A DNA stretch of 64,000 nt from the NCBI GenBank assembly GCA_012959785.1, contig DUCM01000011.1, positions 61,824 to 125,823 of the forward strand. The letters run 5' to 3'. Source of the stretch: Planctomycetota bacterium (GTDB lineage: Bacteria > Planctomycetota > UBA1135 > GCA-002686595). Shown one piece after another: positions 1 to 64,000 of this stretch; the first letter of the stretch is position 1, and every line of letters starts with the position of its first letter. Both the position numbers and the translations under genes were made by a program. The notes below the pieces were generated by a model, which worked only from the letters and a program-made list of their open reading frames with translations, did not search any database and was not told the origin of the DNA.

Positions 1-404
1 GGGTAACCGCTAACACCCCACTTGTCTCCACTGGAGAAACCCGCGGCGCAGCGCACCCTGACTCCCATCTCATCGACATAGGCCGAGACCTTCTCCTCGG
101 ACTCATCGCTGACAGCCAACACGACCAGGCCTTTCGATCCGAATTCGTCCTGCAGCTCCTGCAGGTGGGGCCAAGACCCCTTGCACGGGCCTCACCAGGT
201 GGCCCAAAACTCGAGCAGGATCGCCTGCCCACGCAAACTCTCCAGGTCGGGATTGGCGCCGATGTGGTTGAACCAGGTCGAGGCCTCGATTTCCGGTGCG
301 GCACTTCCGTTGCCGGGCAAGTCGGGTGTGGGGCAGGTGAAGGCGCCCACGGCGAAGGCCATGCCGAGGCCCACGGCGAGAAAGACAGCGTTGAATTTCA
401 TCAT
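1..404 (-). CDS. TlpA/ResA-like periplasmic thioredoxin-fold thiol:disulfide oxidoreductase, predicted selenoprotein (W-U-G-P-C); 3' end lies beyond the window
   Basis: ATG at 404 gives signal peptide MMKFNAVFLAVGLGMAFAVGA. ORF 192..659(-) stops after ...LLEFWATW at TGA 192-194. Reading through in the same frame gives GPCKGSWPHLQELQDEFGSKGLVVLAVSDESEEKVSAYVDEMGVRVRCAAGFSSGDKWGVSGYP, open (63 codons) to the window edge. This completes a WCGPC-type redox motif and a TlpA-like fold, with TGA at the first Cys. Confidence 0.7.
149..180 (-). promoter_or_regulatory. Candidate bacterial SECIS region (two hairpins directly 3' of the in-frame UGA)
   Basis: On the mRNA strand, GGGGU-CUUG-GCCCC (167-180) starts 12 nt after the UGA. 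The perfect 7-bp hairpin CCUGCAG-GAG-CUGCAGG (149-165) starts 27 nt after the UGA and has G residues in its apical loop. No formal SECIS model was run. Confidence 0.4.
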
Positions 405-622
405 TTTTCCAGGGAGAAGTTGTGCGCCTCGCGGGGACTGGACCCTCTCAGAGGGACCGACTCTCAAAGAGACAGTGTCCGGCTCGCGCATGCGAAGGTG
501 TGTGCATACTACACCCCGCTCCCCCGGTGTGTCCTGCCGATTCCAGAGGGGCCACGCGCTCCGCCCGCGGACGACTGCGCTTGTACTGCCAGGGGTCCCT
601 GGTCGAGAATGAGGCCAAGCCC

Positions 623-1297
623 ATGCCGCCCCGCAACCCAAAAAACAAGAGCAGCGCATCAGGGCCAGGCCCCGTGCCCACCAAGGCCAAGTGGCAGGCC
701 CCTCGTCGGGCCGCCCACTACGCTGGCGCGCGCTTTGGAACGCCGCGCGCAGAGCAACGCGACAGCCGCGCCATCGCTCGGCTCCTGAGGCGCCACGGCG
801 AATTTCCCATCAAAGACTTACTCGACGCGCCCTGCGGCACCGGGCGCCTCGCGCCAGCCTTGAGCCAGGCCGCGAAGCGCTACATCGGTGCCGACATCTC
901 CGCCGCCATGTTGGGCGAGTTCAGAGGCCCAAACGGGATGCGGGCCCTGCGGATCAACGGGGACGCAACGGAGTTGCCCTTCCAAGGCGGGAGTTTCGAT
1001 GTGGTGGTGTGTTGCCGCCTCTTGCACCACCTCGACCCAGGCGCGCCCCTCGAAGCCGTGGCGCGAGAACTCGTGCGCGTGTCCCGCAGCCTTGTGCTGG
1101 CTTCCTTCTGGGATTGCGCCTGCCTGCCCGGGCTACGCCGGGCGTGGGGTTGGCGGCGGGACACGAGCGGACGCCGGCCTCTGCCGCGAGCCACCATCGA
1201 GGAGGCCTTCGCAGGCGCTGGTGGGCGCCTGCTGGGCTACACCACGAGCTGCCGCTTTCTGTCCATGCAGACCTTCATCGCCGTGGGGGTAGATTGA
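623..1297 (+). CDS. Class I SAM-dependent methyltransferase
   Basis: Motif I DLLDAPCGTGRL plus GADIS...LPFQGGSFDVVVCCRLLHHL (Methyltransf_11/25 pattern). ATG 623 was chosen because the 67 upstream codons of ORF 422..1297 are Arg/Pro-rich and uninformative. The stop overlaps the next start (TGATG). Confidence 0.8.
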   Translation: MPPRNPKNKSSASGPGPVPTKAKWQAPRRAAHYAGARFGTPRAEQRDSRAIARLLRRHGEFPIKDLLDAPCGTGRLAPALSQAAKRYIGADISAAMLGEFRGPNGMRALRINGDATELPFQGGSFDVVVCCRLLHHLDPGAPLEAVARELVRVSRSLVLASFWDCACLPGLRRAWGWRRDTSGRRPLPRATIEEAFAGAGGRLLGYTTSCRFLSMQTFIAVGVD

Positions 1298-2142
1298 TGA
1301 AATCCTCGCGCAGGGTCTCCAGGTTGCCCGGCGGACGCCTTTTCGTGGTGGCGACGGATGAGGGTGCGGCGCGCGACGCCCTCGAATGGTGCCGGGGGAG
1401 GAACTCTGGGGATCGGAGCGCCGCGGCGGGTGAAATCACCTTCGCCGGCGGCCCCGCCTGGTGCAAGGCAGACGGGCTCGGGGGTCGCGCCTCCCTGCGT
1501 CACAGCCTGCGGCGCGCCCTGCTCCGCCGCCCCGTGCCAAGGCTGGCCGAGTACTCAAATCTCGCGTGGCTCGTGGACGAGGGTTTCTCTTGCCCAGAAC
1601 CCCTGGCGGCGGGAGTCCTGTGGCGCAGCGGGCTGCCGCGCTGGCAATTCTTGATCACAAGAAAGGTCGCTGCTGCCCCCACCTTGCGCGTAGTCCTCTC
1701 CCGGCCGGAAGCCAAAGATACAACGCTGCTCGGCGAACTCGCCGCGGAAGTGGCGCGGCTGCACGCCTCGGGCTTCATCCACCGTGACCTTTTCCCGCGC
1801 AACATCCTGGTGCGCGACATGCCGCAAGGTGATCACGGCGCAGCGAGGCGCCTGGTCTTCCTCGACACCTGGCGCGGCGGAGCGCGCTGGCAATCGCGGG
1901 GGGTAGCCCACGACATCGCCTGTCTCTTGTCGCACCTGGCCCAGTGGCTCGGGCCCGACGAGCTGCAAGCCTGGTTTGAGGCCTACGCCGCGCGAAGGGG
2001 TGCATTGAACTGCCCGGTGGATGCGCGCAAACTCGCACGCAAGGTAGCCCGACAATGGCGAGCCCTCGCCGCGCGCTACGAACGCAGAGGCCGCGGCGCG
2101 GAACTTTGCGCCTGGAACGAGGGCTGGTTGCCGGTGGACTGA
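1297..2142 (+). CDS. Lipopolysaccharide kinase (Kdo/WaaP/InaA) family protein
   Basis: Catalytic-loop-like HASGFIHRDLFPRNILV, followed by LVFLDTW. ATG 1297 is in frame within ORF 691..2142 and overlaps the methyltransferase stop by 1 nt. Confidence 0.7.
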   Translation: MKSSRRVSRLPGGRLFVVATDEGAARDALEWCRGRNSGDRSAAAGEITFAGGPAWCKADGLGGRASLRHSLRRALLRRPVPRLAEYSNLAWLVDEGFSCPEPLAAGVLWRSGLPRWQFLITRKVAAAPTLRVVLSRPEAKDTTLLGELAAEVARLHASGFIHRDLFPRNILVRDMPQGDHGAARRLVFLDTWRGGARWQSRGVAHDIACLLSHLAQWLGPDELQAWFEAYAARRGALNCPVDARKLARKVARQWRALAARYERRGRGAELCAWNEGWLPVD

Positions 2143-2149
2143 CTGGCCT

Positions 2150-2632
2150 TCAATCCCGAAAAGAACTCTCTGCGTCGGGGCAGGTTGCTTCGAGGCGGGT
2201 GCGCAATGAGTCGTGCAGGGGGCGCGGCACGGCCACGGCCAGCCATGTCGGTCCCAGGCGGAAGCGCAAGTGCTCGCCGGTCAAACGCCAGGCGTCGAGT
2301 TCGGCGAGGGAGCGCGCTCGCCAACCGTACTGCACGCCACGCAATCCGCAGCGCTGGTCGTGGGTCGCCGGCGCCAGCCACCAGGCGCCGCCAGCGGGAA
2401 TCAAGAGCAGCGCGGCGAAGGTGCCCAGCCGCGGATCGACGGCCAGCGCCAGCAGGATCACGGCAAGGCCCAACAGCAGCCCCAAGGCGCGCCAGAGGCG
2501 GGGTGCGGTGTGGGCATGCAGCAACTCCCCCACCAGGGCCTCGCGCCGCGCTCGTAGGAAAAGGGCGCAGACCAGAGCAAGGGAACTCTCGACCAGGGAG
2601 AGCAGCAACAGGGCTTGCATGGCAAATTGCAT
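2150..2632 (-). CDS. Hypothetical membrane protein
   Basis: 160-aa ORF with hydrophobic helices (ALLLLSLVESSLALVCALFL, LGLLLGLAVILLALAV, FAALLLIPAGGAWWLA) and a soluble C-terminal part. No family recognised. Confidence 0.5.
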   Translation of the reverse strand: MQFAMQALLLLSLVESSLALVCALFLRARREALVGELLHAHTAPRLWRALGLLLGLAVILLALAVDPRLGTFAALLLIPAGGAWWLAPATHDQRCGLRGVQYGWRARSLAELDAWRLTGEHLRFRLGPTWLAVAVPRPLHDSLRTRLEATCPDAESSFRD

Positions 2633-2689
2633 GGGATGCGCGATTCTAGCCCGCCAGACGCCGCAGGCGAGAGGTTATGCTCAACGATC

Positions 2690-3571
2690 ATGAGCACGCC
2701 CACCCCTTTCGTCCGCTTGGCTCTGGTTTCGCTGCTCTTCACCGCTTGCAGCAGTGTGGGTCTGCGCGGCGCGGGCTACATGACCTACGACACCAAGAGC
2801 GGCCGCAGCGTCGAACTCGGCAGCCTGTGCGATGAGCTGGCCCGCCACGATGTTGTTTTCCTCGGCGAAGAACACGACAACGATGTGGGGCATCGCCTGC
2901 AACTCTGGACCCTCACGCGCCTCTTTGAGCTGCGGCCGGGACTCGTGCTCTCCATGGAACAGTTCGAGGCCGATGTGCAGGAGCTCCTGGATCGCTACCT
3001 CGCGGGCAAGATCGGCGAAGAGGAGTTCCTGGCCACCTCGCGGCCCTGGGGCAACTACGCCGAGCATTACCGGCCCATGGTCGAGTTCGCTCGGCGGCAC
3101 GGGATCCCGGTCATCGCGGCCAACATCCCCCGTCCCCTGGCGCGGCGTGTGGCCTATGGCGGTCTGGAGCGCATCGGCGGCGAGAACTTTGGCCCCTGGG
3201 ATGCGTGGACCGATGAGCCGGAGTACCTCGATCTCTTCGCCGAAGCCATGGGCCGGCACGGACAGGAAAACCGCGACGAGGGCCTCGAGCGCTGGTTCGC
3301 CGCGCAGTGCAGCAAGGATGAAAAAATGGCCGAGAGCATCGCCGCCGTTTTTGACAGAGAGAACGGCGAGCGGCCCTTGGTGGTGCACCTGTGTGGAAAG
3401 TTCCACTCGGACAAGCACCTCGGCAGCGTTTCACGCCTGGCGCGCCACAAGCCGGAGTTGAGCCTTGCGGTGGTCTCGATGAACTCCGACAAGCGCATCC
3501 GCCGCGCGCTGAGCGCCGATGAGCTCTCGCGCGGCGATTTCGTTTGGCTGGTGCGGCCCCAGCCGGACTGA
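2690..3571 (+). CDS. ChaN-family (PF04187-like, haem-binding uptake/Tiki superfamily) lipoprotein
   Basis: ATG 2690. Lipobox LLFTAC. Blocks VVFLGEEHDN, LSMEQFE, IPVIAANIPR and LCGKFHSD are typical of ChaN-like proteins. Confidence 0.7.
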   Translation: MSTPTPFVRLALVSLLFTACSSVGLRGAGYMTYDTKSGRSVELGSLCDELARHDVVFLGEEHDNDVGHRLQLWTLTRLFELRPGLVLSMEQFEADVQELLDRYLAGKIGEEEFLATSRPWGNYAEHYRPMVEFARRHGIPVIAANIPRPLARRVAYGGLERIGGENFGPWDAWTDEPEYLDLFAEAMGRHGQENRDEGLERWFAAQCSKDEKMAESIAAVFDRENGERPLVVHLCGKFHSDKHLGSVSRLARHKPELSLAVVSMNSDKRIRRALSADELSRGDFVWLVRPQPD

Positions 3572-3789
3572 GTCGCAAGCGCCGAGTTTCCAAACCGCAG
3601 GAGCTTGACTCAGTGTCTCTGGGTGCCCTCGGCGCCCAGCGTGCGCCACGAAGAGCTGCGCCTTTGGGCTGACTTCGAGCAGGACACCGCGCTCGAGGTT
3701 CATCATGATGAGGGGCTCTGCCTGGGTTTCGATGTGGCAACCAGAGCCAGAGGAGCAATCCGGCAGGCGGCCTCGATGGATAGCTCGCG

Positions 3790-3824
3790 CCTCACCCTTG
3801 CCCGGGGAGCCTCTTGCGGTGAGG
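3790..3824 (+). promoter_or_regulatory. Hairpin pairing CCTCACC with the GGTGAGG Shine-Dalgarno-like sequence of the ABC substrate-binding gene
   Basis: CCTCACC (3790-3796) and GGTGAGG (3818-3824) are perfect complements separated by 21 nt. The 3' arm abuts ATG 3825 and lies 9 nt before ATG 3834. Confidence 0.4.
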
Positions 3825-3833
3825 ATGCCGCCC

Positions 3834-5642
3834 ATGCATCGCCGTCTCCATTGGCCCCAGGTGGCCCTCGCCGCGCTCCTTTGCTGCCTCTCTTGCGGTT
3901 GCTGGGCGCGCAAGGCAGGCGCCTCGGCGGACACCGGTCAGGGAAAAACCCTGACCCTACCTATTCGCTCGGCGGGCCCCGGATCCCTGGATCCGGTGCG
4001 TGGCTCCACGACCTACGACAGCCAGGCTTGCTCGCTCGTGTACGAAACGCTCCTGCAATACAAGTACCTCAAGCGCCCCCTGGAACTCGAGCCGCTTTTG
4101 TGTGTGGCCATGCCCCAGGTCAGTGAGGATCGCCTCGTCTACACCTTTGAGTTGCGCCAGGATGTTTTCTTCCACGACGACCCCTGCTTCGAGAACGGCA
4201 AGGGCCGCCAGATGATCGCCAGGGATGTGGTCTATTCCTGGAAGCGCTTGGCGGACTCGGGCATTGGCACCCGCAACTGGTGGCTCCTGGAGAGCACGAT
4301 CCTGGGCTTGGACGAATGGCGCGGCCAGCAGAACAAGAACGACAGCTTCGACTACGACGCGCCGGTCGAGGGCATCTTGGCCCTGGATCGCTTCAGCCTG
4401 CAAGTCACCCTGACCGAGCCGGTGCAACGCTTCCTCTACATCCTGGCCATGTTCCAGATGTCGGTGGTGCCCCACGAAGCGGTCGAGTTCTATGGCGAGA
4501 CCATCTCGCGCCATCCCGTGGGCACCGGCCCCTTCACCCTGGCGGAAGAGGATTGGAAAACCTCCAAGAGCCTCGACTTCAAGCGCAACGGCGCCTGGCG
4601 CGAGGAATTCTACCCCTCCGAGTGGATGGAGCGCGACGAAGAGCGGGGGCTGCACCTCGATGCCGGTAAGCGCCTGCCCCTCGTCAACCACATCCGCTTC
4701 AACTGTTATGTGCAGGACCAGCCCATGTGGCTCGAGTTTCGCACCGGCCTGCTCGACTACGCGCAAATTCCAGCCGAGAACTACATCGACTGCATCCGCA
4801 AGCGCACCCACCAACTAAAAAAGGCCTACCGCGACGAGGGCATCGAATACCACCCCGTGCCTCTGCTCGATTTCATTTTTCGCGGCTTCAATATGGAGGA
4901 CGAATTGCTCGGCGGTTACAGCCCGCAAGCCAAACAGCTGCGCCAGGCGATCAGCCTCGCCATCGACCTCGAAGAGTTCAACAACACCTTCTACAACGGC
5001 CAAAACATCGTCTACGACGGCATGATCCCGCCGGGACTCGATGGCTATCCCGAAGGTGGGCGTTGCGAGGCCTCGTACACCGGGCCGGACCTCGCACGGG
5101 CGCGCGAGCTCCTGGCCCTCGCGGGCTATCCTGGCGGCGAGGGCCTGGGAAAAATTGACTTCTACACTTCCCTGGCCGCCAACAGCCAGGAGCAGACCGA
5201 GATGATGCAGCGCCAGTTGGGCAAGATCGGCATCGAGCTGAACGCCATCTTGCTCGAGTTCCCGCAACTGATCGAGGCCATCAACAAGAAGAAGGCGCCC
5301 ATGTTTTCCTTCGCCTGGGGCTCGGACTATCCCGATGGTGAAAACAACCTGGCACTCTTCTACGGCCCCAATCGCTCACCCGGATCCAACCACTACAACT
5401 ACGAGAACGAGGCCTTCGATCGGCTCTACGAGAAGATCCGCTCGATGCCGCCTTCCGCCGCGCGCACGGAAATTTACGCCACCATGCGCGACATGGTGCT
5501 CGAGGATGTGGCCTTCATCGGCGGCATGGCGCGCACGCGCAACTACCTCTCTTCGGCGCGCATCCGCAATTTCAAGCCCACCGAGGACTTCTGGAATTGG
5601 CCCAAGTATCTCGACATCAGCCCTTCCACTCCTGCTAACTAG
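3834..5642 (+). CDS. ABC transporter substrate-binding protein, family 5 (Opp/Dpp/Nik type)
   Basis: About 600 aa with an N-terminal hydrophobic, Cys-rich signal (ALAALLCCLSCGC) and a family-5 SBP pattern (LDPVRGSTTYDSQACSLVYETLLQYKY...). It heads a five-gene importer operon. Start is ATG 3834 (GAGGA 8 nt upstream) or ATG 3825. Confidence 0.85.
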   Translation: MHRRLHWPQVALAALLCCLSCGCWARKAGASADTGQGKTLTLPIRSAGPGSLDPVRGSTTYDSQACSLVYETLLQYKYLKRPLELEPLLCVAMPQVSEDRLVYTFELRQDVFFHDDPCFENGKGRQMIARDVVYSWKRLADSGIGTRNWWLLESTILGLDEWRGQQNKNDSFDYDAPVEGILALDRFSLQVTLTEPVQRFLYILAMFQMSVVPHEAVEFYGETISRHPVGTGPFTLAEEDWKTSKSLDFKRNGAWREEFYPSEWMERDEERGLHLDAGKRLPLVNHIRFNCYVQDQPMWLEFRTGLLDYAQIPAENYIDCIRKRTHQLKKAYRDEGIEYHPVPLLDFIFRGFNMEDELLGGYSPQAKQLRQAISLAIDLEEFNNTFYNGQNIVYDGMIPPGLDGYPEGGRCEASYTGPDLARARELLALAGYPGGEGLGKIDFYTSLAANSQEQTEMMQRQLGKIGIELNAILLEFPQLIEAINKKKAPMFSFAWGSDYPDGENNLALFYGPNRSPGSNHYNYENEAFDRLYEKIRSMPPSAARTEIYATMRDMVLEDVAFIGGMARTRNYLSSARIRNFKPTEDFWNWPKYLDISPSTPAN

Positions 5643-5660
5643 CCCGAATTAACCTGGATT

Positions 5661-6614
5661 ATGTGGTCCTACACAGCGCGCCGACTGCTCTACAACATTC
5701 CGGTCTATCTCGGCATCGTGCTCCTGCTGATGCTGGCTCTGCGGGTCAATGACCCGGCCAACGCCTTTCTCGGCAAGAACGCAAACCCCGAGGACCTGCT
5801 TCTGATCAAGGAACGACTGGGTCTCGACCGGCCCTTCTTGGTGCAGTACTTCGACCTTCTAAAAAGCGTCTTCAGCCTCGATTTCGGCACCTACAGTTGG
5901 GCCAATGAAGGCATCACCGTGGGGCGTATGTTGCGCGAATCGGTAGTGCCGAGCCTCTCAATCACCCTGCCGGCGCTGATCCTCACCAGCACGGTTTCGA
6001 TCACCATCGCCCTGATCTCGGCCTTCTTCCGCGGCCGCCGCATCGATCGCGCTTTGATGGTGCTGGCCGTTGTGGGCATGAGCGTTAGCTTTCTGGTCTA
6101 CATTGTCTTCGGGCAGTACTTCGGCGCCTACCTGCTCACCCGCGAGACGGGTTACAGTTTTTTCGCCATCGGCGGCTACGAATCGGGCCTTGCCAACTGG
6201 CCCTACTACTGTCTGTTGCCGGTCCTGATCAGCAGCCTTGTGGCCATGGGCTACGACACGCGCTTTTATCGCGCGGTGATGGTCGAGGAGTCCGGGCGCG
6301 ACTACATCGTCACCGCCACGGCGAAAGGCGCAAGCAAGCGCAAGGTCATGTTCGTGCACATGTTGAAGAACGCCATGATCCCCATCATCACGCGTATCAT
6401 GACGACCCTACCCTTCCTGATCATGGGCTCGCTGCTGCTCGAGGTGTATTTCAACATCCCGGGCATGGGCCGCGTGCTCTACAAGGCCATCCAGGAACAG
6501 GATTTTCCCGTGATCCAGATCTTCGTGGCCATCTTCGCAGGCCTCTTCATCCTCTCCAACATCTTGACTGATGTGCTCTATGCCTTGGTTGATCCGCGGG
6601 TGAGGCTCTCATGA
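5661..6614 (+). CDS. ABC transporter permease (OppB/DppB-like)
   Basis: 317 aa, six hydrophobic segments. BPD_transp_1-type loop MVEESGRDYIVTATAKGASKRKVMFVHMLKNAMIPIIT. Confidence 0.9.
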   Translation: MWSYTARRLLYNIPVYLGIVLLLMLALRVNDPANAFLGKNANPEDLLLIKERLGLDRPFLVQYFDLLKSVFSLDFGTYSWANEGITVGRMLRESVVPSLSITLPALILTSTVSITIALISAFFRGRRIDRALMVLAVVGMSVSFLVYIVFGQYFGAYLLTRETGYSFFAIGGYESGLANWPYYCLLPVLISSLVAMGYDTRFYRAVMVEESGRDYIVTATAKGASKRKVMFVHMLKNAMIPIITRIMTTLPFLIMGSLLLEVYFNIPGMGRVLYKAIQEQDFPVIQIFVAIFAGLFILSNILTDVLYALVDPRVRLS

Positions 6615-7795
6615 GCGGGCGATTGAAACAATTCTTCTCGCAACGGGGCATGCGCAAGCTGCGCCAAGACAAGATGGCCATGGGCGCTCTTTTTGTGATC
6701 GGTTGCTATCTGATCCTGGCGCTCTTCGTGGTGGCCCATCTGCCCTCGCCCGAAGCCGTGGTCATGCGCGTCGGACCGGACAACATTCCCGGCGTGTTCG
6801 GCACGCAAACCGCGGAAAAGCGACTCTCCGACGCCGAGTTTCGCCTCGAAGCGCTGCAACGGGCCGTGCGCACGAACGATCCTGAGACCTCGCTGGCTGA
6901 GTTTCGTATGGGCGACTTGCGCATCCTTGCCGGAACTCCAAAAGCCGTCGAATCCAGGATTGAGGGCGGTTGGAAGGCCTTTGAAGCGGTGGCTGTCTAC
7001 GATGACATCGAAGCCGAAGCCGTGGCCCTGGAGCTCTTGGAGAACCTGGAGAGCGAAGTCGCGGCGCTCTTCAGCCCGCCCACCGGGTTCACGGCTCTGG
7101 CGAGTTTCTTGCGACTCTCCCTGGGCACCGACCGCCAGGGGCGTTCGATCGCGTTGCGCGCCATCTACTCGACCAAAGTAGCAGTGCAAATCGGCATGGT
7201 GGCAGCTTTGATCTCGGTCTTGATTGGCACGCTCCTGGGCGCCGCTGCCGGATACTTCGGCGGCTGGGTCGACCACCTGGTGGTCTGGCTCTACTCGATC
7301 TTCTCCTCGATCCCCTGGATCGTGATGTTGATGGTGCTGGCCTCCATGTTCCGCGGCAGTCGTTTCGACGGCGGCCTGATCCCTGTCTACGCCGCCTTCT
7401 GCATGTCGTTTTGGATCTCTCCCTGCCGCGTGATTCGCGGCGAGGTGATGAAGCTCAAGGAACTCGAGTATGTGCAGGCTGCCTCGGCCATCGGTTTCGG
7501 GCACCTGCGCATCCTCTTGCGACATGTCATCCCCAACACCGCGCACCTGATGTTCATCAACTTCTCGTTGTTGTTCATCGGCGCCATCAAGGCCGAGGTG
7601 ATCCTCTCCTTCCTGGGCCTGGGCGTGAAGGACGAGCCCTCCTGGGGCGTCATGATCAACCACGCCAAGGCCGAGGTCCTGAACGGCTTCTTCTGGCAAA
7701 TCGGTGCTGCCACGGCATTCATGTTGGTGCTCGTCTTGGCCTTCAACATCCTCTCGGACGCCCTGCAAGACGCCTTCGATCCCAAACATGTTTGA
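6611..7795 (+). CDS. ABC transporter permease (OppC/DppC-like) with a long periplasmic insert after TM1
   Basis: ATGA overlap with the upstream permease. C-terminal half is OppC-like (EYVQAASAIGFGHLRILLRHVIPNT). About 140 non-hydrophobic residues lie between the first TM (ALFVIGCYLILALFVV) and the next. Confidence 0.9.
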   Translation: MSGRLKQFFSQRGMRKLRQDKMAMGALFVIGCYLILALFVVAHLPSPEAVVMRVGPDNIPGVFGTQTAEKRLSDAEFRLEALQRAVRTNDPETSLAEFRMGDLRILAGTPKAVESRIEGGWKAFEAVAVYDDIEAEAVALELLENLESEVAALFSPPTGFTALASFLRLSLGTDRQGRSIALRAIYSTKVAVQIGMVAALISVLIGTLLGAAAGYFGGWVDHLVVWLYSIFSSIPWIVMLMVLASMFRGSRFDGGLIPVYAAFCMSFWISPCRVIRGEVMKLKELEYVQAASAIGFGHLRILLRHVIPNTAHLMFINFSLLFIGAIKAEVILSFLGLGVKDEPSWGVMINHAKAEVLNGFFWQIGAATAFMLVLVLAFNILSDALQDAFDPKHV

Positions 7796-8807
7796 CTTGC
7801 CCCAACGAACCGCTAGCGAGCAGCCCGTGCTCTCGGTGCGGCACCTCTCCTGCAGTTTCAAGACCGACCGCGGCGAAGTCAGGGCCATTGACGATGTGTC
7901 CTTCGACCTGGCCGCAGGCGAGACCCTGGGCGTGGTGGGCGAATCCGGTTGCGGCAAGACCGTAACCTCCAAGTCCATCATGCGGCTGTTGCCAGAGCAC
8001 CTCTCGTTCCTCGGTCGGGACAGCGAGGTACTTTTCGAGGGTGAGAACATCGCCTTTGCGCCACCCGAGCGCATGCGCGAGATTCGCGGTCGGCGCATCG
8101 CCATGATCTTTCAGGAGCCCATGACATCCCTGAATCCGGTCTTCCGTGTGGGCTGGCAACTTTGCGAGGCGCTCAAGTACCACACCGAGCTCGACCGAGC
8201 CGGTCGCCGCGCGCGGGCCATCGAGATGCTACAGCTGGTGGAGATGCCCGAGGCCGAGCGTCGCATCGAGGAGTACCCCCACCAACTCTCCGGAGGCATG
8301 CGCCAGAGGGTCATGATCGCCATGGCCCTGTGTTGCGAGCCCGATGTGCTGATCGCCGACGAGCCCACCACGGCCCTCGATGTCACCATTCAGGCGCAGA
8401 TTCTGCAACTGATGGAGAATCTCAAGAGCAAACTCGGCACTGCCATCATGCTCATCACCCACGACCTCGGGGTCGTGGCCCAGGTCTGCGACCGGGTGCT
8501 GGTCATGTACGCCGGTCGCGTGATCGAGTCGGGAACGGTACACGAGATTTTCCACACGCCCCAGCACCCGTACACCCGCGCTCTGCTCGACTCGATCCCC
8601 AAGTCCGGAGAGCGCGCGCACAAAACACGCCTGCCCACGATCCCCGGCATTGTGCCGAGCCTTTTTGAACTGCCTCCCGGTTGTCGCTTTCAGGATCGGT
8701 GTCCCCTGGCCGAAGACCGCTGCCGCGACCGCGAGCCCGAGCTCTTGGGCGAGTTGCACGGCCGTCGCGTGCGCTGCCATCTGCCCCTCGCGGGAGGTCC
8801 CCGATGA
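7788..8807 (+). CDS. ABC transporter ATP-binding protein (OppD/DppD-like)
   Basis: Walker A GESGCGKT, signature LSGGMRQR, Walker B VLIADEPTTALD, and C-terminal oligopeptide-type extension (PPGCRFQDRCP). ATG 7788 overlaps the permease end by 8 nt. Confidence 0.9.
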   Translation: MFDLPQRTASEQPVLSVRHLSCSFKTDRGEVRAIDDVSFDLAAGETLGVVGESGCGKTVTSKSIMRLLPEHLSFLGRDSEVLFEGENIAFAPPERMREIRGRRIAMIFQEPMTSLNPVFRVGWQLCEALKYHTELDRAGRRARAIEMLQLVEMPEAERRIEEYPHQLSGGMRQRVMIAMALCCEPDVLIADEPTTALDVTIQAQILQLMENLKSKLGTAIMLITHDLGVVAQVCDRVLVMYAGRVIESGTVHEIFHTPQHPYTRALLDSIPKSGERAHKTRLPTIPGIVPSLFELPPGCRFQDRCPLAEDRCRDREPELLGELHGRRVRCHLPLAGGPR

Positions 8808-9772
8808 GCTCAAAAGCCCTCCTCGAAGTGCGCGATTTGGTGATGCATTTTCCCGTGCGCGGCGGCGTCCTGAACCGCGTGCTGCGCCGCGTCCACGCCG
8901 TCAACGGCGTTTCCTTTGCCGTGCAGCGCGGCGAGGTCTTGGGGCTAGTGGGCGAGTCCGGTTGCGGCAAGTCCACCCTGGGCAAGTGCTTGATTCGACT
9001 CCTTGAACCCACTTCGGGCTCTGTTCTCCACGACGGCAGTGAACTCGTGGGCCTCAAGCACGGCGGCTTGATGAAGCACCGCCGCAAGATGCAGATGATC
9101 TTCCAGGACCCTTACAGTTCGCTCAATCCGCGCCTTAGCGTGCGCGAGACTCTGCGCGAAGTGGCCCTCTTTCACGGCGTCGCCATGCCCCATGGTTTGG
9201 ATGCCTACATCGCGCACTTGATTGAACGAGTGGGTTTGCGGGCCGAAGCGGCCGACAAGTTTCCTCACGAGTTTTCTGGCGGCCAGCGCCAGCGCATCGG
9301 CATCGCCCGGGCCCTGGCCTGCGAACCCGAGTTTTTGGTGGCGGACGAACCGGTCTCAGCCCTCGATGTCTCGATCCAGGCCCAGGTTCTGAACCTCTTG
9401 ATGGACCTCAAGGAAGAATTCGGTCTGACCGTGGTGTTCATCTCCCACGACCTCAAAGTGATCGAGCATTTCTGCGACCGTGTGCTGGTCATGTACCTCG
9501 GTTCCATCGTGGAAGAGATCGACTGCACCCAACTGCACGCCGAAGCACGCCATCCCTACACCCGCGCGCTCCTGGGAGCCAACCCGATCAACGACCCCGC
9601 CGACCGACGCCCCTTGACCGTGCTCCAGGGCGATGTGCCCAGCCCTTTCGAACTGCCTCCCGGTTGCGCCTTCGCAGGTCGCTGTCCCGTGGTCGAAGAG
9701 CGTTGCCACCAGGAACGGCCCACCCTCAGCGAGCGGAGCGCGGGTCACAGCGTGGCCTGCCTTCTGGATTAG
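8804..9772 (+). CDS. ABC transporter ATP-binding protein (OppF/DppF-like)
   Basis: Walker A GESGCGKST, signature FSGGQRQR, Walker B FLVADEPVSALD, PPGCAFAGRCP. ATGA overlap with the upstream gene, preceded by GGGAGG. Confidence 0.9.
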   Translation: MSSKALLEVRDLVMHFPVRGGVLNRVLRRVHAVNGVSFAVQRGEVLGLVGESGCGKSTLGKCLIRLLEPTSGSVLHDGSELVGLKHGGLMKHRRKMQMIFQDPYSSLNPRLSVRETLREVALFHGVAMPHGLDAYIAHLIERVGLRAEAADKFPHEFSGGQRQRIGIARALACEPEFLVADEPVSALDVSIQAQVLNLLMDLKEEFGLTVVFISHDLKVIEHFCDRVLVMYLGSIVEEIDCTQLHAEARHPYTRALLGANPINDPADRRPLTVLQGDVPSPFELPPGCAFAGRCPVVEERCHQERPTLSERSAGHSVACLLD

Positions 9773-9841
9773 AGCCCCGCCCTATTGGATCAGGCCCCAC
9801 GGGCCGGCCACACCCCTGACAGCATCTGCCCACCGCACTCC

Positions 9842-11353
9842 ATGAAACAGGAACGCATCGTCGCCATCGACCAGGGCACCACCAGCACGCGCTGCTTTGT
9901 GTTCGACGCCCGAGGCATGGTTCTGGGTCTGGGTCAGAAGGAACATGAACAGTTCTTTCCCCGGCCGGGATGGGTCGAGCACGATGCTCTGGAAATCTGG
10001 CGCGCCACCCAGAACACGGTGGCAGAGGCCCTACAAGCCGCCGGCGACGGTCCGCCGCCCGCTGCGGTGGGCATCACCAATCAGCGCGAGACTCTGGTGA
10101 TCTGGAACCCGAAGACCGGCCAGCCCTGGCTGCCGGCCATCGTCTGGCAGGACACGCGCACCAAGGAACTCTGCGAAGAACTCGCCGGCGACGAAGGCAA
10201 GGACCGTTTTCGAGCCCGCACGGGGCTCCCCCTGGCGACCTACTTCAGCGGCCCCAAGTTGCGCTGGGCCCTCGACCACACGCCAGGCCTGCGCGCGGCT
10301 GCCCAGCGCGGCGAGGTTTTTGCGGGCACCATCGATTCCTGGCTGATCTGGAATCTCACTGGCGGAATCCAGGGCGGCGTCTTCGTCACCGATGTCACCA
10401 ACGCTTCGCGCACGCTTCTGTTTCACCTGGAGGATCTTTCCTGGGATGCTGAACTGCTCGCGGCCCTTGATGTGCCCGCCTCTGTTCTGCCTCGGGTCGT
10501 TTCCTCCAGCGACCGCACTCCCTGGGGCTACACCGATCCAGGCGGTCCCTTCGGCGTGCGCGTTCCGGTCTGCGCAGCTCTTGGCGACCAACAGGCCGCG
10601 CTTCTGGGCCAGGGCTGCTTCGATCCCGGCGACGCCAAGAACACCTATGGCACGGGCTGTTTCCTCTTGGCGCACACGGGCACCAAGCCCGTTTTTTCCC
10701 GATCAGGTCTAATCACCACTGTGGCTCACCGACTTGGTGACGAGCCCGCCTGTTACGCTCTCGAAGGATCGGTGGCCATCGCCGGGGCTCTGGTGCAGTG
10801 GTTGCGCGACAACCTGGGCTTGATCTCCAGCGCCTCCGAGATCGAGGCTCTGGCCGCCAGCGTCCCCGACACAGGTGGGGTTTACCTCGTGCCGGCCTTC
10901 TCGGGGCTCTTCGCTCCCCACTGGCGTGCCGATGCCCGCGGAGTGCTCGTGGGACTGACGCGCTTTTCCACCAAGGCCCACATCGCCCGCGCCGCTCTGG
11001 AAGCTGTGGCCCACCAAGTCGCCGATGTCCTCGATGCCATGCGGGTCGACACCGGCCTGACCTTGGACGAGCTGCGCGTGGACGGGGGCATGGTGCAGAA
11101 CGAACTGCTGTGCACGATCCAAGCCAACCTCAGCAACCTGGAACTCGTGCGCCCGGCCCAGACGGAAACCACGGCCCTGGGCGCCGCCTACGCCGCCGGT
11201 CTGGCCGTGGATGTCTTCGGTAGCCTGGCCGAATTGCGCGAACTCTGGACCGAAGACCGCCGCTTCCGCCCCACTTTCGACCCGGCCCACCGCCAACGCG
11301 AACGCAGCACCTGGGCCAAGGCCCTCGAACGCAGCCTGGGCTGGGTGGAGTAG
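9842..11353 (+). CDS. glpK: Glycerol kinase
   Basis: 503 aa. N-terminus [30 protein letters not shown], and FGGY-family pattern throughout ([27 protein letters not shown]). Confidence 0.95.
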
Positions 11354-11391
11354 GGGCGGGGCCTGGAGCCAGCTCGGGGACCCCTCCCCGG

Positions 11392-11647
11392 ATGAGGCGC
11401 TCGCGGGGCGCCCCTCAACATCCCAAGAAAGTTTTTGGGGTTCCCCTTTGCCGCCCGTCCACAGCGCGCATCTATCCATTGTTGTGCGGCAAGAATTTGT
11501 GCGGCAAAAATTCTTCCGACTGGCGCTGGCCTCTCAGGCATGGACGGAGAGGCCCTGGTGGGGATCTTTTCCGCGCGCGATTACGCCCGCAAGGTGGCCC
11601 TGGCGGGCCGCTCCTCGCGGGCGACTATCCGGGTTAGCCTCGGCTAG
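11392..11647 (+). pseudogene. Eroded CBS-domain gene remnant
   Basis: Frame of ORF 11435..11647 contains GEALVGIFSARDYARKVALAGRSSRAT, which matches the central block of roughly 140-aa tandem-CBS proteins (..VGIISERDYARKVvL.GrSS..T). The flanking two-thirds of such a protein is missing. The N-terminal-like piece is in another frame (ORF 11392..11637). The end abuts the hutU stop. Confidence 0.45.
11482..11511 (+). repeat. 15-nt tandem direct repeat TTGTGCGGCAA[G/A]AAT x2
   Basis: 11482-11496 ttgtgcggcaagaat and 11497-11511 ttgtgcggcaaaaat are adjacent with one mismatch. Confidence 0.9.
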
Positions 11648-11650
11648 CCG

Positions 11651-13321
11651 CTACTCCAAGAACGGCAAATCGATGCCGCGCTCTCGAGCGCAGGCTTCGG
11701 CGGCGGGATAGCCCGCGTCGGCGTGGCGCATGACACCCGTGGCCGGATCGTTGGTGAGCACTCGCACCACGGCCGCCTCGGCCTCGGGAGTTCCGTCGGC
11801 CACGGTGACCTGACCGGAATGAAGGGAGTAGCCCATGCCCACGCCTCCTCCGTGGTGGAAGGAAACCCAACTGGCTCCCGAGGCCACATTCAGCATGCAG
11901 TTGAGGAGCGGCCAGTCGGCCACGGCGTCGGTGCCGTCGAGAAGCCCCTCCGTTTCGCGGTTGGGAGAAGCCACCGAACCGCAGTCGAGATGATCTCGGC
12001 CGATCACCAAGGGAGCTGTGATCTCGCCTCTCGCCACGGCTTCGTTGAAAGCCCGACCGGCCTGCGCGCGTGCGCCATAGCCCAACCAACAAATGCGCGC
12101 CGGCAAGCCCTGGAACTGAATCTGCTCGCTGGCCAAACGAATCCAACGGCAGAGGGCTTCGTCCTCGGGAAACAATTCGAGGATGATGCGGTCCGTGACC
12201 GCAATGTCGGCCGGATCGCCCGAGAGCGCCACCCAACGGAAAGGGCCCTTGCCCTCGCAAAACAAGGGCCGCACATACTTGGGCACAAAACCATCGAAAT
12301 CAAAGGCGTTTTCCAGGCCAGCCGCAAGAGCATGGCCGCGCAGGTTGTTGCCGTAGTCGAAGGTGTCCGCGCCGCGGCGTTGCAGCTCGATCATGGCCTT
12401 GGTGTGGTCCACCATGGTGCGGAACGATTCGGCTTCGTAGGCCTGCGGGTCGGAGCGGCGCAACAAGAGGGCGGATTCGAGGCTCATGCCGTTGGGCACA
12501 TAGCCGTCGAGAGGATCGTGAGCGCTGGTCTGGTCAGTCAGAACATCAGGCACGATGCCGCGCAGAATCAAGCGCTCCAACAGGTCCACCGCGTTGGCGT
12601 GCACACCGATCGAACGAGCCACGCCAGCCTCCTTCCAGGCCAGGGCCTGGTCTATGGCCGTGTCAAGATCCTCGATGCAGACATCGGTGTAGCCCGTTTC
12701 GAGGCGTTTCTTGATGCGCTGCGAATCAACCTCGGCCGCCAGGCAAGTGCCGCCGTTCATGGTGGCGGCAAGGGGCTGGGCGCCGCCCATGCCCCCCAGG
12801 CCAGCGGTCACCACAAGGCGTCCCTTGAGGCTGCCGCCGAAGTGCTTTTTGGCCGAGGCTGAAAAAGTCTCGTAGGTGCCCTGGAGAATGCCTTGGCTGC
12901 CGATGTAGATCCAAGAACCCGCGGTCATCTGGCCGTACATCATCTTGCCCTCGGCCTCGAGTTTGCGGAAGTGCTCCCAGTTAGCCCACTTCCCCACCAA
13001 GTTCGAGTTGGCGATCAGGACCCGCGGCGCTGTACAGGTGGTGCGAAAGACGCCAACCGGGCGGCCGGACTGAACGAGCAGAGTTTCATCGGGCTCGAGA
13101 CGCTTGAGGGTGGCGATGATGGCTTGAAAACTGGGCCAGTCGCGGGCCGCCTTGCCGCTGCCGCCGTAGACAACGAGGTTCTCGGGATCCTCGGCCACCT
13201 CGGGGTCGAGGTTGTTCATCAACATGCGCATGGCGGCCTCGGCGCCCCAGGTCTTGCAGGAAAGCTGGGTGCCGCGGGGGGCCCTCTGGGGGCCGGTGGG
13301 AATCTCTTCGTTGTGAATCAT
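11651..13321 (-). CDS. hutU: Urocanate hydratase
   Basis: 556 aa starting at [44 protein letters not shown]... with the urocanase pattern throughout. ATG 13321 is preceded by AAGGAGAG. Confidence 0.95.
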
Positions 13322-13359
13322 GGTCTTTTCTCTCTCCTTGTCTTCGGAGCAGTGCCAAT

Positions 13360-14925
13360 TCAAGTGCTGAGTCGACCGGCCTGCTTTTCCACAGCGCTCA
13401 ACAAGTCGCCGCTGGCGATCAAATCGCGGGCCGCCTCGATGTCGTCGCGCATGTAACGATCGCCCTTGAGAGTGGGCACCTTCTGGCGCAAGCAGTCGTG
13501 GGCCGCCGTCGAGCCCTTGCCAGCGCGCAGCTCGGGATGAAAGTCGCGGCCCTGCGCGGCGCAGAGCCACTCGATGGCGAGCCCGTGCTCCACATTGTCC
13601 AGGATCTCGCGCGCCTTGCGGGCGGCGATGGTGCCCATGGAGACATGGTCCTCCTGGTTGGCGCTGGTGGGGATCGAATCCACCGAGGCGGGGTGCGCCA
13701 GGGTCTTGTTTTCGCTAGCCAGCGCCGCCGCGGAGACTTGCATGATCATGAAGCCCGAGCACAGTCCGGGCTGGGAAGTGAGAAAGGGCGGCAGCCCCGA
13801 GAGATCGGGGTTGACGAGCTGCTCCACGCGGCGCTCGGAGATGTTGGCCAAGGTGCACAGGGAGAGCGCGAGGTAGTCCATCACCATGGACACTGGCTGG
13901 CCGTGGAACTGGCCCGCGCTGATGACCTCGCCGGTGTCGGGGAAGATCACTGGGTTGTCGGTGACGGCGTTGACCTCGGCCGCCAGGACCTGGCCCACAT
14001 GGGTCAGAGCTGTCTTGAAGGCGCCGTGGACCTGGGGGATGCAGCGCAGGGAATAGGGGTCCTGCACGCGGTCGCAATCGGCATGGCTCTTGAGTACCTG
14101 AGAGCTCTTCAAGAGGCGCTTGAAGTTGCTCGCCGTCGTGCGGTGCCCGGCGCTGCCTTTCAGTTCGGCGAGGCGCGCATCAAACGGCGCAGCGCTGCCA
14201 AAGAGGGCTTCCAGGGAGAGGGCGGCGATGGCATCGGCCGCCTTCGACAGGTTGACAGCGCGCAACCAGGTAGCGCAACCCACGGCCTTCATGATCTCGG
14301 TGCCGTTGATCAGGGCCAGGCCTTCCTTGGCGCCGAGCACCAGAGGCTTGATCCCGACAGCCTTGAGGGCGGCCCGCGCCGTGCGGCGCTTGCCTCCCAC
14401 CCAGGCGTGGCCATAGCCCAAGTAGCTAGCCGCCACATGGGAAAGCGGCGCCAGGTCGCCGCTGGCGCCTACCGAACCCTTTTGCGGCACCTCGGGCACA
14501 AAGCCCGCATTGAACAGGGCCAGGAGTTTGTCGATCAGTGCGACGCTGACGCCAGAGTGCCCGCGCACCAACCCGTTCAGGCGCAGGACCTGGGAAATGC
14601 GGACTTCGTGCAAGGGCATGGCCGGGCCGATGCCGCAGGCGTGGGACAGCACGATGTTGCGCTGCAAGGTCTCGAGGTCCTCAGCAGCGATGGCCACGCT
14701 CTTCAACTTGCCGAAGCCAGTGGTCAAGCCATAGACCACATGCCCGGCGCTCACATGGTCTTCCACCAATTGCCGCGCGGCGCGCACGCGCTGCTTCGCG
14801 GCCCTGGAGACGGACAACTCGAATGTTTCGCCCGCCACAAGGGGAGCCAAGTCGTCGAGGCCGAGGGAACGGCCGTCGAGGATCAGTTTGGATTTGCGCT
14901 TCAAGGGACCCCGGGCCCGGATCAT
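13360..14925 (-). CDS. hutH: Histidine ammonia-lyase
   Basis: 521 aa. MIO-forming ASGDLAPLS motif and the PAL/HAL pattern ([29 protein letters not shown]). Confidence 0.95.
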
Positions 14926-15023
14926 CCGGGAACGGGCTCAGGGAGGGACTGGAGGGGTCGGGGAAGGGGCCCCGGAGTCTATCCCAGGGACCTGCGCGGC
15001 GAGAAGAGACCCCAGCCAGAATT

Positions 15024-15038
15024 GGGCGCGTCGCGCCC
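15024..15038 (-). terminator. Short GC hairpin after the 15045..16778 gene (weak terminator candidate)
   Basis: GGGCGCG-A-CGCGCCC palindrome 7 nt downstream of the stop codon. No U-tract follows. Confidence 0.25.
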
Positions 15039-15044
15039 CGCTGC

Positions 15045-16778
15045 TTAGCGACGGGCCTGGCTGCCCCTGAGGGAGCGCCGCAAGTCGGCGGACTGGCCCT
15101 GGATGGCTCCCGCGGGCAGCGGGATGAAGAGGTCCTGATCCTCTTCAAGCACGATCGTCGTGGGCTGGCCGATCCGATCCCCGGCCCAACGCGCCGTGTA
15201 GCGCCAGATCCCCCGGGTCAGGCCCTCAATTTCGAGACGCTCGTCGGGCGCCAGGAGCGCCGCGTAGGGTTTGCCGTTCACGGCGTACTCCACCGGCAGG
15301 GCTTGGAAACGCGACGAGGTTTCCAGCGTGAGGCTGACCCCTTCGGTCTTCGCCACAGCCAGTTCGAGGTCAGCTTCGCGCACCCCGGCTTCCACGGGCC
15401 GACCGGCCCAGGCGCGGCCGTCGGCGCTGCGGGCGGTGAGGTAGCGCAGGGGCGCGATACTCTCGCAAGCCGAAAAAACAAAGCGTCCGTCAGCACCGGT
15501 CACGACTGTCTGGCGTGCGCTCGACGCAGGACCGGCGAGGTTCACCTCGGCCTGAGCCCGACCCAAGGCCCCGCCGCGGGCAACGATGCTGGCACCTGTG
15601 ATATCGGGAGCTTCGAGTTGCACCACGGCCCCCACCGCCGGATTGCCATCGAAGAGCACGCGACCGGCAAGGATCGGTGTGGCGCTCATGGAAAAAGTCA
15701 AAGTGCGCGCCTTGCCCGCGATCAGAGTGGTCTCGCGAGCTGCGGGCTCAACCATGGCCCCGGGCTGAAAGACCTCGACCCGCACGCGACCAGAGGGCAG
15801 GCCGAAGATTTCGCGAGTCTCGCCGGCGTAGAGCGTGATGTCGCTCTTCTGGTGCCAGGGGTACTTGCGTTCGCGGCCAGCAAAGCGGGCCTCGAGAGGA
15901 CGGGTGATCTTGACCCTCGCCGGCGCTCCGGTACCCACGCGATCGGGCAGGACGATGCGCAGGCGAGCTTCCTCCTCGAGGGTGTAGCTCAAACGGCCCT
16001 TCTCGATCGTGGTGCCCGCGGTGATCCTGGCCTCTTGGCGCAGGTCAGCATAGCCGGGCTTGGAAAGGAACACGGGCAGCTTGCCCGAGGTCATGCGCAC
16101 GAAACGGAATACGCCCTCTTCATCGGTCTCCTGAATCTGACCGTCCATTTCGACCCGAACGCCCGCAACAAAATTGTTGCGGCGATCGAATACCTGGCCA
16201 AAGACCACTGCCGAGCGGCCGAAGCCGATGTTGAGCCGCGTGCTGCGCTTTTCGCGCAAGCGCACTTCACGCAGAGCGCCGGGTACGCCACGGCCCGTGA
16301 TCCGCACCAGGCCCAGGCCCGGGTAAAGATCGTTCGCGCCAAATCTACCCTTGGGTCCCAGAACCAGCACGCGGCCGGTGTTGGCTCCGGCGACAAACTC
16401 AGCCTGACCCACCACGCCCTTGCCGTTCGAGTCGTGTACCGAACCGCGCAAGCGAGCCGTGGCGTCATAGCCCATGTCGGGCACGCCGGGAGACGAGAGC
16501 CGGCCGCGGGTAGAGAGCAACTCGAATTCGATTTGCAAAGGGAACACCACTGTGGTGCTCAGCTCCGCCGCCTGGTCGATTTCCCCCGAGGTCAAGGCCC
16601 GGGGAGAGTCGTCTTCAGTGACAACGGCTGGAGCGTCGAGGGCTTCATCCTCGGCGGAAAAACCGCGTGAAAGCGCCCGGCCGTCTCCCCGCGGATCCCC
16701 GCCCAGGGAATAGAACACACCGCCGCCCAGGGCCGCGAGGGCCAGCAGGGCCAGGGGCAAGAACAGTTTTCGGTTCAT
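15045..16778 (-). CDS. Secreted or anchored protein with repeated carboxypeptidase-regulatory-like (CarboxypepD_reg) beta-sandwich domains
   Basis: ATG 16778 gives MNRKLFLPLALLALAALGGGVF. Repeated G.V.D..G.PV.GA.V modules are present (GSVHDSNGKGVVGQAEF, GQVFDRRNNFVAGVRVEMDG..ETDEEGVFRF). Confidence 0.65.
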   Translation of the reverse strand: MNRKLFLPLALLALAALGGGVFYSLGGDPRGDGRALSRGFSAEDEALDAPAVVTEDDSPRALTSGEIDQAAELSTTVVFPLQIEFELLSTRGRLSSPGVPDMGYDATARLRGSVHDSNGKGVVGQAEFVAGANTGRVLVLGPKGRFGANDLYPGLGLVRITGRGVPGALREVRLREKRSTRLNIGFGRSAVVFGQVFDRRNNFVAGVRVEMDGQIQETDEEGVFRFVRMTSGKLPVFLSKPGYADLRQEARITAGTTIEKGRLSYTLEEEARLRIVLPDRVGTGAPARVKITRPLEARFAGRERKYPWHQKSDITLYAGETREIFGLPSGRVRVEVFQPGAMVEPAARETTLIAGKARTLTFSMSATPILAGRVLFDGNPAVGAVVQLEAPDITGASIVARGGALGRAQAEVNLAGPASSARQTVVTGADGRFVFSACESIAPLRYLTARSADGRAWAGRPVEAGVREADLELAVAKTEGVSLTLETSSRFQALPVEYAVNGKPYAALLAPDERLEIEGLTRGIWRYTARWAGDRIGQPTTIVLEEDQDLFIPLPAGAIQGQSADLRRSLRGSQARR

Positions 16779-16823
16779 GGAGAGGTGGGCAGCGCCGAGG
16801 GCCATGATAGCGTCCCTCCAGGT

Positions 16824-16845
16824 CTGAAAGGTCCGGGGCTTTCAG
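16824..16845 (-). promoter_or_regulatory. 7-bp hairpin between wzy-like gene and downstream gene
   Basis: ctgaaag (16824-16830) and ctttcag (16839-16845) are complementary, with an 8-nt loop. Confidence 0.3.
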
Positions 16846-16869
16846 GCATAGCACCCAAAAAGCGCGCGG

Positions 16870-18132
16870 TTACACCCTGCTGGCCACCCGTGCCCTGCTC
16901 CACTGCGAATAGACGCTTTCTAGCACGAGGCTATAAACTCCGACCTGAATCCACTGGCTGGTCAGGGTTAGGAATTGGTCCTGAAAAAAGACCAGCAGCA
17001 CGGGATAGAAAGCAAAGGCTCGGATGACGATCAAATAGGTGGGTGGTCGCGAGCGCGTGAACAGTAGGCCCAGAGCTGCACCGATCAAGGCCAGATAGAC
17101 CAGGAACCCCCAACCAAAATCCAAAAACGGCGCATGAATGAATGTGTAAGCGTTGGCTGGCAAGGGCACCTTGACAAACTCCTGGGTGAGGGCCAGGGGC
17201 GTGGAATTCGGCACCCCGAGGGCTTCGAGCAGGGCGTAGATGAAGCGAAAGGTGTACTGCCCATCGGTGTGCTCCAGCGACGAATTGAGGGCCACATCCA
17301 GGGCGCTCAAGGGCGAGAGGGTGTAATACAGAACCGATTGAACCCCCGCCTGGACATTGGCCCAGAAGGAGAGATCGATGCCGCCGGCCTTCTTCAAGAG
17401 CACTCCAGAGAGAATGAAGAGCGAGGCTAGCAGTGCGGCGTAGGCACCCATCTGACGCTTGCCAAGTGCTTTCGTGGTGTGACCACAAAAAGCCGCGGCC
17501 ACGAGCAGCATGAAAATTGCTGTGCGCTGGGTCGTGAGGAAGGCGATGGCGATGGCGATGGCCAGGGCCAGATAGCTTGCGATGCGCTGCCTGAAGAGAG
17601 CGTTGCGGCTGCGCGTCACCAGGTAGATTGCTGACACATAAACAAAGGTGCATGCGTACTTGATCACACCCCAATCCGCGCCTTCGTAGTTCAAGGCGAC
17701 ACGCAGAGCCTGAGGAATGTTGACGCCTTCGACCCCTGCCGTAATCGTCCGGGCTTTGAAGAAGACCAACACCAAGATACCGACACCCATGGCGATGAAG
17801 TACTTATCGAGGCGCTTCTCTGGGCCCCGGGAAGGCGATATGTAAGGCGCCACTTCCGGTCGGCGTGCTCCCAGATGCAGAGAGTTCGCCAACACGAAAC
17901 CCACGCAGATAGCGATCACGCCGCCAGTCACGGCTCCGGTGGCCACGATGCTCGCCTCGTTGAGCGGAATGATGGCCGCTTTGCTGACAATCCAGTGCAA
18001 GGCGAGCACAGCGATCCAAACCGAGAGCAGAATACGGAGGATGTAGTAGTTGCGCGGCGCTCGAGCGCCGATCAAGGCGTAGAGGGCACACAAGATGACC
18101 AGCGGGAGGGCGTAAGCCACGCTAGCTGACAC
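16870..18132 (-). CDS. Oligosaccharide repeat-unit (O-antigen/EPS) polymerase, Wzy-like
   Basis: 420-aa polytopic membrane protein (10 or more hydrophobic segments) inside a wza-wzc cluster. Markedly lower G+C than its neighbours, as is typical of wzy genes. GTG start. Confidence 0.6.
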   Translation of the reverse strand: MSASVAYALPLVILCALYALIGARAPRNYYILRILLSVWIAVLALHWIVSKAAIIPLNEASIVATGAVTGGVIAICVGFVLANSLHLGARRPEVAPYISPSRGPEKRLDKYFIAMGVGILVLVFFKARTITAGVEGVNIPQALRVALNYEGADWGVIKYACTFVYVSAIYLVTRSRNALFRQRIASYLALAIAIAIAFLTTQRTAIFMLLVAAAFCGHTTKALGKRQMGAYAALLASLFILSGVLLKKAGGIDLSFWANVQAGVQSVLYYTLSPLSALDVALNSSLEHTDGQYTFRFIYALLEALGVPNSTPLALTQEFVKVPLPANAYTFIHAPFLDFGWGFLVYLALIGAALGLLFTRSRPPTYLIVIRAFAFYPVLLVFFQDQFLTLTSQWIQVGVYSLVLESVYSQWSRARVASRV

Positions 18133-18889
18133 CGGTCAGGACAATGCCCACATTGCAGGCCGCGCCCAAGAGCGGAAAGGGCGTGCCCAAGAGACGAACC
18201 GCACCGAAGCGTTCACAAAAATCATGCACCACTTCGCGGTAGTCGAAGCCCTTGTGGGTCAGGGCCTGTTTTTCTTCCCGTTCTCTCGCCACCGCGCGCA
18301 GATCCCCCATGCTGGCGCGCAGGACTTCGGAAAATGACCAACGCCCCGAGCGATCACCCGTGCGCTTGTAGCCCGTGGCATACGCCGCGAGTTCCTTGAC
18401 CACCAGGGACAGCCCGTGCTCGATGGGCACGCTCACGCCCACGCGCCCCCCCACTCGCACCAAGCTGGCCATGCGATCGAGAACCTGACCGGGATCGGGG
18501 CAGTGTTCGAGGGTTTCCAGGCAGGTCACGATGTCAAAGCGCTCGCCATCCAGCGCAGACTGCATGAAGTCCTCGTTGCGGAACTCGAGATTTTCCCTCG
18601 GCTCCCAGTGATCGGCGGCACCGCTCCAGCCCAAGTCAATACCCAAGCCGCGGCGAACGCGGGGGGCCACGGAGAGAAGCCAGGTGCCGTCGCCGCAGCC
18701 CAAGTCGAGGATCGAAGGTGCATCTTCGGCGGCTTCGGATGCGCGCTCCCCATCAAACAGCGCCCGAGTCAGGATCTCCAGGCGTCTGGAGTAACGAAAA
18801 CCGGTCAAGGCCGCGCCGCCATACACCTTGGAGTTCAGAGCGGGGCTCGTGATTTCCGCGGTCCGTCGCGTTGAAGAGGATGTGTTCAC
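18122..18889 (-). CDS. Class I SAM-dependent methyltransferase
   Basis: Motif I ILDLGCGDGTWLL and FDIVTCLETLEHCPDP. GTG start. Overlaps the wzy-like start by 11 nt. Confidence 0.8.
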   Translation of the reverse strand: MNTSSSTRRTAEITSPALNSKVYGGAALTGFRYSRRLEILTRALFDGERASEAAEDAPSILDLGCGDGTWLLSVAPRVRRGLGIDLGWSGAADHWEPRENLEFRNEDFMQSALDGERFDIVTCLETLEHCPDPGQVLDRMASLVRVGGRVGVSVPIEHGLSLVVKELAAYATGYKRTGDRSGRWSFSEVLRASMGDLRAVAREREEKQALTHKGFDYREVVHDFCERFGAVRLLGTPFPLLGAACNVGIVLTGVS

Positions 18890-19006
18890 TCAGTCTGTTC
18901 CGTGTCTAGGGACAGAGGATCGGCGGCGGCGTGTGATCAGGGGCTGTGAGCCAGAAGAGGGCAAGCTCTTGCGGTGTTCGGAGTCTGTTCCCATGAACTA
19001 CGCCAA

Positions 19007-21931
19007 CTAGTATTCCTCGCCGTAGCCATAGCTCGTGGAGGCCCGGCTCACGAAGACTGCGTTGAGGATCACGCCGAACAGATTGACATCGGCCTGGCGC
19101 AGTTTGTTCACGGCGCTTGTAAGCACTCGTCCGGGCACGACTCCCGAACGGTAGACCATCAGCAAGGCGTCGAGGTTGGCGGCAAAGCCAGCCACATCGG
19201 CCACGACCACCGCCGGCGGCAGATCGAAGACCACCAGGTCGTAGGCCTCTTTCATCTCCTCGACGAGGTTCAAGGCCGCACGACTGGCGAGCAGTTCGCC
19301 GGGACTCGTACTCGTCTGGCCGGCTGGCAAGAGACTCAGGTTTTCTTCGCCCACATCCTGAATGCAGTCGCGCCAGACCGCGCCCTCTTCCAGGATCTCG
19401 GCAAAGCCGGGAGCGCGCTGGGTGGTAAAGATGTTGTGGAGTTGTGGCTTGCGCAGGTCGCAGTCCACGAGCAGGACTCGACGGCCCGCCTTGGCGAAGA
19501 CGATGGCCAGATCGGCGTTGGTTACGGTCTTGCCCTCACCCTGGAAACAAGAAGTGCAGGCGAGAGTTTTTAGGGCGCCGTCTCCATCGAGGGCCTGGCG
19601 CAGGGACGCGCGGATCGAACGGTAGGCCTCGGCTTGAGGGCCTCCGGGCGCGTCGCGCATGGGCAGGCTACGCTGGCCCCGGTTGAGCCCCTTGATGCGC
19701 GTGCGCCCGCGCTCAAAGTCCGGGATCGAGCCCAAGACGGGCAAGCCGGTGGCCTGCTCGACTTCCGCTTCGCTGTGTAGGGCCGAGCGCAGGGTGTGAC
19801 TCAGGAAGGCCAGGGCACAACCCAGGAAGAGCCCCAGCACGGCGCCCAGGACCAAGAAGATGGCGGCCCGCGGGAAAGACCGCGAGCGCGGTGGCACCGC
19901 GGGGTCGATCAGCACTGCGGCTGCCGAAGTCGCCGCGGCCGTGATCTGGGCTTCCTGTTCGGACTTGAGCAGGAAGGCCACGATCTCGGAGTGGGTCTCC
20001 TGCGCGCGGATGGCCTGGGCCAGAGCCAGTTGCGATTGGGGCAGGCGACCGAGACGCTGATCGTGCTCCGTTATTGTGTGTTCCACCGCGACAATGTGGT
20101 CGGAGAGTCCGCGCACCTGGGCCGCGAGGCTCGCACGCACGCGCTCGCGCAGCGTGCCCACCGATTCGCGGATGGTGCCCCGTTCGGTGATCGGCCAGGT
20201 CTTGATGCTGGCAGTGTAGTCGGCGCGCAACGCTTCAAGGCCGCGCTGCGTGACTCGCGCTCCGGCCAGGGCTCCGGCGACCTGCTCAACAAGGGCGGCC
20301 ACGAGTTCCTGGCGACTGCCCTCCAAGGCGATCAGGGCGGGATTGGATGCGAGCATCTCGGCCCTTGCGGCGGCGAGGCGCGCGTCCAGTTCGGCGAGCG
20401 AGATGAGATAGCTTTCGAACTCGGAGCCGCCGCCCGGACCTTGGGCGGAGGCGAGGCGCGCCACGGCTGACTCGTCGCCAGCCTCGATGGCCGCGAGGGC
20501 CAGTTCGAAGGCTTGAATCGTCAGGTGGCTCTCTTCGATCGCGACTCGCAAACGCAACTCCTCGGCTTGCAGGAGTTGCTTGTAGCCCAGAACATCGGTG
20601 CGCTCGAGGCGCAGGGACTCCGCCTCCAGGGTGGCGAGCTCCTTGATGTAGCCGAGCACAAGCAGGTTGGGTGTCTCCTTGCCCAAGCGCGCGAGGGCTT
20701 CGAAATCGCCTCCATCGAGGTGTTCGAGGGCTTGGCGCAGGACCGTGCGGGCCAAGTCGAGCTGGGTGCGTTGCAGTTCCAGGGCGGACAGCCGATCGAT
20801 CACGGCCTTGGCCGCATCGGGCAGGGAAATCGTCTCGGGGTTTTCGCTCTGCAAGTCGGCCACCACGCGCTCGGCGGCCTGCAAGGTCACCAACTGCCCC
20901 TGAAGTTGGCGTTCGATAAAGCCCAGGGTCCGCTCGGCCTTCAAGCGCCCGATCTGCACGCTACGGCGGATGTAGTTCTTGGCCAGGGCATTGGCGGTCT
21001 CAGCGGCGCGGTAGGGGCAGGAATCGTCCACGGTGACCTTGACCACATTGGTCTTGCGGCCCGCCTCCGCGGCTCGGGTGGTCTTCATCAGGTGCAGCAC
21101 GGCTTCTTCGGTGCTGCGCAAACCCACGCAATAAGTCTGGCCCGCGAAAGCGCCGCTGGCCTGCAAGCGCAGGCGCAGATCAAAGACCTCCAGGTCCACG
21201 CCGGGTTTGTAGTCAAACTCGACGAAGTCCTCGCCGTCTTGCGCTCCAGGAACTTCAGCGAACAAGTAGCCGCCGTGAGGCGCGATGCGCACCGTAGCCT
21301 CATCGACGAAATACACATCGAGTTCTCGCACTTCGCTCTCGTCCGCTGTCTTGCCTGCCAGGGGCTCCAGCCGAGCTCGCAGGCGATGGTCGAGAAAGCG
21401 ACTGCCCCGCAGTCGACGCAGGATGCCGTCCGAGGGGCGTCGGTCGTGTGCGTCCACCACCGTTTCCAGGCCCATGCCCTCCATGCTGGTGGTGTCGCCG
21501 GAAGCCACGGGATCGAAGTCCGGTGCGGTGGCGTCGAACAAGGCAATATCGGCGGGCCAGGGGGCCTGCGGGCCCACAGTGACCTCGGCCAGGGAGCGCG
21601 ATTGGATCAAGGCAATTTCGGCCTCGGCGGCAGGGTCCGAGGTCAGGCTGGCGATTTCCGAAAGCACGCCGCCTGTGGACTCGTCCTTTTCGAGGAGCAG
21701 TACCGCGCTGGCCTCGTAACGGGGCTGGCGCGTGCTGACCCACAAGACGGTGCACACCGTGACGAAAAAGGCCGCCCCGGCAATCAAGCTCTTGTGCCGC
21801 AAGAGGATGTGCAGCAACTCCCCGATCCGCACCGTGGGGTCGGCGAACATCCCGGCAGCGCCGTTCGAGGGAGACTGACCGTAACCGTGACGGCTCTCGG
21901 CGTGGACTTCAGTCGTTGTAGAGGCGGTCAT
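19007..21931 (-). CDS. wzc: Polysaccharide co-polymerase / bacterial tyrosine autokinase (Wzc/GumC/EpsB type)
   Basis: N-terminal Wzz-like TM plus a long coiled periplasmic domain and a second TM. C-terminal kinase has Walker A GEGKT, A' LLVDCDLRKP and B DLVVFDLPP, with a Tyr-bearing tail SYGYGEEY. Confidence 0.9.
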   Translation of the reverse strand: MTASTTTEVHAESRHGYGQSPSNGAAGMFADPTVRIGELLHILLRHKSLIAGAAFFVTVCTVLWVSTRQPRYEASAVLLLEKDESTGGVLSEIASLTSDPAAEAEIALIQSRSLAEVTVGPQAPWPADIALFDATAPDFDPVASGDTTSMEGMGLETVVDAHDRRPSDGILRRLRGSRFLDHRLRARLEPLAGKTADESEVRELDVYFVDEATVRIAPHGGYLFAEVPGAQDGEDFVEFDYKPGVDLEVFDLRLRLQASGAFAGQTYCVGLRSTEEAVLHLMKTTRAAEAGRKTNVVKVTVDDSCPYRAAETANALAKNYIRRSVQIGRLKAERTLGFIERQLQGQLVTLQAAERVVADLQSENPETISLPDAAKAVIDRLSALELQRTQLDLARTVLRQALEHLDGGDFEALARLGKETPNLLVLGYIKELATLEAESLRLERTDVLGYKQLLQAEELRLRVAIEESHLTIQAFELALAAIEAGDESAVARLASAQGPGGGSEFESYLISLAELDARLAAARAEMLASNPALIALEGSRQELVAALVEQVAGALAGARVTQRGLEALRADYTASIKTWPITERGTIRESVGTLRERVRASLAAQVRGLSDHIVAVEHTITEHDQRLGRLPQSQLALAQAIRAQETHSEIVAFLLKSEQEAQITAAATSAAAVLIDPAVPPRSRSFPRAAIFLVLGAVLGLFLGCALAFLSHTLRSALHSEAEVEQATGLPVLGSIPDFERGRTRIKGLNRGQRSLPMRDAPGGPQAEAYRSIRASLRQALDGDGALKTLACTSCFQGEGKTVTNADLAIVFAKAGRRVLLVDCDLRKPQLHNIFTTQRAPGFAEILEEGAVWRDCIQDVGEENLSLLPAGQTSTSPGELLASRAALNLVEEMKEAYDLVVFDLPPAVVVADVAGFAANLDALLMVYRSGVVPGRVLTSAVNKLRQADVNLFGVILNAVFVSRASTSYGYGEEY

Positions 21932-22724
21932 AGGCCAGGGCCAAGGAGCCCAGTTGGCTGAGGGTGAATCCGGTACCCTGGAGGTAGGGCAAAATGTTCT
22001 CGTTGAAGGTCCCCACGCCGGACTTCTGCACGAAGATAAAATCCTCGCTCCGAATCTGCACCAGGCCCTCGGGGCCCGGGGTCTCGGCGTTGAACGGGAT
22101 AACCTCGATGTCTTGCGTGCCGTGGCGACGGATGATGACGGCTGCAGTACGGTTGGCTCCGGGCAAGAGCCCTCCGCCCATGGAGAGCGCTTCGAGAGCC
22201 GTGATAGGTCGGTCCATTGGTATGGGCCCGGTGCTTTGGACTTCGCCGAAAAGGAAGAAACGCCGCGATGTGTACTCCACCACGGAGACCGAGACGGCGG
22301 GGCGTTTCAGGTAGGCAGCCAGAGCGGTCTCGATCTTCTCGGCGGCCGCCGAGGGAGTCAAACCCGCGAGGTCGATGGGGCCGGTGAGGGACAGTGCAAG
22401 AGTGCCGTCGGGAGCGATGCGCACTCCGGTGGGCGGCGACGAGAGTTCAGCCTGACCGAAGACAGCCACCGCGATCAGGTCATTGGGTCCCAGGGTAAAA
22501 TCGGACCAGTCCACTTGAAAAGACCGCGTGCTCACGGCCGTGGTCGATTGGGGCAACCTGGGGGCGGCGCAGGCAGACAGCGCGAGCAAGAGCAAGAGGC
22601 GCGGGAGAAGGGTAGTGGGCACGAAACCTGTTGGACGGCAGATAGGGAAGGGGATAGCGCGGAGAGATTGCCTCCCCCCGGGAGCTTTTTCGGCACGCCA
22701 GCGGGCGTTCACAAGCTTCCCCAC
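21909..22724 (-). CDS. wza: Outer-membrane polysaccharide export protein (Wza-like; Poly_export + SLBB)
   Basis: Lipobox LALSAC, then LGPNDLIAVAVFGQ.ELS (Poly_export) and an SLBB-like half. Start is uncertain: GTG 22724, or GTG 22622 giving VPTTLLPRLLLLLALSAC. Confidence 0.85.
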   Translation of the reverse strand: MGKLVNARWRAEKAPGGRQSLRAIPFPICRPTGFVPTTLLPRLLLLLALSACAAPRLPQSTTAVSTRSFQVDWSDFTLGPNDLIAVAVFGQAELSSPPTGVRIAPDGTLALSLTGPIDLAGLTPSAAAEKIETALAAYLKRPAVSVSVVEYTSRRFFLFGEVQSTGPIPMDRPITALEALSMGGGLLPGANRTAAVIIRRHGTQDIEVIPFNAETPGPEGLVQIRSEDFIFVQKSGVGTFNENILPYLQGTGFTLSQLGSLALAYDRLYND

Positions 22725-22802
22725 AGCCTTGCCCCAACTATTCTCTCTCCGCAGGTCCTACCCCTTCTCTGTGCAGGGTGAGCTCAAGAAGGACCAGGGC
22801 CT

Positions 22803-23543
22803 CTACTTCGTTGCGTATGCCCGCTTGGCATCGACCTGTGCGAACTCATCGAGTTCGGGAGAATAGGCCGTGAGTTTGCCGCCGTAGACGCAACCGGTGT
22901 CCAAACCCAGGGCCACCAAGGCCGATCCAACCCTCCGCATGCGTGGAACCTTGGAGGGATTATGGCCGAAGACCACCAGGTTCGGGCCGTCGTAGACTTC
23001 GTACCAGTAGGGCCTGCCGCGGGAAGACAACCGCCGCAGGGAGACGAGATCTTCCGGCGTAACTTGCGAGGGCGCCTGGCCGGGAATCAGGCCGGCGTGT
23101 ACGGCGCACCAGGGCCGGCCGTCGCGGGTCGTTCCGGCGCCCGGCACGCCATCGTGTTCCTGGAAAAATCCCGAGTGCGTCTGCAGGAAGCGCAACACAT
23201 CTCCGCGGCGTTCGGGTGGTACGGCGCAGGGTCGAAAGCCATCGCCGGCGAGGTCATCGGCCACGAGGTCCTCGAACTCCTCGCGCAGGGGTGGGCGGTC
23301 CGAAGCGTCGGCCAACTTGGGTGCCAGGTTGAAGCGTTCGAGGATGCGCAACTCATGGTTGCCCAGGATGAAACGCCCACCGGCACCAGAAAAAATATCG
23401 AGCACGCCAGCGGCGTCGGGTCCGCGGTGGAACAGATCCCCCACCGAGAGCAGAGCGTCATCGTCCCCGAGCCCGAGCAAGGCGAGCAAGGCCGCCAACT
23501 CGTCGGGGCAGCCGTGAACATCACCGAGGATCCAGGTCGCCAT
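22803..23543 (-). CDS. PPP-family metallophosphoesterase (ApaH/PrpE-like Ser/Thr/Tyr phosphatase or Ap4A hydrolase)
   Basis: GDVHG, GDLFHRG and GNHE signature motifs in canonical order. 246 aa. Confidence 0.85.
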   Translation of the reverse strand: MATWILGDVHGCPDELAALLALLGLGDDDALLSVGDLFHRGPDAAGVLDIFSGAGGRFILGNHELRILERFNLAPKLADASDRPPLREEFEDLVADDLAGDGFRPCAVPPERRGDVLRFLQTHSGFFQEHDGVPGAGTTRDGRPWCAVHAGLIPGQAPSQVTPEDLVSLRRLSSRGRPYWYEVYDGPNLVVFGHNPSKVPRMRRVGSALVALGLDTGCVYGGKLTAYSPELDEFAQVDAKRAYATK

Positions 23544-23556
23544 AAGAGATCTGGAT

Positions 23557-23597
23557 GAGAATAGCGCCCAGCGCAGGCGCAGCGCAGCGCTATTCTC
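23557..23597. promoter_or_regulatory. Perfect 11-bp inverted repeat GAGAATAGCGC-N19-GCGCTATTCTC
   Basis: Arms at 23557-23567 and 23587-23597. It lies 14 nt upstream of the phosphatase ATG (23543) and downstream of the GFA stop (23624). Confidence 0.6.
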
Positions 23598-23623
23598 GCC
23601 GCAATTCTTGCGCAGACCAGTTC

Positions 23624-24052
23624 TTAGAGCGGATCTACTCCGCTGGTTCCGCCCAGACGCGGCAAGTCATCGTGAATCGGGCACCAGGCGGGTGCGCGGT
23701 CGGCGTAGACATGGGCGCCCGGCGCTCGGTCAAGCTCGCCCGCCAGGTTGGCCACGAGGAGATGCACCTCGCCCGGCCAGCGCGGCCCTTGGAAGAGGAT
23801 TGTAGTGCCGCAGACCGCGCAGAACCGGCGCGTGCTCCCGGTGTCGGAGGTGTAGTCGCTGATGAACTCCGCGCCTGCCTCGATCTCGAAGAGCTCGTCC
23901 AGAAAACCCGCGTAGGTCACGATCCCCGCCCCCTGGGCGCGACGGCAGTTGTCGCAGTGGCAGTGGGCGACAAAGCGCGTGGGCAGCCTGGCGCTGTAGC
24001 GCACCGCTTGGCAGTAGCAGCTCCCCGCGATCTTTTCTTGCTTCTGGGCCAT
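23624..24052 (-). CDS. GFA (glutathione-dependent formaldehyde-activating / CENP-V-like) family protein
   Basis: 142 aa from ATG 24052: MAQKQEKIAGSCYCQAVRY...HCHCDNCRR...FCAVCGT, the zinc-Cys pattern of the GFA domain. Confidence 0.8.
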   Translation of the reverse strand: MAQKQEKIAGSCYCQAVRYSARLPTRFVAHCHCDNCRRAQGAGIVTYAGFLDELFEIEAGAEFISDYTSDTGSTRRFCAVCGTTILFQGPRWPGEVHLLVANLAGELDRAPGAHVYADRAPAWCPIHDDLPRLGGTSGVDPL

Positions 24053-24243
24053 GGAACCATTTAGCCAGGCACGCGCCCGCTCTGGCCAGCTCTTTGTGCT
24101 CTTGCGGCCAAGATCCTCCAACCGAGGAGGCTCTCCATCAAGGCCATGAAAACTCTCACGCAGCCGCTGGTGGGTTTGGTCCAGCCAACGCTTTGAGGCC
24201 GCCAGCGCAAAGCCCATGATGCGGGTCAGCACTGCCTGCATCC

Positions 24244-26460
24244 ATGTCCCATCCCCTCCCCCCGCGCAAACTCTCGAATCCCGCGGCCTTTGCCTTCGCC
24301 CTGCTCGCCTGCACTCCGCCTGGCGAGCTGAGCGCCGAGCCTCCGGCGGCCCAGGTTGTCGCCGACGCCCCCAGCGGCCCCGCCCTCGATTCGCGTTTCG
24401 AGCTTGAGGTCCTGGGCAAGCCCGAAGGGCTCGCGGCCTGCGACCTCGATGGCGATGGCCGCGACGAGTTGGTGGTGCTGTCACGCTCGCCGGGGCGCTT
24501 GACCCTCTTCAGCGAGCTGCCCACGGAATGGAACCTGCGCCCCCAGTCCCGCGACATCGAGGTGGGCGACTACGCCCTGGGACCGGTGATCTTGGGTGCT
24601 GGCGGCCCGGCGCCGCACATCGCCTACGCTTCCCGTTCCACCCTTGCCCTGTCGATCCTCGACCCGCGTGCGCCGGAGAAGGCCGCGCACTTCCAACTCA
24701 GGAGCGCACCGCGAGCCCTGGCCGCGGCTCCCCGCTCGCGCGCTGGAGACGAAGGCGTCATGGTGGCCACCGCCGGCGGCGCCTTGTTGTTCTGGAACGG
24801 AACAGGCTTACCGAGGCGCCGCGCCATCGACGAGCATCAGGTGAGTGCGCTGCTGGCCGTGGACGACGGCAGCGCGGTCGTCGTCGCCGACCGCGGCCTG
24901 CGCACCCTGGCCCTCTACCCCACGGGCGACTCGCAAGGCTCTGCGGGCGTTCTGCGTCGCGACCTCGCGGGCCTGCCCCGGGCGCTCCTTGCCCTTGATC
25001 TCGATCAGAGCGGTGACGACGAACTCGTGGTGGCAGGTGGCGACCGCCAGCTGTGGATCTTTGGCTACGAGGACGAGAACGGCCCGCGAGGCTGGTTCGG
25101 GCCAACAGTGCCGCGCACGCTCGACCTCGACGCTATTCCCCTGGGCCTCGCCCGCGGCGACTTCTCGGGCGCTGGCCGAGACGACCTGGTGGCGCTCTGC
25201 TTCGGTCAGCTTTCCTACTCTGTCCTTTCGGCGGGCGAGCCCCCTGGCGGTCCCTTGAACGAGTTCCTGCGGGGCTACGCCGGGCAATCGCCTTGGAATC
25301 TCGCCACGGGCGACTTCGACGGAGATGGTCGGTCCGATTTGTGTTTCGCCAACCGCGACGCGCGGCGGGTGAGTCTGATCTTTGGTGGGCCAACTGGTGG
25401 CCTGCGGGTGGCGCACAAGATCCCCACGGGCCGCGCGCCCCACTCACTGGCCCTGCTCCAGAGCCCGGACACTGCCGCCCGGTCCCTGGCCGTGATCCAT
25501 TCCCTTGAGGACACCTGGTCGGTCTATTCTCCTGGGCCCGAGGGTTGGATTTCGTCCGCGCGCTTTTCCGCTGGCCCCGGGGCCAACCACATCCGCGCCC
25601 TGGATTTCAACCAGAGCGGCAACGAGGTCCTGGTTTGGACTTCCACCAGCGCCGCCGGTGCGCAGTTGGTTTTTGCCCACCCGCCAGCCAGGCCGAACCC
25701 TCTCCAGCTTCCGACGCCCTTCCGCGTGGGCACTTCCGCCGCCGATCTCGTGGTCTGTGATCTCGACGGTGACGGTCTCCGTGAACTGGTGGTGTGCGAC
25801 GAGAACGCGCGCTCCCTCCGTTGGGTGCGTTTCGGTTGGGATGACGCGGCCGCGCGCATCACCACCCTTGTTTCGACTCTGGAACTGGCCGCGGCGCCCA
25901 TGGCCGCGGTGGTGTTGCCGCGAGGCGGTTTTGAATCACTCGCCGTGGCCTGCGCCAGCGCCACTAGCGGTTCGGGTCTGGTCTTCGTGGTCGCTGGAGC
26001 TGACGGCTTGGAAGTGGTCGACAGCGTGCTCACGCCGGGCCTGCCGCTGGATCTCGCCGCCGCGGACTTCGATGGCGACGGCCAGCCGGATCTGGCGGTC
26101 CTCAGCAGGCCTTCGGCATCGTCGAGCGTTGGCAATGTGCAGCTTTGGTTGCGGGATGAGGGTTGGCAGCTCAAGGCCAGCCACCCCACGGGCCAGCGCC
26201 CCTACGCCGTGGCGGCGGGCGACTGGAGCGGCAATGGCCGGGCCGAGGTCCTGGTCTCGGCCCAGAACAGCCACAACCTCGGTCTCTGGCGGGTGCCGAT
26301 GGAAGCTGGGCGCCTGCTTCTCGAACGCCAGGCCGACCTGGGCGCGGGTCTGGGTCCCCTGGCCCTGCTCCTCGGGGACCTCGACGGCGACGGACTCCTC
26401 GAAGCCCTGGTGGCCAGTGCCTTCAGCGACGAAATCACTGTGATCCGCCGGGGGCGCTAG
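24244..26460 (+). CDS. FG-GAP/VCBS repeat lipoprotein
   Basis: Lipobox FALLAC. Repeated D.DGDG..[DE]LVV motifs (CDLDGDGRDELVV, GDFDGDGRSDLCF, CDLDGDGLRELVV, ADFDGDGQPDLAV, GDLDGDGLLEALV). Confidence 0.8.
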   Translation: MSHPLPPRKLSNPAAFAFALLACTPPGELSAEPPAAQVVADAPSGPALDSRFELEVLGKPEGLAACDLDGDGRDELVVLSRSPGRLTLFSELPTEWNLRPQSRDIEVGDYALGPVILGAGGPAPHIAYASRSTLALSILDPRAPEKAAHFQLRSAPRALAAAPRSRAGDEGVMVATAGGALLFWNGTGLPRRRAIDEHQVSALLAVDDGSAVVVADRGLRTLALYPTGDSQGSAGVLRRDLAGLPRALLALDLDQSGDDELVVAGGDRQLWIFGYEDENGPRGWFGPTVPRTLDLDAIPLGLARGDFSGAGRDDLVALCFGQLSYSVLSAGEPPGGPLNEFLRGYAGQSPWNLATGDFDGDGRSDLCFANRDARRVSLIFGGPTGGLRVAHKIPTGRAPHSLALLQSPDTAARSLAVIHSLEDTWSVYSPGPEGWISSARFSAGPGANHIRALDFNQSGNEVLVWTSTSAAGAQLVFAHPPARPNPLQLPTPFRVGTSAADLVVCDLDGDGLRELVVCDENARSLRWVRFGWDDAAARITTLVSTLELAAAPMAAVVLPRGGFESLAVACASATSGSGLVFVVAGADGLEVVDSVLTPGLPLDLAAADFDGDGQPDLAVLSRPSASSSVGNVQLWLRDEGWQLKASHPTGQRPYAVAAGDWSGNGRAEVLVSAQNSHNLGLWRVPMEAGRLLLERQADLGAGLGPLALLLGDLDGDGLLEALVASAFSDEITVIRRGR

Positions 26461-26749
26461 AAGTCCACCTCATGAACACCCTTCTTGCCATCAAGTTGCT
26501 CAGTTGGACCTCCGGGATGCCCACCAAGTGCTCGTGCGCGCCTTCGATGCGGAAACGGGAGATCTTCTGCCCGCCGCCAGTCCAACCCCGGATGTCTTCG
26601 AGAACTTGCGCCTCTATGACAGCGACGGAATACAGATTCCGATCACGGAGATGAAGTACAGCGTTTTTGTTTCGACATAGTTTTCGTTTCGACCGATGAA
26701 CATCCTTGCGCATCCACGCAATTTGGGTGTCCACTTTTTTGGGGGAGGG

Positions 26750-27364
26750 TCATTCCGTCCGAAGCCGCACCTCTGACTTTTGGGGCTGGCCCTGTTTGCC
26801 GGCCTCGATCCAACGAGTGCGGGGCAGGCCGTAGAAGTTGGTCTCGATCTGGGTGTTGCCCTTGTCGATCTGACTCTTGCCCATGGGGTCGAGGCGGAAG
26901 TTGCACTTTTGGAGGACGCGCACGCTGGAGTCGTTGCCCAAAAAGACACTGGCGTGGATGAGCTGGGCTGCGAGGGCCTCGAAGCAAAGCCAAGTGATAA
27001 GACCGAGAGCTTCGCTGGAGTAGCCCCGACTCCAACGATCCACCGCCAGCCAGTAACCCACATCGCCCTGGAACTCGTGGCCCGCGAAACGCACGCCGAT
27101 CGCGCCGCAAAGCTCGTCGCTCCCGACCTCGCAAAGAGCAAACTGATAGTTGCTGCCCTGCGGAGTGTGCTCGGCCCAGTTCTCGTACATCGGCAAGAGG
27201 TCCGAAGCCCGCTGCGGGCCTTCCCAGATCAACCAGTCAAAGATCTCACGGCGCTCGTGCAAAAGCCCAAAAGCGGGCTCGGCATCCTCGCCCGCCACAG
27301 GCCGCAGCCTTATCTTTTGGCCGTCGAGACAAGCGTAGTCGAGGCGCGGCTGCTGCTGGGACAC
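26750..27364 (-). CDS. GNAT family N-acetyltransferase (RimJ/RimL-like)
   Basis: 204 aa. IRLRPV..EDAE, AIGVRF....GDVGYWLAVDRWSRGYSSEA and VRVLQKCNF blocks. GTG start lies 1 nt after the upstream TAG. Confidence 0.85.
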   Translation of the reverse strand: MSQQQPRLDYACLDGQKIRLRPVAGEDAEPAFGLLHERREIFDWLIWEGPQRASDLLPMYENWAEHTPQGSNYQFALCEVGSDELCGAIGVRFAGHEFQGDVGYWLAVDRWSRGYSSEALGLITWLCFEALAAQLIHASVFLGNDSSVRVLQKCNFRLDPMGKSQIDKGNTQIETNFYGLPRTRWIEAGKQGQPQKSEVRLRTE

Positions 27365-27365
27365 G

Positions 27366-29174
27366 CTACTTCTTCGCCGCGGGAGAGAGCTGCACGAGCA
27401 TGTCCACCAGCGGCGCGGCGAAGCGCAAGGAACCGCCGGCGGGGTTGGCGCCCTGACGCGGGCCGCGGGTCACCAGATAACCGTGGGGAGCGCGGTAGTT
27501 TTCGCGGGAGGAACGCATCACCGCGCAGAACATGGCGCGGGTCTCGCCGTCGCGCAGAGCAAAGCCCGTGGAGTAGTTGGAGGCGAGCCCCTGGAGCAGG
27601 TTCTGGGGCATGCCCGGCAGGTCCCCCACTTGCAAGCCCGCCCGGGGATCAAAGTCGAAGACCGTCACATCCCCCCAGGCACCGTTCCCGTACTGCTCGC
27701 CCTTGAAGTGCACGCGCGCTGCGGAACGCAAGAGCCGTTCGACTTCGCCGAGCAACTCGGGTTCCAACTCGGCCAAGCCTCGGAAGATCCGCCAGGCACG
27801 GATCTGGTCGGCGGCGATGTTGCCACCGAAGCGCAGGGCGTCGCGCCAGAGTGGCGCGTAGAAGTCGTAGCCGCCGCGCACGATGCGGCGAAAGCTATCC
27901 TCGAGCGGCCAGGCCCGCGACATGACCAGGGCGCGCTCGGCATAGTGACCAAAGTCATCATCAAAGCCCGGATCGATACTCTCCCAGGTCCCCGGCCAGA
28001 GCCAGGTGTACTCGAACTCGCTCACCGCTTCGCGGGCTAGGTCGCGGTAACGCGCATCGCCGTCGAGGGCGCCCAAGACCGCCAGGGGTGCGGGGACATC
28101 GAAGCGCCGCAACTGCGAAAAGCCCACCGACGGCGCGCCGCTCGCCGGGGTGTAGGCCGGTGCCACCTGGCCATCGGGCAGGGCTCCGGCCTGGAGGACC
28201 CTCTCGCCAATCAGGCGCAGCCGCCGGGCGGCCTCGGCGCGCCAGAGCTCGGGGCCGTGGTCCGCGAGGTCGCTCAAGAATTCCAGGGTCTGGTGCAACT
28301 CCACCGGGCGCTGGTCGCGAGCTGTGCCCTGCTCGGTGTCCCAGTTGCGCGGCAGGGAAGTCTGGGGGTGAAAGCATCTGGCAAACCAGCTCTCGAGAAA
28401 GCGATCCAAAAGCGCACGCCAGGCGGGTTCGTTGTGGACCGTAACGGCCTCGAGCAAAAGGCTGTGCACGGGACCGAGCAGCCCGTCGCGGGTAAACAAG
28501 CGTCCTGCCGTGTAGACATCGTGCACGCAACTGGCGAAACCGGTCTCGGGGTCGATCACATGCTCGCGCCAGAGGGTGAAGATCTCGTCCAGGATCTCGA
28601 TCACTTCGACCCGTAGAGCCGCTTCGTCAGGGCACGGAAGGGGCACCAGGCACTCGAGGTCGGTCCAGAAAGCGGGCTCTTCCTCCGAAGCCGAAGCGAT
28701 CTCCAACACAAAACGCGGCTGGGGCGCGGCGAAGGCTTGCAGGTCGCCCGACAACTCGAAACCGCGGGCGTAAAGGGCCTCGGGAGCAGACGCGAGTTCC
28801 TCGAGGGTGAATTCGAAACGACGGCCGTCCGCCTCGTCGCCACCTTGGAAGCGCAGGATGGCTGTGTGCCCACCGCCTTCGTGCAAGCGCAACTCGCCGG
28901 GACCGCGCAGGCGCCCGGAGATGCAGAGGCCCGCGGCCAGGGGAGCGTAAGCGGCCACGGGTTGTCGGGCACCATAGGCGCCCTGGGTGCCAAGCCAGAA
29001 AACGCCCTCTTCCCGCCGCACCTGGTCCGAGCCGAGATCCACGCGCCACCAGGGCACACGACCTTCGGCCTCGCTCGAAAGGCTCTCGGCGAAGTTGCCG
29101 TTGTCGAGAAGCTGGACGGCCAGCCGTGGCTCGCCCGACTGGGCGGCGGAGGGTGCGGCGCAAAAGAGCAGCAC
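27366..29174 (-). CDS. Hypothetical secreted protein: N-terminal CBM4/9-like beta-sandwich plus large alpha-helical domain
   Basis: N-terminus LLDNGNFAESL....WW resembles the NG[DN]FE start of CBM_4_9 modules. The remaining 400-odd aa is helix-rich, with no family recognised. Start is uncertain: GTG 29174 gives a truncated-looking signal, and in-frame ATA 29204 would give MKFLDPLSAWVLLFCAAPSAAQS. Confidence 0.55.
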   Translation of the reverse strand: MLLFCAAPSAAQSGEPRLAVQLLDNGNFAESLSSEAEGRVPWWRVDLGSDQVRREEGVFWLGTQGAYGARQPVAAYAPLAAGLCISGRLRGPGELRLHEGGGHTAILRFQGGDEADGRRFEFTLEELASAPEALYARGFELSGDLQAFAAPQPRFVLEIASASEEEPAFWTDLECLVPLPCPDEAALRVEVIEILDEIFTLWREHVIDPETGFASCVHDVYTAGRLFTRDGLLGPVHSLLLEAVTVHNEPAWRALLDRFLESWFARCFHPQTSLPRNWDTEQGTARDQRPVELHQTLEFLSDLADHGPELWRAEAARRLRLIGERVLQAGALPDGQVAPAYTPASGAPSVGFSQLRRFDVPAPLAVLGALDGDARYRDLAREAVSEFEYTWLWPGTWESIDPGFDDDFGHYAERALVMSRAWPLEDSFRRIVRGGYDFYAPLWRDALRFGGNIAADQIRAWRIFRGLAELEPELLGEVERLLRSAARVHFKGEQYGNGAWGDVTVFDFDPRAGLQVGDLPGMPQNLLQGLASNYSTGFALRDGETRAMFCAVMRSSRENYRAPHGYLVTRGPRQGANPAGGSLRFAAPLVDMLVQLSPAAKK

Positions 29175-29244
29175 CCAGGCGGAGAGGGGATCGAGGAACT
29201 TTATGGGGAGGCGGAGGACGCGAGCCCTCGTGAGCGCTGGCCGG

Positions 29245-29511
29245 CTACTTGGCCTGACGGGGATCGCGGCCGGCGAGAGCTTCTACTCCCCAGGCTTCCA
29301 GGAGCAGACTGAAGGCCTCGTCGAGGCGCTGCGGGTCGACCATCAGGCAGCGCGCACCCTCGGCGGAGGAGCCCTCCAACACTTCCAGCATCTCCACGCG
29401 GTCGGAGGCACCCACGGCGAAGGGAATCTCGGCGCCGCTGAGCAGGTCCTTCGCGAGGTCGAGTTCCACATTGCTGCTGGGAGTGAGTAACTGCACGAAG
29501 TCCTGGGTCAT
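29245..29511 (-). CDS. DUF2007-like small protein (putative signal-transducing protein fold)
   Basis: 88 aa from ATG 29511, preceded by AAGGAGA at 8-nt spacing. Pattern V.LL....NVELDLAKDLLSGAEIPFAV. Confidence 0.5.
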   Translation of the reverse strand: MTQDFVQLLTPSSNVELDLAKDLLSGAEIPFAVGASDRVEMLEVLEGSSAEGARCLMVDPQRLDEAFSLLLEAWGVEALAGRDPRQAK

Positions 29512-29638
29512 GATTCGATTCTCCTTGAGAGTTCCGTTGGCCTGGCGGAAGGATCCGGGGTTGGGCACCGAGGAGCATAGCTCTTTCACTTGCTCCAGGC
29601 CCGCATTCCCCCCTTCAAAGCGCTACTCTGCGCCCACC

Positions 29639-30970
29639 ATGCCCCCCCAGGAACCCGCCGCCCAACGCCGCGTGCGCACTGCAACCGTGCTGCTCGTCAT
29701 CGGTCGTCTGTGGGGTTCGGCGTGCACCTTCAGCTACTTGTGGCTCCTGGCCCGCGCCCTGGACGGGGCCGACTTCGGTCGCTTCACCTTCTATCTGGCC
29801 GTGTTCATGTTGCTCGACAGCTGGGTCGATCTGGGCACCGGCGCGATCGCCGTGCAACGCACGGCCAGCGCGCCACAGAAGATCCCCGAGACCCTTTGCG
29901 CCACCCGCGCCATCCGCGCCGTGACCGGAGTGATCGGTGTGCTGGTGGTGGGCGGCGGCGCTTTCCTGGCGGGCGAAAAGGGCGCGGGCTGGATTCTCCT
30001 CGCCAGCTTCTACCCCCTGACCCATGTGCTCGAACTGTCGGCCACGGTCTACAAGAACAACATGGCCTGGGCCACGCCCGTGGCGATTCGCGCGCTGGCC
30101 AGCGGGATCGGTCTCTTGTGCGTATTGGCCCTCTTGTCTCAAGGCGTGGACGAAGGCGCGCTTTACCTCGTGGGCATCGCCCTGGGCAGCGCCAGCGCCA
30201 ACTTCGCCCTGCACTTCGCGGCACGGCGCCATCTTGCGCGGGTGCGCGTGCCACGCATCCTGTGGCGGTCGGTGCTGCGCGCCGCGTTGCCCCTGGGGCT
30301 AGCGGGACTCTGCCAGCAGACCTACTTCTACGTCGATAACCTGTTCGTGCGCGCCTTCGAGGGGCAGGTCGCCGTGGGCCATTACAATATCGCCGTGCGC
30401 CTCATGTCCCTGGCCATCATGGTGGGCGTTTTCGCGGCCATGGTAGCTCTGCCCTGGTACCGCCGTGAGTACGCCCGCGGAGAGTTGGGCCCGGCGGTAA
30501 GGCGCCAAGCGCAACCCATGTTCGCCGTTGCGGGCCTGGTGCTGGGTCTGTTTTTCTTCTTCTGCGAGGAACTGCTCGGGATCTTCGGCGCCCAGTTCAC
30601 CGAAGCCGCCAGCAGTCTGCGCTGGCTCCTGGGCGCCGCCACCCTGGTCTACATGGGCGCCAACCTCCTCACCGCGGTGGTAGCCACGGGCCGCACCTTG
30701 GCCGTGCTCGCGATCGCATCCCTGGGACTCGCCACCAACCTCGCGGGAAACGCCTGGCTCCTGCCGAAGCACGGCATGCAGGGCGCGGCCATCGCCACCT
30801 TCATGACCGAGGGCGTCGTGGCCGTGGGCGCTCTTGTTGCCCTGGCCTCGGGAGGAGTCGCAGGACTCGGCGGCCGAGCCGCCCTGGGTTGGCTGGGCGG
30901 GCCGGCGGGCTTTTGCGTGGGTTGTGCCGTGAGCTTTGGCCTGCGTGCTCTTGTGGGGGGCGCGGCATGA
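29639..30970 (+). CDS. Polysaccharide flippase (MOP/Wzx family)
   Basis: 443-aa polytopic membrane protein (12 or so hydrophobic segments) with a typical Polysacc_synt layout. ATGA-coupled to the following glycosyltransferase. Confidence 0.75.
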   Translation: MPPQEPAAQRRVRTATVLLVIGRLWGSACTFSYLWLLARALDGADFGRFTFYLAVFMLLDSWVDLGTGAIAVQRTASAPQKIPETLCATRAIRAVTGVIGVLVVGGGAFLAGEKGAGWILLASFYPLTHVLELSATVYKNNMAWATPVAIRALASGIGLLCVLALLSQGVDEGALYLVGIALGSASANFALHFAARRHLARVRVPRILWRSVLRAALPLGLAGLCQQTYFYVDNLFVRAFEGQVAVGHYNIAVRLMSLAIMVGVFAAMVALPWYRREYARGELGPAVRRQAQPMFAVAGLVLGLFFFFCEELLGIFGAQFTEAASSLRWLLGAATLVYMGANLLTAVVATGRTLAVLAIASLGLATNLAGNAWLLPKHGMQGAAIATFMTEGVVAVGALVALASGGVAGLGGRAALGWLGGPAGFCVGCAVSFGLRALVGGAA

Positions 30971-32118
30971 GGGTCGGCATCGACTACCGTGCGGCCCTCG
31001 TCAACCGCGAAGGCATCGGGCGCTACACGCGCGAACTCGTGCGCGGTCTCGTCGAGTTGGGCTTCGATGGCAACCTGGGACTCTTCGGCTACACCCTGGC
31101 TGCCAGCAAGTTCGGTCGCAGCGAATTGGGTCTGCAAGCCAGTCGCGCCGAGCTCTTGCGCCTGCGACTGCCGGCGCGCATCCTGCCCCGTCTGCTGCGC
31201 GGCCTGAACAAAGGAGTCGATGATCTCGTGGGTGGTTGCGATGTCTACCACCACACGCAGCCCAATCTGCTGGACGTGCGCGAGGCCAGCGAAGTGGTCA
31301 CGATTCACGATTGCATCTACACCCTGGACGCGGGCTACATGGATCCAGAATCCGCCCAACGCATGACCCGCGTCGCCCAGGAGCAGGTGCGCCGCGCGCG
31401 GCGCATCCTGGTGCCCAGCCGTTTCGTGGGCGCTGAAGTGGTCATGGCCCTCGGCGCCCACCCCGCACGGGTTTCGGTCACCCCTCTCGGTTGCGATCAC
31501 ATCGTGCGCCACATTCCCCCCGGTGGTTTTCCAAGGAGCTCAGAGCCCTACATCCTGACCGTCAGCCGCATCGACCCGCGTAAGAACCATTTGCGCATTC
31601 TGTCCGCCTTCGAGCGCCTGGTGGCCGAGGGTCTGCCGCAGCGCTGGGTCATCGCCGGTCCCATGGGTTGGGGTGCGGAGCCCTTCGAGCGAGCTCTAGC
31701 CGCATCGCCGGCACGCCACTCCATCGAACTTCTGCCCGCTGCTTCCGAAGCTGCTCTGGCCAAACTCTACGCCCAAGCGGACGCCTTCGTCTTCCCCAGC
31801 CTGAACGAGGGTTTTGGCCTGCCGCCGGTAGAGGCCATGGCCTGCGACACGCCGGTCATCACCAGTTGCGTGACCTCCATGGGCGAGATCTGCGAAGACG
31901 CCGCCATTTTGGTGGAGCCCACCGATGTGGACCAAATCTTCGAGGCCATGCGCTCCGTCTGCCAGGACGCCGACCTCGCCGAGGACCTCGTCCTCCGCGG
32001 CCGCCAGCGCGCCCGAATCCTCACCTGGCGCGAATGCGCCCGCGCGACCCTCGTCGCCTACCAGGCCGCCACGCAGCCCGAACCGGAAGCAGGCCCGAGT
32101 CTCATGCGCCGGTTGTAA
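30967..32118 (+). CDS. Glycosyltransferase family 4 (GT-B, Glycos_transf_1)
   Basis: MRVGIDYRA.....GIGRYTREL N-terminus. C-terminal FVFPSLNEGFGLPPVEAMACDTPVITS (EX7E region). Confidence 0.9.
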   Translation: MRVGIDYRAALVNREGIGRYTRELVRGLVELGFDGNLGLFGYTLAASKFGRSELGLQASRAELLRLRLPARILPRLLRGLNKGVDDLVGGCDVYHHTQPNLLDVREASEVVTIHDCIYTLDAGYMDPESAQRMTRVAQEQVRRARRILVPSRFVGAEVVMALGAHPARVSVTPLGCDHIVRHIPPGGFPRSSEPYILTVSRIDPRKNHLRILSAFERLVAEGLPQRWVIAGPMGWGAEPFERALAASPARHSIELLPAASEAALAKLYAQADAFVFPSLNEGFGLPPVEAMACDTPVITSCVTSMGEICEDAAILVEPTDVDQIFEAMRSVCQDADLAEDLVLRGRQRARILTWRECARATLVAYQAATQPEPEAGPSLMRRL

Positions 32119-32142
32119 GGATTGGGCAGTCTTGGGCCCGGA

Positions 32143-32715
32143 CTATCCCTGCCGGCCTTCGATGGCGGCGAGCAACACGACCATGGCCAGGATCAGGCGG
32201 CGGTCGAGTTCGCTGTCGGGCGGGATGCTCACATCGAGCTTGTAGATGAATGGATTGAAGCGCTGGTGGATCTGAATGGCCTGGGCGCCTGCGCCGATGT
32301 GAAAGCGTTGGGGAATCAAGCCGCTGAGGAGGCGCCGCAGGAGGGCCAGGCCCAGGGAGTCCTCTTGCAAGTGCGCGATCGGCGCATCGTTCTCGTCGAG
32401 GAGTTCCCACGAGTCGCGCACGAAGGAACTGAAGCCCCGGCGGCGCGCCGCACCCACCCGCTTGCCATCGCGCTCGTCCACAATGTCGTAGCACGCGGCA
32501 AAGTCGATCATCTGGCGAGCCTTGATGCTCAAGATGAGCACAGTCTGGGCCTCGTCGGCGAACAGGCGGATGTCCTCTTTCAATTTGAAGGCCTTCTGCG
32601 CGGAGTATCCGATCAGAATTGCCTGCGGATCGAGGATGTAGAAGCCGGCGCCGAAGATCTTGAAGACCTTGCGGCGCAAGGTGTAGCGGTCGAGAACGAG
32701 AGGATCGCTGGTCAT
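32143..32715 (-). CDS. LURP-one-related / YxjI-like (scramblase-fold, Tubby C-terminal-like) protein
   Basis: 190 aa. RRKVFKIFGAGFYILD...KAFKLKEDIRLFAD... and C-terminal RRLILAMVVLLAAIE mirror the YxjI/PF04525 pattern. Confidence 0.55.
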   Translation of the reverse strand: MTSDPLVLDRYTLRRKVFKIFGAGFYILDPQAILIGYSAQKAFKLKEDIRLFADEAQTVLILSIKARQMIDFAACYDIVDERDGKRVGAARRRGFSSFVRDSWELLDENDAPIAHLQEDSLGLALLRRLLSGLIPQRFHIGAGAQAIQIHQRFNPFIYKLDVSIPPDSELDRRLILAMVVLLAAIEGRQG

Positions 32716-32834
32716 GGCGAGCTGTGAGGGTGGAGGGACCGGACTGCGTTGCTGGAGCGCTCTGCTTGGAAGGACAGTCGCCGGGTAACGGTGTTTCCCC
32801 GGTTAGTTTTCCCCCGGGGGCGGTCGCCGGCGAT

Positions 32835-34853
32835 TCAACTCGGTGGACGGGCTTCTGTGGTGGCACCAACCGCTTGGGGCACGAGGTCCACGCGGGTGGA
32901 CATGTAGGTCGTGCCGCTGCCGAGGTCGGAGAGTTGGTCGTGGTGCAAGGCGTTGAGGGGCAGGGCCTCGGGGGTGTCGTGGGCCTGGGGTTGGCCGTCC
33001 ACGCGCAAGAGTCCCGGAGGCATGTCGGCACTGGGCGTGATGGGCAGGGTGATGCGCGCCAGATCGTTCACCAAGGTGGCGAGATCGCCGGTGGCCAGGC
33101 CCAGGCGGCGGGCATCCAGGGGATTGATGTGGCAGGTATACTCGCCGCTGCGCGCACGGTGCCGCTGCACTCGTGAGAAGGTCGTGTTGTGGGTGTGCTT
33201 CGAGGGCGCGCTCACCAGGCTGAAAGCGCGCGGCGTACCGGGAGTGATCTCGGGCACAAAGGTTGCCATGGGCGGCTGGCCCGCGCTGGCGGCGGCGGTG
33301 CTGAAGAGTTCGACGCGGCCGCTGGGCGTGCCGCGGGGTCCGGTCGGGGGCTGGATCTTGGTGGGTTTGCCCGCAAGCAGGGACTCTTGAGCCTCGGCGC
33401 CAAGGCTGGCAGAGGCCGCGCGGATCAGTTCAAGGCAGAGCTCGTCGGCGCTCGTATGAAAGGCCTCTTGTTCCAGGCCCAAGGCGCGGGCGATGGCGCA
33501 GAAGGTGTCCACATTGTTACGCGGCCCCGGGGGAGGCGCGACGGCCGCGCGTCCGTACTGCGCCACGCGGTGTCCGTAACTCTGGTAGAGATCGGAGTGT
33601 TCGACAAAGGTGGTGGCCGGCAGAACCACATCGGCCAGCTCGGCGGTCTCGGTCAGGAACTGCTCGTGCACCACGCAAAAGACATCCTCGCGGGACAGCC
33701 CCAGGCGCACGGCGCGACTGTCGGGCAGGGTCACCGCGGGGTTGTGGCCCCAAATGAAAACCGCGCCAAAGCGCCCGGAGTTGAGCTCGCGGCCGACCTG
33801 GATCTGATGCACGGGGGGCGGGAGAGGCGCATGGCGCAGATCGGGGCGCTCTACAAGTTGCTTGTCAAAGGTGAACACCGCGCCGCTCTCGTAGTGCACG
33901 CGTTCGGCATGGCCCAGCAGCGCCGCCAGGGAACAGACGGCGCGCATTCCCATAGCGCCGTTGGTGCGTCGGGTCCAGCCCGATCCGGTACGCAAGAAGG
34001 GCTGCTTGGCGTGCCGCAGGATATGGCTGAGAAACTCAATCTCGGCGGGTTCGAGGCCGCAGATCCGGGCGGCTTCGTCCACGGAGGGAGCGCCGCAGAG
34101 GTGAGCCTCGAAGCGTTTTGCGCCGAGACACTCAGCCGCGAGTCGTTCGCGGTCCACCCAGCCCCTTTCAAACGCCGCGCGGCAAATCGCAAGCGCCAGG
34201 GCCGCGTCGGTACCGGGATGGATGATCAGGCTGCGGGCGCCGAATTTTTCGAAACTGCGCACTGTGTCGGTGCGGTAGATGTCCACGATCGCGAGGGGTG
34301 CGCCGCCCTTGGCGAGTTTTTGCAGACCGGGCTGTAGATGCTGGATGGTGCGCTTGACATCGCTACCCCAGATCACGGCGGCGTCGGAATCGGACAGGCT
34401 TTCCACATCGGGGCCGATGCAGCGGCCCAGCACCGTGCTGTAGCCCGCCGTGGAGGTCGTGTCGCAAACGCCGCCGTCGTGCTGCACGCCGCCCAGGGCG
34501 TGGATCATGCGCATGGGAAATCTGCGGGCCACTAGGCCCATGGATCCCGCGTATTCGAGGGCCAGAATGCGCTCCCCCGCCAGGGGTTTGACACGCTTTG
34601 CAATAAGGGCGAGGGCCTCGTCCCAACTCGCTTCGACAAGGACGCCCGCGCGGCGCACCAGGGGCCTCAACAAGCGCTCTGGGCTCTGCACCAACTCGTG
34701 GTAGTGAGCGGTCTTCGAACACAAGACGCCGCGGCTGTAGGGGTGCTCGGGATTGCCGCGCACGCGCAGCAAGGCGCCGGCAGCATCGGTTTCCACCAGA
34801 ACCCCGCAGGCGTCGGGGCAATCGAGGGGGCAGGTGCTCGGGTGCAAGGCCAT
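32835..34853 (-). CDS. Molybdopterin (bis-MGD) oxidoreductase family protein, cytoplasmic type
   Basis: N-terminal 4Fe-4S motif CPLDCPDACG with no Tat or signal sequence. Molybdopterin-binding and C-terminal Molydop_binding patterns. 672 aa. Confidence 0.9.
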   Translation of the reverse strand: MALHPSTCPLDCPDACGVLVETDAAGALLRVRGNPEHPYSRGVLCSKTAHYHELVQSPERLLRPLVRRAGVLVEASWDEALALIAKRVKPLAGERILALEYAGSMGLVARRFPMRMIHALGGVQHDGGVCDTTSTAGYSTVLGRCIGPDVESLSDSDAAVIWGSDVKRTIQHLQPGLQKLAKGGAPLAIVDIYRTDTVRSFEKFGARSLIIHPGTDAALALAICRAAFERGWVDRERLAAECLGAKRFEAHLCGAPSVDEAARICGLEPAEIEFLSHILRHAKQPFLRTGSGWTRRTNGAMGMRAVCSLAALLGHAERVHYESGAVFTFDKQLVERPDLRHAPLPPPVHQIQVGRELNSGRFGAVFIWGHNPAVTLPDSRAVRLGLSREDVFCVVHEQFLTETAELADVVLPATTFVEHSDLYQSYGHRVAQYGRAAVAPPPGPRNNVDTFCAIARALGLEQEAFHTSADELCLELIRAASASLGAEAQESLLAGKPTKIQPPTGPRGTPSGRVELFSTAAASAGQPPMATFVPEITPGTPRAFSLVSAPSKHTHNTTFSRVQRHRARSGEYTCHINPLDARRLGLATGDLATLVNDLARITLPITPSADMPPGLLRVDGQPQAHDTPEALPLNALHHDQLSDLGSGTTYMSTRVDLVPQAVGATTEARPPS

Positions 34854-34895
34854 GGCGTTAGTTCGGATCCAAAAGAGCCGCGGGACCTCGCGGTT

Positions 34896-35351
34896 TCACT
34901 CGTCCAGAAAGGCTGAACGGCGGCGGGTCCTGTCGGGAGCCAGGTCGCGCAAGAAGCCCCGGCGTTTGCGCAAGAGAACATCATTGCGGTCGAAGACGAA
35001 GACCACACCGTGGAGCTTGTCGACGATGTCGTCGAAGTTGACCGAGGCCGAACCGCCCGTGTCCGCCAGGGGCACGCTCAAGCTGAATCCGAGATCGCGC
35101 TGGTGGTCCCAACCGTAGGCAATGGCGTAGGTCGCCGAACTCAACTCCCAAACCTCGATCGGCGCGCCGAGTTGGTCGAGACACTGGTCAAAAGTAGCCT
35201 CGCCCACACGCAGTTCGCTGTCGGCCTGTGCTGCGAGGGGAGTGCCCAATTCGTGACGCTCCCAACTGACCTGCACACAGGCGGCCAGAAGGGCGCAGCA
35301 AAGCGCTCCTCTGGAGAGTTGCCCTGCGCGGCGATGGATCAAGCTGACCAC
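34896..35351 (-). CDS. Hypothetical lipoprotein (paralogue-like of the upstream gene)
   Basis: GTG start. Lipobox ALLAAC. The block FDQCLDQLGAPIEVWEL...VFVFDRNDVLL parallels ADDVLGALGAPSDVVQL...VWVFFDEADVL in the 35355..35735 product. Confidence 0.55.
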   Translation of the reverse strand: MVSLIHRRAGQLSRGALCCALLAACVQVSWERHELGTPLAAQADSELRVGEATFDQCLDQLGAPIEVWELSSATYAIAYGWDHQRDLGFSLSVPLADTGGSASVNFDDIVDKLHGVVFVFDRNDVLLRKRRGFLRDLAPDRTRRRSAFLDE

Positions 35352-35354
35352 GGT

Positions 35355-35735
35355 TTAGTCCTGGAAGGGCAACTTGTAGCGCGCGCCCTGGGCCTCGAAG
35401 GTCCCGGCCATGTGGGTCAACACATCGGCCTCATCGAAGAAAACCCAGACGCGGTCCGCTTGGGCGTCGGTGTTGACCATGGTCACGATGAGCAAGGAGA
35501 GGGCCGCGCTCTTTTTTTGGGAGTGGTCGTAGCGCCAGGCCGAACGCCGGCCGAGTTGGACCACATCCGAAGGAGCGCCCAGAGCCCCGAGGACATCGTC
35601 GGCGGTGCTGGTGCCGGGCACCAAGAGCGCCAAACGATCCGGGTCGAGAGGGGTGTTGATGTTGTTGCGAGCGACAAAACAAGCGGGCGTGAGCGCCACG
35701 AGTGCGACCGCCACGAATAGCTTCAGGGTTTTCAT
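35355..35735 (-). CDS. Hypothetical lipoprotein
   Basis: MKTLKLFVAVALVALTPAC lipoprotein signal. 126 aa. 3-nt gap to the next lipoprotein gene. Confidence 0.6.
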   Translation of the reverse strand: MKTLKLFVAVALVALTPACFVARNNINTPLDPDRLALLVPGTSTADDVLGALGAPSDVVQLGRRSAWRYDHSQKKSAALSLLIVTMVNTDAQADRVWVFFDEADVLTHMAGTFEAQGARYKLPFQD

Positions 35736-35858
35736 TGCGGCCAGCCTACTCCCACGCCGGCACCTGGGGCCAGCGGGCTCGAAGGATTCTCAACGACGGA
35801 AGGGAAAACGGTGCGCGGCCCGGCTTAGACTGACGCGCGAGTCCTGGCTCCCCGCCCG

Positions 35859-36635
35859 ATGATCAACATGCCCACCCAACTCGAAAGCGCCCCGATCCCC
35901 ACCTACACCGTTGCAGACCCCCGCGAGGCGGCCCTATGCGTGGTGAACGAGATTGCTGAACTGCTCGCCCAAAAACCCAACACTGTCCTGGGTCTGGCCA
36001 CGGGCAACACACCGATCCTGGTCTACCGCGAACTCGTGCGGCGCGTGCAGGTCGCTGAGATCAGTTTCTCGCGGGCCACGATCTTCAACCTCGACGAGTA
36101 CGCCGGCCTCAAGCCCCAGCACAGCGGCAGCTTTCGAGCCTTCATGGAAGCCCATCTCATGGATGCCATCGACCTCGATCCCAGCCGCTGGCACACCCCA
36201 AAGAGTTGCGCCAACGAACAAGAGAGCGCAACCGAAGCAGCGCGCATCGAGTCGCTACTTGAAACCGTGGGCGGCATTGATTTGCAACTCTTGGGCCTTG
36301 GCCGCAACGGCCACATCGCCTTCAATGAACCGGGCTCGCAGGAGACTTCGCGCACGCGCCGTGTACGGCTCTCCGAAGACACACGCGCCGCGAATCGCCC
36401 CGACTTTCCAGCCGGAGAAGAAGTGCCGAGCCACGCCCTAACCATGGGCATCGGCACGATCCTCGAAGCGCGGCGCCTGCGCATTTTGGCCTTTGGCCCT
36501 CACAAGGCTGACGCCGTGGCCGGAATGCTCCAAGGTCCCCGGAGCAAGCGCCTGCCCGCCAGCTTCTTGCGCGCCCACGGCGACGCCGAGCTGTGGCTCG
36601 ACGAGAGCGCTGCGGGGGCGCTGTCGTTGGACTAA
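35859..36635 (+). CDS. nagB: Glucosamine-6-phosphate deaminase (NagB / 6-phosphogluconolactonase superfamily)
   Basis: LGLATGNTPILVYRELV, FNLDEY and LGLGRNGHIAFNEPGS motifs. Confidence 0.8.
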   Translation: MINMPTQLESAPIPTYTVADPREAALCVVNEIAELLAQKPNTVLGLATGNTPILVYRELVRRVQVAEISFSRATIFNLDEYAGLKPQHSGSFRAFMEAHLMDAIDLDPSRWHTPKSCANEQESATEAARIESLLETVGGIDLQLLGLGRNGHIAFNEPGSQETSRTRRVRLSEDTRAANRPDFPAGEEVPSHALTMGIGTILEARRLRILAFGPHKADAVAGMLQGPRSKRLPASFLRAHGDAELWLDESAAGALSLD

Positions 36636-36661
36636 GCCACTCACCTAGCAAACCAAGACTC

Positions 36662-37723
36662 ATGCGCGTCGCCTTCGATACCGCCCCTCTCGCCGAGACC
36701 GCCGCAGGCCGCCGCTTTCCTTTTGGAGTACGCCGGGCTTGCGCTGGGCTCCTCGCGGCGCTCACCGAGCGCGGACGGATTGAAGTCGTGCCCATGGCAC
36801 CGGAGCCGGACGAGTCGCCTCTTATCTGGCGCCAGAAGCGCCTGCCTGCGCGCCTCGAATCAGCGCGAGTGGCGGGCTTTCACTCGAGCGTGTCGGCCTT
36901 TCCGATCCTGGGCAGGGGCAAACGGGTGCAGACCGTGCACGAAGCGCCCTGGCGCTTTGGCGTGGCCGAAAATGCGGGCTGGAAACACCGCAGTTGGGCG
37001 GCCATGGGCCCGCTCCTCGCCGATGCGGTGCTGTGTCCAAGCACACACACCAAGCAGGCCCTCATGCACAGCGTTCTGGGCGGCGGCGCAAAAATCGCAG
37101 TCTGCCCCTGGGGCGTGGAAGAGAGCTTTCAGGACGAGTCTCCGCCGGGTGTTGTGGACGAGGTCATGTTGTCGAGGTACGCCCTGCCCGAAGGCCCCTT
37201 CGCCCTGTGCCTCGGCGCCGTGCGCAAGAAGAAAAACCTGCCTGCCCTGCTGCACGGATTGCTGGAGCACATGCAATCGGGCGCGGCGGGACTGCCGGTG
37301 ATCGTTACCGGTGAGGAGACCGCCGACTTGCGCCGTGACCTGGGACTCGTGTCGCGCCTCAAGCTCTCGCGCTGGGTGCGCACGCCGGGCGTGATTCTCC
37401 CGGCCGATCTGCCTTCGGTCCTGCGCCTCGCCACGGTGGTGGTGGTGCTCTCGCATTCGGAAGGCTTTGCCTTTCCGGTGCTCGAAGCCCTCGCTTCGGG
37501 AACGCCCGTCTTGGTTTCCAAAGACAGCGCCCAGGCCGAGTTGGCCGGCGCAGAGGGAATCGTGGTGGACCCTGAAGATCCCACTTCGGTGGCGGAAGGG
37601 CTGGGACGCGCCCTCGCTGAACGTGAAGCCCTGCGGTACACGCTGGCGGCGCGGGCGGCTGAGTTTTCGTGGGCGCGTTGTGCCCGGCAGGTGGAAGAGC
37701 TCTGGCTGGGATGGCAACGATGA
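36662..37723 (+). CDS. Glycosyltransferase family 4 (GT-B)
   Basis: MRVAFDTAPL N-terminus. VVVLSHSEGFAFPVLEALASGTPVLVS EX7E-type block. Confidence 0.85.
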   Translation: MRVAFDTAPLAETAAGRRFPFGVRRACAGLLAALTERGRIEVVPMAPEPDESPLIWRQKRLPARLESARVAGFHSSVSAFPILGRGKRVQTVHEAPWRFGVAENAGWKHRSWAAMGPLLADAVLCPSTHTKQALMHSVLGGGAKIAVCPWGVEESFQDESPPGVVDEVMLSRYALPEGPFALCLGAVRKKKNLPALLHGLLEHMQSGAAGLPVIVTGEETADLRRDLGLVSRLKLSRWVRTPGVILPADLPSVLRLATVVVVLSHSEGFAFPVLEALASGTPVLVSKDSAQAELAGAEGIVVDPEDPTSVAEGLGRALAEREALRYTLAARAAEFSWARCARQVEELWLGWQR

Positions 37724-38832
37724 ACAGAGCGCTCAACGCGCCGCGGGTCTTGGTCCTCGGCTCGGTCCTGGGACAGGCCATGGGCGGCGTGCGCCGCCAC
37801 AACGCCGAGGTTCTGCCGCGGGTGGCGCAGATCCTCGCGGCCAGGGGCGGATCCCTGGCGGTGGCCGTGGGCCGCGGCGGTTTGGGCTTTGGCCTGCCGT
37901 CCACTGTCGAGTTGCTGTCCACGAATATTCCGGCCCAGGGTCCCCTGCGCCGGGCCAGGAGCGAGGGCCGTTGGACCCGGCGCCTGGCGGCTGAGGCCCG
38001 GGCCGCCGGCCGGCCCTTCGACCTTGTACACAGCGCCCATCAGCCCCTGTCGCGCAACCTTGGGCTCCCCCACAGCCTCCTGGTTCACGACCTGCGCAAC
38101 CTCTCGGCGGCGCATGCAATACTCCCGCGGCGCATCTACGCCCGGCGCGCTCTGGACCGGGCCCTTGCGGGGGCGACCTGCGTGCAAGCGGTGAGCGCGG
38201 CGGTCAAGACTGAATTGGTGGAGACCTTTGGCCTCGACAAGGAGAGCGTCTGGGTGGTGGGCAACGGCGCGGACCACATGCCGGTCCTGCCGCGCCGCGC
38301 TGGAGCGGGAGCACGGCTCTTGGTGCTCGGCCACATCGAGCCGCGCAAGGGACTGGCCGTGGTCATCGAAGCCTTGGCCGATGACCCCAGCCTGCCGGAT
38401 GTGCTCTTCGCGGGCCGCGCCGTAGGCGAGGAGCAGGAGCGTCTGGAAGCTCTCGCCCGCAGCCTGCAAGTGACTGAGCGCGTGGAGTTCGCCGGCGCGG
38501 CTGACGAAGGCGATCTGCCGCGCCTCTTCGCCGAAGCCGCCTGCGTGGTCTGTCCTTCGGAACTGGAGGGCTTTGGCATCGTGGCCGTGGAAGCGGCGCG
38601 AGCCGGCGCGCCCCTGGCAGTCTCGCGCATCGCGCCCCACGAAGAAGTCGCCAGCATCGCCACCCCGCGCTTCGAAGTCGGCGACGCTAGCGCTTGCGCA
38701 CGCGCAATTCACGAAGCGCAGCAAGCTCCGACGGGCGCCCTGGAACAAGCCCAGAAAAACGCAGGGCGGTTTGCCTGGGGCTCGGTGGCCGACGCCCTGG
38801 TGACGAGCTGGATCGAGGGCCTGGGGCGCTGA
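37711..38832 (+). CDS. Glycosyltransferase family 4 (GT-B)
   Basis: PRVLVLGS.....GGVRRH N-terminus and VVCPSELEGFGIVAVEAARAGAPLAVS block. Start is ATG 37711, or ATG 37720 (ATGA overlap with the upstream stop). Confidence 0.85.
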   Translation: MATMNRALNAPRVLVLGSVLGQAMGGVRRHNAEVLPRVAQILAARGGSLAVAVGRGGLGFGLPSTVELLSTNIPAQGPLRRARSEGRWTRRLAAEARAAGRPFDLVHSAHQPLSRNLGLPHSLLVHDLRNLSAAHAILPRRIYARRALDRALAGATCVQAVSAAVKTELVETFGLDKESVWVVGNGADHMPVLPRRAGAGARLLVLGHIEPRKGLAVVIEALADDPSLPDVLFAGRAVGEEQERLEALARSLQVTERVEFAGAADEGDLPRLFAEAACVVCPSELEGFGIVAVEAARAGAPLAVSRIAPHEEVASIATPRFEVGDASACARAIHEAQQAPTGALEQAQKNAGRFAWGSVADALVTSWIEGLGR

Positions 38833-38839
38833 GCGGCGC

Positions 38840-39583
38840 CTACTTCAAGGCGCCGACCGCGGAGAAGGCCAGCCAGAAGACAGCGCCAAAAAAGGCCAGA
38901 GCCAGGGTGGCGGCGAGGGCTCGGACCCAGACGGGGTACTGCTGCAAGTCGGCGGCGAAGAATCCCGAGCGCGAGACTTCCTGGGAGTAGCGCAGGGCGG
39001 GACGGTCCCCAAGGGCGGAGGATCCTGCCTCCGAAGGCGCGCTGCCCCGACTGGCCCGGGCCAGGGCGGCGGCGCGGCGCTTTTCGGCGGCGGCGGTAGG
39101 TTTTTCGGCAGCGGGCTCGCGCGTTTGCGGCTGCCTGATCGGCGCAACGATCGGGGTGGCGCCAGAGGGCAAGGGCGCGTCGAGTGCGGCTTCGTTCTCG
39201 AGTTCGATCTCAACGCCACCCGCGAGATCCGGGGCGGAGTCCACGAACTCGATCACCTCCGGGGCGATGCTCTGCGGGGCCTCGATCGTAAATTCCACCG
39301 GCTCCAGGCGAAAGCGCAGCTCGAGGTCGCCCAACTCGAACAACGCACCGTCGGTCAACTCCAGGAGAACGGAGCGACGCCCGCCCATGAAAACACCGTT
39401 GCTCGAATCCAAATCGCGCAAGAACCAATCCTCGCCCTCGCACTCCAGCCGAGCGTGGTGCCGCGAAACCGAACTGGCGTGCAGAACCACCGCGCAATCC
39501 TCAGCGCGACCCAAAAGCGCACCGGCCTGGGCCTCAAAGCTGCGGCCCAGGTCGGGTCCCGACAGGACAAACAGAGTCGGCAT
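38840..39583 (-). CDS. FHA domain protein with C-terminal transmembrane anchor
   Basis: FHA core GRAEDCAVVLHASSVSRHHARLECEGEDWFLRDLDSSNGVFMGG. Ala/Pro-rich linker. C-terminal TM VWVRALAATLALAFFGAVFWLAF. Confidence 0.85.
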   Translation of the reverse strand: MPTLFVLSGPDLGRSFEAQAGALLGRAEDCAVVLHASSVSRHHARLECEGEDWFLRDLDSSNGVFMGGRRSVLLELTDGALFELGDLELRFRLEPVEFTIEAPQSIAPEVIEFVDSAPDLAGGVEIELENEAALDAPLPSGATPIVAPIRQPQTREPAAEKPTAAAEKRRAAALARASRGSAPSEAGSSALGDRPALRYSQEVSRSGFFAADLQQYPVWVRALAATLALAFFGAVFWLAFSAVGALK

Positions 39584-39586
39584 CGA

Positions 39587-40246
39587 TCAGGCCTCGGCGA
39601 GACCCTCACGAATGGCGTAGAGCGCGAGCTCCACGCGGTCGTGAATGTCTAGCTTTTTCATCACCGACGTACTGTGGTGCTCCACGGTCTTGACGCTGAT
39701 GTGCATCATGCGCGCGATTTCCTTCTTGGACAGACCGCGGGCGAGGTAGCGCAGGACCTCGACTTCGCGATGGGTCAAGGTCGAGTTCACCGTCTGCCCC
39801 GAGGGCTTCGGTCGGCCCTGTTCGTCGAGGGTGAAGCGCGCCATGACTTCCTTGGAGAAGTAGGCCCCACCAGCCGCCACGGCTCGCAGGGCTCTGAAGA
39901 GTGTGCGAGGCGAGTCGCCCTTGATCACATAGCCCCGGGCGCCCACGGCGATGGCCTGCTCGATGTAGTGGTCGTGGAAGAAGGCCGAGAGGAAAATCAC
40001 GGCCAAGTCGGGCAGCCGCTTGTGCATCTGATCTACGGCGTCGAAACAGATCATGCCCGGCATGTCGATGTCCATCACCAGGATGTCCGGCCGGGTCTTG
40101 AGGGCCAAGACGATGGCCTCGTCGGCGGTGGCGGCGTCCCCCACGACTTCGAAGTCGTCGTCGCGGTTGAGCATCTCGCTCAGCGCCAAGCGCACGAGTT
40201 CATGGTCGTCGACGAGGAGGATGCGTTTCTGGTTTTCTGATTGCAT
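39587..40246 (-). CDS. Response regulator, NarL/LuxR family (REC + HTH_LuxR)
   Basis: ILLVDDHELVR, phospho-acceptor region ILVMDIDMPG, and HTH LTHREVEVLRYLARGLSKKEIARMMHISVKTVEHHSTSVMKKL. The stop is 3 nt before the FHA start. Confidence 0.9.
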   Translation of the reverse strand: MQSENQKRILLVDDHELVRLALSEMLNRDDDFEVVGDAATADEAIVLALKTRPDILVMDIDMPGMICFDAVDQMHKRLPDLAVIFLSAFFHDHYIEQAIAVGARGYVIKGDSPRTLFRALRAVAAGGAYFSKEVMARFTLDEQGRPKPSGQTVNSTLTHREVEVLRYLARGLSKKEIARMMHISVKTVEHHSTSVMKKLDIHDRVELALYAIREGLAEA

Positions 40247-40334
40247 GCAGGACTCTTCTGGATAGTTGCGAATGCGGGCGCTCCGGCTGACAATCTAACT
40301 CATGCGGGTCGCTTGAAAAGAGTACCTTGGCGAC

Positions 40335-41186
40335 ATGCCCCTGCCCGTAATTCTGCTCGACTCGGTCGACCGCGACTACCCTTGCCTTTGGGGGCTGCGG
40401 CGGCGAGCAGCGCTCACTGGAATCTCGGCCAAGGTGGCTCCAGGCACTATTTTTGGCCTCTTGGGACCCAATGGGTCGGGCAAAAGCACGCTCTTGCGGC
40501 TACTAGCGGGTGCTGAGCGCCCCACTCGGGGCGAGATCCAACTGTTCGGTGCGCCCCTCGATTCAGCCACTCGCGGGCGCATCGGCTACCTGCCCGAGGA
40601 TTCGCCCTTCCCCGCCGAGCTCAGCGCCCAGGCCGCCCTGGAGCTCCTGGGCTCGTTGCAAGGCATGGGCCGTGGCGAGATCCGCCGTCAGGGCGCCGAG
40701 TTGCTCGAACGCGTAGGGCTCAGCGCCGAAGCCCGCACGCCACTGAGCCGCTTTTCGCGGGGCATGGCGCGACGCTTCGGTCTAGCCCAGGCTCTATTGC
40801 ACTCGCCCGATCTCCTGCTTCTCGACGAGCCCAGCGCGGGTCTCGATGCACCGGGTTTTCTCGTCCTGGGCGAGTTGCTCGACGAAGCGCGAGCGCTGGG
40901 CACCACGGTGGTGCTCTCCTCGCACGACAAGGACGAACTGCTTTTGAACTGCGACGAATTGCTCTTGCTCCTCGATGGCCGTGTCGCGGCCAGAGGCAGC
41001 AGCGCCGCGGTACTCGGCCGACCGGGGGCCACCCAACTCGAAATCGCCGACCTCGACCAAGTCAGGCTCCAGGAACTCGAGAGCTGGGTGACAGAACGCG
41101 GCGGGCGAGTCGTGCAGTCCGCGCCAGCGAGCCGCAGCCTGGTGGAGCTGTACCGCAGCGAAGCCCCCGGCGCGAGGCGTCCATGA
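40335..41186 (+). CDS. ABC transporter ATP-binding protein (ABC-2/DrrA-like)
   Basis: Walker A GPNGSGKST, degenerate signature FSRGMARR, Walker B LLLLDEPSAGLD. Confidence 0.9.
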   Translation: MPLPVILLDSVDRDYPCLWGLRRRAALTGISAKVAPGTIFGLLGPNGSGKSTLLRLLAGAERPTRGEIQLFGAPLDSATRGRIGYLPEDSPFPAELSAQAALELLGSLQGMGRGEIRRQGAELLERVGLSAEARTPLSRFSRGMARRFGLAQALLHSPDLLLLDEPSAGLDAPGFLVLGELLDEARALGTTVVLSSHDKDELLLNCDELLLLLDGRVAARGSSAAVLGRPGATQLEIADLDQVRLQELESWVTERGGRVVQSAPASRSLVELYRSEAPGARRP

Positions 41187-42247
41187 ACCTGGCCCTGGGC
41201 CGACTCTTCTTGCGCCGGGCCCTGAGCCCCTGGCTGGGCGTCTGCCTCGCCGCCGTAGGCGCCTGCCTGGTCTGGGTGGAGGAGATTCCCCGAAGCGCCG
41301 TCCTGGGCCTCGATCCTGAGCGCGCCGAACAGGTGCTGCGCGGGCTCCTGCGTGGATCGGTCTGGACTCTTCTGCCCCTGGTGTTGGTGCTGGTCTCCGT
41401 GAGCGCCGCCGCCCGCGATCCCGAACGCTGGAGACGGGGCGAGGGACTGGTGCTGGGCACGCGCCGGGCGCCCCCCTGGCGCGTGGCCACGAGTGTCTGG
41501 GCCGGGCGCACCCTGGGACTCGTGCTCTGGACTCTGGCCATCGCTGCAGCGGGCGAACTCGGCGCGGCCGGCTCCGCTCCGTGCTTTGAAATCGGACCGC
41601 GCGAGTCGCTCAGCGCAGCCCGTCCTGCGGCCGCCGGTGGCGCCTTCTCCATCGAACTCGCCGGGGCGCGCGACTTGCCTCCGGGCAGCCGCGCGCGACT
41701 CTCCTGGTACTGGCTGGGCGACTACAGTTCCCTGGAAACTGTGCACCTCAAGGCCTGGCGCACAGGAAGCGAAACCACGCGTACGCGCGCGCAATCGGCC
41801 CTCGTCCAACACATCGAAATCGACTTGCCAACGGGCTCGGGGCCCTTGCAGTTGCAAGTCACAACCGTGGGCGCGGAATCAGCCCTGGCCATTGGAGGGC
41901 TGGTTCTCGAGTATTTGCACCCGGCTCCCGAACGCCTGGGCACCTGGCGCCTGCTTGTCGCCCTGGCCTGGTTCGGCGCGACACTGCTGGCCCTGGCCGC
42001 GGGCCTGGGCGCCTGGATCAGCGCGCCGAGCAGCGTGGCCTTGTTGACGGTCACCTGGTGCGCGGCCTGGATCGAAGGTGTACTCGAAGCGCTCCCAGGC
42101 CTGGCCCTGCCGCGCATGTTGCGGTCGGTGTCCGCAGGCCACGTGCCGCAAGCGGAAGAGGGCGCGGTGTGGTTTGTAGGCGCGCTCCTGATCAGCCTGG
42201 GCCTCGCCCTGCGAGTGCTCGCCTTGCGCCGGGGATTGGTGCGGTGA
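41183..42247 (+). CDS. Hypothetical polytopic membrane protein (possible permease partner of the ABC ATPase)
   Basis: ATGA overlap with the ATPase. Three N-terminal and three C-terminal hydrophobic segments flank a non-hydrophobic domain of about 100 aa. Confidence 0.55.
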   Translation: MNLALGRLFLRRALSPWLGVCLAAVGACLVWVEEIPRSAVLGLDPERAEQVLRGLLRGSVWTLLPLVLVLVSVSAAARDPERWRRGEGLVLGTRRAPPWRVATSVWAGRTLGLVLWTLAIAAAGELGAAGSAPCFEIGPRESLSAARPAAAGGAFSIELAGARDLPPGSRARLSWYWLGDYSSLETVHLKAWRTGSETTRTRAQSALVQHIEIDLPTGSGPLQLQVTTVGAESALAIGGLVLEYLHPAPERLGTWRLLVALAWFGATLLALAAGLGAWISAPSSVALLTVTWCAAWIEGVLEALPGLALPRMLRSVSAGHVPQAEEGAVWFVGALLISLGLALRVLALRRGLVR

Positions 42248-43143
42248 GGAGCGGCTGGCGATGGCTCGCGGTGCTGCTCTTCGTGGCGCTCATGTCCCGC
42301 TCGCCGAAGCACACCGCACCGGCGACACTCACGGCGCGACTCCTCGGTCCCTGTGCTTCCCTGGCAGCCAGCGCCCAGTGGGTGCGCGTAGGCGCCGCCA
42401 TCGACGAAGGCCGCCACGGTTTGGCCTACACCCGCGCCAACTTGGCCCTGGATCTCGACCCCGAAGCCAGCGCAGCCTGGTCCTTTCTCGCCTCGCACTA
42501 CGCCCACGATCGCGCAGCGATTCTCGCCGAGCCCAACCCGGCGCTGCGCACGAGTTGGGTGCGAACGGCGCTGGCATTGCTCGAGCGCGGTGAAGAAGTG
42601 GCCAGCAAGCCGGCGCAACTGGCCCTGCACCGCGGCTTGATCCTGGTGCATGTTGGCGACCTCGAGGGCACGGTCCCCTGGCCCGGGCAAAAGAAGGGCG
42701 CCTGGCTCGATGCGGAGCGCGCTTTCGAGGACGCCATCGAACATGACCGCGGCGCCACGGAAGCCTGGGTGCAGTTGGCGCGCCACCAAGTCCTGCGCCT
42801 GGCTGCGCCGGCCTTCGAGCCCGAGCCCGCGCAGCGCGTGGCGGCTCTGGAAGCGGCCGTGTTCCTGTTGCACCGCGGCAGCGCCCACGCGCGGCGACCC
42901 GGGAGACTCGATTTCGAGCGAGGGCTCTTGCTGGGTATCAGCGCCGACGGCGCGGACGGCGCGCTCTGGCCCGGAGGACGGCGAGCGCTCCTCGATGAGG
43001 CCTGCGAGGCCTTTCTGGCAGCGGCAAGCCATGGCACGCGCGGAGCCCTGGGCGCGGCGGCCAGCGCTCGCGAGGCGCTTGAAGGCAGCGACCTTGAGAA
43101 AGCCGACTTCGAAGACGCCAGCGTTGGGGATGGCGACGAGTAA
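42244..43143 (+). CDS. Hypothetical membrane-anchored alpha-helical protein
   Basis: GTG 42244 (GTGA overlap with the upstream stop) is in frame within ORF 42058..43143. N-terminal TM WRWLAVLLFVALM, then an Ala/Leu-rich helical repeat-like sequence and an acidic tail. Confidence 0.45.
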   Translation: MRSGWRWLAVLLFVALMSRSPKHTAPATLTARLLGPCASLAASAQWVRVGAAIDEGRHGLAYTRANLALDLDPEASAAWSFLASHYAHDRAAILAEPNPALRTSWVRTALALLERGEEVASKPAQLALHRGLILVHVGDLEGTVPWPGQKKGAWLDAERAFEDAIEHDRGATEAWVQLARHQVLRLAAPAFEPEPAQRVAALEAAVFLLHRGSAHARRPGRLDFERGLLLGISADGADGALWPGGRRALLDEACEAFLAAASHGTRGALGAAASAREALEGSDLEKADFEDASVGDGDE

Positions 43144-43194
43144 AGCTGAACAAGCGCCTCTGGCGATGCACAACCGGGGGGGTCCGGGCCGGGC

Positions 43195-43896
43195 ATGGTC
43201 AGGCGGAGGCGGGTTCCTTATCATGCAGCCGTGCTTCTCGCCCTCCTCGATCTGACGCAGTACCTCGATGTGCTCGTCGACCGCTTTAACTACCTCGGCC
43301 CCTTCGTGGTGTTGCTCTTGTGCGGCCTGGGACTGCCCCTTCCCGAGGAGGTGACCTTGATCGCCGCCGGGCTCCTGCTCTACCAGGGCCAGGTCGAGTT
43401 CGTGCCGATCTGTTTGGTGTGCGGCGCGGCCATCCTGCTTGGCGACACGGTGCCCTACCTGCTCGGTCGGCGCTACGGCGCCCAGGCCCTGGAAAATCGC
43501 CTGGTCTCCAAGATCCTGCACCCCGAGCGATTCGCCATCGTGGAGCACAAGTTCAACCGCTACGGTAGTTGGGTGGTCTTCATGTGCCGCTTCCTGCCCG
43601 GCATTCGCATCCCGGCCTATTTCACCGCCGGGACCCTGGGCATGCGCTACTGGCATTTCCTGATCCTCGACGGTCTGGGCGTCCTGGTTTCAGTGCCGAT
43701 TTCGATCTACATCGCCGAACTCTTTGGCGGACAGATCGAAAAAGCAGAGGCGCACCTGGACAACTTCCACATCCTGACCACCTTCGCCCTGGTGGCGATC
43801 CTGGGGGCCCTGGCTTTCCGCGTGATCGTGGGCCGCAGATCCCGCCAGGCGAGCGAAATGGCGGCACGAGGGGCAAACGAGGCGGAAGACGAGTGA
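43195..43896 (+). CDS. DedA family membrane protein (SNARE-associated domain)
   Basis: LGPFVVLLLCGLGLPLPEEVTLIAAG...GDTVPYLLGRRYG...FMCRFLPGIRIPAYFTAG is the DedA signature pattern. Confidence 0.85.
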   Translation: MVRRRRVPYHAAVLLALLDLTQYLDVLVDRFNYLGPFVVLLLCGLGLPLPEEVTLIAAGLLLYQGQVEFVPICLVCGAAILLGDTVPYLLGRRYGAQALENRLVSKILHPERFAIVEHKFNRYGSWVVFMCRFLPGIRIPAYFTAGTLGMRYWHFLILDGLGVLVSVPISIYIAELFGGQIEKAEAHLDNFHILTTFALVAILGALAFRVIVGRRSRQASEMAARGANEAEDE

Positions 43897-43935
43897 TTCG
43901 GGGCTAAAAAGGTCCTCGGAAGGCCAGGAGTGCCA

Positions 43936-43963
43936 TTGACGGCACCGGCGAGCCTAGTATCCT
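43936..43963 (+). promoter_or_regulatory. Sigma70-like promoter candidate upstream of hppA
   Basis: TTGACG (43936-43941), 16-nt spacer, TATCCT (43958-43963). This would give a leader of about 140 nt. Confidence 0.3.
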
Positions 43964-44108
43964 CTTTGCGCCAAAAAGGACTTGCTCCCCAGCACCAGTC
44001 CTCGCAAAGCTGGCGAATCTCAGAGTTTTCCGCGCCTTGATGCGCGAAAGCGCATCTCCCCACCCCGATTCAGCCCCCCCCTCCAGTCGATCGAATCGAC
44101 CACCCTAC

Positions 44109-46196
44109 ATGGACTCCTCTCTTTACCTTGCCGCCGCCTGCGCCGCCGTGGCCATCGTCTTCGCCCTGGTCAAGTTCTCCGCGATCATCAAAAAGGACGC
44201 TGGTGATTCCACCATGCAGGACATCGCTCGTCAGGTGCAGGAGGGTGCAGCAGCCTTCCTGAAGACCGAGTACAAGTGGCTCGCGGTCTTCGTCGTGATC
44301 GTCGGCGGGTTGATCGCGTTGTCGGATGCTGAGAACGGCCTCGGAGGAAAGACCGCGATCGCCTTCGTCGCAGGTGCCTGCGCCTCGGGCATCGCCGGTT
44401 ACTTCGGCATGCACACCGCGACTCGCGCCGCGGTGCGCACGACCCAGGCCGCGCGTGCGAGCCTGACCGAGGCCCTGGGCGTCGCCTTCTCCTCGGGCAT
44501 CGTGATGGGCATGAGCGTGGTCGGCCTGGCGCTGATGGGCGTGGTCGGCTTCACGTTGATGTACGCAGCCCCGGAGAACGCAGATGGCGTTAGGTTCTCC
44601 GCTGACTCGCTCAACCACGTGCTGGGCTTCAGCTTCGGTGCCTCCTCGATCGCGCTCTTCTCGCGCGTCGGTGGCGGAATCTTCACCAAGGCTGCCGACG
44701 TCGGCGCCGACCTGGTCGGCAAGGTCGAGGCCGGCATCCCCGAGGACGACCCCCGCAACCCCGGCACCATCGCCGACAACGTCGGCGACAACGTCGGTGA
44801 CGTGGCGGGCATGGGCGCCGACCTCTTCGAGTCCTACGTGGGCTCGATCATCGCGACCATGATCCTGGGCTCCTTTGCCTTCGCTGACAAAGAGAACATG
44901 TCGAGCCTGGTGCTGCTGCCCCTGGGCGTCGCCGCACTCGGCATCCTGGCCTCCATCATCGGCACCTACTTCGTCAAGGCCAAGGACGAAGCTCACATCT
45001 CCAGCGCGCTGCACTTCGGTGTGACGGTCGCCTCGATCGCCGCCATCGTGGGTTCGGCCGTCCTCTGCATGGTTGTCTTCACCTTCCCCGAAGGTGTCGA
45101 GGGTTGGCGCCTGCTGGTCGCCATCGCCTCGGGAACCATCATCGGCATCCTGATCGGCAAGGTCACCGAGTACTACACCGGTTCCGACGGCAAGCCGGTC
45201 AAGAACATCGCCGCGCAGTCCGAGACCGGTGCAGCGACCAACATCATCCACGGCCTCGCCACCGGCATGGAGTCAGTGGCCGCACCCGTGCTGCTGATCG
45301 CCCTGGCAATCTTCGTCTCCTACAACGTCTGCCAGATCGAAGGAGTCGATGGCAGTGGCGTCTACGGCGTCGCCATCGCAGCCGTCGGCATGCTCTCGAC
45401 TCTCGGCATCACCCTCGGCGTCGACGCCTACGGTCCGGTTGCCGACAACGCAGGTGGCCTGGCCGAGATGGCCAAGCTGCCCAAGGAAGTCCGCGAGCGC
45501 ACCGACGCCCTCGACGCAGTCGGCAACACGACGGCTGCCATCGGTAAGGGCTTCGCGATCGGCTCGGCGGCGCTCACCGCGCTGGCACTGTTCAGTGCTT
45601 ACTGCAGCCGCGCCGGCAAGGAACTCGACCTTGAAGGCTCCCTGCTGCTGGACATCAACAACCACAAGGTCATGATCGGCCTGCTGCTCGGCGGTATCCT
45701 GCCGTTCCTCTTCAGCGCACTCACCATGCGCGCTGTGGGTAACGCGGCCAGCGAGATGGTCAACGAGATTCGTCGTCAGTTCCGCGAGATCCCCGGCATC
45801 ATGGACGGAACGGGCAAGCCCGACGCCGCGCGCTGCATCAAGATTTCGACCGACGGCTCGCTCAAGCAGATGATCCTCCCCGGCCTGATCGCCATCATCG
45901 CCCCGATCGCGGTCGGCATGTGGAGCCCCTACGCCCTCGGCGGCATGCTCGCCGGTGCCCTCGTCTGTGGCATCATGATGGCCATCTTCATGGCCAACGC
46001 AGGCGGTGCCTGGGACAACGCCAAGAAGCTCATCGAGAGCGGCGCCCACGGCGGCAAGGGTAGCGACTACCACGCCGCCGCAGTCGTTGGCGACACGGTG
46101 GGTGACCCCTTCAAGGACACATCAGGGCCCTCGCTCAACATCCTCATCAAGTTGATGACGGTGGTTGCGGTGGTTTTCTTGCCCTGGTTCGTCTGA
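44109..46196 (+). CDS. hppA: Membrane-bound ion-translocating pyrophosphatase, K+-dependent subfamily signature
   Basis: [40 protein letters not shown] and [23 protein letters not shown]. The [10 protein letters not shown] motif has Ala rather than Lys at the K+-dependence position. Confidence 0.95.
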
Positions 46197-46626
46197 TCGA
46201 GCTATTCTGACTAAGAGGAGACCCACCATCAGATCCGAGCAACTCGCGGCCGCAGCAGCCTGGCTGGCCGATCAAAAAAAGGCCCAGGACATTCGTATCT
46301 ACGATGTCGGGGAGGAGTTGCAGGTGGCCGACTACTTCGTGGTCATAACGGGGCTCAATCGTCCCCATGTGAAAGCCATCTACCAGGAGCTGCATGTGCG
46401 CCTGAAGGCCGCGGGCGAGATCCACGCCCGGGCTGAGGGCGCGGATACCGCTTGGTGGGTGCTGCTCGATTACGGGGATGTGGTGGTCCACATTCTCCAG
46501 AGCGAGGCCCGCGAGTACTACGACCTCGACCGCCTCTACCAGACCTGCCGAGGCCTCGAATGGCCCTCGGTGGACCTGCCCGAGCTGCCGGAGCCGGCCC
46601 AGCACCGCAGGGCCGCGGGCGAGTAG
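46165..46626 (+). CDS. rsfS: Ribosome silencing factor RsfS (iojap-like)
   Basis: [27 protein letters not shown].....[29 protein letters not shown]. The listed start (TTG 46165) overlaps hppA by 32 nt. An in-frame ATC at 46228 follows a strong AAGAGGAGA by 6 nt. The start is therefore uncertain. Confidence 0.85.
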
Positions 46627-46673
46627 CCCGGGAAGGCCCGCTCCAACCTGGGCTGCTCGGAGCGAGCTGCCTC

Positions 46674-46699
46674 CTGGTGATGTGCTCTGGCGATGTGCT
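46674..46699 (+). repeat. 13-nt tandem direct repeat TGG[T/C]GATGTGCTC x2
   Basis: 46674-46686 tggtgatgtgctc and 46687-46699 tggcgatgtgctc, in the 206-nt gap between rsfS and the DUF255 gene. Confidence 0.9.
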
Positions 46700-46832
46700 C
46701 CAGAAGACTGGAGTGGGAGAAAATTCAGCCGATAATAGGCCGTGCGAGGCCCGTGCCGTGGGCGCACAATGCGAGTCCGGGGCGATCCTCGCCCGCTCTC
46801 CCCTCCCCACGCTCCCATCCCCGCCCTCATCC

Positions 46833-48581
46833 ATGCAATGGCACGACTGGAACGATGACGCCTTTCAAGAAGCCCGCGAGCGCGGGTCTCTGGTGCTGTT
46901 GTTCGTCAAGGCATCTTGGTGCCGCTGGTGCAAGGAACTCGAGGAGCGGGTGCTCTCGGACGAGCGCGTGACCGAACGGCTGGCGGCGAATTTTGTGGCC
47001 ATCGCCGTGGACAAGGATCGCCGCCCCGACATCGACTCGCGCTACACCCGCCGCGGCTGGCCGACCCTGGCCTGGCTAGACTCCCAGGGCGAACTCCTCG
47101 GTGCAGACAACTTCCTCGATGTCGAGCCCCTGCTCGAACGCCTCGAAGATGTGGTCGAATGGCACCGCGCCGGCCCCCACCTCGTGCGTCAGCGACTCAG
47201 CGAACTGAATCAACCGGCTGACCCGCCGAGCCCGCCCAAGCCAGCGGTGAGCACCGCCTTGGGCACACCCAAGGTCGAGCTTTCCCTGGACATCGTCGAG
47301 AGCGTGGCCCAGTCCGTGCTGGAGTCCGCCGATCCGATCCACGGAGGCTGGGGCAAGGCGCACAAATTTCCCCACCCCGAAGCGATCGACTTCGCTCTGG
47401 TCCGCTGGTCCCAAACGGGCGATCCCCAGATGCTCTCCCTGGTGCGGCGCACCCTGCGCAAGATGCAGGAGGGCGAGATCCACGACTCGGTCGAGGGCGG
47501 TTTCTATCGCTACGCGACGCAAGCGGATTGGGGCGTGCCAAACCATGAGAAGATGCTCGACAGCAACGCGCAACGCGCCTTCGCCTACCTCGAGGCCTTT
47601 CAGGCCCTGGGCGACGAGAGCTTCGAAGCGACGGCGCGCGGCGCGCTGGAGTGGATGACCAGCACCCTCTTCGACCCCGAGACCCACGCCTTCCGCGGTA
47701 GCCAGGACGCCGACTCCGAGTACGCCCGCCTGAGCACGCGGGAAAAGCGCGCGCAACGGGGAGCACCAAGTTGCGACTCGACCATCTTCGCCAACTGGAA
47801 CGCCATGACTGTCTCGGTGCTGCTCAAGGCCGATGCGGTCCTTTGCGAGCGGCGCTGGCGCGATCACGCCGTGGACACGCTCGAGTTCCTCACCACCGAA
47901 CTCTGGGACAGTAGCAAGGGCGTCTATCACTACTGGGACGGCGATCGGCACATCAGCGGCATGCTGCGGGACCAGGCCTACACCCTGCGGGCCCTGATCG
48001 ACGCCGTGCAGTTCGGAGCGCAGAACCAATACCTCGAAACGGCCTGTCAATTGGCCGACCTCTCGATCCGTCAACTGCGGGCCGACAACGGCGGTTTCTA
48101 CGACAAAACCCACGATCCCCACGCCCGCGGCGGGCTGCGCAAGCGCAATCGCTCGATCCTGGAGAACTCGATCATGGCCGAAGCCCTGCTGCGGCTCTCG
48201 CACCTGACCGGTGACCGCGGCTATGAAAATTGCGCCCGGGAAGCCCTGGCATCCTTCGCCCATGACTACAAACGCTACGGCCACTGCGTGGCTGGCTACG
48301 CCCGAGCCGTGGACCTGTTCTTCCATGTGCCGGTGGTAGTCACGATCGTGGGCGAGCACAACTCGCCGGCCGTGGCCGCCTTGCAGCAGGCGGCGCTCAA
48401 GCCCTACATCGCCAGCCGTGTGGTGCGCCTCTTCGATCCCGAACGGGATGCGCAACTGTTGGCCCGCGTGGGCCTCGAGGGATCTCCCGGCGCCGCCCAC
48501 GCCTATGTGGAGCGCGGTCGCGAGAGCTATGCCGAGACCGACGATCCGCGCCGCCTGGCTGCGCTGATGATGCGCACCTGA
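46833..48581 (+). CDS. Thioredoxin-domain (DUF255) protein with N-acylglucosamine-2-epimerase-like (alpha/alpha)6 domain (YyaL/SPATA20-like)
   Basis: MQWHDWNDDAFQEARERGSLVLLFVKASWCRWCKELE... is the DUF255 N-terminus. A long helical C-terminal domain follows. ATG 46833. Confidence 0.8.
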   Translation: MQWHDWNDDAFQEARERGSLVLLFVKASWCRWCKELEERVLSDERVTERLAANFVAIAVDKDRRPDIDSRYTRRGWPTLAWLDSQGELLGADNFLDVEPLLERLEDVVEWHRAGPHLVRQRLSELNQPADPPSPPKPAVSTALGTPKVELSLDIVESVAQSVLESADPIHGGWGKAHKFPHPEAIDFALVRWSQTGDPQMLSLVRRTLRKMQEGEIHDSVEGGFYRYATQADWGVPNHEKMLDSNAQRAFAYLEAFQALGDESFEATARGALEWMTSTLFDPETHAFRGSQDADSEYARLSTREKRAQRGAPSCDSTIFANWNAMTVSVLLKADAVLCERRWRDHAVDTLEFLTTELWDSSKGVYHYWDGDRHISGMLRDQAYTLRALIDAVQFGAQNQYLETACQLADLSIRQLRADNGGFYDKTHDPHARGGLRKRNRSILENSIMAEALLRLSHLTGDRGYENCAREALASFAHDYKRYGHCVAGYARAVDLFFHVPVVVTIVGEHNSPAVAALQQAALKPYIASRVVRLFDPERDAQLLARVGLEGSPGAAHAYVERGRESYAETDDPRRLAALMMRT

Positions 48582-49238
48582 GTGTTGCGAAACACCGCCT
48601 GGCGAGTTGTCTTCTGCCTCGTGTGCGCGGCCTGCGCCCGTAGCGATGACGAGTGGCGTGGCGACCTCAAGAACCCAGATCCCCATGTGCGCGGCCTGGC
48701 AGCCATCGGCTTGAGCCTGCAGGCGCCGCGCGCGGCCGAGGCCGCCCTGCCGGTGCTCTTGAAGACCATCGACCGTTCCGATGTGGGCCTCGAGCGCGAG
48801 GCGGCCCGGGCGCTCTCCCTGCTGGCGCCCGAACATGTCGAGTGGCTGCTCGAAGAACTGGTCGGCAACAGCCTTATCAGCTCCGACCGGCGCGGCGCCA
48901 TGTTGAACGCCCTGGTGGCCTCGGGTGCCAAGGCCGCCGGCCCCATCGTGGTCTGCCTCCAGGGACCGGGACGGGATGTGGCGGACCAGTTGGGTGAAGT
49001 GCTGCTCCAAATCGGCGCGCCGGCAGTGCCCAGCCTCGTGCAATTGCTCGCAAGCCCGGACGACTTCAGCCTGCAAAACTACGCGGCCTTCCTGCTGGGC
49101 AAGCTGGGGCCGCGGGCGCGAGGGGCGCGGCCGGCCCTCGAAGAGGCGCTGAACTCTCCCGACAAGGGCGTGCGCCGCGCCGCCAGAGGCGCGCTGCAAT
49201 CCATGGGGCGTGGAAGAGGGGCGAGCAAGGGACCCTGA
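48582..49238 (+). CDS. HEAT-repeat lipoprotein
   Basis: GTG start 1 nt after the upstream TGA. Lipobox LVCAAC. Repeated D..VR..AA.AL HEAT-like units (DPHVRGLAAIGL, SPDKGVRRAARGAL). Confidence 0.6.
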   Translation: MLRNTAWRVVFCLVCAACARSDDEWRGDLKNPDPHVRGLAAIGLSLQAPRAAEAALPVLLKTIDRSDVGLEREAARALSLLAPEHVEWLLEELVGNSLISSDRRGAMLNALVASGAKAAGPIVVCLQGPGRDVADQLGEVLLQIGAPAVPSLVQLLASPDDFSLQNYAAFLLGKLGPRARGARPALEEALNSPDKGVRRAARGALQSMGRGRGASKGP

Positions 49239-49239
49239 T

Positions 49240-50757
49240 ATGTCGCCGCTCCAAGAAAAAAAACAGGCACTCGTGGTGCCGGTGCTGCTGGTGCTCGCCG
49301 GGTTCTTGAGCTTGCGCTCCCTGGCCCTGGCCCTCGCCTGGCGCGTGCCCTTGCAGTTCGTCCACGGGCTCTGGTTCTGGATAGGAATCGCAGGGTTGCT
49401 CGTGTCCCTGGCCGCCATCGTGGTGCAATTCCCGAAGCTCTGGCGCGCGGCGGCCAAGGGCGAAGTGCGCCCCGGCGCAGGTCCCCTGCGTGGGCTCTTC
49501 GTCGCGGCCGTCACGGGCTGGCTCCTGTTCCTTGCCTTCGCGCAGCCTTTTCAGAGCCTGCACTTGCAATTGGCCCTGGGTTTTTGCGCGGGAGGCTTCG
49601 CCATGGGGCTCTTGCTTGTGCGACGACTGCGCCGCAGCCACCCGCGGGGGCTGCGCGCCCTGGACCTATTGGCCTTCAGTCTGTGCGCCGCAGCCCTGGT
49701 CCTCGAACTCGGCCTGCGCGCCTGGAACAGCTACTCACCCTCGCCGCTCTTCAGCCGCGTCAGCGCCGGTCCCGGAGAACTCGTGCAACGCTATCGTTGC
49801 GCGCCCGGCGAAGTGCGCTTTGGCTTTCCGTGCAACAGTCGAGGCTACTACGACGGTGAGTTCTACGCCAAGGCAGCGCGCGCACAAGCGCCCCTCTGGG
49901 CCGTGGTGGGCGACTCTTTTTGCGTGGGCGCTGTGCCCCACGCTTTTCACTTCACAACCCTCTGCGAAGAGTTGCTTGGCGCCGAGATCTACAACCTGGG
50001 CGTGGCTGGCATCGGCCCGCCGGAATACGCGTACCTCGTTGCGGAAGAGGTCGCGGCTCTGGAGCCCGATCAAATTGTGCTAGCGCTCTTTGTCGGCAAT
50101 GATTTGACCATCAGCGCTGAACTGGGCCCGCGGGCCAGCTTGCGGCGTTGGTTCCAAGCCGAAGAGGTCTTCCTGTTCCTCCTGCCGCGGCGTCTGACGC
50201 GCATCGCCCGCGAGCGCGAACGACGCGGGGGCCTACCTGTGGCGGCGGTTCAGGGCCAGAATGAAGGCCAAGGCGCCACCAGTCGCGAAGCAGCCGCGGC
50301 GGCCTTTCCCTGGTTGCTCGACCCCAGCCTTGAGCAGGCCAGCCTCTCGGAGCCAACCTTCCTGGACCTGGAAGTCCAGCGCGCCCTGGAGCTCTGCGCC
50401 CACGAGCCCGTCTCCATGGACCTGGCCTACGCCGCCCTCCTCGAAGCCCGCGCCGCAGCGGGCCCAGTGCCCTTCGCGGTGCTCCTGATACCCGATGAGT
50501 TCCAGGTCGAAGACGACTTGTGGCACCAGATTGAACAACGCGCTGGCCGAACTCTACAGCGCGACCTGCCCCAAAAACTCCTGGGCGTCTGGCTCGCGGA
50601 ACAGGGCATCGACTACCTCGATCTCTTACCCGTCCTGCGCGCTGTGCCCGAACTCGACGACGGACAACGGCACGTCTACCATCTGCGCGACACGCACCTC
50701 AACGCCCGCGGCAACCGCGCCGTGGCCGAAGCGCTGGCACCTTTCCTGAGTCGTTAG
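49240..50757 (+). CDS. Membrane-anchored SGNH/AlgJ-AlgX-like hydrolase or O-acyltransferase
   Basis: Four N-terminal TM segments. VVGDSFCVG (block I-like) and C-terminal RDTHLNARGNRAVAEAL (DxxH/DTHW-like block). Confidence 0.55.
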   Translation: MSPLQEKKQALVVPVLLVLAGFLSLRSLALALAWRVPLQFVHGLWFWIGIAGLLVSLAAIVVQFPKLWRAAAKGEVRPGAGPLRGLFVAAVTGWLLFLAFAQPFQSLHLQLALGFCAGGFAMGLLLVRRLRRSHPRGLRALDLLAFSLCAAALVLELGLRAWNSYSPSPLFSRVSAGPGELVQRYRCAPGEVRFGFPCNSRGYYDGEFYAKAARAQAPLWAVVGDSFCVGAVPHAFHFTTLCEELLGAEIYNLGVAGIGPPEYAYLVAEEVAALEPDQIVLALFVGNDLTISAELGPRASLRRWFQAEEVFLFLLPRRLTRIARERERRGGLPVAAVQGQNEGQGATSREAAAAAFPWLLDPSLEQASLSEPTFLDLEVQRALELCAHEPVSMDLAYAALLEARAAAGPVPFAVLLIPDEFQVEDDLWHQIEQRAGRTLQRDLPQKLLGVWLAEQGIDYLDLLPVLRAVPELDDGQRHVYHLRDTHLNARGNRAVAEALAPFLSR

Positions 50758-50759
50758 CT

Positions 50760-52379
50760 TCAGGGAGCCAATTGCAGAACCTGCAACTCGGCGCTGGCGC
50801 TGCCCTGGTTGCGCACGAGGAAGGCGCGCTTGCCGTCGGGTGAAAGGGCCATGTGGCGAGAAGTGCCGCCTCCGGTGCCGGTGCCGAGGGGCACAAAACC
50901 CATGAGATCCAGGCTGTTCGCATCGGCCAGACGAATCCCCACCAGACCTCCGCCGGTTAGCAAGAGCACGGACTCGTCCGGCGCCGGAGTGATGCCAAAG
51001 GCATTCAGTACTGGATTGGAGCCGGAGAGACTGGCCGTGGTAGCGCCCAGAGAAACCCGTGCGAGCTTGCCCAAATCATCGCTAACCCAGGCGCGGCTGT
51101 CGCTGGAGTCGATGGCCACCGTGGCGATGTTGAAGGGCAAGGAAGTGGCTGGCACGGGCTGGTCCAGGGGCGCGGATGCTGTGAGCTCGGTGTCGAGGAA
51201 GTGCACTCCGTACAGCACGCCTCCTTGCCAGGCCAAAAGGGCCCGGGTTCCGTCGGAGGAAAGCGCCAAGGAGCCCATGACCATCGCTGGCTCCGAAAAA
51301 GTGGAGGAGTTGAAGCTGAGGTAGCCCGCACTTGAGGGATCGGCGTTCATGCGGTGGATGCGGCCGTCATCCCCTGCGCTATACAAGAGTTGAGCTGCTG
51401 GGGCCAGAGCCGATCCCGAGGGCCGCACACCTCCGGGCAGGGTGTGGGGACCTGTAACTGCATCGGTGACCACTTCGATCTCGTAGAGTGCGTCGGAACA
51501 GGTGACGAACACCCGCGAATCGTCGGCGCTGATTGCGAGTTCTTGGGGCAAGAGGCCCACGCCGATGGAGGCCACCTCTTGGAGGTAGTTGGGAGTTCCT
51601 GGTAGCGCACCGTACTTCAAGATCCTCGCCTCGTCGGGCCGGGCAATGAAGAGAAATGCAGAGTCAGAAGTGATCGCAAGGGCGCCGCTCTCAAAGGGCA
51701 GGGGCGCGATCTCAGTGGCTAGCCCAGAAATCACAAGGGGAACGCTTCCCTGTCCGCCGGCCTGGTTGATCGCGATGAGCTGCAAGGTCGTGGCTGCGCC
51801 CAGGGGCAACCTCCAACCTGGAATGTCAAAGGTGGTCAAGACTCCGGGGACCGTGTTGCCGCTGTCAATGGAGAGACCGTTCTGGAGTTCGAGTCGCCAG
51901 GCCACGGTGGGTGACTCCGGGTCATCGACCGAAAAACCACCGCTGCCCTCTTCGAGAAAGCCGAGCGGAGTGGGCAGGCCGCCCTGCAACAAGATGCTCG
52001 GCGGAGTCAGGTCGAAGGAGTAGGTTTCGCTGCGCACGACCTCGCTGTTGCCTTCTGCGTCGACGCCAAAAAAGCGCAGAGTCAGGGGATTGGAAATGCT
52101 TATGAGTAGCGGACTCGTGTCAGAGAAAGTGGTCAAGCCCCCCATTGCGGGCTGGCTGCCGTCAGTGGTGTAGTAGATCAGCGCCGGCTCATTGGATGTG
52201 AGGCTCACGGTCTGCACCACGGAGTACAGCCCACCCGAGGGAAAGGCCTCGGTGAAAGGCGCGGTGTCATCGACATCCGGCGGACCTCCTGGAGATGTCG
52301 CTGCGGAACCGCCTCCGCAACCCGCCAGGGCCAGGCCGCAGACGAAGAGCAGAGGGCTAGGAGTAGAGTCAGTGGACAT
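50760..52379 (-). CDS. Lipoprotein with chitobiase/FN3-associated-like domain and beta-propeller repeats
   Basis: ATG 52379 gives MSTDSTPSPLLFVCGLALAGC (lipobox). IYYTTDGSQP motif (CHB_HEX_C_1-like), followed by repeated YVTN/YncE-like propeller blades. Confidence 0.6.
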   Translation of the reverse strand: MSTDSTPSPLLFVCGLALAGCGGGSAATSPGGPPDVDDTAPFTEAFPSGGLYSVVQTVSLTSNEPALIYYTTDGSQPAMGGLTTFSDTSPLLISISNPLTLRFFGVDAEGNSEVVRSETYSFDLTPPSILLQGGLPTPLGFLEEGSGGFSVDDPESPTVAWRLELQNGLSIDSGNTVPGVLTTFDIPGWRLPLGAATTLQLIAINQAGGQGSVPLVISGLATEIAPLPFESGALAITSDSAFLFIARPDEARILKYGALPGTPNYLQEVASIGVGLLPQELAISADDSRVFVTCSDALYEIEVVTDAVTGPHTLPGGVRPSGSALAPAAQLLYSAGDDGRIHRMNADPSSAGYLSFNSSTFSEPAMVMGSLALSSDGTRALLAWQGGVLYGVHFLDTELTASAPLDQPVPATSLPFNIATVAIDSSDSRAWVSDDLGKLARVSLGATTASLSGSNPVLNAFGITPAPDESVLLLTGGGLVGIRLADANSLDLMGFVPLGTGTGGGTSRHMALSPDGKRAFLVRNQGSASAELQVLQLAP

Positions 52380-52417
52380 GGCAAGCGAGGCGAACTGAGT
52401 GCGCAGGGTGGAGAGGA

Positions 52418-52426
52418 GGGGGGGGG
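52418..52426. repeat. G9 homopolymer (C9 on the coding strand of the downstream lipoprotein gene)
   Basis: Counted directly: ...gaggagggggggggcgtg..., about 40 nt upstream of ATG 52379. Confidence 0.95.
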
Positions 52427-52437
52427 CGTGCTCGCCC

Positions 52438-53148
52438 TCAGCCCCTGCCCTTACCCAGGACGCCCAGGAGGGTTGCGTCCAATCGCCGGAAGAGTTCGCA
52501 GGTGGCGCGCACATCGCGCAGGCAGTACTCGCCGATATCCTCGATGCGACCGTCGCGGTAGGCCCGGGCCACCTGGCTGCCGTCGATCGATCCCTTGGGG
52601 CTCTCGATATCAAAGCGCCGGCACCAAAAGTCGAGAGAATAGCGGTCGCGACTGGCTCCCTGAAAACAAAGCACATCCATGAGGTCGCAGTGGGCATCGA
52701 GGGCGTAGCGGTTGGGCACCAGATTGCGCGAGGCTTGCACGCCGAGTTGCGCCGAGCGGATCATCATGATCGGTCCGTCGTAACCGCGACCGTTAAAGCT
52801 CACGAGCTGCGGCTTGCGGCGACTTCCACCCGGCGGGCCGATGATCTTCCAGAACTTTTCCAAGAGCTCCTGCTCGCTGCCGCGAAAGATCTTCGAGTCC
52901 TTGACCTTCTCCCACTCGTGCTCCTCGGCCCGCTCGCCTTCGAGCAGCAACAAACCGCGATTCTCCTCCACAAGCCACATGCCAATGGCAATCACCTTGC
53001 CCAAACCGGGCACCAGGGCTGTGCGTTCGGGCACGCCGTCACGCCGCTTGGGATCGCGTTCGCGGTTTAGCAAGTAGCCACGAGTGCTCTCGTCGACTTC
53101 GTCCCAGGCGAAACCAGCGACCTCGATGTCGTAGACGATTTTTTCCAT
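52438..53148 (-). CDS. RNase H-fold 3'-5' exonuclease related to the PolB exonuclease domain (PF10108-like)
   Basis: MEKIVYDIEVAGF (ExoI D-x-E), LVSFNGRGYDGPIM (ExoII) and EYCLRDVRATCELF (ExoIII Y-x3-D). Confidence 0.7.
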   Translation of the reverse strand: MEKIVYDIEVAGFAWDEVDESTRGYLLNRERDPKRRDGVPERTALVPGLGKVIAIGMWLVEENRGLLLLEGERAEEHEWEKVKDSKIFRGSEQELLEKFWKIIGPPGGSRRKPQLVSFNGRGYDGPIMMIRSAQLGVQASRNLVPNRYALDAHCDLMDVLCFQGASRDRYSLDFWCRRFDIESPKGSIDGSQVARAYRDGRIEDIGEYCLRDVRATCELFRRLDATLLGVLGKGRG

Positions 53149-53184
53149 GGCCCCACGATAGCGTCCGGGGGCCGGGGAGGCTCG

Positions 53185-55401
53185 TTATCGGTCCTTGGCC
53201 CGGATAGGGGCCAGTGCGATGCGTTTCGGCCCACGGACAAGGAAGGCCAGGGCGGCAAACCACAGAAGCGTCCCGAGGATATCCCGCGCCGCGGGCGGCT
53301 GGCTGGGTACGATCGAGGCACAGCCGCCTCCCCCGCCACCTGTATCCTCGGCCTGGAAGTTGAAGCCGCTGCTGAGTAGATCGATCTGGCCGGTGCCGGG
53401 GTTGCGCACCATAAGGGTGCTCATGCCCGCCCCCACCGCGGGCGTGGTGAAGGACAGGGTCGAGCTGTCAATGAAGGTGATGTTCCCGGCCAACACGCCG
53501 CCTTGCCCCGTGTTCTGATCAGCTGCGAATACGACCTCGGTCTGGGCAGTGAAGTTGGTGCCCGTGAGGGTCACGCCATCGCCGCCCTTGGCTGTGCCAC
53601 TTGCCGGAGTGACCTGGACGATGTTGGGATCGGCTGCGGCTACGAACGAGAACTGTGATGTGGCCGTGAAGCCGCCAGGATTCTCGACCTCTATCACTTT
53701 GAGACCGGTAGAGCTAGGCGAGGTCCAGAACTCAATTTTTTGCGTAGAGGGCACGCTGACCCCGGCCTGCACCACGCCATCGATGCGCACCACAACGCCA
53801 TCCACGAAGTTCTGGCCCGAGAGCACGACTCGGGTCCAACCGGACATGGAGCCCACGGCGGGAAAGACCAGGGTCAACTGGGGCGTGGCCACAACCTGGA
53901 AGGCGGCACTTTTGCGACCCTCGACTCCGCTGCTGTCGATCACGACAACATCCGAAATGCCCGGCTGGCTGGATTGGGTGGTGAGGGTGATGGTGGTCGA
54001 GTCAACCCAGGTGCAACCGGAGACCGCACCGTCTTCGTAGATCTCGCTGCCCACGACAACCCGACAACCGGGGTTGAAGTTGGTGCCTGTGATGGTCACG
54101 AGTGTGCCTCCTGCGAGATCGGCCTGGTTGGGACTGACGAGAGCCACGGTGGGATCGGGTGGCGTGATCTCGAGGCCGGCGACCAGCACGCTGCGGTCGC
54201 CGCTCGGGTTGGTGGCGATGAGATCCACATGACCGGGCGCTGCGCCGCCGGGAACGGTGACGCTGAAGCTAACTAGAGAGTTCGACCAGGTGCTGGGGGT
54301 CACCACCAGGGTCGGGTCGCTGGCCGAGAGGGTCGAGCCCGGACTGAGTCCCGTGCCGCGAGCTAGATGCACCGAAGTCTGGGAGCTCGGGCAACGCAAG
54401 GGGTAGCGGTCGTTGTTCTGACCCAGGCTGATGGTCACATCGGAGGCCACGAACACATTGCCGATGCTGCGGGACTCTCCCGCGGCGAGGGTCAGGCTGC
54501 CGTGGTCGCTGAGCTCGAAGTCGGTCTGCACAGTCCAGCCCGCGCCCAAGTTGGCCGCGCTCATCGGGCCTTCGAGCGGCGCCGCGTAGAGGTCGTACTG
54601 CCCCGCATCGAGGCCGCGCAGGGTGAAAGCTCCGGTGCTGCCGGCGAGGGCGGCGCCGGCGGTGCGGCCTTGGGAGTCCCGGACCACCACATGGGCCCCG
54701 GCCACCGGCGAAGAGTCCGCCGTGCGCCGCACGGTGCCCGAGATGCTGGCAAAGGAGCCCGAAGGATAAGCGGCACGCATTCCGTGGACATCATCCAAGC
54801 CCAGGCTGCGGTGCAGGATCACCGAGCTGGAGACATAGGGATACATGCTGGCCCCGGCCCAACCACTGTGGTCCAAACCCAAGAGATGCCCCAACTCGTG
54901 GGTAGCCACATCCTGGATGTCAAAGCGATTGGCTGCGCCCTTGGTGGTGAAGTTGTGGTTCTTGCCGTTGAAGATCACATCGGCGTCGGCGATGCGGCCA
55001 TCGGAGTAGAACCAGATGGGTGTGATAGCCACGATGCTCGAGGAGCCAGGGAAGTAGCCTGACGAGCCATCCTCATCAAACCAGATTTGATGCAGGTCAT
55101 AGCTCTGCCAATCGGTGCGCGCCTGGGCCGCCGCCGAGGTGTTTTCCGCCAGGTAACCGGTGCTGCCCGCGGCGTCATTCCAGGCGTCGATGGCATTGCG
55201 CAGAGCCGTCTCACAACTGCCATCGGATATGTTGTCCGAACCCACTGATGACGAGACGATGCTGATGTTGCCCGGGTTGCTCCAGAAGAGGAGGTTGCCG
55301 TTGGTGGAGTGCTTCAGGCGCATATGGGCCATGGAACCCACGGCCACGAGGGTCGCGCCCAAACCAAACAGCGCCAAACGGCGAAAGCTGATGCGCCTCA
55401 T
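53185..55401 (-). CDS. Secreted matrixin-family zinc metalloprotease with CarboxypepD_reg and three or more IPT/TIG domains and a C-terminal sorting-signal-like tail
   Basis: HELGHLLGLDH zinc motif. GTVRRTADSSPVAGAHVVVRD (regulatory-like domain). Repeated IPT/TIG units (SPNQADLAGGTLVTITGTNF, GWTRVVLSGQNF, GGDGVTLTGTNF). Tail is GGGGGGCAS + TM + RGPKR. Confidence 0.85.
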   Translation of the reverse strand: MRRISFRRLALFGLGATLVAVGSMAHMRLKHSTNGNLLFWSNPGNISIVSSSVGSDNISDGSCETALRNAIDAWNDAAGSTGYLAENTSAAAQARTDWQSYDLHQIWFDEDGSSGYFPGSSSIVAITPIWFYSDGRIADADVIFNGKNHNFTTKGAANRFDIQDVATHELGHLLGLDHSGWAGASMYPYVSSSVILHRSLGLDDVHGMRAAYPSGSFASISGTVRRTADSSPVAGAHVVVRDSQGRTAGAALAGSTGAFTLRGLDAGQYDLYAAPLEGPMSAANLGAGWTVQTDFELSDHGSLTLAAGESRSIGNVFVASDVTISLGQNNDRYPLRCPSSQTSVHLARGTGLSPGSTLSASDPTLVVTPSTWSNSLVSFSVTVPGGAAPGHVDLIATNPSGDRSVLVAGLEITPPDPTVALVSPNQADLAGGTLVTITGTNFNPGCRVVVGSEIYEDGAVSGCTWVDSTTITLTTQSSQPGISDVVVIDSSGVEGRKSAAFQVVATPQLTLVFPAVGSMSGWTRVVLSGQNFVDGVVVRIDGVVQAGVSVPSTQKIEFWTSPSSTGLKVIEVENPGGFTATSQFSFVAAADPNIVQVTPASGTAKGGDGVTLTGTNFTAQTEVVFAADQNTGQGGVLAGNITFIDSSTLSFTTPAVGAGMSTLMVRNPGTGQIDLLSSGFNFQAEDTGGGGGGCASIVPSQPPAARDILGTLLWFAALAFLVRGPKRIALAPIRAKDR

Positions 55402-55991
55402 CGTCCACCCTCCCGGGAGCGGCGTGCGGCAGCAGCCCAGATCTCGGCCACGGTCTCGGCGTAGTCGAACCTCTGCTCAAAGCCCTGGTGCTCCAAGTTG
55501 CCGCTCTTTGCGTCGGCGAAGGTCAGTTGGCTGTGCTGGCGCGAGAGAGAGCGCTGGCCTTGCAAGGTGGTCAGCACACCGAGCTTGCCCTGGCCGAGCC
55601 CCACCGGCATGCGCGCGCCACTCGCACCTTCGGAACTCAGGAACAAGATGGCGTCCTCGCCCACAAGCAGGCTCGGCATGCCCGGCAGCATCAAGCCACG
55701 GCCATCGGGCAGCACGCCTCCTGGAAGCCTGAAGCTGCGAGTGGGTTCGTCGGAACCCCAGAAGGTGCGCTCCACAACCACTTCGAACTCGGTTTCGAGA
55801 CGACCTGGTGCGGGCTGAATCGTGCGCATGGAGCGCACGCGGCCCTCGAAGACCAGGTCGGACTCGCTCACAAGTTGATCGATATCGAGACGCACGGCGG
55901 TGCCAGCGGCCACATCGTCCATGGCGCCGTGCAGTGACAGAACGGCCTGTAGGCCACAAGCCGCGAGAAAAAGAGATAGAAGTCTGTGCAT
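55398..55991 (-). CDS. Hypothetical lipoprotein, translationally coupled to the metalloprotease
   Basis: ATG 55991 gives MHRLLSLFLAAC (lipobox). Its stop overlaps the protease ATG (ATGA at 55398-55401). No family recognised. Confidence 0.5.
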   Translation of the reverse strand: MHRLLSLFLAACGLQAVLSLHGAMDDVAAGTAVRLDIDQLVSESDLVFEGRVRSMRTIQPAPGRLETEFEVVVERTFWGSDEPTRSFRLPGGVLPDGRGLMLPGMPSLLVGEDAILFLSSEGASGARMPVGLGQGKLGVLTTLQGQRSLSRQHSQLTFADAKSGNLEHQGFEQRFDYAETVAEIWAAAARRSREGGR

Positions 55992-56191
55992 TGAAATGGA
56001 ACCGGGGGACTGAGTTGCGCCAGGCGACGCTGTGCAATAGCGGCGCTGAATGGCCACGCCAGGGAAATCGTCGGCCTCAGGCTCAGCAGCCTGAATCGAA
56101 TTCTCCCCATCCCTTTATCGAGACCTCGCGAGGCCTTTCTTGAGCTATTCAGGGTGAGCAAATTGCCTTGGTAATCCTGCTCAAGATCAAG

Positions 56192-56200
56192 CCCCCCCCC
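56192..56200. repeat. C9 homopolymer in divergent intergenic region
   Basis: Counted directly: ...atcaagcccccccccgtgcc..., between start codons 55991(-) and 56338(+). Confidence 0.95.
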
Positions 56201-56337
56201 GTGCCTGGACTCGATAGGAAGAGGAACTGGGGGCGACTCGAAGCTCCCCTGCGCCCTCCGCACCAAGAGGCTGCCAAGCCGCTTCTGCACCTCAAACAAG
56301 GCGCGGGCGCGCTCCAGAGAAGCCGTCCAGAAAAGCC

Positions 56338-57182
56338 ATGAGCACCTACCGCGCCAAACAACTGATCCGCGACAACCTCAACATCCCGACCCTGCCGGCG
56401 GTTGTGCAGGAGATCTCCCTGCTGGTGGACAACCCCAAATCAGGAACGGCCGAAATCGGCGCTCTGATCGCCCAAGACGCGCCCCTAGCGGCCAAGGTCC
56501 TGCGCATCGCAGGCAGCGCCTACTACGGCTTGCGCGAGCGCTGTCTCTCCACCGAACAGGCCTCCTCGGTCTTGGCGTGCGCGTGCTTCGCAATGTTGTC
56601 ACGCAAGCCGCAGTCATTCAACAGTTCCACCACCTGCAATCGATACCCGGATTCTCGATCGATGAGCTCTGGCGCCACGGCATCCTGACAGCGCAAGCCT
56701 GCCGCGAGTTCGCCCGTCACTCCCAGGGCTGCGGCGCTCTGACGCCCGACGAGTTCTACACTTGCGGGCTGCTGCATGACCTGGGCAAGATTGTGATGCT
56801 CGATTCCTTGGGCGAGGACTACGTCGAGGTCCACCAAGAAGCCGAGTCCAGCGGCGACAGGTTGCATCAGTTGGAAGAGCTTCGCTTCGGTTTCAACCAC
56901 ACCGATGTAGGGGCCCTGGTGGCCCTGCGCTGGAATCTCCCAACCGCCGCGGCCAGTGCGATTCAATACCACCATGGCCCGCGCCAGTGCCTGGAGGATG
57001 ACCCCGTTGTGACCCTGGTGGCAAACGCCAACCTGGTGGCCCACCGTGTGGCCGCAGGGAACATGGAAGCCGCCGAGCTGACCCTGGACGAGGAAACGGC
57101 GCAATTTCTCGGCCTGGACATCGACGATGTGGCTGGGATCATGGCTACGGTGCAGGCCTCCATGGCCGACATTGTGGTCTGA
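56338..57182 (+). pseudogene. HDOD domain protein interrupted by a 1-nt frameshift (or assembly error) near 56557-56577
   Basis: ORF 56338..56688 carries the HDOD N-terminus (LPTLPAVVQEISLLVDNPKSGTAEIGALIAQDAPLAAKVLRIAGSAYYGL...STEQASSVL). ORF 56577..57182, in another frame, continues it (G)VRVLRNVVTQAAV...LWRHG...GLLHDLGKIVM...HTDVGALVALRWNLP...AIQYHH. Confidence 0.75.
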
Positions 57183-57260
57183 GGCCGACCAGGGGACCAT
57201 TCTCGGGTTAAGTTTCAGGTACTGCGAGGCCTTTCCCTTCCTCGCTGTCCCCAAATCAAG

Positions 57261-57566
57261 ATGGATGCCCGCTTTCTACTAGCTACGCTCTGCGCCCGTC
57301 ACGGCGTGGAATTCGACCGAGGTTTACGCCTCCTGCCCCTGATCCGGTGGGCCCTTGAAGGGCCTGAGAGTTCTCGTGACCGCATTTTATCCGTGGTCGA
57401 GCGCACCCTCTCCAACGATGGAATCCCCGACCAGGACCACGCCCGGCGGTTCAGAGCCGCAGCCGATCAAGCCATTTTGGTGGCCGTGGCGGGGGTTCTG
57501 CACAGTTGGAGCCCCAGCGACAAGCTGCTCGACCTCGACTTCGGGATGCCCGGCGGATCGCAATAG
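57261..57566 (+). CDS. Hypothetical small protein
   Basis: 101-aa ORF with ATG start, co-directional with the HDOD gene and followed by a strong hairpin. No family recognised. Confidence 0.4.
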   Translation: MDARFLLATLCARHGVEFDRGLRLLPLIRWALEGPESSRDRILSVVERTLSNDGIPDQDHARRFRAAADQAILVAVAGVLHSWSPSDKLLDLDFGMPGGSQ

Positions 57567-57612
57567 CCCAAATCGCCCTGGGCTCGCCCCCGAGCCAACC
57601 CAAGAACCAAGC

Positions 57613-57644
57613 AAGCCCGCGCCCCCTGAAGGGAACGCGGGCTT
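57613..57644. terminator. Bidirectional terminator-like hairpin between convergent genes
   Basis: AAGCCCGCG (57613-57621) pairs with CGCGGGCTT (57636-57644): 9-bp stem, 14-nt loop. On the minus strand it is followed by GCTTGGTTCTTGG. Confidence 0.5.
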
Positions 57645-57675
57645 CTCGTGGAGGAATCCTTGAGGAGAACTGGGT

Positions 57676-58848
57676 CTACGGCGTCGAGCGGCGACTGTTG
57701 GCGCGGTTGTTGGCGCGGTTGTTGGGGGGGCCGGTACCGAGCCGCTTTCTGATCTCGTGCATCTCCTGGCGCAGGGCATGAACCTCGCGCCGCAAGGAAC
57801 CGAGTTCTGCGTGCAGGTCGCCGCCTTGGCCATGAGAAGCGTCATGGGGGGTCTTGTCGCTGAAAAAATAGTGGCGTTCGCCATGTTCACCGTGCGCGCC
57901 ACCAAAATCAGGATGGGGGCTCTCGCCGCCGTGCCCGCCGCCGGCATGCCTGTGGGGGCGCTCCTCGCTGGGCTCTTCGCAGTCGGCCTCGGCACCGTCA
58001 CAACAATCGTCAGTGGCCGAGTTCCAGGACCATGAATGTGAGAAGTCCTCGCCATCGATCACGATATCGAAGATCGCGCGGCCCTCGCCTCTGTGAGCGA
58101 GGTGCAGCACCTCCTCCATGTCAGAGTCGAGATCGAGGTTGCCAAGAATCTCGTGCAAGTCGATGTTCTGGAGGTCGCCGAGGTCCTCAAGGCGAATGAG
58201 GGCCTTGATGCAGTGCTCTCCTTGCTCTCTGTCGCCCTCGATCTCCACCTCGCACTCGATCTCAGCGTCGGAGTGTTCGCCGCCATGGTGCTCGTCGGTT
58301 TCCAGCCAGACCCCTCGCTTGCCCAGGTCACTCACCTTGATCTTGTGAATGGCGCCCGCCCGGGCATCTTCCTGCTGAGCTCCGAGCACGACTCGGCGCT
58401 CGATTTTGTGCACCTTGACAGCTTCTTCAGAGTCCTGGGTGATGAGGCTGGAGAGCGCTGCCTGGCTGCGACTCGCCAGGGTCACCTCGAGGTCCTTGCG
58501 CCAACCCTGGCGGTCCACGGACAGGGTGATGACCTCGCCGGGGGCAAACCGGCCCACGGCGGTCACGAGGTCCTTTGAGGAGAGGATTTCGGTGCCGTTG
58601 AGGGCGGTGATGCGGTCCCCCGCCAGGAGCCCCACGCCCTGGGCGGGACTCCCCGGCAGGGTGGTTTGAATCAGGGCCGCGCCCTCGCCGCCGCCGAGGC
58701 TGACTCCGAGCATGCCTCTATCGTTGGCTTGGGCTGTGCTCTCGCCTTCGGTCGAGGGAGAGACAAGGGTCAGACTGGATTGAGAAGCTGTGGCGGACGC
58801 GCCGAGGGCGAGGGCCATGCAGCAGGAGGTCAAACGGATGAGGATCAT
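57676..58848 (-). CDS. Periplasmic PDZ-domain protein with acidic and His-rich C-terminal region
   Basis: Signal MILIRLTSCCMALALGASATA. PDZ core GMLGVSLGG..GALIQTTLPGSPAQGVGLLAGDRITALNGTEI. Then a D/E-rich segment, His-rich HRHAGGGHGGESPHPDFGGAHGEHGERH, and a helical tail ending NNRANNRAN. Confidence 0.75.
   Translation of the reverse strand: MILIRLTSCCMALALGASATASQSSLTLVSPSTEGESTAQANDRGMLGVSLGGGEGAALIQTTLPGSPAQGVGLLAGDRITALNGTEILSSKDLVTAVGRFAPGEVITLSVDRQGWRKDLEVTLASRSQAALSSLITQDSEEAVKVHKIERRVVLGAQQEDARAGAIHKIKVSDLGKRGVWLETDEHHGGEHSDAEIECEVEIEGDREQGEHCIKALIRLEDLGDLQNIDLHEILGNLDLDSDMEEVLHLAHRGEGRAIFDIVIDGEDFSHSWSWNSATDDCCDGAEADCEEPSEERPHRHAGGGHGGESPHPDFGGAHGEHGERHYFFSDKTPHDASHGQGGDLHAELGSLRREVHALRQEMHEIRKRLGTGPPNNRANNRANSRRSTP
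57696..57719 (-). repeat. In-frame 12-nt tandem repeat (tgttggcgcggt x2, plus a partial third copy) encoding NNRA-NNRA
   Basis: 57696-57707 and 57708-57719 are identical. The following tgttgggg is a partial copy. Confidence 0.9.
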
Positions 58849-58873
58849 GTCGCAGAGGACCTCTGGGGGCCCT

Positions 58874-58882
58874 GGGGGGGGG
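58874..58882. repeat. G9 homopolymer (C9 on the coding strand) 26-34 nt upstream of the PDZ gene ATG
   Basis: Counted directly: ...gccctgggggggggagagg..., embedded in a G-rich 50-nt stretch. Confidence 0.95.
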
Positions 58883-59068
58883 AGAGGATCGGAGGGGTGG
58901 GAGGGGCGCCGGGGAAAAACAGCGACCCGCGGGTCTTGGCCAGCGTACCTTTCGACTCACTACGACGCGACCCTGGACAGGTTGGCCAGTTTCGCAAGCC
59001 TTTACCCCCATCTAACCCTTCAGAGGGGCGCGGGGCTCCTCTGCCGGCGTTGTCTGGTTTATTTTGGC

Positions 59069-59872
59069 TCAGCGTTTGCGCCGGCGGCGAGGCTGCTGTT
59101 TGAGGGCCAGCTTGATCTCGATGGCCTCAGAGGCCCCGTCGGCGGCGATGCTGACGGTTCCCTTGCCGCGGCCGAGCTTCTCGTGCCAGACCTCGAGCTT
59201 GTAGTCCCCGGGGAGCAAACCAGGGATCGTGAAGCTGCCATCGGCGCGGGTCAGAGCGGTGAAGTTGGTCTCGGCGACAAAGATATAGGCCGTCATCCAG
59301 GGGTGGATGTCGCACTTGATCGCCACGGCTTCGGCCTCGCTGAGCTTCTGCTTTAGGGAAGCGCCAGCGGGGATCATGTTGTTGATGGCCTTGTTCTTGG
59401 TGGCGAAGGTGTGAACATTGTGCGCCACCGTGTCCGAGTTGAGGTACTCCACCTGGGTGCCCACCGGAACGATCGTGATGTGGGACTCGAAGCGACACTG
59501 CACCTGGTCCAGCAAGACCGGCTGCTCGGGCACGCGCAACTCCTGGCCCTCAACGGCAATGGTCACCACGCAGTTGGCGATGCCCCGCTTGGGGCCGATG
59601 AGAAGCCGGCGATCGGTCTTGTCGAGCTTGCCATCCTCGGCGGTACAGCCCTTCGCCTGGGCATCGGAAACCCTCAGTTCGAGGGTCTTGGGCAGTTCGC
59701 CCTCGAAGACGATGCACCCGGTGATCGGGAAAGTCTCGGTGGCCTCGTCCTGGGCTTGCGCTGGGTGCTCGCCGGTATGAGCAAGGCCCATGCAAGCCTC
59801 GCGGAGAGGGCCTACGGCGAGGGTGCTGGCGGCCAGAGCCACAAACCCTGCGGAGGCTGCCAAGCGCTGCAT
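59069..59872 (-). CDS. Secreted cupredoxin (amicyanin-type type-1 Cu site) fused to a CarboxypepD_reg-like domain
   Basis: Signal MQRLAASAGFVALAASTLA. Candidate Cu ligands are the H in DTVAHNVHTF plus C-x2-H-x2-M in KCDIHPWM. C-terminal TRADGSFTIPGLLPGDYKLEVWHEKLG is a regulatory-like beta-sandwich. Confidence 0.7.
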   Translation of the reverse strand: MQRLAASAGFVALAASTLAVGPLREACMGLAHTGEHPAQAQDEATETFPITGCIVFEGELPKTLELRVSDAQAKGCTAEDGKLDKTDRRLLIGPKRGIANCVVTIAVEGQELRVPEQPVLLDQVQCRFESHITIVPVGTQVEYLNSDTVAHNVHTFATKNKAINNMIPAGASLKQKLSEAEAVAIKCDIHPWMTAYIFVAETNFTALTRADGSFTIPGLLPGDYKLEVWHEKLGRGKGTVSIAADGASEAIEIKLALKQQPRRRRKR

Positions 59873-59893
59873 GGTTCTGCGGACCCTGGGCCC

Positions 59894-62800
59894 TCAGTCC
59901 TTGACGCCCGCGGGCATCGAATCGAGGTTGTAGAGCCAGTCCAATACAGCGTCGATCTGCTGGACATTGTTCGAGTTCGGGTAGGCCTCCTGGTACTGAG
60001 GCGGATACGAAGCGAAGTTGCCCGGCATGGTTGTGCCCGGATAGATCAGGGCAGGGTTCCACAACCATGCCTGGACCCAATCCTCGCGCAAGCGCTCGCG
60101 CACGAGATCGAGGTCCGGTGCCCATGCACTGGGGGTCTCCATCTGGGTCGGCCCCTGGCCCTTGAGCCAGTGGCACTGGAAGCAGTTGACTCCATCGGTG
60201 GCGATGTTGCGACCGGCAGCGGCGTGGTTGGCATGGCTGGGCAGGCGCCGGGTCACGAGCTCGTGCACCGGATTGGTGGGACCGTTCATGCGGAAGCCCG
60301 CAGCGTCACCGTAGGCCTTGATGCGCGGGAATTTCGCGGCGATGTCCGGCGCGGAACCGGCTTCGATGAAGTTCACTGCCGCGGTGGTCACTTCAGCGGC
60401 TTCAGCCAGATCCGAGGCGCTGATGCCGTTGCCATCATCCATGAAGTTCGTCATGCGCGGGAAGGGCATGCCATCGCCGTCAGAACCATCCTGCAGGGTC
60501 ACACCGAGGGCGGTGCGCAGGGAACGGGTGTAGCGCGGAGCCCACTCGATTTCGGCCTTGTGGGCAAAGTAGTCAGCCACCGCACCCGCTTCCGCGGCGC
60601 TGATGTTGAAAGAAGGCATCCTGACCCGCATCTGAGGCCGAATGACCTCGGGATCGCGCAGGAAGGCGAAGAGCCATTCGCGCTGCAATTTGTGTCCTTC
60701 GTCGAAAAGCACCGGCGGGGCATAGGTCCAACGCAAGGTGTCGTAGTGCAGCTCGGTGTAGTTGCGTGCCACACCGTCTACATCCAGCACTTCCCCATCC
60801 GGCCCGAAGTGCCAGTAGGAGATCTCGTCGGCTTCGGCATCGTGCATCTCGATGCCCTCGCTGTAGTAGCGCAGGATGGTCTGCACGAAGTCGCCGCCGC
60901 TGGGCGCTTCGATGGACAGGAGGTCGTCGAGTTCGACGAAGACCGACTCGCCGGCAAAACCCACCTCGGGGACGGTTTCGAGCAAGCGGAAGCCGACATC
61001 CTCGACTTCTTCGTCCATCTCCAACTCGTAGTTTTCGATGTCCTCCATGAGGCTCGCGAGGTCAGTCTGGTGCGGCGGCAGGTCGGCGTCGCCGATGGGA
61101 ATCAGCTCGGCCGGCACAGTGCGCGCGATTCCGTCCTCATCGTTGTAGGTGATCCGGCCTGGATCGATCATGTGGCAGGCCATGCAGTTCTGCTGGCGCA
61201 CCACGGCGAGGCCATCATTGATGGACTGTTTGCCAGGTGTCGGCACCATCTTGGCCCGCTGCACCTCGTCATTGACAAGGCCTACGACAAAAGTCGAAAG
61301 AGCCAGGACCTCATCGCTATCCAGGCCGAAGTGCGGCATGCGCTGGCGCTCGATGGGGTTCTTGACTTTCTGGTCGTCGAAGCGCCGGGGGTCGTCGAGC
61401 TTGTACTCGAGCCAGTTCTCGCGGTATTGCTTGAACTCCTCGCGCTGGTCAAAACTCCAGCCGTGCTCGTGGGTCAGGATGTTGGGTAAGAAGGCCCAGT
61501 CGAGCTTGTCGGGGGTCTTCGAACCCCAGGTCGAGAGCTCCGTGCCGATCGGGTTGGTGTCATCGAAGCCATTGATCGTGTGGCAGGAGAAACAGCCCTG
61601 GTGGCCGATGAACTTCTCGCCCACGGCAACCAGCAAGTCCGCCTTTCTATCCCAGCGCAAGAGGGGGTTCTCCCCGGCAAAGCGCCGCTCTAGTTCGACC
61701 CGGCCGTCCCGGGAGAAGAACCAGCGCGCCTGTTCCTGCAACACATCGAGGGCCGCCTCACTGGGACCCTCCTGCCAACCTTCGGGCACATCGCGGAAGA
61801 TCCCATCGGGGTCGTCCATGATGTAAGCAGTGATGTCGGCGGCATCCTCGTCTGAGAGACGCAGGTTCGGCATCTGAGTCTCGGGCCAGTAGGCAGCCGG
61901 ATCCTTGATCCAGGCGTAGAGCCAGTTGCGATCGACCTTGCTCGCCACGCCGCGCAGGGACGGGCCGTGTTCGTTCTCCCCGCTAAGCTCGAAGACGAAG
62001 TCGGATGTGGCAAGTGCCTCGCCCGGATAACCGACCAGGTTGTGACAGGCGAGGCAGCCCACAACACGGAAGGTCTCGCGGCCGCGATCAACATCGCCCG
62101 CTTGCGGCGGCGCTGGGTAGCCACGCTTGGGGCTCTTCTCGATGAGGTAGGCCGTGATCGAGGCGATCGCCGCGTCTTCCCACTCCTGGCCAAAGATCGA
62201 GCGCCCGGCGCCCCACTTGGATTTCGCGACCTCTTCGTCAGGCCGGGTGTTCGAGAGGTTGAAGATGCGCGGCATCTTCGTCGAGGGACGGAAACTCTTG
62301 GGATCGGTAATCCACGCGCTGAGCCAGTCGGCGTCGAACTTGGACTGCAAGTTCGCCAAGCTCGGTCCCGGCCGGCGCGTCGTGGGGAACCAATCGACCT
62401 TGTGGCAAGCGTAGCAGCCCTTGTCCTCGAAGAGTCGATAGCCTTTGGCCAGACGCGGCGCTTCGGGAGCGATCAATTCCATGGTGGTCTTGTGACACTG
62501 CACGCAAGCGGACTCGAAGTAGTCGGCACTGAGCATGGGATAGTCCCAGTGGTGCTGCTTGTGCCAGTGGTGCATCGCCTGCCACTCTTCGGTCTGGGCT
62601 GCGCCTGCGGGACGGTGATCTGTGTGCTGGAAGCTGAGGCCCTGGCCGGCGCCGCGGTGACAAATCGTGCAGCCGACCTGGTTGACCGGATGCGGCGACT
62701 TGGCTGTCAGGTAGAGGTCGAGGCGCGGGTGGGTCAGGAAGGGGTGGTCGAGTGCCTGCCCGTCTTCGGCAACCCAATCCTCATCGTAGCCGGCGCGGTC

Positions 62801-63586
62801 GATGGCCTCGTGGCAGGTCTGGCACATGTCGATGCGCCGGCCCTTGGTGAAGTTCAGCTCGAAGGAAAGGTCGGCGAGGACTTGTTTTTGAACGCGGTTG
62901 CGCGGATCGACGAAGTCGAGTCCGGGGAAGTCGCGCACGATGTTGGCCAGGCGATTGGTGGCGCCCTCGGGGTCGAGGCTGTCGAGTTTCTGCTCCAGCA
63001 AAGCAAGGTTCTTGGAGGCGCCCTTGATCTGGGACTCGATGCTGCCAATCTCGGTCCCATACGCCGCGACCTCTTGTTCCAGGGCCTCGACCACGCCGAC
63101 CTGGATTTCGACTTCGCCCTCGATAGCCAGGAGCGTGTCGAGGGACACTGCGAGCTGGTCCGCGCCGTAGCTCGGGTCCTGTTCGTGGACGCGGTGTTCC
63201 TCGATCACGAACCGATCCCAGGCGAGGTCCTGCTTGGCCGATTTGGCCTTTTCGGAAACCGTGAAAAGCACGCCCTGCTCGGCGAAGAGCGCCGCACTTA
63301 CACGGTCCCTGTCCGATCGCCTGACATCCAGGCGTCCCTGGGCGTCGGCCAGGGTGGCCTGCAAGGCAGAGGCCGCCTGGTCTTCGGCCTGCATGGCCGC
63401 CGATTGAATGGCCTCGCGGATGCGCTCGGCCTCGATCTCGCGAAACTCAATCTGGTACGGCTTCCAGGGCGCGTCCCAGTCATCGACCACCATCCAGACG
63501 GAGGCGAACAACAAGAGGACGCTGGAGAACGCGAACCAGCGGTTGAGGCTGGGAGTGTGATAATGAGTGTCGCCGCGATCCGCCAT
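59894..63586 (-). CDS. Membrane-anchored multihaem c-type cytochrome (8 CXXCH), 1230 aa
   Basis: N-terminal TM WFAFSSVLLLFASVWMVV and a helical/coiled segment of about 200 aa. Haem motifs are CQTCH, CTICH, CVQCH, CYACH, CLACH, CFSCH, CMACH and CFQCH. The later ones sit in class-I-like domains (GPSL....W...I.DP......MP). Confidence 0.9.
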   Translation of the reverse strand: MADRGDTHYHTPSLNRWFAFSSVLLLFASVWMVVDDWDAPWKPYQIEFREIEAERIREAIQSAAMQAEDQAASALQATLADAQGRLDVRRSDRDRVSAALFAEQGVLFTVSEKAKSAKQDLAWDRFVIEEHRVHEQDPSYGADQLAVSLDTLLAIEGEVEIQVGVVEALEQEVAAYGTEIGSIESQIKGASKNLALLEQKLDSLDPEGATNRLANIVRDFPGLDFVDPRNRVQKQVLADLSFELNFTKGRRIDMCQTCHEAIDRAGYDEDWVAEDGQALDHPFLTHPRLDLYLTAKSPHPVNQVGCTICHRGAGQGLSFQHTDHRPAGAAQTEEWQAMHHWHKQHHWDYPMLSADYFESACVQCHKTTMELIAPEAPRLAKGYRLFEDKGCYACHKVDWFPTTRRPGPSLANLQSKFDADWLSAWITDPKSFRPSTKMPRIFNLSNTRPDEEVAKSKWGAGRSIFGQEWEDAAIASITAYLIEKSPKRGYPAPPQAGDVDRGRETFRVVGCLACHNLVGYPGEALATSDFVFELSGENEHGPSLRGVASKVDRNWLYAWIKDPAAYWPETQMPNLRLSDEDAADITAYIMDDPDGIFRDVPEGWQEGPSEAALDVLQEQARWFFSRDGRVELERRFAGENPLLRWDRKADLLVAVGEKFIGHQGCFSCHTINGFDDTNPIGTELSTWGSKTPDKLDWAFLPNILTHEHGWSFDQREEFKQYRENWLEYKLDDPRRFDDQKVKNPIERQRMPHFGLDSDEVLALSTFVVGLVNDEVQRAKMVPTPGKQSINDGLAVVRQQNCMACHMIDPGRITYNDEDGIARTVPAELIPIGDADLPPHQTDLASLMEDIENYELEMDEEVEDVGFRLLETVPEVGFAGESVFVELDDLLSIEAPSGGDFVQTILRYYSEGIEMHDAEADEISYWHFGPDGEVLDVDGVARNYTELHYDTLRWTYAPPVLFDEGHKLQREWLFAFLRDPEVIRPQMRVRMPSFNISAAEAGAVADYFAHKAEIEWAPRYTRSLRTALGVTLQDGSDGDGMPFPRMTNFMDDGNGISASDLAEAAEVTTAAVNFIEAGSAPDIAAKFPRIKAYGDAAGFRMNGPTNPVHELVTRRLPSHANHAAAGRNIATDGVNCFQCHWLKGQGPTQMETPSAWAPDLDLVRERLREDWVQAWLWNPALIYPGTTMPGNFASYPPQYQEAYPNSNNVQQIDAVLDWLYNLDSMPAGVKD

Positions 63587-63646
63587 GGGTCTCGTGTGAC
63601 GCTAGTCTGACTGGGAAGGAGGGTGAGGAAGGTGATGCGCGGGGCT

Positions 63647-64000
63647 TCAGATGTTGAAGAACCACTCCGGAATGCCGACGATGTACTTCAAGTTCACCGT
63701 CCAGCGCAGCAGCATCTTGATCGGGATCAAGCCGAACCAGAGCAAGAGGTGCATCATCACATGAAAGCGCACGAGGTGCTGGCGGTTACCGCCGTAGAGC
63801 ACTCGCATCAGGGGTTTTTCGAGCAGCTTGGGCAAGATCAGGAAATAGCCCAAGAGCAACACAATCCCCGGTGCCTCGCGGATCAGGGGATCCGCTGGTC
63901 GTGGCTGTCCAAGGAGCCCGGACCAGAAATAGGTCGCGAGGTCCACATTGACCATGGGTTCGAGCTTGTGCAGGTCCCAGTACTCAAAGGGCCCGAAGAA
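63647..64000 (-). CDS. Integral membrane protein, C-terminal part only (5' end outside window)
   Basis: Frame is open from the window edge (FFGPFEYWDLHKLEP...) to TGA 63647-63649. Two hydrophobic helices (GIVLLLGYFLILPKLL, FHVMMHLLLWFGLIPIKMLL). It ends in GIPEWFFNI. It lies 60 nt upstream of the cytochrome gene. Confidence 0.5.
   Translation of the reverse strand, partial: FFGPFEYWDLHKLEPMVNVDLATYFWSGLLGQPRPADPLIREAPGIVLLLGYFLILPKLLEKPLMRVLYGGNRQHLVRFHVMMHLLLWFGLIPIKMLLRWTVNLKYIVGIPEWFFNI

Follow-up and report, generated by a model that had tools for sequence, protein, structure and literature searches.

The window analyzed here, a 64 kb stretch of Planctomycetota DNA, opens on its minus strand with the 5' part of a putative selenoprotein gene (Table 1). 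The reading frame starts at ATG 404-402 with the N-terminus MMKFNAVFLAVGLGMAFAVGAF (MMKFNAV...), a start that was placed at MMKF by alignment and agrees with the N-termini of the orthologues, and it reads LRGQAILLEFWATW up to a TGA at 194..192, ending in ...LLEFWATW. Past this TGA the frame runs on without a stop for another 63 codons, as far as window position 1, and reads GPCKGSWPHLQELQDEFGSKGLVVLAVSDES...DKWGVSGY(P), the in-frame read-through up to the window edge being GPCKGSWPHLQELQDEFGSKGLVVLAVSDESEEKVSAYVDEMGVRVRCAAGFSSGDKWGVSGY. Both of these observations had been made in an earlier note on this DNA and were confirmed from the sequence and its translation. With the TGA taken as selenocysteine (Sec), the active site W-U-G-P-C lies at 197..183, and a G-Y-P sequence corresponding to the cis-Pro loop falls at the window edge, with the corresponding Pro invariant in the family. 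An open frame of 63 codons is on its own weak evidence in DNA of 67% GC, and the fold of the whole region 130-200 of the minus strand is no better than that of shuffled sequences (z = -0.21). Since neither is significant singly, the case depends on comparative evidence.

Table 1. Features at the 5' end of the putative selenoprotein gene (window positions)
Feature	Position	Strand	Remarks
Putative selenoprotein gene, 5' part, 134 codons	1..404	minus	From sequence and translation; cut by the window edge
Candidate signal peptide or membrane anchor, MMKFNAVFLAVGLGMAFAVGAF	339..404	minus	One Lys, then 19 hydrophobic residues
Thioredoxin-fold domain (TlpA/ResA/AhpC-TSA-like)	51..308	minus	Pfam match spanning the TGA
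Redox motif read as U-G-P-C (TGA GGC CCG TGC)	183..194	minus	Proposed Sec codon, TGA 194..192
Hairpin 1, GGGGU-CUUG-GCCCC	167..180	minus	+14..+27, with the U of UGA as 0; starts 11 nt past the UGA
Hairpin 2, CCUGCAG-GAG-CUGCAGG	149..165	minus	+29..+45; best SECIS candidate in the gene

With a Cys put at the TGA, the read-through product matches the Pfam families AhpC-TSA (E = 7.8e-15, residues 33-118), Redoxin (5.8e-11), and Thioredoxin, in each case across the stop. Its best NCBIfam matches are ResA and TlpA, both under the curated cutoffs of the models (NF002854, 69.7 vs 170 bits, and NF047696, 50.8 vs 230 bits, respectively). As judged from its sequence, the product is a member of the TlpA-like superfamily and no equivalog of ResA or TlpA. 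An AlphaFold2 model was built not for the partial window protein but for a Cys-containing orthologue (P0137), from a 44-sequence alignment, with a pLDDT of 91 and a pTM of 0.80. The model is composed of a separate N-terminal helix (residues 4-19), a thioredoxin fold (residues 41-161), and an eight-helix tail (residues 183-334). The N-terminal hydrophobic helix fits a predicted export or membrane anchoring of the protein. A Foldseek search with the thioredoxin domain of the model returned ResA and other TlpA-like oxidoreductases, CcmG, DipZ-C, and Etrx2, with TM-scores of 0.68-0.82 relative to the target, so that the TlpA/ResA-type fold proposed in the earlier note is borne out by both the NCBIfam best matches and the structural ones. 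For the helical tail Foldseek gave no informative top match, since the thioredoxin domain dominates the matches. In 36 of the 44 members the tail shows homology to the C-terminal portion of the NCBIfam model NF041382, "VPGUxxT family thioredoxin-like (seleno)protein, type 1" (best E = 1.2e-17), the match covering profile positions ~187-347 of 349, and a few family members show weak matches to the TPR-like BamD/YbgF families. In the protein of one relative (L002) the tail comprises residues ~178-333, past the point where the window ends, and represents one accessory domain common to two selenoprotein families with different redox motifs.

The closest proteins in the databases (P0004, P0005, and P0096) are short and end exactly at ...LLEFWATW. 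The DNA of these relatives has a TGA at that codon, followed by G/V-P-C-K/R... and by conserved codons up to the real stop. Orthologous DNA bearing the TGA was taken from an NCBI assembly (L001, GCA_014237855.1), from ENA and Logan (L002-L006), and from JGI (L007). The TGA occupies the same codon in 38/38 of the at least 38 distinct orthologous sequences, which come from independent assemblies, and is followed there by 265-271 conserved in-frame codons; the full-length orthologues, read through to the real stop, have 338-347 aa. The named relatives are proteins of Planctomycetota metagenome-assembled genomes (MAGs) that are annotated as a truncated "TlpA family protein disulfide reductase" or as a "hypothetical protein". 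A profile search returned about 65 clusters of 228-271 aa, which are the downstream halves of split calls, together with a handful of full-length proteins of 337-339 aa that share the C-terminal motif GT[KR]AAERA and carry WC[GAP]PC at the Sec column. Full-length orthologues with a Cys at this column (P0133, P0134, P0137, P0138, P0140, and P0141) have the same architecture. The Sec/Cys pairing, named in the earlier note as a check of the claim, and the conservation downstream of the TGA, whose absence the note had listed as a refutation, were thus found among the relatives.

The same motif extends well beyond the orthologues of the window gene. The DNA pattern F-W-A-T-W-TGA-x-P-C matched at least 120 metagenome contigs, and in all but four or five of them a thioredoxin-fold continuation follows in frame. 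These genes fall into several subfamilies with about 100, 222, 265-271, 284-295, or 707-874 codons after the TGA, the window's own subfamily being represented by 38 distinct sequences. Apart from the orthologues, FWATW-TGA-xPC is found in more than 110 TlpA-like genes from metagenomes. A contig scan with the pattern EFWATWC, that is, with Cys at the Sec position, retrieved generic TlpA genes, with a single true orthologue (L008), and these loci were reused as Cys controls. Several side observations were made on the metagenome loci L088-L207 (for example L105, L115, L120, and L147), where the TlpA-like selenoprotein genes with FWATW-TGA-xPC form no fewer than six length classes. The very long forms, with 707-874 codons after Sec, carry the motif U-[TKA]-P-C-M-G-A-V-P-H-L, and other forms combine N-terminal extensions of more than 400 codons with only about 100 codons after Sec. 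In one locus (L206), possibly a recombinant or an assembly chimera, a different N-terminal half, ELAFTAVDGRKVDLRELRGKVVLVEFWATW, is joined to the family's GPCRAAWPHLQEL..., and 376 codons follow the TGA.

A closer inspection of the RNA following the UGA was made with the published bSECIS criteria, namely 4-16 bp in the stem and 3-9 nt in the loop, with G among the first two loop nucleotides, a UGA-to-loop distance of 16-37 nt, and a minimum free energy (MFE) of -7.5 kcal/mol or lower (PMC13188914, Fig 2). The two hairpins that the earlier note had placed after the TGA both lie where it described them, but only the second one agrees with the bSECIS consensus. Hairpin 1 has a stem of 5 bp, a CUUG loop, a UGA-to-loop distance of 16 nt, and an energy of -8.5 kcal/mol, and conforms to three of four bSECIS criteria, deviating only at the G in the first two loop positions. 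It uses the rare codons GGG and UCU, occupies the slot of the 7-bp GUG-loop hairpin of the sister clades, and its pair 15-26 is G-C in the window and L002, G-U in L003, and A-U in L001. Hairpin 2, with a stem of 7 bp, a GAG loop, and a UGA-to-loop distance of 33 nt, conforms to four of four criteria, its energy being -10.8 kcal/mol as the MFE of the 19-nt segment and -9.7 kcal/mol as an isolated stem-loop. It is kept in all eight distinct relatives of the window that belong to the K-type (K-G-S) clade, and in L001 a pair of synonymous substitutions (CAG to CAA and CUG to UUG) leaves its innermost base pair intact. The R- and S-type clades lack hairpin 2 and use the proximal hairpin. Hairpin 2 is in part a consequence of the palindrome CUGCAG, which common codons for Leu-Gln produce. 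Only 11.7% of synonymous recodings of the window's peptide give a bSECIS-passing hairpin, however, which is evidence for more than chance.

Comparison of Sec and Cys forms shows that such hairpins are specific to the TGA-bearing genes. The controls are 88 distinct TlpA genes of the Cys form, which have the flanking motif in common with the Sec forms and resemble them in GC content. A bSECIS-passing hairpin is present in 79 of 114 distinct Sec forms and in 0 of the 88 Cys forms (p ~1e-28), and the MFE of the segment +3..+45 is -14.1 kcal/mol in the former against -7.3 kcal/mol in the latter (p = 2e-19), these p-values overstating independence because the compared sequences are phylogenetically related. 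Similarly, 73/114 Sec forms but 9/88 Cys forms can form a hairpin whose stem has at least 5 contiguous bp and whose loop falls at +16..+28. The stems found in this one slot are varied (GUGGGGC/GCCUCAC, GUGAGGA/UCCUCAC, GUACGGA/UCCGUAC, and GGACGGC/GCCGUCC), and the loops are mostly GUG, GUU, or CGUGCC. Two UGA-to-loop spacings are preferred, one of 17 nt (49 sequences) and one of 29-34 nt (23 sequences). A 7-bp hairpin at +13..+29 is absent in all four distinct Cys orthologue sequences, a small sample. Within the family, 37 of 38 members have a bSECIS-passing hairpin, compared with 8.1% of synonymous recodings drawn from the codon usage of the same genes.

Codon choice just after the UGA points in the same direction: synonymous variation is suppressed there within the family, and rare codons prevail at the positions on which the stem depends. 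Arg at +4 is encoded by CGT in 25/25 sequences (7.5% of Arg codons in the same genes), Gly at +5 by GGG in 29/29 (15% of Gly codons), Ala at +6 by GCG in 27/29 (41% of Ala codons), His at +9 by CAC in 38/38 (88.5% of His codons), and Pro at +8 by CCT in 23/38 (4.4% of Pro codons). At Pro +8 the third base is variable and changes together with the base opposite it in the stem (alignment columns 17-27 of the A3 alignment, 1-based, or +16/+26 from the U of the UGA); GU was counted 20 times, CG 7 times, and GC 6 times, and no sequence leaves the position unpaired. Over all cells, 85.7% are paired, compared with 42-53% when the partners are slid. Measures that pool the whole region are less distinct. 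The total MFE is modestly lower than that of synonymous recodings (z = -1.19 for the window and a mean z of -0.94 for the family), and the amino acid sequence itself already favors structure. Per-column pairing gave no information when all subfamilies were taken together, since their registers differ, and RNAalifold on the family alignment yielded 3 pairs only, as the register differs between the K-type and R-type clades. An Rfam search of the whole window at the gathering threshold found nothing relevant; a permissive scan of positions 1-600 gave only a spurious plus-strand match to astro_FSE (E = 0.44), which was rejected.

Taken together, the Sec/Cys pairing, the conservation downstream of the TGA, and the SECIS-type hairpins in the Sec forms support the Sec reading (W-U-G-P-C) of the earlier note, and we consider it very probable that the TGA at 192-194 is a Sec codon in a probably exported TlpA/ResA-type thiol-disulfide oxidoreductase of Planctomycetota. 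Public gene calls treat the TGA as a real stop, with N-terminal calls of 74-97 aa and downstream calls of 228-271 aa, in which case the locus would be a pseudogene, or else two genes translated independently of each other into an N-terminal fragment of 70 aa and a downstream fragment. We regard this as highly improbable. Past the TGA, the window has no start-like codon before the GTG at +24, which already lies downstream of the second active-site Cys, and the 23 codons in between, which include that Cys, are conserved at the protein level with synonymous variation; when the family is aligned by codons, the Gly, Pro, and Cys codons that immediately follow the TGA show synonymous differences, and hence this stretch is translated. 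A split at this point would cut the thioredoxin fold inside its active site, and the arrangement persists in 38 diverged orthologous sequences and in several subfamilies, unlike a decaying pseudogene. A sequencing or assembly error (with TGC or TGT as the true codon) or a genome-wide reassignment of TGA has in our view a negligible probability. Errors do occur in such data: P0003, another assembly of the locus on a 907-bp ENA contig, carries a frameshift. Yet more than 100 independent assemblies, made from different samples, all have the TGA at this very codon, which excludes the assembly error that the earlier note had listed among possible refutations. As for reassignment, TGA is the ordinary stop of 22 of 43 likely window ORFs and of 31 of 79 complete Sec-form genes, and therefore the code is not globally reassigned and recoding must depend on local context. 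In P0003 (window 100-660), the one-base indel lies after ...PEIEAST and leads to a chimeric ORF call of 185 aa in a different frame past the TGA position.

Downstream conservation proves translation only and not the identity of the inserted residue, and the UGA could in principle be read by a near-cognate or suppressor tRNA inserting Cys or Trp, with Sec machinery possibly absent. Neither selA, selB, selD, nor tRNA-Sec was found within the 64 kb window, which is without any tRNA, and ARAGORN found no tRNA-Sec in 212 fetched loci (1.9 Mb of relatives' loci). Several Planctomycetes have complete Sec-insertion gene sets (PMC4807772). What speaks against non-Sec read-through, to which we assign a slim chance, is that the SelB-type hairpins are specific to the TGA forms and are maintained by rare and compensating codons, none of which SECIS-independent read-through would need. 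Moreover, the TGA lies exactly at the column of the catalytic Cys. This is the classic position of Sec.

Under the Sec reading, the UGA at 194..192 would be recoded during translation by SelB-GTP-Sec-tRNA(Sec), the complex being recruited by a stem-loop in the coding sequence just 3' of the UGA. The two hairpins are computationally indistinguishable as SelB-binding elements; we lean modestly toward hairpin 2, the one for which a SECIS check by the bSECIS criteria gave a pass. Hairpin 1 is a possible but rather doubtful candidate and might serve as an alternative or auxiliary recruiting element, and the remaining share falls to both hairpins or to neither. Both can form together once the ribosome sits on the UGA. 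The product would then continue through the remaining thioredoxin fold and, as in the full-length orthologues, through a helical C-terminal domain of about 150-160 residues, with Sec as the N-terminal, attacking residue of the active site. The most likely function is that of an envelope thiol-disulfide reductase with Sec as the nucleophile and the helical module for partner or substrate binding, the reductase activity and the periplasmic location, like decoding by SelB, being predicted. No gene neighborhood is common to the window, L001, and L002, so that no functional inference from operons is possible, and neither the window nor the relatives show a gene context of cytochrome maturation or Sco/Cox.

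The gene belongs to an established kind of selenoprotein. UxxC Prx-like and thiol-disulfide-isomerase-like (TlpA-like, cd02966) selenoproteins were described in 2005 in the Sargasso Sea selenoproteome (PMC1088965), and a 2026 review of prokaryotic selenoproteomes tabulates these UxxC types (PMC13188914, Table 1) and lists a "Redoxin family protein, UxxC" and a "UGC-containing TlpA family protein" (PMC13188914). The window gene shares with the UxxC TlpA-like and Prx-like proteins the thioredoxin-fold domain of TlpA/AhpC-TSA type, Sec in place of the N-terminal Cys of CxxC, widespread Cys homologues, and a SECIS hairpin in the coding sequence directly 3' of the UGA, whereas the clade of the window, which occurs in Planctomycetota MAGs, has the helical C-terminal domain (~150-160 residues) in addition. 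Bacillus subtilis ResA, Bradyrhizobium TlpA, and CcmG are Cys-containing extracytoplasmic reductases. They have in common with the window family the W-C-x-P-C motif, the N-terminal anchor (putative in the window family), and the conserved cis-Pro loop (G-[YI]-P), and the orthologue model superposes on ResA 1st9, on 4nmu, and on CcmG 1kng with the TM-scores given above; the window family differs in having Sec for Cys and an extra helical tail, and scores far under the cutoffs of the models.

Two NCBIfam selenoprotein families also resemble the window gene in part. VPGUxxT type 1 (NF041382) has a homologous helical C-terminal domain and the same succession of a thioredoxin-like domain and a tail in ~340-350 aa, but its redox motif is V-P-G-U-x-x-T rather than W-U-G-P-C and its N-terminal domain is unmatched, the C-terminal domain alone aligning with 39.6 bits against a cutoff of 350. 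The ResA-like WAxxUGC protein (NF041054) is likewise a ResA-like selenoprotein of ~350 residues with W-A-x-x-U at the same place, but its motif is U-G-C (UxC) and that of the window U-G-P-C (UxxC); the thioredoxin part alone aligns, with a score of 42.8 bits against a cutoff of 300.

The finding is of consequence chiefly for annotation. No curated NCBIfam model reaches its cutoff for the two-domain Planctomycetota subfamily, and automatic pipelines will therefore keep missing the gene. The truncation by gene callers expected in the earlier note is seen in public records, which split such loci into two ORFs, a "hypothetical protein" of 70-100 aa and a truncated "TlpA family protein disulfide reductase" of 228-271 aa (e.g. 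MCB9913851.1). The subfamily with the VPGUxxT-type tail, its distribution in Planctomycetota, and the two SECIS positions in one orthologous gene may be new aspects. We suggest only tentatively that the two-domain clade is an uncatalogued selenoprotein subfamily, defined by W-U-G-P-C and the VPGUxxT-type tail, in which the SECIS element has moved within one gene. In that case, the sister clades would use the proximal GUG-loop hairpin of 17 nt, with 17 nt from UGA to loop, and the clade of the window would use the distal one (33 nt) while keeping a degenerate proximal hairpin. Such a shift, if true, would show in nature how a SECIS element is replaced while the sequence around it remains constrained by coding. 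The family provides a clean set of Sec/Cys orthologues with two SECIS positions for the study of an RNA signal within coding sequence, and extends the use of selenium in the redox chemistry of the cell envelope to Planctomycetota MAGs; knowledge of the mechanism of Sec decoding is unchanged by the finding.

A GC3-based scan of the rest of the window found no other redox-motif TGA or candidate selenoprotein gene. Pairs of ORFs in one frame split by a TGA (at 34896, 39587, 48579, and 59894) were considered and rejected as ordinary gene boundaries. A molybdopterin oxidoreductase (Fe4S4, Molybdopterin, and Molydop_binding domains) is encoded at 32838-34895 on the minus strand, with the N-terminus MALHPSTCPLDCPDACG and without an in-frame TGA; this formate-dehydrogenase-like enzyme is here no selenoprotein. 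A 714-aa DUF255/Thioredoxin_7 (DsbH-like) protein at 46437-48578 (plus strand) is followed in the same frame, after the TGA at 48579, by a HEAT-repeat protein at 48582-49235 (plus strand) with a hydrophobic N-terminus of its own, and this TGA looks like an ordinary gene boundary and not a Sec site. An unusually large ORF of 1235 aa at 59897-63601 (minus strand) combines FixO (the mono-haem subunit of cbb3 oxidase) with cytochrome c/cbb3 subunit III domains. Closer to the start of the window, a complete Opp/Dpp-type peptide ABC transporter operon at 3609-9769 (plus strand), consisting of SBP_bac_5, two permeases, and two ATPases with oligo_HPY, is preceded upstream by a gene for a ChaN-type haem-binding protein at 2558-3568.
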